Assembly (NCBI GenBank): GCA_965204575.1
Contig: OZ241993.1
Location: 1,376,001 to 1,440,000 of the forward strand
DNA: 64,000 nt
Direction of reading: 5' to 3'
Origin: an uncultured candidatus Porisulfidus sp.
GTDB taxonomy: Bacteria > Pseudomonadota > Gammaproteobacteria > Poriferisulfidales > Poriferisulfidaceae
Of this stretch, positions 1 through 64,000 are shown in pieces. Under the pieces are notes generated by a model. It was not told the origin of the DNA. It made no database searches and saw only the letters and a list, made by a program, of their open reading frames with translations. Positions within the stretch are counted from its first letter, which is position 1. Every line of letters begins with the position of its first letter. A program made the translations under genes and the position numbers.

Positions 1-89
1 GTTGCTTGGGGTCGAGGCGAATCATGAGGAAGCACCTGCTTGGCATTATACGAGCCACCTGGGGCCGATGCCGATTTTTGTCGTTTTGG

Positions 90-142
90 ATATAGCGTTT
101 TGCTTTGATAGTGGTTTACCTAGATAAAGCGATATGCTATAT
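90..142. promoter_or_regulatory. Imperfect inverted repeat, putative TA autoregulatory operator
   Basis: ATATAGCGTTTTGCTTT (90-106) and AAAGCGATATGCTATAT (126-142) are near reverse complements, each with an AGC-N5-GCT core, about 20 nt upstream of the toxin start. Confidence 0.5.
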
Positions 143-162
143 TCCTTTGAGGAACGGACTCC

Positions 163-423
163 ATGTACCGGCTAACCATAAGAAGGCACGCCATTAAGGT
201 CCTGCTGAAAATGCCGGAGCAGGATTCTCGACGCGTGCGCGGCGACCTGGAGAAATTGGCGGAAGAGCCGGACCGGCGGGACATTGACGTGGCACGACTG
301 CGCAGACGTTCTGGTTTTCGTTTGCGGGTCGGCGGCTGGCGCGTCATTTACGAACGAGACGATGAGGCTCGCGAGATCCGTATCCTGCGCATCGGTCCGC
401 GTGGTGACGTCTACAAAGAATAG
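163..423 (+). CDS. RelE/ParE-family type II toxin
   Basis: 86 aa, basic, FRLRVGGWRVIY and IGPRGDVYK motifs typical of RelE. Confidence 0.88.
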   Translation: MYRLTIRRHAIKVLLKMPEQDSRRVRGDLEKLAEEPDRRDIDVARLRRRSGFRLRVGGWRVIYERDDEAREIRILRIGPRGDVYKE

Positions 424-432
424 GAGGACGAC

Positions 433-804
433 ATGGCCAAACCGCAAGTGATTCTGGACGATGGGGGAAACCCCGCCTTCGCCATCATTCCCTGGGAGGA
501 GTACCGGCGATGGAGTGAGGAAAATGCCGGGGCAGGGCTGAGTGACGAAGAACTCTACGATCAGGCGATGGCTGCGGCGGAGGAGTCGTTTCCCATCGAG
601 GTGGCGGACCGCCTGTTGGCCGGGGAGAATGCCGTTAAGGTTCACCGTAACTGCCGTGGAATGACTCAGAGGGATCTGGCGGAAGCTGCCGGCATTAATG
701 CCGTTTATCTTTCGCAGATCGAAAGAGGCAAGCGTACCGGATCGACTAGGACCTTGGCCGCCATTGCCGATGCCTTGGGCATTGGCGTGGATTCCTTGAT
801 CTGA
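433..804 (+). CDS. XRE/HTH antitoxin (HigA-like)
   Basis: C-terminal HTH (GMTQRDLAEAAGINAVYLSQIERGKR), AGGAGG RBS, directly downstream of the toxin. Confidence 0.85.
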   Translation: MAKPQVILDDGGNPAFAIIPWEEYRRWSEENAGAGLSDEELYDQAMAAAEESFPIEVADRLLAGENAVKVHRNCRGMTQRDLAEAAGINAVYLSQIERGKRTGSTRTLAAIADALGIGVDSLI

Positions 805-811
805 GGTTCCC

Positions 812-1765
812 GTGGCTGCTGAAAAACTTCGTCCGGCACGGCGGAGGGTCGTCGGCACGGATGATGCCGGACGACGTCTGGACAATTTCCTGCTGACGCG
901 GGTGGAGGTGCCGCGCCAAGTCGTCTACCAATGGATCCGCACCGGCCAGGTTCGGGTCAACCGCGGCCGGGCGAAGCCGTCTTGCCGCCTCAGGGCGGAC
1001 GACGAAGTGCGGATTCCTCCGCACAGCCCGGAGGGGCAGGATCGACCCGATTCGCCGGTTCCGGACATTCCGGTGCCGGTGCTATACGAAGATGCAGATT
1101 TGCTGATTGTCGACAAGCTGGCTGGACTGGCCGTGCATGGCGGCAGCCGGATCCGCTTCGGGTTGATCGATGTGCTGCGGCAGGGCCGGGGTGAGGACGG
1201 ATTCCTGGAATTGGTGCATCGGCTGGACCGAGGCAGCAGCGGGTGCCTCGCCCTGGCCCGCAATCGCAGCGCATTGCTCGGGCTGCAGGCTCAATTCCGG
1301 AAGAGGGCGGTGCAGAAAACCTATTGGGCGTTGGTGGCCGGGCAATGGCCGGAACAGGTCCGGGAGATCCGCCAGCCTCTCCGCATCAACCGCCACCATG
1401 CCAAGCACCGAAAGGCGGTCGTCGACGAAAAGGGCAGGGAGACGCACAGCCGGTTCCGGCCGCTTGAGCAGTTCGTGCAAAGCTGCTTGGTAGAGGCTCG
1501 CATCGAGACCGGGCGGACCCACCAGATCCGGGTGCATGCCAGCGAAGCCGGGTGCCCGGTCGTCGGAGACGACCGCTATGGCAACAGGCAGGTCAATAGC
1601 TGGGCGCGGGAACAGGGGTTCAGGCGACTGTTCCTGCATGCGCGATCGCTGGGTTTCGCCCATCCGACGCACGGGACTCCGGTGACGGTGCGGGCGCCCT
1701 TGGATCCGACCTGCAAAAAGCTCCTGGCCGCATTGCGGCGCGAGACCTGCGACCATTCACTATAA
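812..1765 (+). CDS. rluC: RluA-family 23S rRNA pseudouridine synthase (RluC)
   Basis: N-terminal S4 domain (RRLDNFL, GQVRVN), catalytic HRLD motif, TGRTHQIRVH, RLFLHA. Confidence 0.88.
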   Translation: MAAEKLRPARRRVVGTDDAGRRLDNFLLTRVEVPRQVVYQWIRTGQVRVNRGRAKPSCRLRADDEVRIPPHSPEGQDRPDSPVPDIPVPVLYEDADLLIVDKLAGLAVHGGSRIRFGLIDVLRQGRGEDGFLELVHRLDRGSSGCLALARNRSALLGLQAQFRKRAVQKTYWALVAGQWPEQVREIRQPLRINRHHAKHRKAVVDEKGRETHSRFRPLEQFVQSCLVEARIETGRTHQIRVHASEAGCPVVGDDRYGNRQVNSWAREQGFRRLFLHARSLGFAHPTHGTPVTVRAPLDPTCKKLLAALRRETCDHSL

Positions 1766-1786
1766 TGAGGTCGCACCACGGGCCGG

Positions 1787-1862
1787 GCTGGCGTAGCTCA
1801 GGTGGTAGAGCAGCTGTCTTGTAAACAGCAGGTCGGGGGTTCGAATCCTCTCGCCAGCTCCA
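1787..1862 (+). tRNA. tRNA-Thr(TGT)
   Basis: Cloverleaf GCTGGCG...CGCCAGC-TCCA, anticodon loop CTTGTAA; TATAAT at 1761-1766. Confidence 0.96.
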
Positions 1863-1959
1863 TGTGGTTTTTTTGCACCTAAATCCCGGTTTTGCACGGC
1901 ATTTTTTGCCCGGCAAGGCACTCAAATTATGATATAATCCATACTTTAGCCTAATTTTG

Positions 1960-2044
1960 GGAGGGGTACCCAAGCGGTCAACGGGGGCAGACTGTAAATC
2001 TGCTGGCTCAGCCTTCGTAGGTTCGAATCCTACCCCCTCCACCA
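1960..2044 (+). tRNA. tRNA-Tyr(GTA)
   Basis: GGAGGGG/CCCCTCC acceptor stem, CTGTAAA loop, long variable arm, CCA end; TATAAT at 1933-1938. Confidence 0.96.
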
Positions 2045-2077
2045 GGGGGCTGCAGACCAGCGGAAACAGCGGGTTGG

Positions 2078-2151
2078 GCGGGTGTAGTTCAACGGTAGAA
2101 CCTCAGCCTTCCAAGCTGATAGTGGCGGTTCGATTCCGCTCACCCGCTCCA
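2078..2151 (+). tRNA. tRNA-Gly(TCC)
   Basis: GCGGGTG/CACCCGC stem, CTTCCAA loop, CCA end. Confidence 0.96.
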
Positions 2152-2176
2152 CTGCCGCCGGCGGCGAAGGGACGCG

Positions 2177-2252
<76 letters not shown>

Positions 2253-2289
2253 GATTGAGACGACAACCTAACCACGAGGAGACAGAACG

Positions 2290-3480
<1,191 letters not shown>

Positions 3481-3529
3481 CCGGCCAGGCATCGCTTCAG
3501 GCCGAAGGGTGGTAAAGTCATGTCTGCAA

Positions 3530-3605
3530 AGGCCAGTAGCTCAATTGGTAGAGCAGCGGTCTCCAAAACCGCAGGTTGGGGGTTCGAGTCCCTCCTGGCC
3601 TGCCA
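3530..3605 (+). tRNA. tRNA-Trp(CCA)
   Basis: AGGCCAG/CTGGCCT stem, CTCCAAA loop, CCA end; between tuf and secE. Confidence 0.96.
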
Positions 3606-3623
3606 GCGATGGGAGGCCGTGTA

Positions 3624-3995
3624 ATGGTGCAGGAACGCATCGAGTCGAGCCTCTCGCAAGCGGACATCGCCCGCTGGGCGGTCGTGGCCGCGCTGCTGGT
3701 GACGGGAATCGCCGGCTTTTACTATTTCGCGGATCAAGCGCTCCTGTATCGGGTGCTGGGCTTGGTCGCATTGTTCGCAGCGGCGGCGGCCGTTGCAGCG
3801 GGCTCGGCGCACGGGCAGCGCTTTCTGGGCTTCATGCGCGAATCCCGCGCCGAAGTGCGCAAGATGGTGTGGGCCACCCGCGCGGAAACCCTGCAGACCT
3901 CCTTGGTGGTATTCGCGGCGGTGATCGTGATGGCCCTGTTCCTGTGGCTTCTGGATCGGCTCCTCTCTTGGGGGGTCAGCCTGCTTCTGGGGTGA
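3624..3995 (+). CDS. secE: Preprotein translocase subunit SecE
   Basis: Three hydrophobic segments, EVRKMVW motif, GGAGG RBS; start moved downstream of the tRNA. Confidence 0.93.
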   Translation: MVQERIESSLSQADIARWAVVAALLVTGIAGFYYFADQALLYRVLGLVALFAAAAAVAAGSAHGQRFLGFMRESRAEVRKMVWATRAETLQTSLVVFAAVIVMALFLWLLDRLLSWGVSLLLG

Positions 3996-4000
3996 GGACG

Positions 4001-4564
4001 ATGACGGAAGAAACCTCCCGGGAAAGCGACCAAGGACTGCAATGGTACGCGGTTCACGCCTACTCCAACTACGAGGAGCAGGTGCGCACCCAACTTGAGG
4101 AGCGAATCGAGCGCCTCGGCAAGCAAGACGAATTCGGACGCATCGAAGTGCCGTCGGAAGCCAGCATCGAGCTGCGCGACGGCAAGCAGAAGGTGATCCG
4201 ACGCAAGACCTTCCCCGGCTATGTCCTGGTCCAGATGAAATGGTCCGAGGAAAACTGGCATCTGGTGCGCAACACGCCGAAGGTGCTGGGCTTCATCGGC
4301 GGCGCACGCCATCACCCGGAACCGATCCCGGACTCTCAGGTCGAATCCATCCTGGAGCGGGCCGAAGAAGGGCAGACGGCGCCGCGGATCAAGGTGATGT
4401 ACGAGCCGGGCCAGGTGGTCCGGGTCATCGACGGGCCGTTCAACGACTTCAACGGCGTGGTCGAAGAGGCCAACCATGAAAAGGGCCGCCTGCGCGTCGC
4501 CATCCAGATTTTCGGACGTTCCACGCCGGTCGAGTTGAGTTTCGACCAGGTCACCAAGGACTGA
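4001..4564 (+). CDS. nusG: Transcription factor NusG
   Basis: WYAVHAYSNYE, FPGYVLV, KOW domain GPFNDFNG...IFGRSTPVEL; start at ATG after GAGG. Confidence 0.97.
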   Translation: MTEETSRESDQGLQWYAVHAYSNYEEQVRTQLEERIERLGKQDEFGRIEVPSEASIELRDGKQKVIRRKTFPGYVLVQMKWSEENWHLVRNTPKVLGFIGGARHHPEPIPDSQVESILERAEEGQTAPRIKVMYEPGQVVRVIDGPFNDFNGVVEEANHEKGRLRVAIQIFGRSTPVELSFDQVTKD

Positions 4565-4573
4565 GGTCCCGCC

Positions 4574-5005
4574 ATGGCAGACAAGGACATCCAGGCGTAC
4601 GTCAAGCTGCAGGTGCCGGCGGGCTCCGCCAACCCGGCGCCTCCGGTCGGCCCGGCCCTGGGCCAGCACGGCCTGGCCATCCAGGACTTCTGCAAGGCCT
4701 TCAACGATCGCACGGCATCGATGGAGAAAGGAATGCCGTTGCCGGTGGTGATCACGGTGTACGCCGACCGCAGTTTCGACTTCATCATCAAGACGCCGCC
4801 CGCCGCCGTGCTGCTGCGCAAGGCGGCCGGGATTGAAAAGGGCAGCGCGACCCCGAACTCGGAAAAAGTCGGCAAGGTGACGCGCAAGCAACTGGAGGAG
4901 ATCGCGACGGTCAAGATGCCGGACCTGAGCGCGAACGACCTGGACGCGGCCGTGAAGATCATTGCCGGAAGCGCCCGAAGCATGGGCTTGGAGATGGACC
5001 AATGA
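4574..5005 (+). CDS. rplK: 50S ribosomal protein L11
   Basis: [19 protein letters not shown]. Confidence 0.98.
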
Positions 5006-5688
5006 AGAACCGTCGGATCACCGAGACCCGGGCCAAGATCGATGTGCTGCAACTGTACCCGGTCGACGAGGCGGTCGAACTGGTGCGCACGGCGAGCGGG
5101 ACGGTGAAATTCGAGGAAAGCATCGACGTCAGCATCAACCTCGGCGTGGACCCGAAGCAGAGCGACCAGAATGTGCGCGGGGCGATGGTCCTGCCGCAAG
5201 GCACGGGCAAACGGACACGAGTGGCCGTATTCGCGCAGGGCGACCCGGCGCAGGCCGCAACCGACGCGGGCGCCGACGTGGTCGGCCTGGAAGACTTGGC
5301 GGAACGGATCAAGGGCGGCGACCTCGATTTCAGCGCGGTGGTCGCGACGCCGGACAGCATGCCCGTCGTGGGGGCACTGGGGCAGATACTGGGCCCGCGC
5401 GGCCTGATGCCGAACCCGAAAACCGGGACGGTGACGCCGGACGTTGCCACGGCGGTCAAGAACGCCAAGGCGGGGCAGATCCGCTATCGCACTGACAAAG
5501 GCGGCATCGTGCACTGCTCGATCGGGCGGGCCGGTTTCGAGGCGGCGGCGCTGGCCGAGAACCTCCGCGCCCTGATTGCGGAACTGATCCGGACCAAGCC
5601 GGCCTCCTCCAAGGGGGTGTACATCCAGCGCATCACCATGTCCCCGACCATGGGGCCGGGCATCCGGGTGGACCCGGCGACGGTGTAA
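5002..5688 (+). CDS. rplA: 50S ribosomal protein L1
   Basis: [22 protein letters not shown]. Confidence 0.98.
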
Positions 5689-5717
5689 GGCGGACGGGAG
5701 AACCTGAGGAACGGATC

Positions 5718-6248
5718 ATGGCGCGCACACGCGAAGAAAAGGAAGCCATCGTGCAGGAAGTGACGCAGGTCGCGGCCCGCGCGCATTCGCTGGTGGCGGC
5801 GGAGTACCGGGGCATGAGCGTGACCGAGTTGACCCGCCTGCGTCGACAGGCCCGGGATTACGGCGTCTACGTCCGGGTGGTCAAGAACAACCTGGCCAAG
5901 AAGGCGCTGGACGGCACGGACTACGCGTGCGCGCAGGAGCGCCTGATCGGCCCCCTGCTGCTCGGCTTCTCCGAGGAGCAGCCGATGGACGGCCCGCGCC
6001 TGTTCCGGGATTTCAGCAAGGAAAACGAATTGCTGGAACTCAAGTTCGGCGCCATGGACGGCGCTGTGCTGGAAGTGGCCGATGTGCGGAAGCTGGCAGA
6101 CCTGCCGACCCGCGACGAGGCCTTGGCACAACTGATGGCAGTCATGCGTGCGCCGATCGAAAAGATGGTGCGCATGACGGCCGACATTCCAAGCAGGCTG
6201 GTGCGCACGCTGGCGGCACACCGCGACCGCCAGCAGGCGGCATCCTGA
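5718..6248 (+). CDS. rplJ: 50S ribosomal protein L10
   Basis: EYRGMSV, VVKNNL, LPTRDE; operon position. Confidence 0.96.
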   Translation: MARTREEKEAIVQEVTQVAARAHSLVAAEYRGMSVTELTRLRRQARDYGVYVRVVKNNLAKKALDGTDYACAQERLIGPLLLGFSEEQPMDGPRLFRDFSKENELLELKFGAMDGAVLEVADVRKLADLPTRDEALAQLMAVMRAPIEKMVRMTADIPSRLVRTLAAHRDRQQAAS

Positions 6249-6280
6249 TTACTGATTGCAACCAAAGGAGTTATTGACCC

Positions 6281-6667
6281 ATGACCACAGCAAGTGTTTC
6301 CAAGGAAGACGTCCTTGACGTCATTTCCAACATGACCGTGATGGAAATCGTCGACCTGGTCTCCGCGATGGAGGAGAAGTTCGGTGTTTCCGCGGCAGCG
6401 GTGGCGGCAGCGCCGGCGGCCGGAGCGGCCGCGGCTGCGCCCGAGGAAGAAGCGGCCACCGAACGGACCGTCATGCTGGCCTCGGTCGGCGACAACAAGA
6501 TCGGGGTCATCAAAGTGATCCGCGCGGCCACCGGCCTGGGACTGAAAGAGTCCAAGGAAATGGCGGAAGGTGCACCGTGCGCGGTGAAAGAGGAGGTTCC
6601 CGTCGAAGAGGCCGAGGAACTGAAGAAACAGTTGGAGGAAGCGGGCGCAACCGTCGAACTGAAGTAA
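6281..6667 (+). CDS. rplL: 50S ribosomal protein L7/L12
   Basis: [10 protein letters not shown], Ala-rich hinge, [20 protein letters not shown]. Confidence 0.98.
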
Positions 6668-6694
6668 TCAGTGCGCGGTTTCGCAATCAATCAT

Positions 6695-6733
6695 GACGTG
6701 GCGGCGCGCCGGGCGTGCCGACGGCGTTTTTTT
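6695..6733 (+). terminator. Hairpin plus T-tract between rplL and rpoB (attenuator-like)
   Basis: CGGCGCGC-CGG-GCGTGCCG stem followed by T7. Confidence 0.55.
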
Positions 6734-6756
6734 AACTGACGATCACTGAGGTGGGC

Positions 6757-9700
6757 ATGCCTTATTCCTACACCGAGAAAAAACGCATTCGGAAAGATTT
6801 CGGAAAGCTTCCGGAAGTACTCCCGATTCCGGACATGCTGCAGGTCCAGCGCGAGTCTTACCGCGATTTCCTGCAGGTCGACGTCCCGGCGAAGAAACGC
6901 AAGGACCAGGGCATTCAGGCGGTACTGAATGCGGCGTTTCCGATTATCAGCCATGCCGGGCATATCGAGCTGAGCAGCCTGAAGTACGAACTCGGAGAAC
7001 CGCGCTTCAACGTGCGCGAGTGCCAGAGGCGGGGCCAGACATACATGGCGCCCCTGAGGATCAAGACGCGGATGGTCATCCACGAGAAGGATTCGCCCAA
7101 GGGCGCGCCGCGCAAGGTCAAGGAAATCAAGGAACAGGACGTGTACCTGGGCGACATCCCGCTGATGACCGAGCATGGCACGTTCGTGATCAATGGCACG
7201 GAGCGGGTGGTCGTATCCCAGCTGTTGCAGTCACCGGGCGTCATCTTCACCGACGACAAGGGGCGAAGCCATTCCTCGGGCAAGATCCTCCACCATGCCC
7301 GAATCAAACCGGAATATGGATCCTGGCTGGAGTTCGGATTCGACCACAAGGACCTGTTGTACCTGAGGGTAGACAGCCGCCGCAAGATTCCGGCAACGAT
7401 CCTGCTGCGCGCGATCGGCATGTCGGAAGAAGAGATCCTGGAAACCTTCACGACGCGCTGCCCGGTGCGGATGGAGCAGTGGCGCGAGGTTCCGCTGACG
7501 CTGCTTGAGGGCGCGAAGCCGGCATTCCCGCTGGTGGATGCCGGAAAGGGAGACGTGGTCCTGAACAAGGGCAAGAAGGTGACGCCGACCGCGATCACCA
7601 AGCTGACCCAGGCCGGGGTGGAGAACGTGCTGGCGCCGCAGGATTTCCTGCAGGACCTGCTGACGCCCGGCGGGGAGGATGACGCCTATGTCTTCGACGC
7701 GAACGGATGGCAGGCGCGTCCGGCTTCGCTGGTCGGCAAGAAACTGCCGCTGACGCTGCTGCACGAAGACCGCATCGCGGTTAAGGCCGGCACCAAGCTG
7801 ACGGCGGCCCGGGCCGGGAAACTGCCGGAGCTTTGCGCCATTTCCCTGCCGCTGCGCAGCCGGTTCTTCATCGGGGTGGAGAACTTCCAGCGTCAGAAAC
7901 TGTCGTTCGATATTCGTGCGGAGAAGGCCGGTGTGGAAGTGCGGGCCGGGCGCACCCTCATGCCGATCCATGTGAAGAAGCTGCTGGAGGCGGGGCAGAA
8001 GGAAATCGAGGTCCCGGCTTCGTTCTTCTACGATCGCGCGCTGGCGCGCGACCTGTTCGACCCTGAAACCGGGGAGATCTACGGGCGGTTGCGTCTCAAC
8101 GCCCTGCTCGACGAGGACCTGCTGGGGGAATTGATGAGCCTGCCGGTCACGGGATTCGAAATCATCCAGAATTCCGAAGCGACCCAGAGCATTCCCGGCA
8201 CCCTGCGCACGGACGACTTCCATTTCCGTCCGCCCCGGTACAGTCCGGAGGCGGTGACCCTGGAAGCCCAGACCTACATTTACCGCATCCTGCGCCCCAG
8301 CGAACCGATTACGGCGGAGACGGTGCGGAATTACTTCAACAACCTGTTTTTCAACGCGGAGCGCTACGACCTCTCCCCGGTGGGGCGGATGCGGCTGAAT
8401 CGCCGGTTGCGGCGCGACAGCATGCAGGGCCTGGGGATCCTCGAGGTCAAGGACATCATCGATGTGCTGCAGGTCCTGATCGACATCCACCAGGGCCGCG
8501 ATGTCGTGGACGATGTGGACCACCTGGGCAATCGCCGGGTGCGTTGCGTCGGCGAGCAGGTGGAGCAGGCTTTCCGGACGGGGCTGTCCCGGGTGCAGCG
8601 GGCGGTCAAGGAGCGCCTGACCCAGGTCGAGGCGGATGATCTGACCGTACAGGACATGGTCAACGCCAAGCCGGTGTCCGCGGCGATCAAGGAATTCTTC
8701 GGCTCCAGCCAGTTGTCCCAGTTCATGGATCAGAACAACCCGCTGGCGGAAGTGACGCACAAGCGCCGGATTTCCGCGCTGGGGCCGGGCGGCCTGACTC
8801 GCGAGCGGGCCGGCTTCGAGGTGCGCGACGTGCATCCGACCCACTACGGGCGGGTCTGTCCGATCGAGACCCCGGAAGGGCCGAACATCGGCCTGATCAA
8901 TTCCCTGGCGGTCTACGCCCGGCTCAACAATTTCGGCTTCCTCGAGACCCCGTACCGGAAGGTGACCGACGGCCGGGTCACGGATCAGATCGACTACCTG
9001 TCGGCGATCGAGGAAGGGCAGTACATCATCGCGCAGGCGAATGCGGCGCTGGACCAGGATCGCCGATTCACCGACCAGCTGGTGTCCTGCCGGCACCAGA
9101 AGGAGTTCATGATGGAGCGGCCGGAGAAGATCGACTACATCGATGTCTCGCCGCGCCAGATCGTTTCGGTGGCGGCCTCGCTGATCCCGTTTTTGGAGCA
9201 CGACGACGCCAACCGGGCACTGATGGGGTCGAACATGATGCGCCAGGCGGTGCCGACCCTGCGCGCCGAAAAACCCCTGGTCGGAACCGGCATGGAACGC
9301 GCGGTCGCGGTGGACTCCGGGGCCATGGTGCTGGCGCACCGCGGCGGCACGGTGCACGACGTGGACGCCAACCGGATCGTCGTGCGGGTCGAGGACGAGG
9401 AGGCCGGCGAAGGGCAGTCCGGCGTAGACATCTACAACCTGACCAAGTACATCCGCTCCAACCAGAGCACTTGCATCAACCAGCACCCTCGGGTGCGTCC
9501 GGGTGACGGCATCGAAAAGGGCGACGTGCTGGCGGACGGCTCAGCCACGGACTTGGGCGAGTTGGCGGTCGGGCAGAACATGCTGGTCGCGTTCATGCCA
9601 TGGAACGGCTACAACTTCGAGGACTCCATCGTGCTCTCGGAACGGGTGCTGGAAGAGGACCGCTACACCACGATCCACATCGAGGAACTGACCTGCGTGG

Positions 9701-11274
9701 CGCGCGAGACCAAGATGGGGGCGGAGGAGATCACCGCCGACATCCCGAACGTCAGTGAAGGATTGCTGGGCAAGCTCGACGAGTGCGGCGTGGTTTACAT
9801 CGGTGCGGAGGTTCGCCCGAACGACATCCTGGTCGGCAAGGTCACGCCGAAAGGGGAGACCCAGCTGACTCCGGAGGAGAAATTGCTGCGCGCGATCTTC
9901 GGCGAGAAGGCGTCCGAGGTGAAGGACACCTCGCTGCGCGTGCCTTCGGGGATGGAGGGCACGGTGATCGACGTGCAGATCTTCACGCGCGAAGGCGAAA
10001 CCAAGGACGCGCGCGCGGTCGAGGTCGAAGCCATTGCGGTCGAGCAGGCGCGCAAGGACATGAAAGACCAGTTGCGCATCTACGAGGAAGACATCTACTT
10101 GCGTGCCCGCACCCTGATGGAAGGCAAGATGGCGGACAAGGGGCCAAAGAAGAAAGGCGGCTTCACGGTCACCGCGGCATACCTGGACGGCTTGGAGCGC
10201 AAGGACTGGTTCAAGATCAGCCTGCGCCAGGAGAAGCTCAGCCGCGGCCTGGAAGCGCTGCAGAAGCGGTTGCAGTCTCAGAGCCAGTTCCTGAATCAGC
10301 AATTCGAGCATCAGAAAGAGAAGATCGAGGCGGGAAGCGAACTGGCCCCCGGCGTGCTGAAGACGATCAAGGTCTCGCTGGCGGTCAAGCGGCGCATGCA
10401 GCCGGGCGACAAGATGGCCGGGCGGCACGGCAACAAGGGCGTGGTCTCCATGGTGGTCCCGGTCGAGGACATGCCGTACATGGAAGACGGCACACCGGTC
10501 GACATCGTGCTCAATCCCCTCGGCGTCCCGTCGCGGATGAATGTCGGGCAGGTGCTGGAAACCCACCTGGGCTGGGCGGCGAAGACGCTCGGCGCGCAGG
10601 TTCGCCAGTTGCTCGAACAGACTCCCAAGGCGACCGAGATTCGCCAGTTCCTGGAGCGGATCTACCAGGGCGCCGGGAACCCGGAAGTGAAACTCGGCGG
10701 CTTCAATGCGGAGGAGATCCGCAACCTGGCGGAAAACCTGTGCGACGGCATTCCGGTCGGCACGCCGGTGTTCGACGGCGCCAACGAGCAGGAAGTCAAG
10801 ACGATGCTGGAACTGGCAGGGCTGCCGACCAGCGGACAGACGCGGTTGTACGACGGGCGAACCGGGAATGCGTTCGACCGCGAAGTGACCGTCGGCTACA
10901 TGTACATGCTCAAGCTCAACCACCTGGTGGACGACAAGATGCACGCGCGCTCCACCGGGCCGTACAGCCTGGTCACCCAGCAGCCGCTTGGCGGGAAGGC
11001 GCAGTTTGGCGGCCAGCGCTTCGGCGAGATGGAGGTGTGGGCGCTCGAGGCCTACGGCGCCAGCTACACCCTGCAGGAAATGCTGACCGTGAAGTCCGAC
11101 GACGTCGAGGGCCGAAACCGCGTGTACAAGAGCATCATCGGAGACGAACTGGAACTCCAGGCGTCGCTGCCCGAATCGTTCAACGTCCTGCTGCGCGAGG
11201 TGCGGGCGCTTGGCATCAACATCGACATGGAGCGCGACCGCACGCCGGATCCGCTGTCGCCCCTGCCCCTGTGA
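6757..11274 (+). CDS. rpoB: RNA polymerase beta subunit with enlarged lineage-specific insert
   Basis: [53 protein letters not shown]. Confidence 0.99.
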
Positions 11275-11297
11275 GGCGGATCTGACCGGAGAACATC

Positions 11298-15524
<4,227 letters not shown>

Positions 15525-15586
15525 TTCGGTTCGAAATTCCGGGTTTTTTGCTCGCTTTAGGGCGAGTGGTCGCCTAAAATACGGGT

Positions 15587-16621
15587 ATGAGTGCCTCGAC
15601 CGCCTCTTTTACACTGCCGCGGGACCGTCGCGGACGGCCGTTGCATGACCTGCGGATCTCGGTAACCGACCGTTGCAACTTCCGCTGCACTTACTGCATG
15701 CCGAAGGAGGTCTTCAATTCCGATTACGTTTTTCTTGAGCGTTCTCGGTTGCTGACCTTTGAAGAAATCGAACGGTTGGTTCGCGTGTTCGTCGATCTGG
15801 GCGTAGTCAAGTTGCGTTTGACTGGTGGCGAACCGCTCCTTCGGCGGCATCTGGATAACTTGGTTGAACGCCTGGCCCAGATTCCGGAAATTGAGGATAT
15901 TTGCCTGACGACCAACGGCTCCCTGCTGACCGGCGAGATGGCGGCGCGCTTGGCCGAGGCCGGGCTGGGCCGGATTACGATCAGCCTCGATGGGCTCGAC
16001 AACGAAGTGTTTCAACGCCTTTCCGATGTGCAGCGCCCGGTCGACGAAGTGCTGGCGGCCATCGACCATGCGTCCGCGGCAGGCTTGGGGCCGGTCAAGG
16101 TCAATATGGTGGTCAAGCGAGGCGCCAACGAAGACCAGATTCTTCCGATGGCGGAGCATTTTCGCGGCACGGGGCATATCCTCCGTTTCATCGAGTACAT
16201 GGATGTGGGCAATGCCAACGACTGGAAACTTGATGCGGTCGTGCCCGCCGAAGAAGTCCTCCAGGTGATCGACGGGCAATGGCCGATCGAGCCTGCGGAG
16301 CCAAATTACCCGGGAGAGGTCGCGCGGCGTTGGCGTTACCGGGACGGGCAGGGCGAGATCGGTGTGATCGCGTCTGTGACCCAGCCGTTCTGCGGTGGGT
16401 GCCACCGTGCGCGCTTGAGCGCCGACGGCATGTTGTACACCTGCCTGTTCGCCTCAGACGGTCACGATTTGAAGAGCCTGCTGCGTTCAGGAGTTGACGA
16501 CGCGGCGCTGAAGCGAGACCTGATCCGCCTGTGGACGGATCGAGGGGATCAATACTCTGAGCTTCGCACTGAGGCGACGTCCAAGATTAAAAAAGTGGAG
16601 ATGTCGTATATCGGCGGCTGA
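15587..16621 (+). CDS. moaA: GTP 3',8-cyclase MoaA
   Basis: CNFRCTYC radical SAM motif, FCGGCHRAR...C, C-terminal MSYIGG. Confidence 0.97.
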   Translation: MSASTASFTLPRDRRGRPLHDLRISVTDRCNFRCTYCMPKEVFNSDYVFLERSRLLTFEEIERLVRVFVDLGVVKLRLTGGEPLLRRHLDNLVERLAQIPEIEDICLTTNGSLLTGEMAARLAEAGLGRITISLDGLDNEVFQRLSDVQRPVDEVLAAIDHASAAGLGPVKVNMVVKRGANEDQILPMAEHFRGTGHILRFIEYMDVGNANDWKLDAVVPAEEVLQVIDGQWPIEPAEPNYPGEVARRWRYRDGQGEIGVIASVTQPFCGGCHRARLSADGMLYTCLFASDGHDLKSLLRSGVDDAALKRDLIRLWTDRGDQYSELRTEATSKIKKVEMSYIGG

Positions 16622-16622
16622 G

Positions 16623-17138
16623 TCACTCGCCGAGGCGTGGCATCAATTCGACCAGGTTGCAGGGACGGGTTCGGTAGTCCAGCTGTTTCTCGATCAGTTT
16701 TTCCCAGGCATCCCGGCATGCGCCCGGGGAACCCGGCAGGCAAAACACGTAGCGGCGGTTGGCCACGCCGGCCATGGCCCGGGACTGGAGCGTAGATGTC
16801 CCGATCACTTCGTACGAGAGCGAACGGAACATTTCTCCGAAACCGTCGATCTGTTTGTCCAGCAGGGGGGAAACCGCTTCCGGCGTTCCGTCCCGCCCGG
16901 TCACGCCGGTTCCCCCGGTCGTCAGGACCACCTGGATGTCCGGCTCGACCAGCCAGGCCGAGACCCGTGCCCGGATCTGGTGGATGTCATCCGCGACAAG
17001 GTCGCGCGCCGCAAGCCGATGGCCGGCCGCCTCGATCTTCTCGGCCAGCAGGTCGCCGGATTTGTCTTGGCTTTCGCCCCGGCTGTCGGAAACCGTCAAG
17101 ACGGCAATCCCGAGAGGGATAAATTCACGATCTGTCAT
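16623..17138 (-). CDS. moaB: Molybdenum cofactor biosynthesis protein MoaB
   Basis: VLTVSDSR, TTGGTGVTGRDGTPEA, LPGSPGA, RPCN. Confidence 0.95.
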   Translation of the reverse strand: MTDREFIPLGIAVLTVSDSRGESQDKSGDLLAEKIEAAGHRLAARDLVADDIHQIRARVSAWLVEPDIQVVLTTGGTGVTGRDGTPEAVSPLLDKQIDGFGEMFRSLSYEVIGTSTLQSRAMAGVANRRYVFCLPGSPGACRDAWEKLIEKQLDYRTRPCNLVELMPRLGE

Positions 17139-17207
17139 GAGGGCAAATCTCTTGGGGAACGATGAACGGTGTTCGTGACATAGGGGGATAAAGATGCTTC
17201 ACGTAAA

Positions 17208-18014
17208 TTATGAGGAACGAACGGCCTCGTGACGGTATCGGTCTATGTCCTCCTCCGTCATTTGCCCAGAGTCAACCAAGCGGTAGTGCTTCTCGTCAAG
17301 AATCGCGATCTCTTGCCCATCAGCACTAAATGAAAAAAGAGCGATGAGGTCATTCTCCATGAATTGTGCCGCGATAGGGCGACAGATCAACTGGGGGAAT
17401 TTTGAGGCACATAAGGCAAAGTCCTGTTCAATCTGAACAATCCCAATCTGATCGTTGCCGCCTTTCGCTTGCACTGGAAAAATATATTGGGCGCCTTGCT
17501 TATCCGTGCCGACATAAATTTCATCTGTTTCCACTTGCCCCATATCGGGAACTACGGTTCTCAGGTGGCTTTGGAGTGAGTAGCATACAACTCCTGAAAA
17601 GACGTCAAGGAGCCGGTTGTAGCGCAGTTTGGCGAGTAGCCCTTGTTCGTCACGAAGTGAGTACTGAGCAATGATCCCGGGGGTCGCATCTGGAATCTTG
17701 ATTTCAGCAAGGAGCGGGTTGGCATTAATGCGCGCCGCGCTTGCTAGGGAAAATTCATATTTCGCTTTTCCGGTTGAGCGAATCACCCACTCTTGTCCTT
17801 CAGGGGCGGACTTTTGGATAGACTCCGGTAGATCGGCGCGATAGCGAAAGCTGTAGATAACATCCCCGATGTTTTTAGGTAGTTTGATCCTGAGTCTTTC
17901 TGCTGCTTTTTCTAGTTCTTCGCGATGAAAAGGCACTTTGTCCATTTCTGGCTTATGGTTTCTAGTGAAAATGTCCTCCAATAGTCTGGAGTACCGATTG
18001 CCGCCTTTTTTCAT
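17208..18014 (-). CDS. Putative type II restriction endonuclease (PD-(D/E)XK-like)
   Basis: ETDEIYVG...PVQAK nuclease-like motif; ATGA overlap with the methyltransferase stop; AT-richer than flanks. Confidence 0.65.
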   Translation of the reverse strand: MKKGGNRYSRLLEDIFTRNHKPEMDKVPFHREELEKAAERLRIKLPKNIGDVIYSFRYRADLPESIQKSAPEGQEWVIRSTGKAKYEFSLASAARINANPLLAEIKIPDATPGIIAQYSLRDEQGLLAKLRYNRLLDVFSGVVCYSLQSHLRTVVPDMGQVETDEIYVGTDKQGAQYIFPVQAKGGNDQIGIVQIEQDFALCASKFPQLICRPIAAQFMENDLIALFSFSADGQEIAILDEKHYRLVDSGQMTEEDIDRYRHEAVRSS

Positions 18015-19384
18015 AGGGTGTCCGCAGTTTTTTCGGGCCACCGTAAAACAACGACTTCCTCTCGCATCTGTTGGCGAGTTGCGGTAGCGAACCGGGTGCG
18101 GAACAAATCGATTCCGACCACTTGATACCCGAGGGATTGAGCGATTTCAGCCAGTAACTGTCCCGTGTGAATCATAACTTGTAGGAATGATGCTTGGTCG
18201 CCAACCACATAGCCGAGATAAGCGCCTGGCTTCAGAAAAGCCCGCAGTTCTGCCAAGTGACGCGCCATGCCGCCAAAATACAGTTTGGTGACCCGCGCAT
18301 ATTGTCTCTCAAATCCAGAAGTCTTTCCCATGGAAATTCTACGTTTTTCAATCTCTTCAGCGAGAGTTTGAATCTTCGCATGATCTGCGACCCATTTGTC
18401 GTCATCATTACACCTGTATGCATTTCGCGTGTTGGAGCAGAGTAGGTTTTTCTTCAAGTTCCGTAAATCCTCCCTATCCTTGATGAAGCCAAGCAACACA
18501 CTCTCCAGGCGTGTCGTCCTTGTATAGTCTTTTTCATTCGGATAAGGAGGAGAGGTGAAGATGGCACTGATACTTTGCGGTGCCAGCAATTCGGCTGCTT
18601 GACGCGCGTCGGCATGGTGAACGACTGCAGGGGTACTTACCATATTGGCACGATACGTCTGGCGCAGGTCATTTGCCATTCTGTGGATTTCAATAAGCCA
18701 ATTCTCAACGACATGTGCGTCGTGTTTCTTGGTTCGTCGAACGCCTACCTCTGGACCAAAGTACAGGTTGCTGTCGGAGAGAACCAGAGACTTGGCAAAG
18801 GCAAGCAATTCATGTTGCCTATAGGGTGAATTCTTTGCTTCTTTGATTTCTTTCAGCAGAATTAAGCATTTGTGCAAAGGTTTTTGGCTAATGGAGTTTT
18901 TTAGCAAAAGGGCAAACTGTTCTTTTTCGAGAGTGCGGGGAGCAATTTCCGACTCAATGATTTTTTCTGCTTTCTTGGCAATTTTGGCAGCATGGTCTAG
19001 CAATTCGTCTGGATTTATGGACCAGTCAACCTTAACCGAGCATGCGAAATGGGCCATCGTGTTGGCCTCGATGCCGATACTAGGAATGCCATGAAGCTTT
19101 GCCTCAACCAGAGTGGTCCCGGTACCGCAAAAGGGGTCTAGGATTGTGTCTCTTTCGCTCAGGCCGAATCCGCGTATGTAGTCGCGAACCAGATGAGCGG
19201 GAAACGAAAGCACGAACCGATACCAGTCGTGAAAGTCCCGATCTCGAGCATCTAGTTTGTTGGCACGGTCATTGCTTCTAGATGTCGGCACAGAAGGTAT
19301 TTCTTCTGGAAATAGGCTGGGTTGCAGCCCGATATCCTCCCTCGGTTCCAAGAGACCAGATGGGCCAAGTGTTGCTGGATTCAT
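18011..19384 (-). CDS. Amino-DNA methyltransferase (SPPY; probably N4-cytosine)
   Basis: Motif I DPFCGTGT before motif IV TSPPY; start uncertain (19384 ATG or 19408 GTG). Confidence 0.88.
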   Translation of the reverse strand: MNPATLGPSGLLEPREDIGLQPSLFPEEIPSVPTSRSNDRANKLDARDRDFHDWYRFVLSFPAHLVRDYIRGFGLSERDTILDPFCGTGTTLVEAKLHGIPSIGIEANTMAHFACSVKVDWSINPDELLDHAAKIAKKAEKIIESEIAPRTLEKEQFALLLKNSISQKPLHKCLILLKEIKEAKNSPYRQHELLAFAKSLVLSDSNLYFGPEVGVRRTKKHDAHVVENWLIEIHRMANDLRQTYRANMVSTPAVVHHADARQAAELLAPQSISAIFTSPPYPNEKDYTRTTRLESVLLGFIKDREDLRNLKKNLLCSNTRNAYRCNDDDKWVADHAKIQTLAEEIEKRRISMGKTSGFERQYARVTKLYFGGMARHLAELRAFLKPGAYLGYVVGDQASFLQVMIHTGQLLAEIAQSLGYQVVGIDLFRTRFATATRQQMREEVVVLRWPEKTADTL

Positions 19385-19484
19385 TTGAATGTATCTGGTT
19401 GATAGCACATTCTATAGCGGAGGCTTCACACAGTATACGGCAGCATTGAAAATGAGGGGATTTTCCATATAAATTATCTAATTA

Positions 19485-20180
19485 TCAAAGAATTGCCTTG
19501 GCTTTATTAACGCCGAGTCTTTGGATTTCATCAATGGAGATGCATCCCTGGTACAGCATGCTGGCGGTCAGGATATCCATATCGGCCTCCAGCAATCGGC
19601 GGATGTCGTCCGCATTCCGGACTCCGCCGGCCGCGGCCAGCCTGCAATCTGGCCGGATTGTCCGAATCCGCTCCAGGAGTTCAAAATCCGGCCCTTCCAT
19701 GGAACCGACCCGGTGCAGGCACATGACGATGACACGGGCGGGCCAGGTGTCGGGTTGCGCCCAGATTTCGGTTCCGCCGCGCAAGCCTTGCTGATCGAAG
19801 TCGAGCGACAGGATCGCGCGATCGTCCTGGGCCGACCAACTGCAGGCGAATTCAGTGCCGATGACCGGGCGGAGGTTGTCTGGAAAACTTCCGTCCGGAT
19901 CCGGAGGCGGTCCGGCATCCACCCAGAATTCGATGGCCGGATGACGGCGGCATAGTTCTACAATGAGCCGGCATTGGGCGGGCTTGCCCATGATGGCATC
20001 GAGATCCGCCAGATAAATAACCGGAAAGGGAGCGAATCGGAGCAGGTCATCGACCACCTGGACAGGGTCTACGCTGCATGTCAGGGCGGACTGGATCGGT
20101 TCGTAGAGCGCACGCTCGCCCCCCGCAGCCTGTACGACCTTTCCCTGTCGGATGTCCAGGACGGGAATGATGCGATGCAT
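19485..20180 (-). CDS. HisA/HisF-related TIM-barrel protein (Orf17-like of H4MPT clusters)
   Basis: IIPVLDI..G.VV.A.GGER..Y.PI, YLADLDAI, VGS..GPD, AGGVR; adjacent to orf1/orf9 homologues. Confidence 0.8.
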   Translation of the reverse strand: MHRIIPVLDIRQGKVVQAAGGERALYEPIQSALTCSVDPVQVVDDLLRFAPFPVIYLADLDAIMGKPAQCRLIVELCRRHPAIEFWVDAGPPPDPDGSFPDNLRPVIGTEFACSWSAQDDRAILSLDFDQQGLRGGTEIWAQPDTWPARVIVMCLHRVGSMEGPDFELLERIRTIRPDCRLAAAGGVRNADDIRRLLEADMDILTASMLYQGCISIDEIQRLGVNKAKAIL

Positions 20181-20186
20181 GGAGAG

Positions 20187-21116
20187 ATGAAAGTTTTTAT
20201 TTTCGAATACGTTTGCGGAGGAGGGTTCCAGGACGATTCGCCTCCGCCGGATCTGCTTCGGCAGGGGCGTGAAATGCTGCGCGCGGCGCTTGCAGACTTC
20301 TCGCGCTTACCGGATCCGGTGCAAGTTTATACCCTGGTCGAGGAACGGTTTACGTTCGCTCTGCCTGAGCGAGTCCAGTGTCGGCACCTTGACGGCCCAT
20401 GGCAGGACGCCTGGAAGAGTCTCGTGGGACACTGCGATGCGGTCTTGGTGATCGCCCCCGAAAGCGAGGGTCAACTCGAACGCTTGTGCGGGGAAGTGCT
20501 GGAAGAGGGCAGGAAAGGATTGAATTGTTCGCTGGAAGCGATTCGCCTGGCCGCAGACAAGTGGATGCTTAACCGCCACCTTCAGGCGGCAGGAATCCCG
20601 GTGGTGGAGACGTGCACGTGGGATCCATCGGAACCGGTCCCGGCTCAGGGCGTGATCAAGCCGCGTGACGGAGCCGGGTGCGAGGAGACATTTGCGTTGG
20701 GCGTACAGTCAATCCCACCGGCCTTGGATCCTGAAAACCAGTGGATATGGCAGCCTTGGGCCTCCGGCCAGCCGGCCAGCCTGAGTCTTCTGGCAGGGGA
20801 GAACGAGGTGGAGGTTCTGTCCTGCAATAGAATTCATTGCAAGAACCAGGAGGGGCGGTTGCATGTGCATGAGCTTGAAACCGGGGGATTCGATGGGAAT
20901 CTGCGTTTCGAGGAAGAAGCGCGGGCCTTGGCTTCCCGGGTCGCGGCTGCGGTGCCGGGCTTGCGGGGTTACGTGGGCGTGGACGTGATGTGGGAGGGGG
21001 AATCGCTGACCGTGCTGGAGATCAACCCGCGCCTGACCACGTCGTACGCCGGATTGGCGATGCCGCTGGCTGAACGGATGCTCCAAGTGTTCGGCTGTAT
21101 GGAAATCCCGGCATGA
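20187..21116 (+). CDS. ATP-grasp ligase, MfnD/Orf1-like
   Basis: MKVFIFEYVCGG, VIAPE, DKW, KPRDGAG, GYVGVD, EINPRLTTSY. Confidence 0.82.
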   Translation: MKVFIFEYVCGGGFQDDSPPPDLLRQGREMLRAALADFSRLPDPVQVYTLVEERFTFALPERVQCRHLDGPWQDAWKSLVGHCDAVLVIAPESEGQLERLCGEVLEEGRKGLNCSLEAIRLAADKWMLNRHLQAAGIPVVETCTWDPSEPVPAQGVIKPRDGAGCEETFALGVQSIPPALDPENQWIWQPWASGQPASLSLLAGENEVEVLSCNRIHCKNQEGRLHVHELETGGFDGNLRFEEEARALASRVAAAVPGLRGYVGVDVMWEGESLTVLEINPRLTTSYAGLAMPLAERMLQVFGCMEIPA

Positions 21117-22153
21117 GCGACGTGATTGGCTGGGACATCGGGGGCGCCCACGTCAAGGCGGTGCAAGTGGATGAGCGCGGACGGGCCCTGAGGGTCTGGC
21201 ATCGGATGGTGCCGCTTTGGAAGGGTTTGGATTGCTTTGTGGAGACGGTCAGGGGAATACGGGAGGAGGCAGGCGGGCATGGTCTGCGACACGCGGTCAC
21301 GATGACGGGGGAGTTGGCGGACATCTTTTCAACACGTTCGGAAGGGGTTCGCCGGATCGGCGAGTGCCTGGCGCGGGTCTTGTCTGGCGATGCCCTTTCT
21401 TATTTTTCGGCCAGTGCGGAATTCATCGAGGATCCGGTTCGACGGTCACACTTGATCGGTTCCATGAACTGGGTCGCTTCGACGCGACTGGTCGCGCGCT
21501 TTGTCGGGCAGGGTGTTTTCGTGGACGTCGGAAGCACCACGACGGATCTGGCCCGGATCGTGGAAAACCAGGCAAAGGTGACCGGGTTTTCCGATGCGGA
21601 GCGCTTGGCCTGCCAGGAACTCCTGTACACCGGTGTGGCCCGGACGCCGCTGATGAGCCTGGCCGCCCGGGTGGACGTGGGCGGACATTCCTGCAACCTG
21701 ATGGCGGAACATTTCGCGACGACCGCAGATGTGTTCAACCTTTTGGGGCAATTGCCGGATGGCCTATACCCTTTCGACACGGCCGATGGTGCAGGATGCT
21801 CCAAGTTTGAGTCGGCTCGCCGGATCGCCCGGATGATCGGGCGGGACTGCGAAGAAGGAGAGGGCTTGGACGAATGGGTTCGTTTGGCGCGGACATTTGC
21901 CGACCTGCAACAGGAACGGATTCTGAAGAACCTGCAGGCGCATGTTTCCGCCGGTTCTGCCGGGATCCTAGTGGGCGCGGGTACCGGACGATTCGTGCTG
22001 CCGCCGCTCGCGAGCCGCTGCGGGTTGGCGTATCGGGACATCGACACCCTGCTCGAATCGAGGATCGCCACACAGGGAACCTTCACTCTGGCGGACTGCT
22101 TGCCAGCTTATTCCGTCGCCGAGTTGTATCGCCTCGAACATGCGTGTCGTTGA
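21113..22153 (+). CDS. Hydantoinase/oxoprolinase-family H4MPT-linked protein, MfnF/Orf9-like
   Basis: IGWDIGGAHVK, TMTGELADIF, DVGSTTTD, ELLYTG..RTP, TADG, ARRIARMIG. Confidence 0.85.
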   Translation: MSDVIGWDIGGAHVKAVQVDERGRALRVWHRMVPLWKGLDCFVETVRGIREEAGGHGLRHAVTMTGELADIFSTRSEGVRRIGECLARVLSGDALSYFSASAEFIEDPVRRSHLIGSMNWVASTRLVARFVGQGVFVDVGSTTTDLARIVENQAKVTGFSDAERLACQELLYTGVARTPLMSLAARVDVGGHSCNLMAEHFATTADVFNLLGQLPDGLYPFDTADGAGCSKFESARRIARMIGRDCEEGEGLDEWVRLARTFADLQQERILKNLQAHVSAGSAGILVGAGTGRFVLPPLASRCGLAYRDIDTLLESRIATQGTFTLADCLPAYSVAELYRLEHACR

Positions 22154-23498
22154 GTTGCCGTGGCAGGCGGACCCAACGCGCCGCTTCAGAAGATTTGCCG
22201 ACCGACCTTGGGCGGTTTTGCTCGACAGTTGCCACGATCAGAGCGGTCAAGGCCGCTTTGACATTTTCGCGGCCGAACCGTACGCGACCTTCGAGTCCAC
22301 CGGGCGGCGAGCAGTTCTGACCCGGGGCGGCGAGCGGCAGGTCCTGTACGGGAATCCTTTTCGCCTGATTTCTGAACTGCTGGGGTCGCGAGAGGAAGGC
22401 GACGCGGGCATCCCGTTCTGCGGTGGCGCAATCGGCTATTTGTCCTACGAACTGGGCCGGGCCTGTGTCGGCCTGGCTGCTCCCCGGACCGACATGCCGG
22501 ATTATTCGGAACTGGCCGTGGGTTTCTACGACTGGTCGGTCGTCAGCGACCACCAGGAGCAGCGTTGCTACTTGGCGACGCACGAACGGTCGCCTGCGAC
22601 CCGGCTTGTCTGGGAAGATCTGCATGCCCGACTGCTTGACGAACCCCCTGTCCAGGAGCATTCATACCGCTTATTGGCACCGCTGCATTCGGACTTCACG
22701 CGAGAGGCCTACGCGGCGGCATTTCAAGCCGTCCGGGACTATATTGAGGCGGGGGACTGCTATCAGGTCAACTTGGCGCAACGTTTCTCAGCACCCAGCG
22801 AGGGCCGGTTGTGGACAGCCTATCAATACAGCCGGACGATTAATCCCGCTCCGTTCTCCGCCTACCTCAACCACCCGGATCTTGAGATCGCCAGTGCTTC
22901 TCCAGAACGGTTTCTGGAAGTGACGGACGGTCGAGTCGAAACCTGCCCCATCAAAGGGACGGCCCGCCGTATTCCCGGGCAGGAGCAACAACAGCGTGAT
23001 GCATTGAAGGAAAGCGTGAAGGATCGGGCCGAGAACCTCATGATCGTGGACCTGTTGCGCAACGACCTGAGCAAGAACTGCGCCTCGGGAACAGTCAAGG
23101 TACCGGAGCTGTTCAAGGTCGAGAGTTTTGCCACGGTGCATCATTTGATCAGCACGGTAACGGGGGAGTTGCGCGAGGGCCGGACGGCACTGGACCTTCT
23201 CGAAGGGTGCTTCCCCGGGGGCTCAATTACCGGAGCCCCGAAGCGTCGTGCGATGGAAATCATCGAGGAACTGGAGCCGAAGCCAAGGGGCGTGTATTGC
23301 GGCAGCCTCGCGTATGTCGGGTTCGACGGGAACATGGACAGCAGCATCGCGATCCGCACGATGGTGCAGGCTGCGGGGGAAACCAGCCTGCATGCGGGCG
23401 GCGGACTGACGCATGGCTCGCAAATGGAAGCGGAGTACAAGGAATGTCTGGACAAGGCTGCCGCTATGCAGGAGGCTTTGGAAAGGTATAGAGCGTGA
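22140..23498 (+). CDS. pabB: Aminodeoxychorismate synthase component I
   Basis: GDCYQVNLAQRF, SPERFL, PIKGT, AENLMIVDLLRND, FPGGSITGAPK. Confidence 0.93.
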   Translation: MRVVELPWQADPTRRFRRFADRPWAVLLDSCHDQSGQGRFDIFAAEPYATFESTGRRAVLTRGGERQVLYGNPFRLISELLGSREEGDAGIPFCGGAIGYLSYELGRACVGLAAPRTDMPDYSELAVGFYDWSVVSDHQEQRCYLATHERSPATRLVWEDLHARLLDEPPVQEHSYRLLAPLHSDFTREAYAAAFQAVRDYIEAGDCYQVNLAQRFSAPSEGRLWTAYQYSRTINPAPFSAYLNHPDLEIASASPERFLEVTDGRVETCPIKGTARRIPGQEQQQRDALKESVKDRAENLMIVDLLRNDLSKNCASGTVKVPELFKVESFATVHHLISTVTGELREGRTALDLLEGCFPGGSITGAPKRRAMEIIEELEPKPRGVYCGSLAYVGFDGNMDSSIAIRTMVQAAGETSLHAGGGLTHGSQMEAEYKECLDKAAAMQEALERYRA

Positions 23499-23511
23499 AA
23501 AAAGGAGGACA

Positions 23512-23526
23512 GGGGGGGGGGGGGGG
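23512..23526. repeat. G15 homopolymer in the promoter region of the TBDR pair
   Basis: 15 consecutive G ending about 20 nt upstream of TATTAT (23547-23552). Confidence 0.9.
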
Positions 23527-23585
23527 CATAGCTCATCGTTTTTGTGTATTATAGGCACCTGTCGTAGATACTTGCGAGGCATATC

Positions 23586-26555
23586 ATGCATCCCAAACTT
23601 GTTGCTATTCCCTGTTGTTTTCTGGGCGCAGTTCTCTGCGCCAATACTTTAGTGCTGGCCGAGGAGGAAGTTGAGGAAATTTCGGTCATCGGCACGCGCG
23701 ACCGTGAGCGCTCCGCTTCAGATCTGGCCGTCCCGGTCGACGTGGTGGACGGCGAGAGCATCGCGAGCCAGGGCTCGACCCGCATGGATCAGATGATCTC
23801 GACGATGATTCCGTCTTTCAACGTAGGCCAGCAGCCACTTAGTGACGCTGCGACCATCGTGCGGCCGGCGAACATGCGCGGCCTGGCGGCAGACTCTACG
23901 CTGGTGCTGATCAACGGCAAACGGCGCCATCGCGGCTCGATCATCACGTTTCTGGCGGCCGGAAACAACCAGGGCGCCCATGCCGTGGACATTGAGTCGA
24001 TCCCCTCGGTTGCCGTCGGCCATATGGAAGTGCTGCGGGACGGTGCCTCTGCGCAGTATGGTTCGGACGCGATCGCGGGCGTGATTAATTTCGTGCTGAG
24101 AGAGGACTCGGACGGCGGCGAACTCTCGGCCCGCTGGGGCAGCTACTATCAGGGGGATGGCGAGAACCTCATCCTCACCGCGAACAAGGGGCTGCCGCTG
24201 GGCGGCCGGGGTTTCCTCAATCTCAGCGGCGAATACCAGACATCCAAGCCGACGGTGCGTGCCGTGCAGCGCAACGATGCCGCGACCCTGGTGGCGGAAG
24301 GCAACAGATACGTGAAGGACCCGGTCATTGACTGGGGCGCACCGGACATTGATGACAACTACAAGTTGTTTGCCAACTCGGGGTTCGAGATCGGTGATAC
24401 TGCTGAAGTGTATGCGTTCGGCAGTTATGCGGAGCGGACCGTGGACGGGACGTTCTACTTCCGGAATCCTTATTCGCGAAGCGGGGTCTTTACCAGTGCG
24501 GAGAGTACGAAGGCGACCGAGAATACGAAGGCGACCACGTATGTGAATGTGGTGGACATGAGAGGGACCAAAATTTGGGGGATTGACGACGTTACGGTCG
24601 ATGGTAGGTCTTACGTGGCTAGGGTTGACGTTCTTGACGAGAATGACATGCCGGTAATGGAGGATGGCGAGAGGAAGAAGAAGAGAAGAGAAATTCCCGG
24701 CAAGCCCAAAGCTGTCATGAAGCCCAAAGTAGTTATGAAGCCTGGTGGTTATGAGGATAGAGGGTCACCAGCTATGCCCAAAAACGCAATGGATCTGGCT
24801 TATGACCAGTACGTTAAGGACCTAGAAAAATTTACTAATTACGAGGAGGCCCTCCAGGAATACAACGATTACCAGACCTATTCGAAGACCCGGCTCCGCG
24901 GGGACTGCCCCCAGGTGGAGAAGGAAATCGACCAAGAAACAGGGAAACAGGATCTCAGCGCGCTGGAAGATGAAGAGAATTGCTACGCCTTCATCGAACG
25001 CTTCCCCGGCGGCTTCACGCCGCGGTTCGGCGCGGACGTCGAAGACAAGAGTTTCGCGTTCGGCATCCGGGGCGGAGACCAGGGCGAGCTGACCTACGAC
25101 TTCAGCTTTGTCTGGGGCGAGCACGAATCCGACTTCTTCATCTACCGGACCATCAACCCTCAGTTGATCGGCGAGAGGAACGACATCCCGACGTACTACG
25201 ACCCGGGCGCTTATGTTGAAACCGACTACACCATGAACCTCGATTTCACCACCGAATTCGAGATGGCCGGGCTGGCGTCCCCGGTGCACATGGGCTTCGG
25301 GGCGGAATACCGCAAGGAAGAGTTCGAGATCAAGGCGGGAGAACCTAACTCCACGTTCATCAGGTATCGGAAGGACGCTGACGGGAATTACGAACTGGAT
25401 GAGGATGGGAACCGAATCCTGATGTTCCCGGATCTCGGGATCGCGAGCAACGGGTTCAACGGCTTTCGGCTCGAGGATGCCGGGAAGAATTCGCGCGCAT
25501 CGACGGCCGCCTATGTCGACTTCGAGGCCGACCTGAACGACCGCTTGATGGCCCAGATGGCGTTCCGGAACGAGAACCCGGACGACTTCGACTCTCGGAC
25601 GGATGGAAAATTCGCATTGCGATACCAGGCCACCGACATCACGGCGGTGCGCAGCTCGTTCAGCACGGGCTTCCGGGTGCCGACGGTCGGACAGGAGAAC
25701 GTCCGCAACACTACGACTGCGTTCAGCCAGGGCATGCTGACTGACCGGCTGACCTTGCCGGTGACGCATCCGGCCCTGTCGGTGCTAGGGTTGGCTCCAA
25801 AACTGGAAGAGGAAGAGGCGCAGAGTTTCGCGCTCGGCGGCGTGTTCGATTTAGACAATTGGGACCTCACGGTCGACTACTACCACATTGAGGTCGACGA
25901 CCGCATCGCGCAAAGTTCCGAACGGAGCCTGAGGGAGTTGATTGAAGGGACGGCTCCGGAAGATGCGAACTTGGCTGACTACGTGGAAGAAAAACTTAAG
26001 GAAATCGAGAAGTCTGCGCCGGATGTCCGTTCCATTGGCGAGGTCTTGTATTTCCAGAATTCCTACGACACGCGGACCGAGGGCGTGGATCTCGTCGCGA
26101 CCGGGTCGGTGGAGGCGTTCGATATGCCGGTGGATGTCCTGTTCGCGGCCAACTGGACGCAAACCGAAGTCACCCGGCACAAGGACAACATCAATGCCAA
26201 GCGGATTCGCCAGGTCGAACGGGGCACGCCGAAGTTCCGGGCGACGCTGACCACCCATCACTCTCGCGGGCCTTGGGATTTCATGGTGCGGGGACGCCTG
26301 TACGGATCGCACATCGAGTTCTCCACTGACGATAAAGACAAGCTGGTGGATGTCCAGGAGCGTTTGCTGTTTGATGTGGAGGCCACGTACCACTACCAGG
26401 ACAATTTCGAATTGATCCTGGGTGCGGAGAATGTCCTCGACAGGGATCCGACCCACAACCCGTATGCGGCCGAGACGGGCCTGGAGTTCCCCGAAAACCC
26501 GGTCATCGACAGCAGCGGTGGGTTCTACTACCTGAAGACCCGCTACCTGTTTTAG
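23586..26555 (+). CDS. TonB-dependent receptor (paralog 1)
   Basis: Signal peptide, TonB box EEISVIG, plug LVLINGKRRH and EVLRDGASAQYGSDAIAGVINF, C-terminal Phe. Confidence 0.93.
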   Translation: MHPKLVAIPCCFLGAVLCANTLVLAEEEVEEISVIGTRDRERSASDLAVPVDVVDGESIASQGSTRMDQMISTMIPSFNVGQQPLSDAATIVRPANMRGLAADSTLVLINGKRRHRGSIITFLAAGNNQGAHAVDIESIPSVAVGHMEVLRDGASAQYGSDAIAGVINFVLREDSDGGELSARWGSYYQGDGENLILTANKGLPLGGRGFLNLSGEYQTSKPTVRAVQRNDAATLVAEGNRYVKDPVIDWGAPDIDDNYKLFANSGFEIGDTAEVYAFGSYAERTVDGTFYFRNPYSRSGVFTSAESTKATENTKATTYVNVVDMRGTKIWGIDDVTVDGRSYVARVDVLDENDMPVMEDGERKKKRREIPGKPKAVMKPKVVMKPGGYEDRGSPAMPKNAMDLAYDQYVKDLEKFTNYEEALQEYNDYQTYSKTRLRGDCPQVEKEIDQETGKQDLSALEDEENCYAFIERFPGGFTPRFGADVEDKSFAFGIRGGDQGELTYDFSFVWGEHESDFFIYRTINPQLIGERNDIPTYYDPGAYVETDYTMNLDFTTEFEMAGLASPVHMGFGAEYRKEEFEIKAGEPNSTFIRYRKDADGNYELDEDGNRILMFPDLGIASNGFNGFRLEDAGKNSRASTAAYVDFEADLNDRLMAQMAFRNENPDDFDSRTDGKFALRYQATDITAVRSSFSTGFRVPTVGQENVRNTTTAFSQGMLTDRLTLPVTHPALSVLGLAPKLEEEEAQSFALGGVFDLDNWDLTVDYYHIEVDDRIAQSSERSLRELIEGTAPEDANLADYVEEKLKEIEKSAPDVRSIGEVLYFQNSYDTRTEGVDLVATGSVEAFDMPVDVLFAANWTQTEVTRHKDNINAKRIRQVERGTPKFRATLTTHHSRGPWDFMVRGRLYGSHIEFSTDDKDKLVDVQERLLFDVEATYHYQDNFELILGAENVLDRDPTHNPYAAETGLEFPENPVIDSSGGFYYLKTRYLF

Positions 26556-26574
26556 TTTTAACAGATTTTTAGGC

Positions 26575-26613
26575 ACCTGCATCCCTCCGGCATTCACCGG
26601 AGGTGATGCAGGT
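26575..26613 (+). terminator. Long stem-loop between the TBDR paralogs
   Basis: ACCTGCATC-CCTCCGG-cattca-CCGGAGG-T-GATGCAGGT followed by CTTT. Confidence 0.6.
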
Positions 26614-26662
26614 CTTTGCGTCTAGGTATATGATAGGGGCAGCCCGGTACTGAGAGGCTGAC

Positions 26663-29440
26663 ATGTGGTTCGCGAGAGTCGCCGCCTTTTCTAGCTGTTT
26701 CTTGGCAACAATTTTCTGCGGCAGTACCTTGGTGTTGGCCGAGGAAGACGTCGAAGAAATCTCGGTCGTCGGCTCGCGAAGCCACGAGCGCTCGGCCTCC
26801 GACCTGGCCGTTCCGGTGGATGTGCTGGACTCCAGCGAATTGACCCGACAGGGCGACTCCCGGATGGACTCCATGCTGTCCAGGATCGTGCCGTCCCTCA
26901 ACGTGAGCCAGGAACCGATCAGCGATGCCGCGACATTGGTGCGCCCGGCGCAGATGCGCGGCCTGTCCCCGGATTCGACCCTGGTGCTGGTCAACGGCAA
27001 GCGCCGCCACCGTTCCTCGATTATTTCGTTCCTGGTGGCGGGCGGATCGGAAGGCTCGCACGCCCCGGATCTCTCCGCGATTCCGGCTATTGCCCTCGAC
27101 CGGGTCGAAGTGCTGCGCGACGGTGCGGCGGCCCAGTACGGCTCCGACGCGGTGGCGGGGATTTTGAATTTCGTGCTGAAGGAAGAGGCGAAAGGGGGCA
27201 GCATAGAGGCTCGCTGGGGCCGATACTACCAAGGCGATGGTGAAAATGGCACCGTGTCGTGGAATTTCGGCTTGCCTCTGACGCAGGACGGCTTTCTCAA
27301 CGTCAGCGGCGAAATCAACGAGGCCAACCCGACCAGCCGCAGCGTGCAGAGGGATGATGCGCAGGCCCTGACCGATGCGGGCAACACGCATGTGCGCACG
27401 CCTGCGGCACAAGTGTGGGGCGCGCCGGAGATCGAGGACAACTACAAGCTTTTCGCAAATGCCGGCGTGGGATTGGGCGATTCTCACGAAGCCTATGCTT
27501 TTGGCAGTTACGCCGAGCGGACCGTTGAAGGCGGTTTCTACTACCGCCATCCGCACAAGCGGGGAGGAATTTTCGAGAACCCTGACTTTGCCGGAGAGAA
27601 GGTTCTGGTGGTCGATCATACCCCCTTGGATATGATCGATTGCCCTGAGATCGACATTGTCGACGGTGTCATCGATCCGGCCGATTTGGCGGAAGTGGAA
27701 GCAGAGGATGATTGTTTTGCCTTCCATTCGCGTTTCCCGGGCGGTTTCACACCGCAGTTCGGCGGAGATATCGAGGATTCAAGCATCGCGTTTGGATTGA
27801 AGGGCGAATTCTCCGACAACCTAACCTACGACATCAGTTACGTGACCGGCAAGCATGAGGTCGATTTCTTCATGAAAAACACCATCAATCCGCAGTTGGC
27901 ATCGATGGAGGTAGACATCCCGACCCTATACAAGCCGGGGGGCTATGCCGAGGAGGATTGGACGTTCAATCTGGATTTGACCACAGAGATTGATGTCGAG
28001 GCCTTCCACTCGCCGTTGAGCGTAGGGTTCGGTATGGAGTATCGCGAAGAGGAATACGAGATCAAGCCTGGTGAAGAACGTGCTTGGTTCATTGATTACA
28101 TCCATGCGGTCGCCGACGAAGACGCGGGAATCGAAGTGGGGGATGAATTCGACGAACCGGATCTTTTGTCGATCGGTTGCGATGACTACAGGGAGTTCGT
28201 GAACAAGATCGGTGATGGGGAGATCGAGGCCAAGTATCCGAATCTCGGCATCGGGTCCAATGGTTTTCCAGGCTTCCGGCCGGAGCCGTGCATCTCGAAC
28301 AAAAACGACCGTTCCAGTTTCGCCGCCTACGTGGACTTTGAGGCGGATGTGGCCGAGAACATGCTGATGGGGCTGGCAGTCCGCCATGAAGACGCGGAGA
28401 ATTTCGAATCGACTCTCGATGGAAAATTCTCGGCCCGCTTCCAGGCGACGGACAAAGTCGCCATTCGCGGCTCGTTCAGCACCGGTTTCCGGGTCCCCAC
28501 GGTGGGTCAGGCGGAAGTCCGCAACGTCACGACCACCCTGGTCGATGGCAAGTTGACTGATGAACTGACACTCCCGCCAACAGATGCTCTCTTGCAAGGC
28601 ATCGCCGAACCGTTGGAAGCGGAAGAGTCCGTCAGTTCCGCATTTGGCACGGTGTTCAATTTTGGAGCCCTCGACGTGACCGTCGACTACTATCACATCG
28701 AGGTCAAGGATCGGATTTCATTGACGTCGACGGAGTTTCTGGATTGCCTGCTGCTGGACAAGGCGGGGTTGCGGACCGGAGACGGCGGCGGAAGGAAATC
28801 GTGCGGGAAGGGCGAGGACTTCGATATCAACCTGAATGCGCTGGATCAGCCTACCTCGGCTCGGATTGCCGGGTTGAGGGACGAATTGCGCCCGGCAGTG
28901 CCCGCTATTGATTCCGTCAACCAAGTCCGCTACTTCGCCAACGACTTCGACACGACGACGGACGGCATCGACATCGTGGCGACCTATCCGGCGGAATTCT
29001 TCGGCAGCGTGACGCAGTTGACTTTTGCCGGGAACTACAACCGCACGACGGTCGACGAATTCGACCCCAAGACCATCTCGTCCCGGACCAAGCAGCAAAT
29101 CGAAGAGGGTCGGCCGAAGATCCGCTGGTCACTGACCGCCGACCGCCAGGAGGGTCCCTGGCGAATACTGGGCCGGGTGCGGTACTACGGGACCCACGTT
29201 GATTACCACGCCCTGAGCGCCAGCTTGTTCCAGAGGGTGGATGCCCGTTTCCTGACGGATCTTGAGGTGGGCTACAACCTGACCGAGGACCTTAGTTTCG
29301 TCGTGGGGGCTGAGAACCTGTTGGACGAAGAGCCGTCGAAAAACATCTACGATAGAATTCTAGGTGCTGAGTACCCGGAATCGATCCCGTTCGACTACAA
29401 CGGCGGGTTTTACTACTTCAAGGCCGTCGCGAACTTCTAA
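26663..29440 (+). CDS. TonB-dependent receptor (paralog 2)
   Basis: Same architecture as paralog 1 and clearly homologous (ERSASDLAVPVDV, RFPGGFTP.FG, FSTGFRVPTVGQ); C-terminal Phe. Confidence 0.93.
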   Translation: MWFARVAAFSSCFLATIFCGSTLVLAEEDVEEISVVGSRSHERSASDLAVPVDVLDSSELTRQGDSRMDSMLSRIVPSLNVSQEPISDAATLVRPAQMRGLSPDSTLVLVNGKRRHRSSIISFLVAGGSEGSHAPDLSAIPAIALDRVEVLRDGAAAQYGSDAVAGILNFVLKEEAKGGSIEARWGRYYQGDGENGTVSWNFGLPLTQDGFLNVSGEINEANPTSRSVQRDDAQALTDAGNTHVRTPAAQVWGAPEIEDNYKLFANAGVGLGDSHEAYAFGSYAERTVEGGFYYRHPHKRGGIFENPDFAGEKVLVVDHTPLDMIDCPEIDIVDGVIDPADLAEVEAEDDCFAFHSRFPGGFTPQFGGDIEDSSIAFGLKGEFSDNLTYDISYVTGKHEVDFFMKNTINPQLASMEVDIPTLYKPGGYAEEDWTFNLDLTTEIDVEAFHSPLSVGFGMEYREEEYEIKPGEERAWFIDYIHAVADEDAGIEVGDEFDEPDLLSIGCDDYREFVNKIGDGEIEAKYPNLGIGSNGFPGFRPEPCISNKNDRSSFAAYVDFEADVAENMLMGLAVRHEDAENFESTLDGKFSARFQATDKVAIRGSFSTGFRVPTVGQAEVRNVTTTLVDGKLTDELTLPPTDALLQGIAEPLEAEESVSSAFGTVFNFGALDVTVDYYHIEVKDRISLTSTEFLDCLLLDKAGLRTGDGGGRKSCGKGEDFDINLNALDQPTSARIAGLRDELRPAVPAIDSVNQVRYFANDFDTTTDGIDIVATYPAEFFGSVTQLTFAGNYNRTTVDEFDPKTISSRTKQQIEEGRPKIRWSLTADRQEGPWRILGRVRYYGTHVDYHALSASLFQRVDARFLTDLEVGYNLTEDLSFVVGAENLLDEEPSKNIYDRILGAEYPESIPFDYNGGFYYFKAVANF

Positions 29441-29462
29441 GCCGAAGGGACGGGTCCAGGCG

Positions 29463-30488
29463 TCAGGCGCGGTTGTCCGGCTCTTTCGCAGGGCCCAGCA
29501 GGATGGCTGCGCCCTGGGTGTTCGGGTTGGATTCCAGTGCGAGCTTGATGATGACGGTCAGCGGGATCGAAAGCAGCATGCCGACCGGCCCGAGCAGCCA
29601 GCCCCAAAAGACCAGGGACAGGAACACCACCAGGACCGACAGGCCCAGGCGTCGGCCCATCAGGTGCGCCTCAAGAAATTGGCCGATGGCCGTGTTGATG
29701 ACGACGTAGCCAAGAATCACGGGTACCGTCATGGCGGCTCCGAGTTGCAACCAGGCCAGCAGGACGGCCGGGATGGCGGCCAGGATGGAGCCGACGTTGG
29801 GGATGTAGTTCAGCAGAAAGGCGACCAGCCCCCAAAGGATGGCATGGTCGAGGCCGAGCAATGCCAGCCATCCGGCGACCAGCACCCCGGTCAATAGGCT
29901 GGTCAGCGTTTTCGTGGCAAGGTAGCGGTTGACGCTGTCGGTGAACTGGTTCAGGGCGAAACCGGAATCCGAACCCTCGAAGGCCCGCTGGATCTTTTTG
30001 GGCAGCTCAAAAGCTTCCAGAAGGATGAATGCCACCGCCAAGAGAATCAGCAAGGCATTGGTCAGAAGCGCGCCGAACCCGCTGAGGAGGTCGGCCACCA
30101 GATTGAGGAAGAACGAGGGGTCTAGGTAGGACGACAGTCCGGCATCCAGTTCGACCCAGCCTTGTTGCGAAAGCCACTGCCCCACGTGCTCCACGTGTTC
30201 CCGAAGTTGCTCGTAGTAGATGGGCGTGGTCTGGCGGAAGCCGGTGATGGACGCACCGATCAAGGCGGCGAACCCGACGCCTGCGGCAATCAGGCCTGCG
30301 ATCACGGTCATCAGGGCGAGCAGGTTGGGGAGCCCGCGCTCCCGCAGCCATTTCATGGGCGGTTCGCACGCGATGGCGATGAAGATCGCGAGCAGGAAGG
30401 GGACGACGATCTCGCGTGCTTGCTGCAAGGCGGCGGCCACGATGACGAAGCACGTGACGGCCAGCAGGGTCTTGAGGGATGTGGACAC
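29463..30488 (-). CDS. AI-2E family transporter
   Basis: Multi-TM protein, LLNYIPNVGS, SLVFWGWLLGPVGMLLSIPLT. Confidence 0.88.
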   Translation of the reverse strand: MSTSLKTLLAVTCFVIVAAALQQAREIVVPFLLAIFIAIACEPPMKWLRERGLPNLLALMTVIAGLIAAGVGFAALIGASITGFRQTTPIYYEQLREHVEHVGQWLSQQGWVELDAGLSSYLDPSFFLNLVADLLSGFGALLTNALLILLAVAFILLEAFELPKKIQRAFEGSDSGFALNQFTDSVNRYLATKTLTSLLTGVLVAGWLALLGLDHAILWGLVAFLLNYIPNVGSILAAIPAVLLAWLQLGAAMTVPVILGYVVINTAIGQFLEAHLMGRRLGLSVLVVFLSLVFWGWLLGPVGMLLSIPLTVIIKLALESNPNTQGAAILLGPAKEPDNRA

Positions 30489-30501
30489 GTCGCGATAGGC
30501 C

Positions 30502-31722
30502 CTAGGCGGTATCCAGGAGCTCGGCCTTCGGCTTGCCCAGCGTCGCCTTCAGGATGAAGAACCCGATCAGCGCCGACAGCAGGGAGCCCAGCATGATGCC
30601 GATCTTGTCCTCCACGATCAACGCGGGCATGTCGCCGTGCGCCAAAGTGGAGACGAACAGGCTCATGGTGAACCCGATGCCGCACAGGAAGGACATGCCG
30701 AGGAACGCCGGCCAGTGCACGCCGCTTGGCAGGGAGCCGAGTCTAAGCGCCGCCCCCAGCGCGGCGAACAGGCAGATTCCGATGGGCTTGCCGATCAGCA
30801 GCCCCAGCAGGACCCCGAGCGTAAGCGCGTCACCCAGGTCGGCGGGCTTCGTGTCCCACAGATAAATTCCGGCGTTGCAGAAAGCAAAGACGGGCAGGAT
30901 CCCGAAAGCGACCCAGCCGTGAAATTGGTTTTCCAACCGAGTCAGCGGGGAGTACTGGTGGTCGTGCGGAACATGGGTCGGGATCGTGAACGCCAGGAGG
31001 ATGCCGGCCATGGTGGCATGGACTCCGGACTTCAGGATGAAATACCACAAGACCACTCCGATCAGGAGGTAGGGGATGGCGCTGCTGACCTTGAATCGAT
31101 TGAGCCCGACCAGGACCACCAGGCACAATGCGGCATAGCGCAAGGCTTCCATCGACAACTCTTCGGAATAGTACAAGGCGATGATCAGCACGGCGCCAAG
31201 GTCGTCCAGGATCGCGATCGCGAGGAGGAAGATCTTGAGTCCGTAAGGGACCCGCGGGCCGAGCAGCATCAATACGCCCAATGCAAACGCGATGTCGGTT
31301 GCGGTGGGGATGGCCCAGCCCCGCATGGCGACTGGATCCTGGTAGTTGAGGCTGGTGAACAGCAAAGCGGGCACCAGCATGCCGCCGATGGCGGCGAAGG
31401 CCGGCGAGATGGCGCGGTCGACGGAGGCCAGGTGTCCCTCCATGAATTCGCGTTTGAGTTCCAGTCCGATGACGAAGAAGAAGATCGCCATCAGGAGGTC
31501 GTTGACCCACAGCAGCAGGGTCTTGTGCAGGGCGACGGGCCCGACCACCAGGGAGATCGGCGTATGCAGGAAATTCTCGTACCAGTCGTGTGCGCCGAAA
31601 TTGGTCAGGAGGATGGCGGCGGCGGCGGACGACACCAGCACGACGCTGCTGAAGGCTTCGGTTTTCCGGAAATGGCGCAGGGTATCCCGGACGTACTCGA
31701 AAGCCGAGATCAGAATTTGCAT
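30502..31722 (-). CDS. nhaA: Na+/H+ antiporter NhaA
   Basis: WVNDLLMAIFF, GWAIPTATDIAFA, AILDDLG, GIGFTMSLF. Confidence 0.95.
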   Translation of the reverse strand: MQILISAFEYVRDTLRHFRKTEAFSSVVLVSSAAAAILLTNFGAHDWYENFLHTPISLVVGPVALHKTLLLWVNDLLMAIFFFVIGLELKREFMEGHLASVDRAISPAFAAIGGMLVPALLFTSLNYQDPVAMRGWAIPTATDIAFALGVLMLLGPRVPYGLKIFLLAIAILDDLGAVLIIALYYSEELSMEALRYAALCLVVLVGLNRFKVSSAIPYLLIGVVLWYFILKSGVHATMAGILLAFTIPTHVPHDHQYSPLTRLENQFHGWVAFGILPVFAFCNAGIYLWDTKPADLGDALTLGVLLGLLIGKPIGICLFAALGAALRLGSLPSGVHWPAFLGMSFLCGIGFTMSLFVSTLAHGDMPALIVEDKIGIMLGSLLSALIGFFILKATLGKPKAELLDTA

Positions 31723-31845
31723 GGAAATCTTCGAAGAAAGAAAATTCTTGGATTTGCGACACTATTGTAACTGTCCGCGTGCAGGGAAACGGGTGCCCGG
31801 TGATAATATGCGCCGCACGGACTTTCCGAATACTTAGCCTTTCAC

Positions 31846-34281
31846 ATGCAGGAACGCTACGACCCCGAAGCCGTAGAACAGGAAGCCCAAAAATACTGGC
31901 GGGAAAACGATTGCTTCTCCGCGCAGGAGAAGCCGGGCGAGCGCAAGTTCTACTGCCTGTCCATGTTTCCATACCCCAGCGGCCGGTTGCACATGGGGCA
32001 TGTGCGCAACTACACGATCGGAGACGCCATTGCACGCTTCCGCCGGATGCGCGGCGACAACGTGTTGCAGCCGATGGGGTGGGACGCCTTCGGCCTGCCT
32101 GCCGAGAATGCCGCGCTGGAACGCAAGGTCCTCCCCAGCGCCTGGACCCGGGAGAACATCCAGGCCATGCGCGAACAGTTGCAGCGTCTCGGGTTCGGCT
32201 ACGACTGGGGACGCGAGCTGGCGACCTGCGACCCGGAATACTATCGGTGGGAACAGTGGTTCTTCATCTGCCTGTTCAAAAAGGGCCTGGCCTACCGGAA
32301 AAAGGCGCTGGTCAACTGGGACCCGGTCGATCAGACCGTGTTGGCCAACGAACAGGTCATCGAAGGGCGCGGCTGGCGTTCCGGTGCCGTCGTCGAGCAG
32401 CGGGAAATCGAACAGTGGTTCCTGCGGATCACGGACTATGCCGAGGAATTGCTGGCTGACCTGGATCAGTTGGAGGGCCGGTGGCCGCCCCAGGTGCTGC
32501 AAATGCAGCGCAACTGGATCGGTCGTTCGGAAGGGGTGGAGATCCGGTTTGACCTGGAGGGGCGGGAAGAACCGCTGACGGTGTTCACCACGCGCCCGGA
32601 CACCTTGATGGGAACCACCTACATGGCACTCGCCCCCGGGCATCCCATTGTTCAGGAAATATCTAGATCTAACAAAGAGTTGAAAGACTTTCTTAACCAA
32701 TCTGCCCAGACTTCCGAGGAATCGCTCCGGGATCGAGAGGGACATCCGCTCGGGCTGAATGCGTTGCACCCGCTGACCGGCGAGGCGCTGCCCGTGTGGG
32801 TGGCCAGTTTCGTGTTGATGGAATACGGCTCCGGGGCGGTGATGTCGGTGCCGGCCCACGACCAGCGCGATTGGGAGTTCGCGCGACATCATGGCTTGCC
32901 GATCCGGCAGGTGATCGCTCCATCCGACGGCTCGGAAGCCGATCTTGATGCCGAAGCCTATGTGGACTGGGGCGTACTGGTCAATTCCGGGGAATTCGAC
33001 GGGCTGAGTTCCGGGGAAGGCTACGCCGCCATTGCTCAGCGGCTGTCCGAGCAGGGCTATGGAGAGTCCGTGGTGCGCTACCGGCTGCATGACTGGGGCG
33101 TGTCTCGGCAGCGCCGCTGGGGCTGCCCGGTGCCAATGATCCACTGCGAGGAATGCGGTGTGGTGCCGGTTCCGGAAGAAGACCTGCCGGTGGTTCTCGA
33201 CGAGGCCCTGCCGCCGGAGGCGGATCTCCCCGAGAGCTGGCGGGTCGTGAAATGTCCGAAGTGCGGCAGGCCGGCGCAGCGGGATACGGACACGTTCGAC
33301 ACGTTCGTCGAATCCAGTTGGTACCAGGCGCGATTCTGTTCGCCCGATGCCGATGACGCCATGCTGGACGATCGCGCGCGTTACTGGCTGCCGGTCGACC
33401 AGTACATCGGGGGGATCGAACATGCCATCCTGCATCTCCTGTACGCGCGGTTTTTCCACAAGCTGATGCGTGACGAGGGGCTGGTCGACGGCGACGAGCC
33501 ATTTGCGCACCTTCTGACCCAGGGCATGGTGCTCAAGGACGGGCACAAGATGTCGAAGTCGGGGAGCAACGTGGTCGACCCGGAACCGTTGATCGAGCGC
33601 TACGGCGCGGACACGGTGCGCCTGTTCATGCTGTTCGCGTCGCCGCCCGAACATACGCTGGAGTGGTCCGACAGCGGGGTCGAGGGGTGTTCGAGGTTCC
33701 TCAAGCGGTTCTGGCGATTCGCCTGCCAGCACCGGGATTGCGCGTCTGCAGAAGGCGTTGGTGCGGGCGGGCTTGATTCACAGCAGGAGGCATTACGCCG
33801 CAAACTGCATGAAACGATCCAGAAGGCGGGCCGCGTGGTCGAGCAACGGCATACGTTCAACACGGCGATTGCCGCCAACATGGAACTGCTCAACGATCTG
33901 ATGCGCCTTTCCGAGGACGGCAAGGCGGAGCCGGGCCTGGTGCGCGAGTGCCTGGAGGCGATGCTTCGCATGCTGGCGCCGGCCACCCCGCATCTGACTC
34001 ATGTGCTGTGGCATGAATTCGGGTTTGCCGGGGTGGTTTTGGATCAGCCTTGGCCGGAAGCGGATGAATCCGCCCTGCAGCGCTCGGTCGAGCAGATCGT
34101 GGTCCAGGTGAACGGCAAGGTCCGGGCGCAGCTGGAACTTTCAGTCGATATCGGCGAGGACGAGTTGCAGCAGAAAGTGTTGGATAATGCTAAAGTGCAA
34201 CGCTTCATTGAAGGAAAAACCGTGGTTCGTTTCATCCAGGTCCCGCACAAGCTCGTCAATGTCGTGGTGCGTGATGCATAG
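31846..34281 (+). CDS. leuS: Leucine--tRNA ligase
   Basis: [24 protein letters not shown]. Confidence 0.98.
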
Positions 34282-34768
34282 GGGTCCTTTCCTGCTGGGT
34301 GCGGCTTTCTGCCTGGCTTTTAGCGGGTGCGGATTCCAGTTGGCAGATTCCAAGGGGATCGCGACCAAGATCCCACAAGCCTCGTTGCAACTGGTCGGGG
34401 GGTCTCCGGGGTTCCGCCAGGTACTCAAGCGCAGGCTGCGCGGCGGCGGCGTCAAGGTGGTGAAAGGCGACGCGGCGGCCGATCTGATCGTTTACCTGGA
34501 AGGCCCGCAGGAACGCCACCAGGTCATCGCCGTGACCACCGACATGGACGCCCGCGAATATGAAGTCGGGTTGCACTTGACCGTTCGCCTGCAGCGCCCG
34601 GGCGAAAAGCCGTCGGTGCCAGCCACCATGTCACGCTACCGGCACTGGCTGTTTGATTCGGAGGACTACCTCGCGGCTGACGAGGCTCGCGCGGTCCTGA
34701 AGAAGGAACTGAGCGGGGAATTGATCGAGGCGCTTTTGTTGCGCATCCGCGCCTATGCCGAGCAGTAG
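34274..34768 (+). CDS. lptE: LPS-assembly lipoprotein LptE
   Basis: Lipobox FSGC followed by GFQL, AREY motif, directly after leuS. Confidence 0.8.
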
Positions 34769-34791
34769 CAGCAGTCGCTCCTGAGGGAAGC

Positions 34792-35136
34792 ATGACCGAG
34801 CCGACCCTGTTCGAGAGAATCATCAACCGCGAGATCCCCGCGGATTTCGTGTACGAAGATGAGGTTTGCGTGGCGTTCCGGGACGTCAACCCTCAAGCGC
34901 CGACGCATGTACTGATCGTGCCGCGCAAGCCGCTGGACCGGGTGGCGAATGCCGAAGAGGAAGACCAGGCGATGTTGGGCCACTTGCTGCAGGTGGCGGG
35001 AAAGGTGGCCGAACAGTTGGGTTGCAAGGAAGCCTTCCGGCTGGTGATCAACAACGGTGCCGAAGTCGGACAGTCGGTCTTCCATTTGCATGTGCACCTG
35101 CTGGCTGGGCGCTCGTTCGGCTGGCCGCCCGGCTGA
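34792..35136 (+). CDS. HIT-family nucleotide-binding protein
   Basis: HLHVH triad, PQAPTHVL, C-terminal WPPG. Confidence 0.93.
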   Translation: MTEPTLFERIINREIPADFVYEDEVCVAFRDVNPQAPTHVLIVPRKPLDRVANAEEEDQAMLGHLLQVAGKVAEQLGCKEAFRLVINNGAEVGQSVFHLHVHLLAGRSFGWPPG

Positions 35137-35138
35137 GT

Positions 35139-35585
35139 ATGGAACAAGCCGCGCACTGGTACGCCATCGATTGGCGGTGCCGCCATACCTGGGGGAAATC
35201 CGCCTACAACACGATGTGGTGCCTGATCGGCTGTGCCATCGGCGATTTCGGTACGATCTTTTACTTTCAGTATTACCAGATTGAAATTTCGCCATGGCTG
35301 ATTCTGGGATTGGCCATGCTCAACGGCATCCTGACCAGTATTCTCCTGGAGACGATTCTGCTGATGCGAAGCATGCCGGCCAATCTGGCCTTGCGCACGG
35401 CGGCAGGAATGAGCTTGATCAGCATGGTGTCGATGGAAATCGCGATGAACTTGACGGACTGGCTGCTGGTCGGCAGCCTGCAGCTGCGCTGGTGGTCGCT
35501 GGTGCCGGCTCTGGCGGCCGGTTTCGTGACGCCTTGGCCTTACAACTATTGGCGGCTCAAGGCGCTGGGCCAAGCCTGTCACTGA
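35139..35585 (+). CDS. DUF4396-like membrane protein
   Basis: WCLIGCAIGD, SMVSMEIAMN, PWPYNYW motifs; four hydrophobic segments. Confidence 0.7.
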   Translation: MEQAAHWYAIDWRCRHTWGKSAYNTMWCLIGCAIGDFGTIFYFQYYQIEISPWLILGLAMLNGILTSILLETILLMRSMPANLALRTAAGMSLISMVSMEIAMNLTDWLLVGSLQLRWWSLVPALAAGFVTPWPYNYWRLKALGQACH

Positions 35586-35715
35586 GCCCATCTCACGAAA
35601 GATCGGTTATCTTTTCGCTAAGAGTGGCGGAGTTTGCGGCTGGTTTAAATAGGGCAGCCTGAAAGCTTGCAGAGTGTATGGTTCAAAGGCTTGAGGGGTG
35701 TTCCTGCGGCTTCTC

Positions 35716-36021
35716 TTACTCACCAAGCGCTCGTACGACCGCATCCGGATCGTGGGCAATGACAGTCAACAGGACCCGTGCGGCTCGGTCCGGGACGCGA
35801 CGACCTTGTTCCCAATCTTGTATCGCCCGTGCGTCCAGGCCGAATCGATTAGCAAATTTCTGCCGACTTAGTTTCAACTGCTTGCGCAGAGCCAGAACCT
35901 GATCAGCAGAGGGATCATCAACGATCCGGCACACGAGATCGATTTTGCCGCGTACATGCGAAAGAACTTCGTCTAATGCCGCTTCAGTCTCCTGACCAAT
36001 CCGGGTTCGTTCCGTTGTCAT
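35716..36021 (-). CDS. HTH antitoxin (HigA-2-like)
   Basis: LSRQKFA...DWEQGRRVPD.AARVLL. Confidence 0.85.
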   Translation of the reverse strand: MTTERTRIGQETEAALDEVLSHVRGKIDLVCRIVDDPSADQVLALRKQLKLSRQKFANRFGLDARAIQDWEQGRRVPDRAARVLLTVIAHDPDAVVRALGE

Positions 36022-36350
36022 TTTTTTACCTCCTCCTTCTTGATAGTGGCTACTAGCCGAGACAGTATTTTTCGGTCGGACGGAGTCATCTCTTCACGGC
36101 TTGCCTTGGCATAAGCGGTCAGCATGTAGATGGCTTTGGCTTTGGCATGATAAAAGTACAAGGTTCGAATCCCACCTCGTTTGCCTCGACCAGAGCCAGG
36201 CCACCGAAACTTGCGTATTCCGCCTGTCCCTCGGATGACTGGTGCTCCGATAGGGTCGGCGGCAATTGTCGTTTCCATTGCTTTCCGGGATTCTTCCGAG
36301 ACCAGTTTTCTGATGGCACGTTCATAGGTACGAGTGATGAAAAGTTCCAT
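36018..36350 (-). CDS. RelE/HigB-2-family toxin
   Basis: GTGGIRKFRW...GKRGGIR, LTAYAK; overlaps the antitoxin start. Confidence 0.87.
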   Translation of the reverse strand: MELFITRTYERAIRKLVSEESRKAMETTIAADPIGAPVIRGTGGIRKFRWPGSGRGKRGGIRTLYFYHAKAKAIYMLTAYAKASREEMTPSDRKILSRLVATIKKEEVKK

Positions 36351-36470
36351 CAACCCCATTATGCGGCATTGCCGCATATTTATCAATCCCTCTGATCGTC
36401 ACGGTCAGGTACTGGCGAAACCGTTTCGCTACCGAAGGTCTTTCAGCCTATGCGAATGGGATATTGGCGT

Positions 36471-36743
36471 TCAATATTCAGCCGCGTCTTCAGGACCGAG
36501 CGTATCAAACTCTTCTTCAATCAGCTCCAGAATCCGCTGGTTTTCACTTGACAAATCGGAGAGGGCACCAAATCCGGCCATCCATGGTGCTTCCGCTTCA
36601 CGGGTTTGGGGTTCTTGGGTGCAACGCCGGATCTGCTCCTCCAGCGCAGTCGTGAAAAACTGTTCCATGGTGAGGCCACAACTTGCGGCAATCGCTTTAA
36701 TATGCCGAAATGTGGCGTCGGGGAGTTCGACGGTCGTCTTCAT
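36471..36743 (-). CDS. Orphan RHH/VapB-like antitoxin
   Basis: MKTTVELPD N-terminus and acidic C-terminal tail; no intact partner downstream. Confidence 0.6.
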   Translation of the reverse strand: MKTTVELPDATFRHIKAIAASCGLTMEQFFTTALEEQIRRCTQEPQTREAEAPWMAGFGALSDLSSENQRILELIEEEFDTLGPEDAAEY

Positions 36744-36835
36744 TCCCCGGTTTTCCCATAGTTCGGGTCGAAGGTCAAGTCACCCCATCGGCTATAATTC
36801 GATTCTGCCTGATTTAAGGCATTTTTATGTCCCGT

Positions 36836-36912
36836 GCGCCCGTAGCTCAGTTGGATAGAGTGTGTGGCTACGAACCACAAGGTCGGGGGTTCGAATCCCT
36901 CCGGGCGCGCCA
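36836..36912 (+). tRNA. tRNA-Arg(ACG)
   Basis: GCGCCCG/CGGGCGC stem, CTACGAA loop, CCA end; TATAAT at 36793-36798. Confidence 0.96.
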
Positions 36913-36943
36913 ATTACCTGCCTGAACCGGGAAAGGGGAACCG

Positions 36944-37240
36944 ATGCAACCGATCAACTTGAACCGAGAACTGGTGCAGAAACTGATGCACGTCCTGAAC
37001 GAGCATGACGCGCAGTCCCAGGACACCCTGATTTCCGCCCAATACCTGGCGGCCGTGCTCGGCCTGCTGGTTGGCAGCATTGATCGCCCGTCCGAGGAAA
37101 AAGAAGAATTACTTAGAGAAATCAATGCGTTCAGCGGACATGTTATGAATGACATCATGAATCAGGCCCAGCAGCGGCCCGCGCCGCTGGCCGCGGACCC
37201 TTCCAAGGCGTTCGGAATCTGGAAGCCGCCGAGCGCGTAG
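36944..37240 (+). CDS. Hypothetical protein
   Basis: 98-aa ORF with purine-rich RBS filling the gap between tRNA-Arg and serS. Confidence 0.65.
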
Positions 37241-37252
37241 ACGGACGCGCAG

Positions 37253-38533
37253 ATGCTGGATCCCAAAGTCTTACGCGCTGACCCGCGCGCGGTCGCGGAT
37301 AATCTTGCGCGACGGGGCTTCACCTTCGATGCGGCCGTCTACGCCGAACTTGAGGCGGAGCGCAAGGCCGCGCAGAGCGAGGCGGAATCCCTCCAGGCAC
37401 AGCGCAACACCCTGTCGAAGCGCATCGGCGAAGCCCGAAAGCAGGGCGAGGATGCGGCTGAAATGATGTCGGAGGTGACGAGCCTGGGGGAACAGCTGGA
37501 GCATCGCCAGGCGGCACTGGCGTCGATTCGGCAGCGTCTTGACGCCTGGCTGATCGGCATGCCGAACCTGCTGGACCCGGAAGTCCCGGATGGCAGGGGC
37601 CCGCAGGACAACCTCGAATTGCGCCGCTGGGGCGAGCCTGCGGAGTTTGATTTCGAGCCACTCGATCATGTACAGCTGGGCGAGCGCTGGGGACTGCTCG
37701 ACATGCAGCGGGCTGCGGCCATGTCCGGGGCACGCTTTTCGGTGCTGCAGGGCGAACTGGCACTGTTGCACCGTGCGTTGACCCAGTTCATGCTGGATCT
37801 GCATACGCGCCAGCATGGCTACGAGGAATGCTACGTGCCGTATCTGGTGAATGCGGCCAGCCTTGAAGGGACCGGGCAATTGCCCAAGTTCCGCGCGGAC
37901 TTGTTCGCGCTCGACGGCGAGGAACATTTCCTGATCCCCACGGCCGAGGTGCCGTTGACGAACCTGCTGCGGGACACGATCCTGGAGATGTCGGAACTGC
38001 CCTGGAAGACGATCGCGCACACGCCTTGCTTCCGGGCCGAGGCGGGCTCCTACGGAATGGATACCCGAGGCTTGATCCGGCAGCATCAATTCGAAAAGGT
38101 GGAACTGGTGCTGGCCGTGCATCCGGAAGAATCGGAATCGGCGCTGGAGGAACTGACGACTCATGCGGAAGCCGTCCTGCAGGCGCTGGAGCTGCCGTAT
38201 CGGGTGGTTTCTCTGTGCGGGGGCGATATCGGCTTTGCCGCTGCGCGAACCTATGACCTGGAAGTCTGGCTGCCCAGCCAGAAGGCGTATCGCGAGATTT
38301 CCTCCTGCAGCAATTTCCGGGATTTCCAGGCGCGGCGGATCAAGGCGCGGTTCCGGCCCGGCCAAGAGCAATTGCCGCAGCCGGTACATACCCTGAACGG
38401 TTCCGGTCTAGCCGTTGGCCGCACGCTGGTGGCCGTGCTGGAGAATCACCAGGGCGAGGATGGATCGGTCCGGATCCCGGATTGCCTGGCACCCTGGATG
38501 AATGGTGTGATCCGGTTGGGTGTGGCGGAATGA
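37253..38533 (+). CDS. serS: Serine--tRNA ligase
   Basis: [42 protein letters not shown]. Confidence 0.98.
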
Positions 38534-39033
38534 ACCCGGATGAGCCGCGCGGGAGTTTTCCCGCTTCGGGCCGAGTCGAGTGGATCGGAGTGCGTACGGG
38601 ACGCGGACAGCCGGTGATGGAACTTCGGGAAGTACAAGCGATCCAGGGTCGAGGGCTGGCCGATGACCATGCGACCCGGCGCTCGGGCGGACGGCGCCAG
38701 GTAACCCTGATGCAGTCCGAACATCTCCCCGTAATCGAGTCACTGTCGGAGCACACCCCGAAACCAGATCTGCTGCGACGCAACCTGCTGGTGTCCGGTA
38801 TCAATCTCCGGGCCTTGGTTGGGCAACGGTTCCGGGTCGGCGCGGCACTGTTCGAAGGCACTGGCGACTGTCCGCCTTGCCGTGGCATGGATGCGGCACT
38901 GGGCGCCGGTGGGAAAAATGCGATGACCGGAATGGGCGGGGTGACGGCACGCGTTCTGGAAGGCGGCCTGATCCGGGTCGGCGACCCGATCGGCCCGTAT
39001 AATCAGCGCGCCGACCCGCCGCGCCTGATCTGA
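38530..39033 (+). CDS. MOSC domain protein
   Basis: [29 protein letters not shown]. Confidence 0.85.
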
Positions 39034-39035
39034 CC

Positions 39036-39362
39036 ATGCCGATCTACGAGTACCGTTGCGAAGCCTGCGGGTATGACTTGGAGGTATTGCAGAAAGTCAG
39101 CGACGCCCCCCTGACCCGGTGCCCGCAATGCGGTGAGGAACGTTTGCGCAAGCAACTGACAGCGGCCGGATTCCGCCTCAAGGGCAGCGGCTGGTACGAG
39201 ACCGACTTCAAGGGGAAGAAACCAGGCAAGGACACGAACGGAGAGCCGGCCGCGACCAAGAAGAAGGAAGCGAAACCCGGCAAGGACAAGGCCGCCTCGG
39301 GCAAGTCCGAGGCGAAGTCATCCGACGGGAAGACCTCACAGGCCGGGGCCGCCAATGGCTGA
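39036..39362 (+). CDS. FmdB-family zinc-ribbon protein
   Basis: [12 protein letters not shown]...[18 protein letters not shown]. Confidence 0.9.
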
Positions 39363-41133
39363 GGAACGCCGCTACTGCGGGGAGGTTCGGGCCGACCAGA
39401 TCGGGCAGGCGGTCCATCTGTTCGGCTGGGTCAACCGGCGTCGCGACCACGGCGGAATCATCTTCATCGACCTGCGCGACCATAGCGGGCTCGTGCAAGT
39501 CGTGGTGAACCCCGAGCAGGCCGAATTATTCGCGCTGGCCGAGCAGATACGCACTGAGTTCGTGCTGGCGGTCACGGGGCAGGTGCGGGCCCGTCCCGAA
39601 GGCACGGTCAACCCGACGCTGCCGACCGGCGAAGTGGAAGTGGTTTGCGAAGAACTGGAAATCCTGAACCCGGCCGATACCCCGCCGTACCAGCTGGACG
39701 ACGAGCAGGTGCACGAAGATCACCGCTTGCGCTACCGCTACATGGAATTGCGCCGGCCCGTGATGCAGGAGCGCCTGCGCACCCGTGCCCGGCTGGCGGC
39801 CACGGTGCGGCATTACCTGGACGAGCTGGGGTTTTTGGAAGTCGAGACGCCGATGCTGACCCGCGCGACCCCGGAGGGCGCCCGCGAGTACCTGGTGCCG
39901 AGCCGGACCCACACCGGTGCGTGCTTTGCACTTCCACAGTCCCCGCAGCTGTTCAAGCAGATGCTGATGATGGGCGGGGTGGACCGCTACTACCAGATCG
40001 TGCGTTGCTTCCGCGACGAGGACCCCCGCCAGGACCGCCAGCCGGAATTCACCCAGATCGACATCGAAACTTCGTTTCTCGAAGAGGAACACATCCTGGA
40101 ACTGATGGAGGGCCTGGCGTGCGCCATGTTCGATGCCGCGGGGATTTCCCTGCCGGATCCGTTTCCGCAATTGGCCTATGTCGAAGCCATGCGCCGGTTC
40201 GGGACCGACCGGCCGGATTTGCGGATTTCCGGCATGGAGTTCGTAGACGTGGCGGATCTCCTGACGGAGGTGGAGTTCAAGGTCTTTCGGGAGCCGGCCA
40301 ACCGCGAGGGTGCCCGGGTCGCGGCGATGCGCATCCCGGGGGCGGCAGGCATGAGCCTCGGGCAGATCGATGCCTATACCGAGGCAATCAAGCCGTACGG
40401 CGCGAAAGGGCTGGCGTACATCAAGTGCAACCAGGTCGGGCAGGGACGCGACGGCCTGCAGGCGGGATTCCTGAAGTTCCTGCATGACGAGGCGGTGGCC
40501 GGAATCCTGGAACGCACGGACGCGCAGGATGGAGACCTGATCGTGTTCGGCGCGGATCGGGCCGACATTGTCAACGCCGCGCTGTCTTTCCTGCGCGAAC
40601 GCCTGGCGGAGGACCTGGGTCTGGGAGAAGAGGGTTGGCAACCGCTCTGGGTGGTCGACTTCCCGCTGCTCGAACAAGACCCTCAGACACAGCGCTGGCT
40701 GGCGATGCATCACCCGTTCACGGCACCGGCGGTCGAGGATGTCGCGCAGTTGGAAACCGACCCGGGCGCGGTGCGGGCGCGAGCCTATGACATGGTGATC
40801 AACGGGGTGGAAGTCGGTGGGGGATCGGTTCGCATCCATCGCCCGGAGATTCAGCAGGCGGTCTTCGCGCTGCTCGGCATCGACGCCGATGAGGCGCAGG
40901 CAAAATTCGGATTCCTGCTGGATGCGCTGCGCTACGGCTGTCCGCCGCACGGCGGCATCGCATTTGGCTTCGATCGCCTGGTCATGCTCCTGACCGGTGC
41001 CGAGGCGATCCGGGACGTGATCGCATTCCCCAAGACCCAGACGGCCAATTGCCTGTTGACGGGAGCCCCCGAGATGGTGGAGATGGACCAGTTGCGCGAA
41101 CTCGGCCTCAGCCGGATCCGGAAGCGTTCATGA
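39355..41133 (+). CDS. aspS: Aspartate--tRNA ligase (probably non-discriminating)
   Basis: [34 protein letters not shown]. Confidence 0.97.
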
Positions 41134-41594
41134 CGGCGGAGACGCCTTCCCGCAAACGGCCGGAGTCGGTGCTGGTCGTGGTCTACAGCGAAGACTCCCA
41201 GGTGCTGATGCTGAGGCGGCACGAACCCCCGACGTTCTGGCAGTCGGTGACCGGCAGCCTGGAGTGGGGCGAACAGCCGGAACAGGCGGCGCGGCGGGAA
41301 CTGGTCGAGGAGACGGGACTGGATGCGACGGCGCTGGAAGACTGCCATGACAGCCACTTGTTCGAAATCTACGAGATCTGGCGCCACCGTTACGCCGAGG
41401 GGGTCACGGAAAACCGCGAGCATGTTTTTCGCTTGGCCGTTCCCGAAGCATGCCCGGTGACTTTGGACGCCCTGGAGCATTCGGAATACGAATGGCTGCC
41501 CCGGGTGGAGGCGGCGCAGCGTGCGTCTTCCTACACGAACCGGCAAGCAATCCTGGACCGGGTTCCGGTCGGATCGCCTCCGGGTTTATCATAG
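41130..41594 (+). CDS. nudB: Dihydroneopterin triphosphate diphosphatase
   Basis: [16 protein letters not shown], Nudix box [11 protein letters not shown]; position after aspS. Confidence 0.9.
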
Positions 41595-41622
41595 GCGGAG
41601 GTTGTGACGGGGCACATCGATC

Positions 41623-42363
41623 ATGGCGGGTCACAGCAAGTGGGCCAACATCCAGCACCGCAAGAAGCGGCAGGACGACAAGCGCGGGAAACTGTTCTCC
41701 AAGCTGATTCGGGAGGTGATGGTGGCGGCGAAGATCGGCGGGCCGGACCCCGCCGACAATTCCCGGCTGCGCCTGGCGGTGGACAAGGCGATGTCGGCGA
41801 ACATGCCGAAGGACACGGTGGAGCGCGCGATCAAGCGCGGCTGCGGTGATGCGGACAGCGCCGCGTACGAGGAAATCCGATACGAAGGCTACGGCCCGGG
41901 CGGGGTGGCGGTGCTGATCGACTGCCTCACCGACAACCGGAACCGCACGGTCTCCGAAGTCCGGCACACGCTGGGCAAGCACGGAGGCAGCCTGGGCAAC
42001 AGCGGTTCGGTGACGTACCTGTTTTCGGCGGTGGGGGTGTTGAGCTACGCGCCCGGCACGGACGCGGACAACCTGATGGAGCAGGCCGTGGAGACCGGGG
42101 CCGACGACTTGGTCGTGCTGGACGACGAGTCGGTGGAAGTGCTGACGCAGCCCCAGGACTTCGTGACGGTCCGGCAAGGCCTGACCGAAGCGGGGCAGGC
42201 GCCGGATCACGCCGAGGTGACGATGCGGGCGCAGACCCTGGTCGAGCTGGAAGGCGCTGAAGCGGTGAAGCTGCTGAAGCTGGTGGACGGGCTGGAGGAG
42301 TTGGATGACGTGCAGAATGTCTACACCAACGCGAGCATTCCAGATGCCCTGTATGCGGACTGA
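41623..42363 (+). CDS. yebC: YebC/PmpR family protein
   Basis: MAGHSKWANIQHRK, YEGYGPGG, DDVQNVY. Confidence 0.95.
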   Translation: MAGHSKWANIQHRKKRQDDKRGKLFSKLIREVMVAAKIGGPDPADNSRLRLAVDKAMSANMPKDTVERAIKRGCGDADSAAYEEIRYEGYGPGGVAVLIDCLTDNRNRTVSEVRHTLGKHGGSLGNSGSVTYLFSAVGVLSYAPGTDADNLMEQAVETGADDLVVLDDESVEVLTQPQDFVTVRQGLTEAGQAPDHAEVTMRAQTLVELEGAEAVKLLKLVDGLEELDDVQNVYTNASIPDALYAD

Positions 42364-42366
42364 ACC

Positions 42367-42858
42367 ATGAGGCGGATCATCGGCGTGGACCCCGGCTTGC
42401 GGCGCACCGGCTACGGCGTGATCGAGACCGACGGGTACCGCCATCGCTACCAGGCCAGCGGGCAGATTTGTCCGACGCAGGGCCCGATTCCCCAGCGACT
42501 GGGAGAATTGTTCCGGCAGCTCAGCGAAGTGCTCGAAGTCTACACGCCAGACTGTGCTGCGGTCGAGGCGTCATTCGTTGCCGCCAACGCGGGCACGGCG
42601 CTCAAGCTCGGCCAGGCGCGCGGGGCGCTGATCAGCGCCTGCGTGGTGAGCGAAATCGAGGTGTTCGAGTATTCTCCGCGCAGCATGAAGCAGGCGATCA
42701 CCGGGCGGGGCGGGGCCACCAAGGAGCAGGTCCAGTTCATGGTGCAGCGCCTGTTGGGGCTGGCCGAATCGCCGCAGGCGGACGAGGCGGATGCGCTGGG
42801 GCTGGCCCTGTGCCACGCCCACAGCCGGCTGCTGACCCCGGAGGGAGTCGCGACATGA
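42367..42858 (+). CDS. ruvC: Holliday junction resolvase
   Basis: IIGVDPG, KLGQARG, DEADAL. Confidence 0.96.
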   Translation: MRRIIGVDPGLRRTGYGVIETDGYRHRYQASGQICPTQGPIPQRLGELFRQLSEVLEVYTPDCAAVEASFVAANAGTALKLGQARGALISACVVSEIEVFEYSPRSMKQAITGRGGATKEQVQFMVQRLLGLAESPQADEADALGLALCHAHSRLLTPEGVAT

Positions 42859-43430
42859 TTGCGTACCTGCGCGGGCCCGTCACCTATCGCCAGCCTCCGG
42901 AACTGATCGTGGAGGCAGGTGGCGTGGGCTACCGGGTGCTGGCGTCGATGGCCACGTTCGACAACCTGCCGCAGGACGATTCGGAAGTGGTGCTTCCGAC
43001 CCTGCTGGTCGTGCGCGAGAACGCGCACACCCTGTTCGGCTTTGCCGACGAGGCGGAGCGCCAGCGGTTCAGCCAGCTGCTACGGATCTCCGGGGTTGGC
43101 GCCAAGACCGCGCTGGCGATCCTGTCGGCCTTGCCGGGTGCGACGCTGCGTCAGCACGTGGAGGCCGGGAACCTGGACGGACTGACCCAGGTGCCGGGAA
43201 TCGGCGAGAAGACCGCCCAGCGGTTGCTGGTCGAGTTGCAGCACATGGTGCTGAAGGCGGAAGACACCGGGGTTGGCGAAGCGGCTACGCCGCAATATGA
43301 AGCACAGCAGGGGCTGGTTCGTCTGGGCTGGAAACCGGCCGAGGCCCGGCGCATGATCGGGGCGATCGAGACGCAGGGGCTGGGGGCCGAGGACATCATC
43401 CGCGAGGCCTTGCGCGGGAGCGTGCGATGA
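42855..43430 (+). CDS. ruvA: Holliday junction branch migration protein RuvA
   Basis: [28 protein letters not shown]. Confidence 0.95.
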
Positions 43431-44464
43431 GCGAGGACACGCTGCTGCAACGTGGCGCGGGACCGGGCGAGGCATCGTTGGAAAACAATATTCGCCCGCG
43501 CAAGCTGGAAGACTTCGTCGGCCAGGCGGAGTTGCGCGAACAGTTCGAGGTCTTCATCGAGGCGGCGCGACGCCGGGGGCAGCCGCTCGACCATGTGCTG
43601 GTGTTCGGCCCGCCGGGGCTCGGCAAGACGACCCTGTCGTACATCGTCGCCAACGAGATGGGCGGACAGCTGCGCCAGTCGGCCGGGCCGGTACTGGAGC
43701 GTGGCGGGGACCTGGCGGCGATCCTGACCAGCCTGCAGGAAGGCGACGTGCTGTTCATCGACGAGATCCACCGCCTGCAGCCGGCCGTGGAGGAGATCCT
43801 GTACCCGGCGCTGGAGGATTGCCGGATCGACCTGATGATCGGCGAGGGTGCGGCGGCGCGCTCGATCCAGCTCGACCTGCCGGCGTTCACGCTGGTCGGC
43901 GCGACCACCCGGGCCGGGTTGCTGACGCCGCCGCTGATGTCGCGCTTCGGCATCGTCGGCCGGCTTGATTTCTATTCCGCGGAGGAACTGGCCCGCATTG
44001 TCCGCCGCTCGGCAGACATCCTCGACATTCCGGTCGATGGCGATGGCGCGTTGGAGATCGGCCGTCGCTCGCGCGGCACGCCGCGTATCGCGAACCGTCT
44101 GCTGCGGCGGGTACAAGACTACGCAGAGGTCCGGGCAGACGGGAAGGTGACCGCTTCGGTGGCGGCGGAGGCGCTGGAGTTCATGCGCGTCGACCGCTGC
44201 GGCATCGACCGGTTGGACCGCGAGTACCTGCGCATCATCATCGAGAAGTTCAACGGCGGGCCGGTCGGCATCGACAGCCTGTCGGTGGCGGTCAACGAGG
44301 AGCGCGGGACGCTGGAGGACATGGTCGAGCCCTACCTGATTCAGTTGGGGTTCCTGATGCGGACCCCTCGAGGCCGGGTCGCCACGCCGCGGGCACGCGA
44401 GCACCTGGGGCTTGAGCCGCTGCCGGGGACCGACGAATTGCCGCTGACGGGATCGGAGGACTAA
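43427..44464 (+). CDS. ruvB: Holliday junction helicase RuvB
   Basis: [25 protein letters not shown]. Confidence 0.97.
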
Positions 44465-44865
44465 TGGGGGAGGATATTCCGGTGCGGGTGTATTACGAAG
44501 ATACCGATGCGGGCGGCGTGCTCTACCATGCGGCGGTCATCCGCTACATGGATCGCGGACGGACCGAATGGCTTCGAAAACGCGGGTATACTTTGGCCTC
44601 GCTGGAGCAGGATCACCAGCGCGTGTTCGCGGTGCACAGCCTGTCCGCGCGTTACCTGCTGCCGGGCCGGTTGGACGACGAGCTGATGGTTCGCACCCGG
44701 TTGTCCGCGCGGGCCCGGCTCTCGCTGGATTTCAGTCAGGCGCTGTGGCGGGAGGACGAGTGTCTGGCCGAGGCGACCGTCAAGGTGGCGTGCCTGAGCA
44801 CGGACACCGGGTCGCCCGCACCATTGCCTCCCGACCTTTACGAGAAGTGTGAAAACAATGGTTGA
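44464..44865 (+). CDS. ybgC: Tol-pal-associated acyl-CoA thioesterase
   Basis: RVYYEDTDAGGV.YHA; position before tolQ. Confidence 0.92.
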   Translation: MGEDIPVRVYYEDTDAGGVLYHAAVIRYMDRGRTEWLRKRGYTLASLEQDHQRVFAVHSLSARYLLPGRLDDELMVRTRLSARARLSLDFSQALWREDECLAEATVKVACLSTDTGSPAPLPPDLYEKCENNG

Positions 44866-45544
44866 GTTTTCGATTCTGGAGATGTTGGGCCAGGCGTCCT
44901 TGGCCGTGCAGGGGGTCATGTTGATCCTGGTGCTGGCCTCGTTCGTCTCCTGGGTCATCATCTTCAACAAGTCGCAGATCCTGCGCCGACAGCATCAGGA
45001 AGCGATCAAGTTCGAGGACAAGTTCTGGCAGGGCATCGAGCTGGTGCAGTTCTACGACCAGATGCGACAGCGGCAGTCGCGCCCGCCGCTCGGGGACGTA
45101 TTTTGTGCCGGCTTCCGGGAATACGTGCAACTGGCCCGGAACAAGCAATTGTCGCCGGACACGATCAGCCATACGGCGGTGCGCAGCATGCGGGTGGTGC
45201 TGGCCCGGGAAGCAGAACACCTGGAGATGCATCTGCCGGTGCTGGCGACGATCGGTTCGACCAGCCCGTACATCGGATTGTTCGGGACGGTCTGGGGCAT
45301 CATCAATGCCTTCCACTCGCTGGACCCGACCCGGGGCGCCTCCATGCTGACCATGATCGCACCCGGAATTTCCGAGGCGCTGGTGGCGACCGCCCTGGGC
45401 CTGTTCGCCGCCATCCCGGCGGTCATCGCCTACAACCGGTTCACGGACCGGGTCGACAAGTTGCTGACACAGTACAGCAACTTCATTGAAGAGTTCACCA
45501 CGCTCCTGCAGCGCGAGGCTCTGGCCAACCAGGAGAAACCATGA
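44858..45544 (+). CDS. tolQ: TolQ
   Basis: SPYIGLFGTVWGI, APGISEAL, AIPAV. Confidence 0.95.
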   Translation: MVEFSILEMLGQASLAVQGVMLILVLASFVSWVIIFNKSQILRRQHQEAIKFEDKFWQGIELVQFYDQMRQRQSRPPLGDVFCAGFREYVQLARNKQLSPDTISHTAVRSMRVVLAREAEHLEMHLPVLATIGSTSPYIGLFGTVWGIINAFHSLDPTRGASMLTMIAPGISEALVATALGLFAAIPAVIAYNRFTDRVDKLLTQYSNFIEEFTTLLQREALANQEKP

Positions 45545-45975
45545 ACCCGCTGCGGACTTCGCGCCGGCACATGTCGGAAATCAACATCGTGCCGTACGTG
45601 GATGTCATGCTGGTGCTCCTCCTGATCTTCATGATCGCGACGCCGCTGATGCAGCAGGGCCTGTTGATCGAATTGCCGGAAGCGCCGTCGGAGCCGGTCG
45701 ATCCGGAACCCTACCGCGAGCCGCTGGTGCTGGAAATCAACCAGCGCGGAGAACTGCGGCTGATCCGCGAAGGGGTGTTCGTCTACGCCGTGGAGGAGGT
45801 GGACCTGCCGGGTCTGGTCGAAGGAATGATGCAGGAGGGTGGAGACGATACGCTGTACGTCCGGGCCGATGCCCGGCTCTCGTACGGTACGGTGGCGGCG
45901 ACCATCGCCCGGCTTGATCAGGCGGGAGTCCCGGCCCTGAGCCTGCTCACGCAGCCGCCGCCGGAGAGCCCATGA
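45541..45975 (+). CDS. tolR: TolR
   Basis: EINIVPYVDVMLVLLLIFM. Confidence 0.93.
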   Translation: MNPLRTSRRHMSEINIVPYVDVMLVLLLIFMIATPLMQQGLLIELPEAPSEPVDPEPYREPLVLEINQRGELRLIREGVFVYAVEEVDLPGLVEGMMQEGGDDTLYVRADARLSYGTVAATIARLDQAGVPALSLLTQPPPESP

Positions 45976-46796
45976 ACCGGCCGGCGCGAGGAACCCGCCT
46001 CAGTCGGGTCAGTCCTCTCTCCTGGATCGGGGCCGTTGCCGTTCATGCGGTGATCGCTGGACTGTTGCTGCAATTCGGAACCGAACCGGCCCAGTCCAAC
46101 GTTCCAACCCGGCCGGATGTCGAGGCGGTGCGCGTTCAGGCGGCAGACGAGGAATTGCTGGAGCAGAGGCGTGAAGCGCACCGGCAGGCATTGCGCGAAG
46201 AGGAACTCCGCAAACAGCGGGAGCGTGAAGCGAAACGCAAGGAAGCCGAACGCAGGCAGGCGGAGAAACGCAAACGCGAGGAAGAAGCGCGCCGCAAGGC
46301 CGAAGAGAAGAAGAAAGCGAAGGCGCGGGCCGAAGCGAAACGCAAGGCAAAAGAAGAAGCCGAGCGGAAACTTGCGGAGAAGCGCGAGCGTGAGGAGGCG
46401 GCACGCCGGCAGGCCGAAGAGGAGGCGCGCAAGCTGCAGGAAGCCGAACAACGGGCGGAGGCGCGTCGGCAGGAGCAGGCGCAGCGGCGGCAGCGGGAAG
46501 CTGCCCGACGGGCCCGGCAGGCCGATATCTGGCGCATTGCGATCAAGAAAAGAATCGAACGGGTCTGGCTGCGCCCCCCGGCGGCTGGAAACATCTCGCC
46601 TTGCGAGGTGGTCGTGGAACAGGATGAAAAAGGCGTGGTGCTGTCCGCCAAGGTACGCGGCTGCCGGGCCTCGCAGGCCTGGCAGGATTCTTTGCGCAAC
46701 GCCGTGCTGAAGGCTAGCCCGTTGCCGCGGCCTCCGATCGCGGAACTGTTTGATCGCCACCTGGTGATCACCTTCCGTCCAAAAGTAGCCCGTTGA
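45972..46796 (+). CDS. tolA: TolA
   Basis: N-terminal TM with His, long A/E/K/R helix, C-terminal AVLKASPLP domain. Confidence 0.88.
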   Translation: MNRPARGTRLSRVSPLSWIGAVAVHAVIAGLLLQFGTEPAQSNVPTRPDVEAVRVQAADEELLEQRREAHRQALREEELRKQREREAKRKEAERRQAEKRKREEEARRKAEEKKKAKARAEAKRKAKEEAERKLAEKREREEAARRQAEEEARKLQEAEQRAEARRQEQAQRRQREAARRARQADIWRIAIKKRIERVWLRPPAAGNISPCEVVVEQDEKGVVLSAKVRGCRASQAWQDSLRNAVLKASPLPRPPIAELFDRHLVITFRPKVAR

Positions 46797-46797
46797 A

Positions 46798-48081
46798 ATG
46801 AACGCCGCTCGCCTGCGTGCTTGTGTCCTGCTGTTGCCTCTTTGCGTGGGTGCGGCACAGGCGGAATTCCGCATTGATATCGAGCAGGGGGTCGAGCAGG
46901 GCATCCCCATCGTTTTGGTGGCATATTCGGAATCCGAGCGGAAACTGGCAGAAGTCGTTGGTGCGGACCTGGCGCGAAGCGGGTTTTTCAATGTGCTGGA
47001 CCCCGGGACGGCACCGCCGGCGGCGGTGCGCGAGGGGGACCTGAACTGGGATGCCTGGGATGGCCATTTGGCAGAGTACGCGGTGACGGCGACGGTGTCC
47101 CCGGGAGCAGGCCGGCTCCAGCTGGATATCCGGTTGTTCGACCTGCTGGCGGGCAAGGCTGTCTTGGCGCGCCGCCTGTCGGCGAAGCCGAAGCAACTGC
47201 GCCGCTTGGCGCATCAGGCCGCGGACGCGCTGCACGAACAGATCACGGGCATCCCCGGTGCGTTCGATACCCGAATCGCCTATGTCGGTCAAATTCGTGA
47301 AGCAGGCCGGGTTCGCTATCGCCTGTATGTGGCGGATGCGGACGGGCACCATCCAATCGCGATCCTCACTTCGCCGCGCCCGCTGCTGTCGCCCGTTTGG
47401 TCGCCGGATGGGATGAGCCTGGCCTACGTGTCGTTCGAAACTCGGCGGCCGCAGGTGTTCCTCCAGAACCTGCGGGACGCAAGCCGCCGGGCGCTGCCGG
47501 GTTCCGGGCGCAGTTCCAGTGCCCCGGCTTTCTCTCCCGACGGGCGGCGCCTGGCCTTGGCCATGACGGTGGACGGAGACATGGAAATTTTTATCTACGC
47601 CTTGGATACGGGCTCCCTGTCTCGCTTCACCTACAGCGCGGGAATCGATACGGAACCGGCTTGGGAAGCCGATGGGCAGGGATTGGTCTTCACGTCCGAC
47701 CGGGGTGGCAAGCCGAAGCTTTATCGCCAGGGCTTGCGCGATGCGCAGGCCCGGATGTTGCCCCTCCCGGGCAACTACACCACGGATGCGGTGGTGTCCA
47801 CCGACGGTCGCTACTTGGCTTTCGTCCAGTCGACCGAGGCGGGCGGTTACGGCGTGGCGCTGTTCGAGCCGGAGAGCGAGGGCTTGTTTCCCTTGTCTTC
47901 GGGAACCCTGGACGAGGCACCGTCGTTCGCGCCGAACGGATTCAGCCTGATTTACGCCAGCACGACCCGGAGCGGGGAACAAATCCTGATGCTGGCCAGC
48001 CATAATGGTAGAATTCGTCAGCGCCTCCCGCTTGCCCATTCGGACGTTCGGGAGCCTGCGTGGTCTCCCTACCGACGCTAG
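46798..48081 (+). CDS. tolB: TolB
   Basis: FDTRIAYV, WSPDG/FSPDG propeller repeats, EPAWSP end. Confidence 0.93.
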   Translation: MNAARLRACVLLLPLCVGAAQAEFRIDIEQGVEQGIPIVLVAYSESERKLAEVVGADLARSGFFNVLDPGTAPPAAVREGDLNWDAWDGHLAEYAVTATVSPGAGRLQLDIRLFDLLAGKAVLARRLSAKPKQLRRLAHQAADALHEQITGIPGAFDTRIAYVGQIREAGRVRYRLYVADADGHHPIAILTSPRPLLSPVWSPDGMSLAYVSFETRRPQVFLQNLRDASRRALPGSGRSSSAPAFSPDGRRLALAMTVDGDMEIFIYALDTGSLSRFTYSAGIDTEPAWEADGQGLVFTSDRGGKPKLYRQGLRDAQARMLPLPGNYTTDAVVSTDGRYLAFVQSTEAGGYGVALFEPESEGLFPLSSGTLDEAPSFAPNGFSLIYASTTRSGEQILMLASHNGRIRQRLPLAHSDVREPAWSPYRR

Positions 48082-48086
48082 AAGGA

Positions 48087-48671
48087 ATGCCAATGCGACG
48101 ATTTTTTTCACGCCCCGCCCCGCCGTTGATCCTGCTGGGGTTGGGTGTTGTCCTGGGTGCCTGCGGGGTGCCGGAGGAAGACCCTCCTGCCGCCGTGGAA
48201 GATTCGAAGATCCTGCTGGAAGAGGATCCGGGTGCCGTCGAGGGCGTTGCTCTGGACGATGAAGGAAACATCATTGCGGGAGACCTGGATATCAGTTCGA
48301 AGGATGGCCCTGTGGCCGGGACGGCCGCAAATGCCGCGGGCCAGGGCATGACCGTCTACTTCGACTACGACAGCACCGAGGTGAAGCCGAGGTTCGCGGA
48401 AGTCATCCAGCGTGCGTCGGCGCATTTGCAGAACAATCCGGCAGGTCGGCTGCGCCTGGAGGGGCATACGGATGAACGGGGTACCCGGGCCTACAACTTG
48501 GCGCTGGGCGAGCGCCGGGCACAAAGCGTACGGGACATGATCCTGGAATTGGGCGCTTTGGCGGAACAGGTGGATTGGGTCAGCTACGGTGAGGAACTCC
48601 CCGCGGTGACAGGCCAGGGCGAGGGCACCTGGGGACACAACCGTAGGGTCGAAATCATCCTGGAAGAGTGA
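48087..48671 (+). CDS. pal: Peptidoglycan-associated lipoprotein Pal
   Basis: Lipobox LGAC, VYFDYD, EGHTDERG, YNLALGERRA, NRR. Confidence 0.93.
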   Translation: MPMRRFFSRPAPPLILLGLGVVLGACGVPEEDPPAAVEDSKILLEEDPGAVEGVALDDEGNIIAGDLDISSKDGPVAGTAANAAGQGMTVYFDYDSTEVKPRFAEVIQRASAHLQNNPAGRLRLEGHTDERGTRAYNLALGERRAQSVRDMILELGALAEQVDWVSYGEELPAVTGQGEGTWGHNRRVEIILEE

Positions 48672-49651
48672 CCGACTGCGTCCGTCGGGGCAGAAAAGGA
48701 CGTGTGCTCGCGTTGGCGGGCAGTCTTGTTTACAGCGTCTGCGCTTTCGCGCAGGATCCGGAACCGGACCCGCAGCCGCCATGGCTCGAACGGGTCATTC
48801 AGGCGCTGGAGCGTGTGGAAGCGGAACAGCAAGTATTGCGGCAAGAGATCGAGGCCCTTCGGGCCCGGCCGGGCGATTCCCCGGAGCCTGAGAGCGTAAG
48901 CGACCCGGCCGCCTTGTTCGAGGCCGAGCAGGAGGCCCCTCCGGAAATCCAACGAATCGTCGAGGAGCTGACCCGCCTGGAAGCGGAGCAGCAGGCGTTG
49001 CGGCAGGAAGTCGAGGCTTTGCTTGCCCGGCAGGACGAAGCTCAGGTTCAGGAGATGGAGCACTCTGCTGTCGAGAGCGAGCCTGCCGTCGAGGGCGAGG
49101 AGGACTCCACGCCGTCGGTCGAAATGGTGGAGCAGGACCCGGGCGTCCCGGTGGATGACGCGGACGCCGAGGCGGCGGCCACTTCCGAACCTGTGCCGGG
49201 TCCGGAGGAGGGCGAAGCGGCGGCGACTCCGGAGGAGAAGGCCTTTTCGCCACAGATCACCCAGCCGGCCGCGCGGTTGTACGGCTTGGGCCGGGAAGCT
49301 TTCAGGAATCTCAATTTCTATGATGCGGCCAAGGCGTTCCGGGAATTCCTGGCCAAGTACCCGGCTCACGAGGATGCCGGGGAGGCCTGGTACTGGCTCG
49401 GTGAGACCCTGTACGTGGAAGGGCGCTTCCAGGAAGCAATTGCCGCGTTCGCCGAAGTCATCGCCGACGAGGCCAACCCGCGCCGCGAAGTGGCGCGCCT
49501 GAAGACCGGCTATGCCTGGTTCGAATTGGGTGATTTCGAGAGGGCCGAGGCGATCCTGACCGAGATTCGCGACCAGAACCCCGACAGTGACCTTGCCCGG
49601 CTCGCGCAGTTGCGGCTGGACCGGTTGCAGCGTCGGGCGGGCGAAGAGTGA
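48668..49651 (+). CDS. cpoB: Cell division coordinator CpoB (YbgF)
   Basis: Signal peptide, coiled coil, C-terminal TPRs (AWYWLGE); position after pal. Confidence 0.85.
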   Translation: MTDCVRRGRKGRVLALAGSLVYSVCAFAQDPEPDPQPPWLERVIQALERVEAEQQVLRQEIEALRARPGDSPEPESVSDPAALFEAEQEAPPEIQRIVEELTRLEAEQQALRQEVEALLARQDEAQVQEMEHSAVESEPAVEGEEDSTPSVEMVEQDPGVPVDDADAEAAATSEPVPGPEEGEAAATPEEKAFSPQITQPAARLYGLGREAFRNLNFYDAAKAFREFLAKYPAHEDAGEAWYWLGETLYVEGRFQEAIAAFAEVIADEANPRREVARLKTGYAWFELGDFERAEAILTEIRDQNPDSDLARLAQLRLDRLQRRAGEE

Positions 49652-50307
49652 TGAGCCCGGAGGGTGCACAAGACATCCGGCTGCGTGTCACCGAAATCTT
49701 CCACTCCATCCAGGGGGAGGGGTCGGCCAGCGGCCGGCCGAGCGCGTTCGTCCGCCTGACCGGCTGCCCTCTGCGCTGCGGATACTGCGATACGGCCTAC
49801 GCTTTCACTGAAGGCGAATGGATGACTCTGGAGGAGATCCTGGGGGCGGTGGCCACGCAGCCGGTCCAGGATGTCTGCGTGACCGGTGGCGAGCCGTTGG
49901 CACAGCCGGAATGCAAGCAACTACTGAGCGAGTTGTGCGACCGGGGCTATCAAGTGACCCTGGAGACCAGCGGCGCGCTGTCCGTCTCGGAAGTGGACCC
50001 GCGGGTTTTCAAGGCGCTGGACATCAAGACCCCGGGCAGTGGGGAAGAGGCGCGCAATGACTGGAGCAATTTGGAGCACCTCCAGCCTACGGACCTGGTG
50101 AAGTTCGTGATTTGCTCGCGCGAGGATTACAAGTGGGCACGCGATCAGGTTCAAGGGCGCACGTGGGATTGCGAAGTCTTCTTCTCGCCATCCTGGGAGG
50201 AACAGGACGCCGGGCAGTTGGGGGAGTGGATCGTGGCCGATGCATTGCCGGTGCGCCTGCAAGTCCAGCTCCACAAGGTGCTGTGGGGTGATGTCCGGGG
50301 GCGCTAG
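49651..50307 (+). CDS. queE: 7-carboxy-7-deazaguanine synthase
   Basis: [23 protein letters not shown]. Confidence 0.93.
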
Positions 50308-50977
50308 ACCGGCCGTTGTGTTGCTGTCTGGCGGCATGGATTCGGCAACGACCCTGTACTGGGCGCGCGCCGAGGGGTTTGTGCCGACGGCCCTGAGCTT
50401 CTGCTACGGGCAGCGGCACAGCGCGGAACTGCAGGCGGCTCGGCGGTTGACTCGGGAAGTGAATTGCGAGCTGGTGGAGATGGATCTTGATTTGGCGAAA
50501 TTCGGCGCTTCGGCGCTGACCGACCCGGAAATCGCCGTGCCGGAAGGGCCGGACGACGGGATTCCGGTCACTTACGTGCCGGCCCGCAATACCGTGTTCC
50601 TGTCGGTCGCGCTTGCCTTGGCCGAGGCGCGGGACATCCACGATATCTGCATCGGCGTCAATGCGATCGACTATTCGGGTTATCCGGATTGCCGGGGTGA
50701 ATTCATTTCGGCGTTCGAAAAGACAGCCAACCTGGCGACCCGGGACAGCGTGGAAGGTCGTCCGTTCCGCATCCACACGCCGCTGATCGATTGGACCAAG
50801 GCCGAGATTATCCGAGCCGGGATGCAACTGAGGGTCGACTATGCGATGACCGTTTCGTGCTACCGGGCGGATTCTGAAGGTCGGGCCTGTGGGACTTGCG
50901 AGGCTTGCCGGTTACGCCGGGAAGGGTTCGAGGCAGCGGGAGTCGAGGACCCGACACGCTACCAGGAACGCGATTAG
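50291..50977 (+). CDS. queC: 7-cyano-7-deazaguanine synthase
   Basis: LSGGMDS, YVPARN, YPDCR, SCY...CGTCEAC. Confidence 0.95.
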
Positions 50978-51044
50978 CAAGTATGGGGGCTCGTTCGGGC
51001 CAGAAAATACACCATAATAGTACGCATATTTCTATTGTAAAGCT

Positions 51045-51266
51045 ATGAAAAACATTATATTCAATGCTAACGAAGTCCTGATCGAAGCGGCACGGGAGAG
51101 GGCGAGAGAAGAAAGAATCACGCTGGAAGCCCAGTTCAGGTTGTGGCTGGCCGAGTATGCGCAGAGGCAAGACCTGCTCAAGGCGTATGACGAGACGATT
51201 CGCGATCTGCGTGGACGACTTGTCGTCGGGCGGAAGCTAACCCGAGAGGAGATCAATCAGCATTGA
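51045..51266 (+). CDS. Orphan antitoxin-like small protein
   Basis: 73 aa, MKNI...LIEAARERAR...FR.WL..Y, ending GRKLTREE; resembles antitoxins normally paired with PIN toxins; AT-rich upstream. Confidence 0.55.
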   Translation: MKNIIFNANEVLIEAARERAREERITLEAQFRLWLAEYAQRQDLLKAYDETIRDLRGRLVVGRKLTREEINQH

Positions 51267-51369
51267 GGTCGCTTGAATGCCAATGGACTCGCCCCCGTAA
51301 GATTCCAAGCGCAAGCCCCGAAACCCCGTTGTACAATTGAGCCGTTGCCACAACGACTCATGACGCCCT

Positions 51370-52599
51370 ATGGAACTTGAAATCTACCGCCAGGTTTTGC
51401 TCGCCGGGTTCATCATCACGATCGTCCTCGGCGCGGTGGCCTACAAGACCAATTTCTGCACGATGGGGGCTGTCTCGGACCTCGTGAACATGGGCGATTC
51501 CGGCCGCATGCGCGCCTGGGTGCTCGGCATGGCGGTGGCGGTGCTGGGCGTGGCCATCCTCGAATACATCGGGCTGGCGGACATGAGCCTGACCGCGAGT
51601 GCGGAGACCGGGCGGCCGCCGTACCGCGCCGCCGTGTTTCCGTGGCCGCGTTTTCTCATCGGCGGGCTCCTGTTCGGCATCGGCATGACGATCGGTTCCG
51701 GATGCGGCAACCGCACCATGGTGCGCATCGGAGGGGGCAACCTGAAGTCGATCGCGGTGCTGTTGGCGATGGGCATCGCCGGCTACCTGATGATCTTCAC
51801 CAATTTCGGCTATTACGTCTTCCTGCAGTGGATGGAGCCGGCCTTCATCGACCTGCGCAACCTCGGCATCGCGGACCAGTCGCTGGGAGCGGCGGTATCC
51901 GGCCCGCTCGGGCTGCCGGGGGCTGCGGCATCACTCGCCATCGGCCTGATCGTCGGGGTCCTGATGCTGATCTGGGTGCTGCGTTCTTCCGATTTCCTGC
52001 AGAACCGGGACAACGTGCTGGCCGGCGTCGTGCTGGGGCTGTGCGTGGCGGCGGCTTGGTACGTGACCGCCGGCCCGATGGGGCAAGGCCTGATCGAGGA
52101 AGTCGCGTTCCTGGAAGGCGATGAACAGCCGTACGGGGTCGGAGCCCAGTCGCTGACGTTCGTGCAACCTGCGGCCACCCTGATCCGTTTCTTGGAGACC
52201 GGCTTCGCCAGCCGGTTCATGAGTTTCGCTCTGGTAGCCGGGGCGGGCGTGATCGTCGGCGCGTTCCTTTACGCGCTGGTCTCGCGACGGTTGCGGGTCG
52301 AGTGGTTCCAGTCGCTCGGCGATGCCGCGCGGCACGTGCTCGGCGGGGTGCTGATGGGGTTCGGCGGGGTGCTGTCGATCGGCTGCACCATCGGACAGGC
52401 AGTCTCCGGTGTGTCCACGCTGGCGATCGGATCGTTCCTGACTTTCGTGAGCATCTGCCTGGGCAGCGCGTTGACGATGAAGGTCCAATACTACAAAATG
52501 GTCTACGAAGACGAGGCGAATTGGGCGAGTGCGCTGGTTGCCGGAATGGCGGACCTGCGCCTGATTCCCCAGAAATGGCGGCGCCACGAAGCGGTATAA
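51370..52599 (+). CDS. YeeE/YedE family sulfur-compound transporter
   Basis: FCTMGA, GSGC and IGC Cys motifs; multiple TM segments. Confidence 0.9.
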   Translation: MELEIYRQVLLAGFIITIVLGAVAYKTNFCTMGAVSDLVNMGDSGRMRAWVLGMAVAVLGVAILEYIGLADMSLTASAETGRPPYRAAVFPWPRFLIGGLLFGIGMTIGSGCGNRTMVRIGGGNLKSIAVLLAMGIAGYLMIFTNFGYYVFLQWMEPAFIDLRNLGIADQSLGAAVSGPLGLPGAAASLAIGLIVGVLMLIWVLRSSDFLQNRDNVLAGVVLGLCVAAAWYVTAGPMGQGLIEEVAFLEGDEQPYGVGAQSLTFVQPAATLIRFLETGFASRFMSFALVAGAGVIVGAFLYALVSRRLRVEWFQSLGDAARHVLGGVLMGFGGVLSIGCTIGQAVSGVSTLAIGSFLTFVSICLGSALTMKVQYYKMVYEDEANWASALVAGMADLRLIPQKWRRHEAV

Positions 52600-52609
52600 G
52601 CGGGATCTC

Positions 52610-52686
52610 GGGTCGTTAGCTCAGCTAGGTAGAGCACCGGACTTTTAATCCGTTGGTCGCAGGTTCGATCCCTGCACGACCCACCA
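52610..52686 (+). tRNA. tRNA-Lys(TTT)
   Basis: GGGTCGT/ACGACCC stem, CTTTTAA loop, CCA end. Confidence 0.96.
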
Positions 52687-52845
52687 CCCCCGATTGACGC
52701 CATGCGGGTCTGAAATGGCGGGCCGCGAAAACTGCCGCCTGCATGTTCCAAGGCGGGGGTGCGGCGGCATAAACCCTATCGGATTTGTGTATAATTCAAA
52801 GGGTTCAAGGCAGTTTGCCTGCCGCGAGATTTTCGAGGATCGGTT

Positions 52846-55137
52846 ATGACGCAAGTTTCAAAAATCAAGGTGCCTGAAGGGCACTCTTTGCACCATGTGT
52901 GCTGTCCGCACGACTGCCCGGATACCTGTTCCATGCTGGTCACCCGGGACGACAGCACGGGGCGCGCGGTCCGGGTCCAGGGCGACCCCACGCATCCGGT
53001 GACGCGCGGCTACCTGTGCAATAAAGTCAATCATTACCTGGACCTGGTCTACAACGACAACCGGGTCCTTTATCCGCACAAGCGGGTCGGCCCCAGGGGG
53101 CCTGGCGCCAAGTTCGAGCGCATCAGCTGGGATGAGGCGCTGGACATGGTCACCGACAACTTCAAGGAAGTGATCGCCGAGTACGGTTCCGAGGCGGTGC
53201 AGCCGTATTCCTATTCCGGCACCTTGGGCATGCTGGGCTACTGGGCGATGGACCAGCGCTTCTGGAACAAGATGGAAGCGGCCCGGCTGGAGCAGTCCAT
53301 CTGCATTTACGCCGCGATGTGGGCCGGCATTCACACCTATGGCGTGGCCAACGGGCCGGCCGTCCATGACGCCGTGCAGGACGCGGAGTTGATTGTCCTG
53401 TGGGGCGCGAATCTCGTCAGCACGGGGGTGCATGCCATTCCGTTCATTCGCGAGGCTCAGGAGCGGGGCGCCAAACTGATCGTTATCGACCCCCGGATCA
53501 CCCGCACGACCATGATGGCGGATTGGCACATCCAGCCGCGTCCCGGGACCGATGCGGCGCTGGCGCTGGGTGCGATGAAGGTCATCGTGGACAACGGCCT
53601 GCACGACGAAGCGTTCCTGCGCGAACAGACGGTCGGTTGGGAGCAGTTCATCAACGAGAAACTCCCCGAATACCCGCTCGACAAGGTGTCGGAGATCACC
53701 GGCGTGCCGGAGGCGGATATCGAGAAGTTCGGCCTGATGTACGGCAAGGCGAAGAAATCTTTCATCCGTGCCAACTACGGCCTCAACCGGCATCAGAATT
53801 CGGGGCAGACCTGCCGGGCCATCCTGGTCATGCCCTGCATCACCGGTTCCTGGCGCGAGCCGAACGGCGGCGCCGCATTCGGGACGCTGGAGGAAATGTG
53901 GCTGCAGTTCAACCTGGCCAAGCTGCAACGCCCGGACCTCGGCGATCGGCCCAATAAACGGGTGGTCAACATGGTGCAGATCGGGCGCGCCCTCGCCGAC
54001 AACATCGGCGTGGACGACAAGCCGCTGGACCCGCCGATCAAGTCGATCTTCGTGTACAACTCGGATCCGGCGAACTGTGCGCCGAATTCGGGCAACGTGC
54101 GGCGTGGCCTGATGCGCGACGACCTGTTCGTGGCGGTGCACGATACGTTCTGGACGGACACCTGCAACTATGCGGACGTGGTGCTGCCGGCAGACACGCA
54201 GCTCGAGCGGATGGACCTGCATGCCGCGTACGGGCACTGGCACTTCAACCTGAACAAGGCGGTCATCGAGCCGCTGGGTGAAAGCTGTGCCAACACCGAG
54301 CTGTTCCGCCGGATGGCGCAGAAGATGGGCTACGTGGAGGAAAGCGACGACGCGTTCACCCAGACCGACGAGGAAATGATCCGCGACATCCTGTTCGACG
54401 AGGAGGTTAACCCGCTGATGGAGGGGATCACCTACGAGCAACTGGAGAAGAACGGCTGGGCCCGCGCCAGCGACAAATCGAAGCGGCGCGACTTCCTGAA
54501 CATCGGTTGGCCGACCGCGAGCAAGAAGATCGAGATCTTCAGCCAGACGTTGGCGGATGAAGGGCAGGACCCATTGCCGACCTACAATCCGGAAGTCGAA
54601 GGGCAGGAGGATCCGAAGCGCAAGGATTATCCGATCCAGGTGCTGAGTTCGGCCGCTCACTACTTCATCGGCGACTCGTTCCAATCGGTGCCGAGGCTGC
54701 AGGCGATGATGTCCCGGCCCACGGTGGAGATGAGCGTCAACGACGCCAAGGAACGGGGCATCGAGGACGGCGATCTGGTTCGCCTGTACAACGACCGGGG
54801 CGAGACCTACTGCTATGCGGTCATCATCAACGGCTTGCTCGACGGCGTGTGTGCGACGCAGAAGCAGTTCAAGGGCAGCAACACGCCGGGTGGAGTGAAC
54901 GTGAATGTCCTGAACTCGGAGATGCTGACCGACTTCGGCCTGAGCCCGACCTTCTACTCGTGTCTGGCCGAAATCGAGAAGGCGGACGCGGAGACCACCA
55001 AGAAGGCGCGTCTCAAGGAGTTGGGAGGCGTCGAAGGTTATATCGCCGCGTGGCGCAACAAGAACCGGGAATCCGAGGCGACCGATGAACAAATTCTCGA
55101 ATATGCCAAGCAAGAGCATCCGGAGGTCTTCAACTGA
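52846..55137 (+). CDS. Mo/W-bisPGD oxidoreductase catalytic subunit (DMSO reductase superfamily), cytoplasmic
   Basis: CPHDCPDTC...GYLC FS0 motif, ISWDEAL, WGAN, PRPGTD, ADVVLP, C-terminal DGDLV.LYNDRG domain; no Tat RR motif; TATAAT at 52790-52795. Confidence 0.9.
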   Translation: MTQVSKIKVPEGHSLHHVCCPHDCPDTCSMLVTRDDSTGRAVRVQGDPTHPVTRGYLCNKVNHYLDLVYNDNRVLYPHKRVGPRGPGAKFERISWDEALDMVTDNFKEVIAEYGSEAVQPYSYSGTLGMLGYWAMDQRFWNKMEAARLEQSICIYAAMWAGIHTYGVANGPAVHDAVQDAELIVLWGANLVSTGVHAIPFIREAQERGAKLIVIDPRITRTTMMADWHIQPRPGTDAALALGAMKVIVDNGLHDEAFLREQTVGWEQFINEKLPEYPLDKVSEITGVPEADIEKFGLMYGKAKKSFIRANYGLNRHQNSGQTCRAILVMPCITGSWREPNGGAAFGTLEEMWLQFNLAKLQRPDLGDRPNKRVVNMVQIGRALADNIGVDDKPLDPPIKSIFVYNSDPANCAPNSGNVRRGLMRDDLFVAVHDTFWTDTCNYADVVLPADTQLERMDLHAAYGHWHFNLNKAVIEPLGESCANTELFRRMAQKMGYVEESDDAFTQTDEEMIRDILFDEEVNPLMEGITYEQLEKNGWARASDKSKRRDFLNIGWPTASKKIEIFSQTLADEGQDPLPTYNPEVEGQEDPKRKDYPIQVLSSAAHYFIGDSFQSVPRLQAMMSRPTVEMSVNDAKERGIEDGDLVRLYNDRGETYCYAVIINGLLDGVCATQKQFKGSNTPGGVNVNVLNSEMLTDFGLSPTFYSCLAEIEKADAETTKKARLKELGGVEGYIAAWRNKNRESEATDEQILEYAKQEHPEVFN

Positions 55138-56255
55138 TGGCACAGGAAATGTTTGAAAGCTGCCGGGACCCGCTGGCCCTGCCGCAGCCGAACCGCGAGA
55201 TCCAGACGCTGCGCGTCGGATACCAGGAAGGGCGGGTCAAGAGCATGCGGAACCTGACGCACGACACCTACGAGCTCGTGGTGCAGTGTGATCATGAAGG
55301 GCAGATCGGGGAGGCGGGCCAGTTCTGGACGATCCGTATCCCGGGCATCCGCAAACCGCGTCCGTATTCTTTCGCTCGTGCGCCGGAGTCGGAGAACCCG
55401 GGCGAGCATACGTTCTTCATCCGCTTGGTGCCGGGGGGCGAGTTGTCTGCCTGGCTGGCCGGGGGAGACCGTACCGGGGAGGAGGTGACCTTGTCTGGCC
55501 CGCTCGGCAAGTTCAAGTTGGATCCATCCAGCGAGGACATGGTCTGTATCGCGGGCGGTTCCGGCATGAGCGCGGTTTACGCCATCATCGAGCACGCCGC
55601 AAACCTCAAGGTTGCCCGCAACTGCTACTTTTTCTACGGGGCCCGCACGCAGCAGGACTTGTACCTGAAGGAAGAGATCGAGGCGTTGCAGAAGCGCTGG
55701 CATCCGGACTATGTGCTGAAGTTCCACCAGGTGCTCAACGAAGAGCCGGAAGATTCCGACTGGGCAGGCGGACGCGGCCTGGTGACGGACTATTTCAAGA
55801 AGCACTACCTGGCCAACGGGCAGGTGGACATCAACCGGATGAAAGCCTATTTCTGCGGTCCGCCGCCGATGATCGACGCGGGGATCGCGGTGCTGAAGAA
55901 GGCCGGGCTGTCGGATCGCGACATCTTCTATGACAAGTTCGAGGATGCGCGCTCCCCCGTGCCGATCATCGACAACACCAAGTGCGTGCTGTGCGACGAG
56001 TGCTTGATGGTCAAGCCGGTCGAACACTGCATCGTGGAAGCCGCGAGTCTGCGCCGTGGGAACGGCGGAACACCGGGAACCATGGAGTACGAGGAGGTCG
56101 AGCCGGCTGCTACTGCCGGGTTGTATTACAACACGCTCTACATCAACGAGAAGGAGTGCATCCGTTGCTACGCCTGCGTGGAGATTTGTCCGGCCAAGGC
56201 GATTTCTCCGGATTATGCGCCGATGCCCAAGACGTTGGCGAGCATCGTCGAGTGA
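55137..56255 (+). CDS. FNR-type FAD/NAD(P)H oxidoreductase fused to a C-terminal Fe-S ferredoxin domain
   Basis: RPYSFA, GELSAWL, AGGSGMS, YFCGPPPMI, then CVLCDEC and CIRCYACVEICP; TGATG coupling to the upstream gene. Confidence 0.88.
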   Translation: MAQEMFESCRDPLALPQPNREIQTLRVGYQEGRVKSMRNLTHDTYELVVQCDHEGQIGEAGQFWTIRIPGIRKPRPYSFARAPESENPGEHTFFIRLVPGGELSAWLAGGDRTGEEVTLSGPLGKFKLDPSSEDMVCIAGGSGMSAVYAIIEHAANLKVARNCYFFYGARTQQDLYLKEEIEALQKRWHPDYVLKFHQVLNEEPEDSDWAGGRGLVTDYFKKHYLANGQVDINRMKAYFCGPPPMIDAGIAVLKKAGLSDRDIFYDKFEDARSPVPIIDNTKCVLCDECLMVKPVEHCIVEAASLRRGNGGTPGTMEYEEVEPAATAGLYYNTLYINEKECIRCYACVEICPAKAISPDYAPMPKTLASIVE

Positions 56256-56263
56256 TGTGATTC

Positions 56264-56286
56264 AGGCCGGGCGAATGGCCCGGCCT
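56264..56286. terminator. GC-rich hairpin between convergent genes
   Basis: AGGCCGGGC-gaatg-GCCCGGCCT perfect 9-bp stem. Confidence 0.6.
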
Positions 56287-56324
56287 TGCACCGAAATCAG
56301 AATTTGCGCTTGCCGTGCGGGAAA

Positions 56325-56783
56325 TTACCCGCACCCGCCGGCGGTTACCGTCACTTCCCTCGCAGCCTGGAAAATTCCGTCAGGCGTATGCACCAGTGCG
56401 ATAACGCGCGAAGTCTCCCGCATCTTGACGCGCAGCGAGACGTAGGGTTCGGCCTGCCCCCGGATGTGGGAGACAGAGATCAATGGAACCGGGTTGGCTT
56501 CGATCAGGATGCTGATCTTCTCGGCACCGGGGAGTGGGGCGTAAACCTGGATCGGAACCTTGCCGCTGTCTTCGGCGATGTCTGGCACGTCCAGTTCAAT
56601 GTCGGGATGGTTTTGAATGCTCTGCCCGCCGGTGAGTTCGGCCAGCGCGTCTTCCAGGGTTTCCGCCGCGAATGATTTCGGGAGGCTGGAAAGAGCTGGC
56701 CGGGCGAAGGCCAGCACCGGCATGGCGGCGGCGGCCTGCAGCAACAGGCGGCGCGATTGCTGTGGAGGAATCGAGTATTTCAT
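56325..56783 (-). CDS. soxY: SoxY-family sulfur carrier protein
   Basis: Tat signal SRRLLL, PDIAED, NPVP, C-terminal GGCG swinging arm. Confidence 0.85.
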   Translation of the reverse strand: MKYSIPPQQSRRLLLQAAAAMPVLAFARPALSSLPKSFAAETLEDALAELTGGQSIQNHPDIELDVPDIAEDSGKVPIQVYAPLPGAEKISILIEANPVPLISVSHIRGQAEPYVSLRVKMRETSRVIALVHTPDGIFQAAREVTVTAGGCG

Positions 56784-56803
56784 AGATTAATTGTACGGCA
56801 GGT

Positions 56804-58240
56804 TCAGTAGAGCCCATTCGCCATGATCAGGATTTCCTTGCGGCGGTGATCGATTCGGGCCTGGTTTGCCGAATTTGCCTTGGTGTGTTTTTCTGCGATT
56901 TCCAGTTGGTTGGCAGCCTGCCGGAGCTGCCCCTTGCTGAGATAGTGATCGGCCAGTGCGATATGCGAGATAACCGGTTGATGAGTGGCATTGGCGGCTT
57001 CGGCGAGTAGGCGATAGGTCCGGGGGCTCTGGATTCCCCGGCGGACGCGTTTGCGAATCAGCTTCAGGGCCTGATCGGCCTGCCCGGCGGTCAGGTACGC
57101 CTGCGCCAGATAGAACTCCACTGCGGTATGCGCGGGGTATTCCTGATAGAGGGATTCAAGCATTTCAAGAGCCTGGTCCAGTCGGCCCAAATGCCTTTGC
57201 GACTCGGCTTCCGCCAGATTTAGCAAAAGGCGGAGTTCTGGCACGTCCGTCTCAGTGCTGCGCAAGAGTTCGAGGGCACGGGCATGGTCACCATGTTTTT
57301 GCCAGGCCACTGCAATGCCGTATTGCTCAGGTGCCTGCGGCTTATGGCCGGCATCAAGCTTGTCCCGGAACAGGTCCAGTCTTTCATGCGTAGGAGTCTG
57401 CATGGAAATCATGCGCTCGCGGATGAAGCGGAATTCCATCGTGTCCCGAATGTAGCTGCCTTGGTATTGCCGTGCCCGGTCCCGGGCTTCCACGATTCGG
57501 GAGGGGGTGGCCGGATGGGTGCTCAGGTACTCGAAGTCCTTTCCATAGTGATGGTCAGAGTGCTTGAGCAGAACCTCGAAAAAGTTCGCGACCCCGTTCG
57601 GGTCGATCCCGGCTTTCGCCAGGAACCGGCTTGCGAATCGGTCCGCTTCCTGCTCGTTGGCGCGGGAGTAGTTGAGGAAGCGCTGCGTTTCTGCAGCCTG
57701 GCTCAATACGGCTGCGGGCAGCAGCGCGGAACTCTGAGTGACTCCGGCCAAGATGACTCCGGCCATGGCGAGAAGACTGAAGTTCGAGTTGCTCATGTAG
57801 TCCTGCATTCGGGCCAGGTGGCGCTGTGTGACATGCGCCATTTCGTGTGCGATGACGCCCGCCAACTCACTTTCATTCCGTGCTTTCGTAATCAGGCCGG
57901 TATAGAAGGCCAGCAGTCCGCCGGGCATGGCGAAGGCATTGACTTGTCGGTTATGCACGATCAGCAGGTCGAATTCCTGCTCGATTCCGGCCCGATCCAG
58001 GATGCGGTCCGCGAGGGACCGGATGTAGGCGTTGGACTCTGGATCTTCGCTGACCGGCAGGTGGCCATACAGTTGAGTCTTAAGGAAACGCTTGATCCGG
58101 GCCTCCTCCGCCTGGGTCATGACCCGGTCAGCCGGCTCGCCGACACTGGGCAGTTCGGAATCATCGATGACGTCGGTGTGGGCGTGTGCGGCACCGGCAC
58201 TGAGCAAGACCAAGACCAGGCCCAAGACTGTGGTGCGCAT
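56804..58240 (-). CDS. bepA: M48 metalloprotease with TPRs (BepA/YfgC)
   Basis: NAFAMPGG, HEMAH, EQEAD, STHP; signal peptide from MRTTVLG; start uncertain. Confidence 0.88.
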   Translation of the reverse strand: MRTTVLGLVLVLLSAGAAHAHTDVIDDSELPSVGEPADRVMTQAEEARIKRFLKTQLYGHLPVSEDPESNAYIRSLADRILDRAGIEQEFDLLIVHNRQVNAFAMPGGLLAFYTGLITKARNESELAGVIAHEMAHVTQRHLARMQDYMSNSNFSLLAMAGVILAGVTQSSALLPAAVLSQAAETQRFLNYSRANEQEADRFASRFLAKAGIDPNGVANFFEVLLKHSDHHYGKDFEYLSTHPATPSRIVEARDRARQYQGSYIRDTMEFRFIRERMISMQTPTHERLDLFRDKLDAGHKPQAPEQYGIAVAWQKHGDHARALELLRSTETDVPELRLLLNLAEAESQRHLGRLDQALEMLESLYQEYPAHTAVEFYLAQAYLTAGQADQALKLIRKRVRRGIQSPRTYRLLAEAANATHQPVISHIALADHYLSKGQLRQAANQLEIAEKHTKANSANQARIDHRRKEILIMANGLY

Positions 58241-58478
58241 GGAACAAAGACTCAAGATTGGGAAGATGGCCATGGGGTAGGGATGTGAAGATCGGTTTTC
58301 GCGTTCGCCGAAAGTGCCCAAGCGCGGCCCTGCCGCGTCATATGGGCAAGACAAAGGACCTTGAGTCGAAGTTTCCGGTCTGACGCCCGCATGCCGCAGG
58401 CCAAGGCCGCGCATGAAACCACCATGCAATCATTGTACGCCTATAATGACGATACGATTATGATAGGAGCTTACGCAC

Positions 58479-58709
58479 ATGGCGGATTTTGACCAGGAGC
58501 TGGATGCCTCCGGGCTTAATTGCCCCCTTCCCATCCTGCGCGCGAAGAAATCTCTGGCCTCTATGGAGAGCGGGCAGGTCTTGCGCGTGGTTGCGACCGA
58601 TCCCGGCGCAGTCAAGGATTTCGAGGCATTTTCGAAACAGACCGGGAACCCATTGCTGGAATCTTCCGAAGAGGGCGGGAAGTTTTATTTCCGGCTGCAG
58701 AAAGCCTGA
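58479..58709 (+). CDS. tusA: TusA-family sulfur carrier
   Basis: LDASGLNCPLP, ATDPG; AGGAG RBS. Confidence 0.92.
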   Translation: MADFDQELDASGLNCPLPILRAKKSLASMESGQVLRVVATDPGAVKDFEAFSKQTGNPLLESSEEGGKFYFRLQKA

Positions 58710-58870
58710 CCTTTACCCGGCAGGGGTTGCTTCCTGCCCAGACGATTGTTTGCCAAAACACCCGAGCGGCATGATGTCGCCCGGTTCGTCATTAGCATGC
58801 TGGTTTTGTGATATTTTCAATCAACAATATTTTTGCAACAACAGGCTGGATTTCCGGCTATAATCCCTAC

Positions 58871-59053
58871 TACCGCAAGGCTTAGCTTGGGGTGTTAACC
58901 TGCTGATTATGCAGGGAAACTTTCTTGTCGGATGCTTCCGGATCAGTCGGCTTACAACGCCTTCGTACGAATGCCGAGCCGCAAGGATGTTGTTTTTCAG
59001 CAATACTTCGGCCCACAACGAATGAGCCGGCACCTTTGGTGACCGGCTTTTTT
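58871..59053 (+). ncRNA. Candidate structured small RNA or leader with intrinsic terminator
   Basis: TATAAT at 58859-58864, several hairpins, no credible ORF, ends in terminator. Confidence 0.5.
59025..59053 (+). terminator. Rho-independent terminator
   Basis: AGCCGG-CACC-ttt-GGTG-A-CCGGCT followed by a T-run. Confidence 0.8.
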
Positions 59054-59086
59054 ATACCTTCTGTCTCAGGAGCGAGGGTAGAAATC

Positions 59087-60075
59087 ATGGGACCGACCAA
59101 ACACTCCAACGCAGGAATTTCGCTTTTTATCGCCATGGTCCTGTGTGGCACGGCGGTGGCGGAAATCGAAGAAATTACAGTTACGCACAGAAGCGCGAGG
59201 AGAACGTCCAGAACGTGCCAATCTCCGTCTCGACTTTCTCCGACGATTTCTTCACCAGATCCAATGTGAATACGCTCCGGGACATGGCGCGTTACGCGCC
59301 TAACCTGACTCTGCCTCAATCCAGCACGATTGCGAATCAACGAATTATCATGCGGGGCGTCGGTTCGGTTGGTAACAGCGCCATTGAGCCGACTGTGGCA
59401 GTGTTCATTGATGGTGTTTACTATCCGCGGCCTTCCTCGATTGTCGGCAGCATGACTGATCTGGAACGCGCGGAGGTGCTGTGCGGTCCACAAGGCACCC
59501 TGTTCGGGCGCAACGCTTCGATGGGTGCACTGAACATCGTGACCAAGAACCCAACGGACGAGCACGAAGGAAGAATTTCCTTCGGCTATGGCGATTACGA
59601 TGAAAAGCGTGTTTCCGGTTATATCAACAGCGCCATTTCGGAAATGGCGGCCGCCCGTCTCTCGTTCCAAGTGTCAAAGCGCGACGGCTATGGCGAGAAC
59701 ACCTACACCGAGGATGGCAGCCGAAGCTCGGTGGGCGACTGGGAGGACATGACCGTCCGCGGCAAGCTGCTCCTGACCCCGAGTGCCACCACCGATGTCC
59801 TGCTGACGGCGGACTACTCCCGGGTAAGGAACGAGGGCGCGGTCACTGAGCTCATCGGCGACACGGTGCCGGGTCAAACCCTCTACGGGCTCGCCCACCT
59901 TTTGCCCACCGGCGAGTTGCCGGAGGCTGGGGACGTCTACGACCACAGGCTCAATCAAATGCACCGGGATGATGCCGACGATGAACAATGGGGCTTGAGC
60001 GGGGACGTCACCTGGACAGCGAACAGGATGGCAGCCATGAACAGGTTGGCGGCAACGCCGCTGCCGGCCATGTAG
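59087..60075 (+). pseudogene. TonB-dependent receptor pseudogene (frameshifted and truncated)
   Basis: Signal peptide and IEEITVT in one frame, AQKREENVQNVPISV...GPQGTLFGRN in another (1-nt loss near 59185); barrel stops near 60015. Confidence 0.85.
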
Positions 60076-60122
60076 GCGACCGGCCCGCTTGGTTCCGCCG
60101 AATGACCGTTGTCCGGACTCAT
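60015..60122 (-). pseudogene. 5' remnant of an AcrB/RND permease gene
   Basis: MSPDNGHSAEPSGPVAYMAGSGVAANLFMAAILFA resembles the VAANL(L)M first helix of RND permeases, then runs into antisense TBDR sequence. Confidence 0.55.
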
Positions 60123-60344
60123 TTTCTTGGGAATGCGCCCTGAGGTTCGGGTGCCAGGATCATGACGCGCTGATTGCTCCTGGTCGAAGCTAGAACCTGC
60201 ATGGTGTTCGGATTCTGGCATTGTGGGCACAAATCGGGGCCAAAATCCGCATTTCTTCGCATTTCAATTTGAAAAATAACGGCTTTTGACGCACAATAGC
60301 GCGCGAGAGCATGGCATGCCCTCTGTGAGGCTTTTAACCTACGC

Positions 60345-62072
60345 ATGGACAATCTGAAGCAAAGCTCGAATCCCGAGACTGAAGAGCTGACCGGCGCGGA
60401 AATCTTCACCCGTTGCCTGGTCGAAGAGGGGGCCACCACCGTGTTCGGCTACCCCGGCGGTGCCGTGCTGCATATCTACGACGAATTGCACAAGCAGCAG
60501 GAAGTAGACCACATCCTGGTGCGCCATGAGCAGGGCGCGGCACATGCAGCCGAGGGTTTTGCCAAATCGACCGGAAAAGTCGGGGTGGTGCTGGTGACCT
60601 CCGGTCCGGGCGCGACCAATGCCGTGACCGGCATCGCCGACGCCTACATGGATTCGGTGCCGCTGGTGGTGTTTACCGGCCAGGTGCGCACCGCGCTGAT
60701 CGGCAATGACGCGTTTCAGGAAGTGGATACGGTCGGCATCACGCGGCCCTGCGTAAAACACAACATCCTGGTGAAGAAGGTGGAAGACCTTCCGCTTGCG
60801 ATCAAACGGGCATTCCATATCGCCGGAACCGGGCGGCCGGGGCCGGTCGTGGTGGACATTCCGAAGGACGTGACGGAGCAGAGCATGGTTTTTTCCTACC
60901 CGCAGGATCCGAACATGCGCTCCTACCAGCCGACCATGGAAGGGCATGCCGGGCAGATCAAGCGGGCGGTCAAGTTGATCGCAAAGGCCGAGCGCCCGAT
61001 CATCTACAGTGGTGGCGGGGTGATTGCCAGCAATGCCCATGAGGAGTTGACCGAATTCACGCGGCTGACCGGGTTCCCCATTACCAACACGCTGATGGGC
61101 CTCGGCGCCTATCCGGGCACCGACCCGCAGTTTATCCAGATGCTGGGCATGCACGGCTCCTACGAAGCGAACATGGCGATGCACCACAGCGATGTCCTGA
61201 TCGCCGTTGGGGCTCGTTTCGACGACCGCATCACCGGGCGGCTGGACGGTTTTTGCCCTTACGCCAAGGTGATTCACATCGATGTCGACCCGTCGTCCAT
61301 CTCGAAGAATTTCCGGGCGCACGTGCCGGTGGTGGGGGATGCCCGAAAGGTACTGCGCGCGCTGACCGACGAATTGCGCGACGGCAAGTACACGGTGCCT
61401 GACGTCTCTGCGTGGTGGGGGCAGATCGGCGAGTGGGCGAAAAAGGACTCCTTTGCGTACCAGCAGGACATGGACGGCGAGATCAAGCCGCAGTACGTGC
61501 TGGATCAACTGTACAAACAGACGGGCGGGGATGCTTTCGTGACCTCCGACGTGGGGCAGCACCAGATGTGGGTGGCGCAACTGTACAAGTTCACCCAGCC
61601 GCGGCGTTGGATCAATTCCGGTGGGCTCGGCACCATGGGGTTCGGGCTGCCGGCGGCAATGGGCGTGCAACTGGCCCATCCCGATGCACAGGTATGCTGC
61701 GTGACCGGGGAGGCGAGCATCCAGATGTGCATCCAGGAGCTGTCGACCTGCCGGCAATACGGGCTGCCGATCAAGATCATCAACCTGAACAACCGGTATA
61801 TGGGGATGGTTCGCCAGTGGCAAGACTTCTTCTATGATTCCCGTTACGCCATGTCGTACATGGATGCCTTGCCGGATTTCGTGAAACTGGCGGAGAGTTA
61901 CGGGCACGTCGGCATGAAGATCGAGAAGCCGAAGGACGTGGAGCCGGCTCTGCGCGAGATCCTGAGCCTCAAGGATCGGCTGGTTTTCGCGGATTTCATT
62001 ACCGACCCGCGCGAAAACGTGTTTCCGATGATTGCCCCGGGCGCGGCGCATAACGAAATGATCCTGTCCTGA
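60345..62072 (+). CDS. ilvI: Acetolactate synthase large subunit
   Basis: FGYPGGA, RHEQGA, GARFDDR, DVGQHQMW, MVRQWQ. Confidence 0.95.
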   Translation: MDNLKQSSNPETEELTGAEIFTRCLVEEGATTVFGYPGGAVLHIYDELHKQQEVDHILVRHEQGAAHAAEGFAKSTGKVGVVLVTSGPGATNAVTGIADAYMDSVPLVVFTGQVRTALIGNDAFQEVDTVGITRPCVKHNILVKKVEDLPLAIKRAFHIAGTGRPGPVVVDIPKDVTEQSMVFSYPQDPNMRSYQPTMEGHAGQIKRAVKLIAKAERPIIYSGGGVIASNAHEELTEFTRLTGFPITNTLMGLGAYPGTDPQFIQMLGMHGSYEANMAMHHSDVLIAVGARFDDRITGRLDGFCPYAKVIHIDVDPSSISKNFRAHVPVVGDARKVLRALTDELRDGKYTVPDVSAWWGQIGEWAKKDSFAYQQDMDGEIKPQYVLDQLYKQTGGDAFVTSDVGQHQMWVAQLYKFTQPRRWINSGGLGTMGFGLPAAMGVQLAHPDAQVCCVTGEASIQMCIQELSTCRQYGLPIKIINLNNRYMGMVRQWQDFFYDSRYAMSYMDALPDFVKLAESYGHVGMKIEKPKDVEPALREILSLKDRLVFADFITDPRENVFPMIAPGAAHNEMILS

Positions 62073-62073
62073 C

Positions 62074-62577
62074 ATGCGGCGGATCCTGGCCGTTCTTCTG
62101 GAAAACGAAGCGGGCTCGCTGTCGCGGGTCGCGAACCTGTTCTCGGCACGCGGCATCAACATCGAATCGCTGGCCGTGACGCCGACACCGGACGAAACCC
62201 TGTCCCGCATGACGCTTGTGACTTTCGGCGACGACCGGGTGCTGGAGCAGATCACCAAGCAGTTGCACAAGCTGGTCGATGTGGTGACGGTGGTGGATAT
62301 GACCGGACAGAACCATGTCGAGCGCGAGATGGCGTTGATCAAGTTGCGATTGCGCGACGAGGGCTGCGTGGATGACCTGCAACGCGTCAACAAGGTCTAC
62401 CGCGGGCGCATTGCCGACGTGAGCGCCCTGTGCTACACCAGCGAAGTGGTCGGCACCAGCGAGGAGATCGACGCCTATCTGGCTGCGATGTCGGAACACG
62501 AAGTGGTGGAAGTGGTCCGCTCCGGGCCGCTTGGCATTGCGCGTGGCGAACAAGTGCTCTCCATTCGGCAGAACTAA
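62074..62577 (+). CDS. ilvH: Acetolactate synthase small subunit
   Basis: [11 protein letters not shown]...NIESL ACT domain, EVVRSG. Confidence 0.95.
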
Positions 62578-62617
62578 TTACAACCGCCGGGGTATCGCGC
62601 CGGCAAGGAAGCTGACT

Positions 62618-63634
62618 ATGAAGGTTTTTTACGACAAGGATGCGGATCTGTCCATCGTGCAGGGATGCACGGTGGCGATCATCGGCTATGGCTCCCAGGG
62701 ACATGCCCACGCCAACAATCTCAAGGACTCCGGGGTCTCGGTCGTGGTCGGGCTTCGGGCCGGTTCTGCCTCCGGGGCGAAAGCGCGCGAAGCCGGGATC
62801 AAGGTCGCCGGAATCGGAGAGGCGACGGCGGCGGCCGACATCGTGATGGTGCTGGCGCCGGATGAGCATCAGGGCGCGCTTTACGCGGAGCAGATCGAAC
62901 CCAATCTCCGCCAGGGCGCCACGCTGGCGTTCGCGCACGGGTTCAACATTCACTTCGAACAAATCCGCCCGCGCGAGGACCTGGATGTGATCATGATCGC
63001 CCCGAAGGGCCCCGGGCACCTGGTGCGCTCCACCTACAGGCAGGGTGGGGGAGTCCCGACCTTGATCGCGGTCTTCCAAGACGCCAGCGGCAAGGCCCGG
63101 GAGACGGCGTTGTCCTATGCCAGCGCCAATGGCGGGGGACGGGCCGGGATCATCGAGACCACGTTCCGCGACGAGACCGAGACCGACCTGTTCGGCGAGC
63201 AGGCCGTGTTGTGCGGCGGCGTGACGGCGCTGATCGAGGCGGGATTCGAAACCCTGATAGAAGCGGGCTACGAACCGGAGATGGCATATTTTGAGTGCCT
63301 GCACGAGCTCAAGCTGATCGTCGATCTGATCTACGAAGGCGGCATCTCCAACATGAACTACTCGGTGTCCAACACGGCCGAATACGGTGGCCTGACTCGC
63401 GGACCAAGAGTGGTCGGGGATCAGGCGCGCGAGGCGATGAAGAAAATCCTGGCGGATGTCCAGAGTGGAGAATTTGCCCGGGAATGGGTGAAGGAAAATG
63501 CGTCCGGGGCAGAGCATCTCCGTCAGTTGCGTGAAGCCAGTCAGGGCCAATCCATCGAAAAGGTCGGAGCGCAATTGCGGGATATGATGCCTTGGATCCG
63601 CGAGCAGCGCCTGGTGGACCGCAGCCGCAACTAG
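62618..63634 (+). CDS. ilvC: Ketol-acid reductoisomerase
   Basis: [34 protein letters not shown]. Confidence 0.97.
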
Positions 63635-63715
63635 GCACGGGTGCGTCGTGTTAGAATTGGAATACTTGGGCAGTGTGCCCGGTGACCAATACTCTGGCAA
63701 CTCTGGAGGAAAAAG

Positions 63716-63796
63716 ATGATAGGCAACCTCGTGTCGATGGTCGTGTTTTGGGCGATATACGCATTGCTCGCGTGGTGCATCGTCAACTTCGTCTAA
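63716..63796 (+). CDS. Small hydrophobic protein (26 aa)
   Basis: GGAGG RBS with correct spacing; MIGNLVSMVVFWAIYALLAWCIVNFV; below the ORF-track cutoff. Confidence 0.5.
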   Translation: MIGNLVSMVVFWAIYALLAWCIVNFV

Positions 63797-63863
63797 GCCA
63801 AAGCCGAATACTCGTGTCGCGGCGGTTCCACGCCGCGACGTCACTTCTTAAAAACTCCGTCCC

Positions 63864-64000
63864 GTGAAGGGCCCCCGCCGTTATCGCCGCAGCATTTACC
63901 TGCTGCCGAGCCTGTTGACCACGGTGGCGATGTTCGCCGGATTCTCGGCGGTGATCTTTGCCTTCGATCAGCGTTTTGAGTCCGCCGCGTTGGCTATCTT
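63864..64000 (+). CDS. pssA: CDP-diacylglycerol--serine O-phosphatidyltransferase, 5' part
   Basis: RRSIYLLPSLLTT.AMFAGF N-terminus; ilvC-pssA synteny; runs off the window end. Confidence 0.8.
   Translation, partial: MKGPRRYRRSIYLLPSLLTTVAMFAGFSAVIFAFDQRFESAALAI

Follow-up and report, generated by a model that had tools for sequence, protein, structure and literature searches.

Several soluble enzymes of the MopB superfamily are known to receive electrons from, or deliver them to, pyridine nucleotides. In nitrate assimilation, Bacillus NasC with NasB and Klebsiella NasA with NasC are soluble cytoplasmic MopB enzymes with an FS0 cluster and a Cys ligand, and NAD(P)H is oxidised by a separate flavoprotein of the pyridine-nucleotide-disulfide type. 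The NAD+-dependent formate dehydrogenases FdsABG and Methylorubrum Fdh1AB (PDB 7vw6/8j83) are also soluble and are wired to NAD(H) via Fe-S clusters and a flavin; their FMN diaphorase is NuoEF-like, and additional Fe-S domains are present at the N-terminus. Acetylene hydratase of Pelobacter (Syntrophotalea) acetylenicus (PDB 2e7z) is cytoplasmic, has about 730 aa, an FS0 [4Fe-4S] cluster and a Cys ligand, and needs a strong reductant for activity; its reaction is non-redox and it has no dedicated reductase. The metal ligand of the DMSO, TMAO and biotin-sulfoxide reductases (DorA, TorA, BisC, MtsZ) is Ser, and DorA, TorA and BisC carry no FS0 cluster. Enzymes of the BisC type are located in the cytoplasm, and that of Rhodobacter draws its electrons from NADPH. 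DmsA is exported by the Tat system together with DmsB and DmsC, while PhsA/PsrA are periplasmic and work with Fe-S and NrfD partners. The enzymes Psr, Phs and Ttr, which cleave S-S bonds, typically have a Cys ligand.

Here we describe a pair of genes for a MopB catalytic subunit and an FNR-ferredoxin fusion in a 64-kb window (the whole stretch of DNA that was analysed). The relevant features are listed below.

51370-52599, plus strand: YeeE/YedE (Pfam Sulf_transp, 173 bits)
52610-52686: tRNA-Lys gene, between YeeE and the pair
52790-52795, plus strand: TATAAT hexamer, 50 nt 5' of the MopB start codon, candidate -10 element
52846-55137, plus strand: MopB catalytic subunit, 763 aa (Pfam Molybdop_Fe4S4, Molybdopterin, Molydop_binding)
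55137-56255, plus strand: FNR-ferredoxin fusion, 372 aa (Pfam FAD_binding_6, NAD_binding_1, Fer4)
56264-56286: GC-rich hairpin with a 9-bp stem and a 5-nt loop, between the convergent FNR-ferredoxin and SoxY genes
56325-56783, minus strand: SoxY (89.7 bits)
56804-58429, minus strand: M48/TPR protease gene, between SoxY and TusA
58479-58709: TusA (81 bits)
15587-16621: moaA
16623-17138: MoaB-like gene
19974-22153: H4MPT-linked genes
38482-39033: MOSC protein

The open reading frames of the original prediction, including the 763-aa MopB subunit and the coupled FNR-ferredoxin fusion, were confirmed, and the moaA, MoaB-like, MOSC and H4MPT-linked genes that it had named were all located within the window. 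The translational coupling that it had proposed can be read directly: the two genes of the pair overlap by one base, and their stop and start codons form TGATG. A domain search of the flanking open reading frames found no DmsB/DmsC-type subunit, NrfD-type anchor or TorD-type chaperone, in agreement with the prediction, and no Fer4_11 or NrfD protein adjoining the pair. We consider it probable that the pair is an autonomous, co-translated unit encoding a soluble cytoplasmic NAD(P)H-linked Mo/W two-component oxidoreductase of a narrow MopB clade, with inherited sulfur genes as neighbours and, as a guess, an organosulfur oxide as substrate.

The FS0 motif (CPHDCPDTC) was located at residues 20-28 of MopB and the EQSIC motif at a position ending in Cys153, as had been predicted. 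The cluster cysteines C20, C24, C28 and C58, together with Lys60 and Cys153, are invariant among 60 aligned MopB sequences, and Cys153 is likely to be the metal ligand. Asp23 and Asp26 within the FS0 motif are nearly invariant in the same alignment. Invariant aromatic residues specific to the clade (Y155, W159, W133, W352, W436 and W555), some of which flank Cys153, were also observed, and MopB ends in a helical tail of about 45 residues that only part of the clade shares. The first 40 residues contain no RR. With the first Cys already at residue 19, a Tat signal could not be accommodated, and the predicted lack of one was borne out.

Superfamily domains of MopB scored above the cut-offs (PF00384, 143 bits; PF01568, 57 bits; PF04879, 40 bits), and the AF2 model (pLDDT 93.8) matched all solved MopB families with Z of 32-38. 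The protein is about equally distant from all solved structures, acetylene hydratase being nominally the nearest. It fell below the cut-off of every curated NCBIfam family. The best partial match was dmsA_ynfE (TIGR02166; 282.8 bits, cut-off 777.7), and lower scores were obtained with the formate dehydrogenase alpha subunit (TIGR01591; 264.2 bits, cut-off 666.25), NasC (NF047855; 223.9 bits, cut-off 1100), DorA/TorA/BisC (TIGR00509; 196.8 bits, cut-off 1017.55), PhsA/PsrA (NF012032; 166.3 bits, cut-off 694) and NasA (NF041323; 126.6 bits, cut-off 1000). The clade is narrow: its members are at least 70% identical, the next sequences are 56-60% identical and the broader family reaches at most 44%. 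By profile, sequence and structure comparisons, MopB falls in no characterised clade but belongs to a narrow, uncharacterised one; placement in a characterised clade, which the original prediction had named as an outcome that would refute it, was thus not observed.

MopB has a fold in common with the DMSO/TMAO/biotin-sulfoxide reductases and DmsABC (TM 0.73-0.75). It differs from DorA, TorA and BisC, however, in possessing FS0 and an invariant Cys at the ligand position, and from DmsA and PhsA/PsrA in having neither a signal nor partners of their kinds. Two familiar identities were tried and rejected. A canonical DmsA/YnfE is contradicted by the TIGR02166 score, the missing Tat signal and the missing DmsB/DmsC-type subunits, and an S-/N-oxide reductase of the DorA/TorA/BisC type by the TIGR00509 score, the FS0 motif and the invariant Cys.

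The best solved sequence match of MopB was acetylene hydratase (E 5.8e-57; next, 3e-42), which also gave the top identity in structural alignment (27% over 658 residues, Z 36.9). The pair could thus encode a non-redox enzyme that hydrates a small unsaturated molecule, the FNR-ferredoxin protein merely keeping the metal reduced and active, as the reductant requirement of acetylene hydratase would suggest. The likely Cys ligand, the nearly invariant Asp23 and Asp26 and the many clade-specific aromatic residues are consistent with this, as is a gene for a CoA-acylating aldehyde dehydrogenase 3 kb downstream of the pair in an actinobacterial locus. We nevertheless regard a hydratase as highly improbable. 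Pro25 of MopB stands opposite the catalytic Asp13 of acetylene hydratase in the ungapped HMMER alignment, where Cys153 falls two positions away from Cys141 of the hydratase; Asp26, one residue beyond Pro25, may play a role equivalent to that of Asp13. The identity is only 24-27%, and the structural score of acetylene hydratase is tied with those of redox enzymes (formate dehydrogenases, TorA and Nap). Moreover, the pair, unlike acetylene hydratase, includes a reductase, and a stoichiometric, coupled reductase kept in genomes of about 1 Mb would fit a catalytic electron supply better.

The second subunit consists of an FNR-type FAD/NAD(P)H module (residues about 30-270) and a fused C-terminal 2x[4Fe-4S] ferredoxin domain (PF00970, 34.5 bits; PF00175, 69.3 bits; Fer4, 34.5 bits). 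All eight ferredoxin cysteines (C283, C286, C289, C298, C341, C344, C347 and C351) are invariant among 32 aligned sequences, and the first Cys motif shows an unusual spacing, C-x2-C-x2-C-x8-C. The FNR family is marked by RxYS, GGxGxxP-like and CGPxxM motifs; in the same 32 sequences, R75-x-Y-S78, G140-G-S-G-M-S and C240-G-P-P-P-M are invariant or nearly so. The FNR module gave partial NCBIfam matches, all below cut-off, to the BenC/AntC/MmoC reductases (136, 134 and 127 bits), whose FAD/NAD(P)H module it resembles. Those reductases are components of oxygenases and have a [2Fe-2S] domain of the plant type at the N-terminus, whereas the present protein carries C-terminal 2x[4Fe-4S] and is coupled to a MopB gene. 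A homologue of the fusion, 59% identical, is on record for Hyphomicrobium methylovorum.

The pair and the assimilatory nitrate reductases share a working plan, a soluble MopB enzyme fed by NAD(P)H, but the FNR-2x[4Fe-4S] fusion is unlike the flavoprotein of nitrate assimilation. A role as assimilatory nitrate reductase, with NAD(P)H oxidised by an unusual partner, would accord with the FS0, Cys-type enzymes of that pathway and with an ammonium transporter gene that follows the pair in two annotated loci of family f2. This reading is close to refuted: the NasC score is far below cut-off, no NirB over cut-off was found in the genome of the window or in 52 other genomes of the order, and the only NIR_SIR proteins of the genome are an adjacent DsrAB-like pair.

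The invariant residues of MopB, ferredoxin and FNR, together with the adjacency of the genes, uphold the predicted soluble two-subunit NAD(P)H-linked Mo/W enzyme. In the probable oxidoreductase, electrons would pass from NAD(P)H to the FAD of the FNR module, then through the two [4Fe-4S] clusters of the ferredoxin tail to the FS0 cluster of MopB, and from there to a Cys153-ligated bis(pyranopterin guanine dinucleotide) centre of Mo or W, which would reduce a small cytoplasmic substrate; the direction of flow and the metal are our assignments. From the gene arrangement, we infer a physical complex of the two proteins.

The two genes were neighbours in every locus examined (30/30 loci, 14/14 extended loci and 12/12 loci from named records), and the TGATG overlap is kept in 16/16 same-genus loci. 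Among 52 other genomes of the order, 43 encode MopB (f1, 15/15; f2, 14/17; f3, 14/19; f4, 0/1), as do 0/8 genomes outside it, and genomes as small as about 1 Mb have kept it; the pair is lacking in g10 (0/3), g9 (0/1) and one g5 genome. Between families, MopB is 72-75% identical, which matches IlvB (70-72%) and is far above TolB (36-37%). The pair was also found in an actinobacterial MAG (GC 0.69), where MopB and the FNR-ferredoxin protein are 70% and 52% identical to those of the window. Relatives of MopB with 35-42% identity (14 loci) and one with 58% (L114) have no FNR-ferredoxin gene next door, and the partnership cannot therefore be extended to the wider family.

The pair had been placed in a functional sulfur-handling neighbourhood. 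YeeE, SoxY and TusA are indeed present, all within 3.5 kb, and the lineage, which carries DsrAB-like genes and AprA, oxidises sulfur. With the Cys ligand typical of Psr, Phs and Ttr, these facts could be explained by a joint action on inorganic or protein-bound sulfur, for example by reduction of YeeE-imported sulfur (as thiosulfate, polysulfide or persulfide) in the cytoplasm at the expense of NAD(P)H. The arrangement, however, does not favour it: the tRNA-Lys gene intervenes on the YeeE side, SoxY is convergent with no SoxZ beside it, and TusA lies 2.2 kb away, past the protease gene. Within 8 kb of the pair, YeeE and SoxY were each found in 2/3 own-family, 1/5 f2 and 0/6 f3 loci, and TusA in 2/3, 5/5 and 0/6, respectively; the remaining flanks are housekeeping genes. 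At the actinobacterial locus, a GntR regulator and a YaaH-family channel are the neighbours instead, and the PhsA score is well below cut-off. The functional part of the claim was thus not sustained. The three genes are probably inherited neighbours, not partners, and a reductase of inorganic or protein-bound sulfur is very unlikely.

FNR/Fe-S modules are reversible in principle, and the pair might work in the opposite direction, as a soluble dehydrogenase passing electrons from formate (of the H4MPT pathway), sulfite or an aldehyde through Fe-S clusters and FAD to NAD(P)+. Formate dehydrogenases are the top structural matches of MopB (Z 37.4-37.9), tied with others at Z 36-38; however, they have a Cys/Sec-His active site, and in the alignment to FdhF the residue after Cys153 is Ile. 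True alpha subunits of the order score 728-789 bits on TIGR01591, against 264 bits for MopB. The genome of the window and 17/17 f2 genomes have Mch or an H4MPT route and no canonical alpha subunit over the TIGR01591 cut-off, and MopB is the only catalytic MopB of its genome, the other strong PF00384 match being NuoG; MobA is kept. The distribution is nonetheless not complementary, since canonical alpha subunits coexist with the pair in 17 genomes (13/14 pair-holding f3 genomes and 4 f1 genomes). A SoeA-like sulfite enzyme likewise coexists with it (f3, 16/19; f2, 10/17), and every f1 and f2 genome has AprA. Across the order's genomes, the distribution gave no support for a stand-in role as formate or sulfite dehydrogenase, and we consider a dehydrogenase unlikely.

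For the oxidoreductase working in the reductive direction, our leading but tentative guess is that an organosulfur compound, small, neutral and in an oxidised state, is the substrate. DMSO or dimethylsulfone would be the specific candidates; in a looser form of the guess, it would be an S-/N-oxide such as methionine sulfoxide or TMAO. If so, the enzyme would supply the methanethiol-oxidase/H4MPT metabolism of the lineage or clean up behind it. We counted in favour of this guess the mtoX-SCO1-mauG operon of the genome, the prevalence of SBP56 and Mch, the still unassigned DMSO2 reductase gene of methylotrophs and the clade-specific aromatic residues. MtoX-type SBP56 was found in 50/52 genomes of the order and 0/8 outside it, and Mch in 47/52 and 1/8, in related genomes that are non-independent samples confounded by shared ancestry. 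Genomes of the order without the pair still carry both, and the co-occurrence therefore characterises the lineage as a whole rather than carriers of the pair. SBP56 in the actinobacterial MAG weighs little, because 35/81 genomes of its sample (the MAG included) have it. The predicted organosulfur/C1 link is thus only partly borne out, and the one independent check, in the actinobacterial MAG, was uninformative.

Counted against a canonical DMSO reductase were the likely Cys ligand in place of Ser and the lack of DmoA. Since the genome has no luciferase-type DMS monooxygenase (DmoA), DMS produced from DMSO would have no known onward route. It is doubtful, though worth stating, that the pair is specifically the cytoplasmic enzyme by which organosulfur-degrading methylotrophs reduce DMSO and/or dimethylsulfone with NAD(P)H, Mo or W being ligated by Cys and the FNR-2x[4Fe-4S] protein being a new partner. 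Passages of a preprint (bioRxiv 10.64898/2026.02.18.706717) give the DMSO2 reductase of methylotrophs as 'gene unknown'. If the assignment were true, this long-sought activity would gain a gene, and a route would be opened by which oxidised methyl-sulfur compounds reach methanethiol oxidase, the H4MPT pathway and sulfur oxidation. Such a route would operate in small-genome marine and sponge-associated sulfur oxidisers.

The original prediction gave the pair its own TATAAT and a terminal hairpin. Both were read in the sequence, but neither was listed by a consensus scan. The scan returned 3 promoter-like sites (2.1 expected), none at 52790-52795, because the hexamer has no -35 match; the hairpin was not listed as terminator-like because it has no T-run. 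TATAAT was found 56-71 nt 5' of the start codon in 15/16 same-genus loci, the 16th having just 18 nt of upstream sequence available, and is a candidate -10 element of the pair's own promoter. Similar inverted repeats, judged by eye, follow the stop codon in loci L001-L010, and the hairpin is a candidate bidirectional terminator. RNA-library contigs end at 56234 and 56292, a weak hint of termination near it. In two sponge metatranscriptomes, RNA-library contigs of 3.3 kb span both genes and their junction, which hints that the pair is expressed.

The window is a core-genome stretch of a closed 1.82-Mb chromosome with a GC content of about 61%. It carries tuf-rpoBC, moaA, a MoaB-like gene and two genes linked to H4MPT/methylofuran. 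Also present are aminoacyl-tRNA synthetase genes, a MOSC gene, ruvCAB, tol-pal and queEC, followed by the region of the pair and then by ilvBHC. The pair consists of the gene of MopB, a Mo/W-bisPGD protein of the DMSO-reductase superfamily, and the overlapping gene of an FNR-ferredoxin (FNR-Fd) fusion, hereafter the partner.

Features around the pair (window positions)
51370-52599, + strand: YeeE/YedE
52610-52686, + strand: tRNA-Lys
52846-55137, + strand: MopB, 763 aa
55137-56255, + strand: FNR-ferredoxin fusion, 372 aa
56264-56286, either strand: GC-rich hairpin
56325-56783, - strand: SoxY, no SoxZ alongside
56804-58429, - strand: M48/TPR protease
58479-58709, + strand: TusA

The sequence features on which the original prediction was built were seen again in this analysis. 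The motif CPHDCPDTC occupies MopB residues 20-28, the motif EQSIC ends in Cys153, and no twin-arginine (Tat) signal is present. The TGATG overlap proposed to couple translation is found at the MopB/FNR-Fd junction, and the TATAAT hexamer at 52790-52795. None of the genes flanking the pair codes for an Fe-S subunit, a membrane anchor or a chaperone. A riboswitch or other RNA was sought upstream of the pair, and the tRNA alone was found.

Two minor features of the window are worth mentioning. A low-GC island (about 0.51 vs 0.61; 17208-19408, - strand) between the MoaB-like gene and the H4MPT-linked genes holds a DNA methylase gene and a 277-aa ORF of no assigned family, and is probably an acquired restriction-modification remnant. 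Between tusA and ilvB, a 310-aa ORF (59143-60075, + strand) has the Plug domain of a TonB-dependent receptor only and lacks the beta-barrel; it could be what is left of a receptor gene that is truncated or decaying.

The distribution of the pair was analyzed in 60 related genomes, 52 of the same order and 8 from other families of the class. The MopB gene was present in 43 of the 52 and in 0/8 of the others. By family within the order, it was found in 15/15 genomes of the own genus and family (f1), 14/17 of f2, 14/19 of f3 and 0/1 of f4; the f2 genomes are only about 1 Mb in size. The FNR-Fd gene directly followed the MopB gene without exception in three sets of loci: the 30 that the search returned, 14 that were extended by 8 kb to either side (f2 contributing five) and 12 named-record loci found with a Hyphomicrobium homologue of the partner as query, so that the adjacency expected across genomes was borne out. 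The stop/start overlap was kept in 16/16 own-genus loci, 15 of which also have a TATAAT 56-71 nt upstream. The pair is a real, strongly conserved, self-contained two-gene system.

One of the 12 named-record loci lies on a contig (GC 0.69) of a metagenome-assembled genome (MAG) titled Pseudonocardia sp.; its copies are 70% (MopB) and 52% (partner) identical to the window proteins. None of 80 relatives of this MAG has a clade member. The MAG is thus the only one of the 81 genomes of its sample with the clade, and the data point to horizontal spread of the pair as a cassette. A homologue of the partner is also recorded for the cultured bacterium Hyphomicrobium methylovorum. In most of the lineages represented by loci L031-L044, the pair borders on a tRNA gene. 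This is a tRNA-Lys on the upstream side in 2/3 f1 and 5/5 f2 loci, and a tRNA-Arg on the downstream side in 4/6 f3 loci. The tRNA-flanked positions, together with the actinobacterial copy and the Hyphomicrobium homologue, suggest that the pair may once have moved as a cassette into such sites.

The pair had been placed in a sulfur-handling neighbourhood on account of YeeE/YedE, SoxY and TusA. This claim was not supported by the comparison of loci, in which all three genes were absent within 8 kb of the pair in f3.

Sulfur genes within 8 kb of the pair (loci with the gene/loci)
YeeE: f1 2/3; f2 1/5; f3 0/6
SoxY: f1 2/3; f2 1/5; f3 0/6
TusA: f1 2/3; f2 5/5; f3 0/6

The TusA gene was invariably next to ilvB. 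In the two annotated f2 loci, an ammonium transporter gene follows the pair, and in f3 the pair is found among argG, mlaA, folE, panBC, a restriction-modification pair, or giant LRR/cadherin proteins. Since the neighbours vary between the three families, we read YeeE, SoxY and TusA beside the pair as inherited synteny; a link of the pair to the adjacent sulfur genes is not supported. The window SoxY (- strand) has the hairpin and the convergent FNR-Fd gene on its downstream side, and its score of 120.5 bits is just below the 125-bit cut-off of the "true SoxY" model. SoxY and SoxZ adjoin in an f2 relative (locus L034, 12565-13325). In one f3 genome (locus L038), giant genes stand on both sides of the pair (25-7383 and 11933-16480; 2452 and 1515 aa). 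Their products carry fn3, SAD/SRA, LRR and cadherin domains and thus belong to a eukaryote-like type of repeat protein that is seen in symbionts.

An AlkB-type hydroxylase was also considered as an associate of the pair. Of 42 loci searched, 3 have a FA_desaturase gene, 76% identical to the copy in the window's own genome, at 2.5-3 kb upstream of the pair. It adjoins fabA there, and dinB and other genes intervene before the pair. The same fabA-desaturase-dinB order occurs in the own genome, 83 kb from the pair, and PF00487 is also found in genomes without the pair. This association was therefore set aside. In this lineage, we read the gene as an ordinary desaturase and its proximity to the pair as backbone synteny.

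MopB has all three domains of its superfamily, yet it scores below every curated NCBIfam cut-off.

Scores of MopB against NCBIfam models
dmsA_ynfE: 283 bits; cut-off 778
Fdh-alpha: 264 bits; cut-off 666
NasC: 224 bits; cut-off 1100
bisC_fam: 197 bits; cut-off 1018
PhsA: 166 bits; cut-off 694

A search of 1.84 billion cluster representatives returned one relative at 60% identity, the next ones being at 44% or less, and matches in the ESM Atlas were generic "molybdopterin oxidoreductase" clusters only. The distant relatives, of about 690 aa, come from Paenibacillus, Ktedonobacteraceae and Acidobacteria and have no label more specific than "molybdopterin-containing oxidoreductase family protein". 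When 400 genomes were sampled evenly across the phylum, no close orthologue was found beyond the own genome, and relatives of 37-42% identity occurred in 24 genomes. Since no FNR-Fd gene was found near these in 14 fetched loci, nor near a 58% metagenome relative, the FNR-Fd partnership marks a narrow clade and not the wider MopB family. No member of this clade is characterised; its placement in the superfamily is that given by PDB comparisons and the scores of family HMMs.

In an alignment of 60 sequences, C20, C24, C28, C58, K60 and C153 were invariant. The first four Cys residues are the ligands of FS0, the N-terminal [4Fe-4S] cluster, K60 is the Lys bridging to the pterin, and C153 is the probable Cys ligand of the metal. 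Classical DMSO reductases have a Ser at this position, which counts against such an identity for the present clade. Selenocysteine at the in-frame TGA of distant relatives was rejected, since a Cys aligns with Cys153 in 14/14 fetched loci. The AlphaFold model of MopB was confident (pLDDT 93.8) and resembled all solved MopB families about equally, with Foldseek TM-scores of 0.70-0.77. The VIA-align Z values were 36-38 for formate dehydrogenases, TorA, acetylene hydratase, FdhH and Nap, and 32-34 for DMSO reductase, Pcr, Psr and Aio. The best sequence match was acetylene hydratase (E 5.8e-57; 27% identity); its catalytic Asp13, however, aligns with Pro25 of MopB. Invariant aromatic residues that are specific to the clade, some of them around the ligand (Y155, W159, W133, W352, W436 and W555), suggest a pocket that would suit a small molecule of weak polarity. 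The f1 and f3 copies end in a helical tail of about 45 residues (54985-55137, residues ~714-763). It is missing from the f2 and actinobacterial copies, the matches of which stop near residue 714-721.

The partner combines an FNR-type FAD/NAD(P)H module with eight invariant Cys residues for two [4Fe-4S] clusters. In the natural reading, electrons would pass from NAD(P)H to FAD, the two clusters, FS0 and finally Mo/W. A complex prediction of MopB with partner residues 262-372 gave a score of 0.02 (mark 0.32) and speaks neither way. On sequence grounds, the pair is taken to be a soluble, NAD(P)H-linked, Cys-type Mo/W-bisPGD enzyme of an uncharacterised clade. No description of an FNR-2x[4Fe-4S] fusion as a molybdoenzyme partner was found in the literature searched, from which most subscription journals are missing.

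Several functions were weighed on the basis of gene distribution. Nitrate assimilation was rejected, since NirB was over the cut-off in neither the own genome nor any of 52 other genomes of the order; the sole NIR_SIR proteins of the own genome are an adjacent DsrAB-like pair. Formate dehydrogenase was attractive, since the own genome and 17/17 f2 genomes have Mch and no canonical formate dehydrogenase (FDH) alpha subunit over the cut-off. The canonical subunit is present in 18/19 f3 genomes. It accompanies the pair, however, in 4 f1 genomes and in all but one of the 14 f3 genomes that hold the pair (13 of 14), and five pair-less genomes have it as well. Complementary distribution was therefore rejected as support for this function. 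The Cys-His motif of formate dehydrogenases is absent from MopB. Sulfite dehydrogenase was rejected in the same way, since a SoeA-like MopB occurs alongside the pair in f2 and f3, and AprA in all f1 and f2 genomes. The own genome has two full-length AprA copies outside the window (1254400-1256271 and 1651350-1653146 of its contig C1), as do 10/15 genus relatives. In f3, AprA is found in 0/19 genomes and a SoeA-like MopB instead in 16/19.

PF00384 was over the cut-off in the own genome only in MopB and NuoG, and MobA is kept. It therefore appears that cofactor synthesis maintains its bis-MGD branch for the enzyme of the pair alone. Between families, MopB is 72-75% and the partner 54-61% identical, as compared with 70-72% for IlvB, 64-69% for IlvC, 44-47% for QueC and 36-37% for TolB. 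MopB is thus conserved on a par with core biosynthetic enzymes, and it persists in genomes of about 1 Mb. As the only bis-PGD enzyme of a 1.8-Mb genome, kept at about 1 Mb and highly conserved, it must fill some need of these bacteria. RNA libraries of two sponge metatranscriptomes gave contigs with about 95% similarity to the window, which cover 52944-56234 and 53055-56292 (3,297 and 3,311 nt), and a third library gave a 388-nt contig spanning the MopB/FNR-Fd junction. As RNA libraries can hold DNA, and one contig over two genes is not proof of a single transcript, these contigs are only a hint that the pair is expressed in a related strain. In four runs compared with the window, RNA-library contigs showed no cover at 56304-56900 (SoxY), which proves nothing.

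The proposed link to organosulfur and C1 metabolism fared better than the sulfur neighbourhood. The SBP56/MtoX gene was found in 50/52 genomes of the order and 0/8 outside it, and Mch, of the H4MPT pathway, in 47/52 and 1/8, small genomes of the order included in both counts. The own genome has a complete mtoX (SBP56)-SCO1/SenC-mauG-peroxiredoxin operon outside the window (C1:141448-145490; fetched locus L117, 2449-6491), and the accessible part of a preprint describes this arrangement as typical of bona fide mtoX (bioRxiv 10.64898/2025.12.05.692423). The lineage is therefore equipped to convert methanethiol to formaldehyde and sulfide, and methanethiol oxidation looks like a core trait of it. 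Genomes without the pair keep both SBP56 and Mch, however, and the counts come from related genomes, not from independent samples. SBP56 in the actinobacterial MAG does not serve as an independent co-occurrence, since a baseline of 35/81 genomes, the MAG included, leaves no discrimination. We also found no luciferase-type DMS monooxygenase in the own genome. That the pair takes part in the metabolism of methylated sulfur and C1 compounds is a plausible hypothesis, not a proven one.

NADH-dependent dimethylsulfone reductase activities were described in older work on Hyphomicrobium sulfonivorans and Arthrobacter. The MopB superfamily carries out much of the microbial redox chemistry of nitrogen, sulfur, arsenic, selenium and C1 compounds. 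Searches for literature on Oxydemutator, Spongiihabitans, Porisulfidus, Taurinisymbion, or methanethiol oxidase with H4MPT did not find the enzyme, nor was it found by term in the accessible parts of PMC11685487, PMC9123188 and PMC10356861. The accessible part of the mtoX preprint notes the DMS-demethylating enzyme of MtoX bacteria as unknown (bioRxiv 10.64898/2025.12.05.692423). Under the names of these dimethylsulfone reductases, one preprint alone was found, and its accessible part gives the enzyme of both bacteria as uncharacterised, with the gene unknown (bioRxiv 10.64898/2026.02.18.706717).

Should DMSO or DMSO2 prove to be the substrate, the pair would supply the gene that this enzyme lacks in the organosulfur cycle of sea and soil, and add a cytoplasmic, non-respiratory sink for these compounds in animal symbionts. 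Otherwise it would still be a molybdoenzyme that is compact, soluble and driven by NAD(P)H; its expression and assay should be easy, and this simple route could give a function to a core enzyme of these symbiont-type bacteria. Since a partner homologue is on record for the cultured H. methylovorum, genetics may also be possible. Genes of small-solute channels follow the pair or a relative in two other lineages: a channel of the GPR1/FUN34/YaaH family in the actinobacterial MAG (locus L059, 10212-10865), and an AmiS/UreI-family channel after a 57% relative on a metagenome contig (locus L115, 797-1336). These are suggestive, no more.
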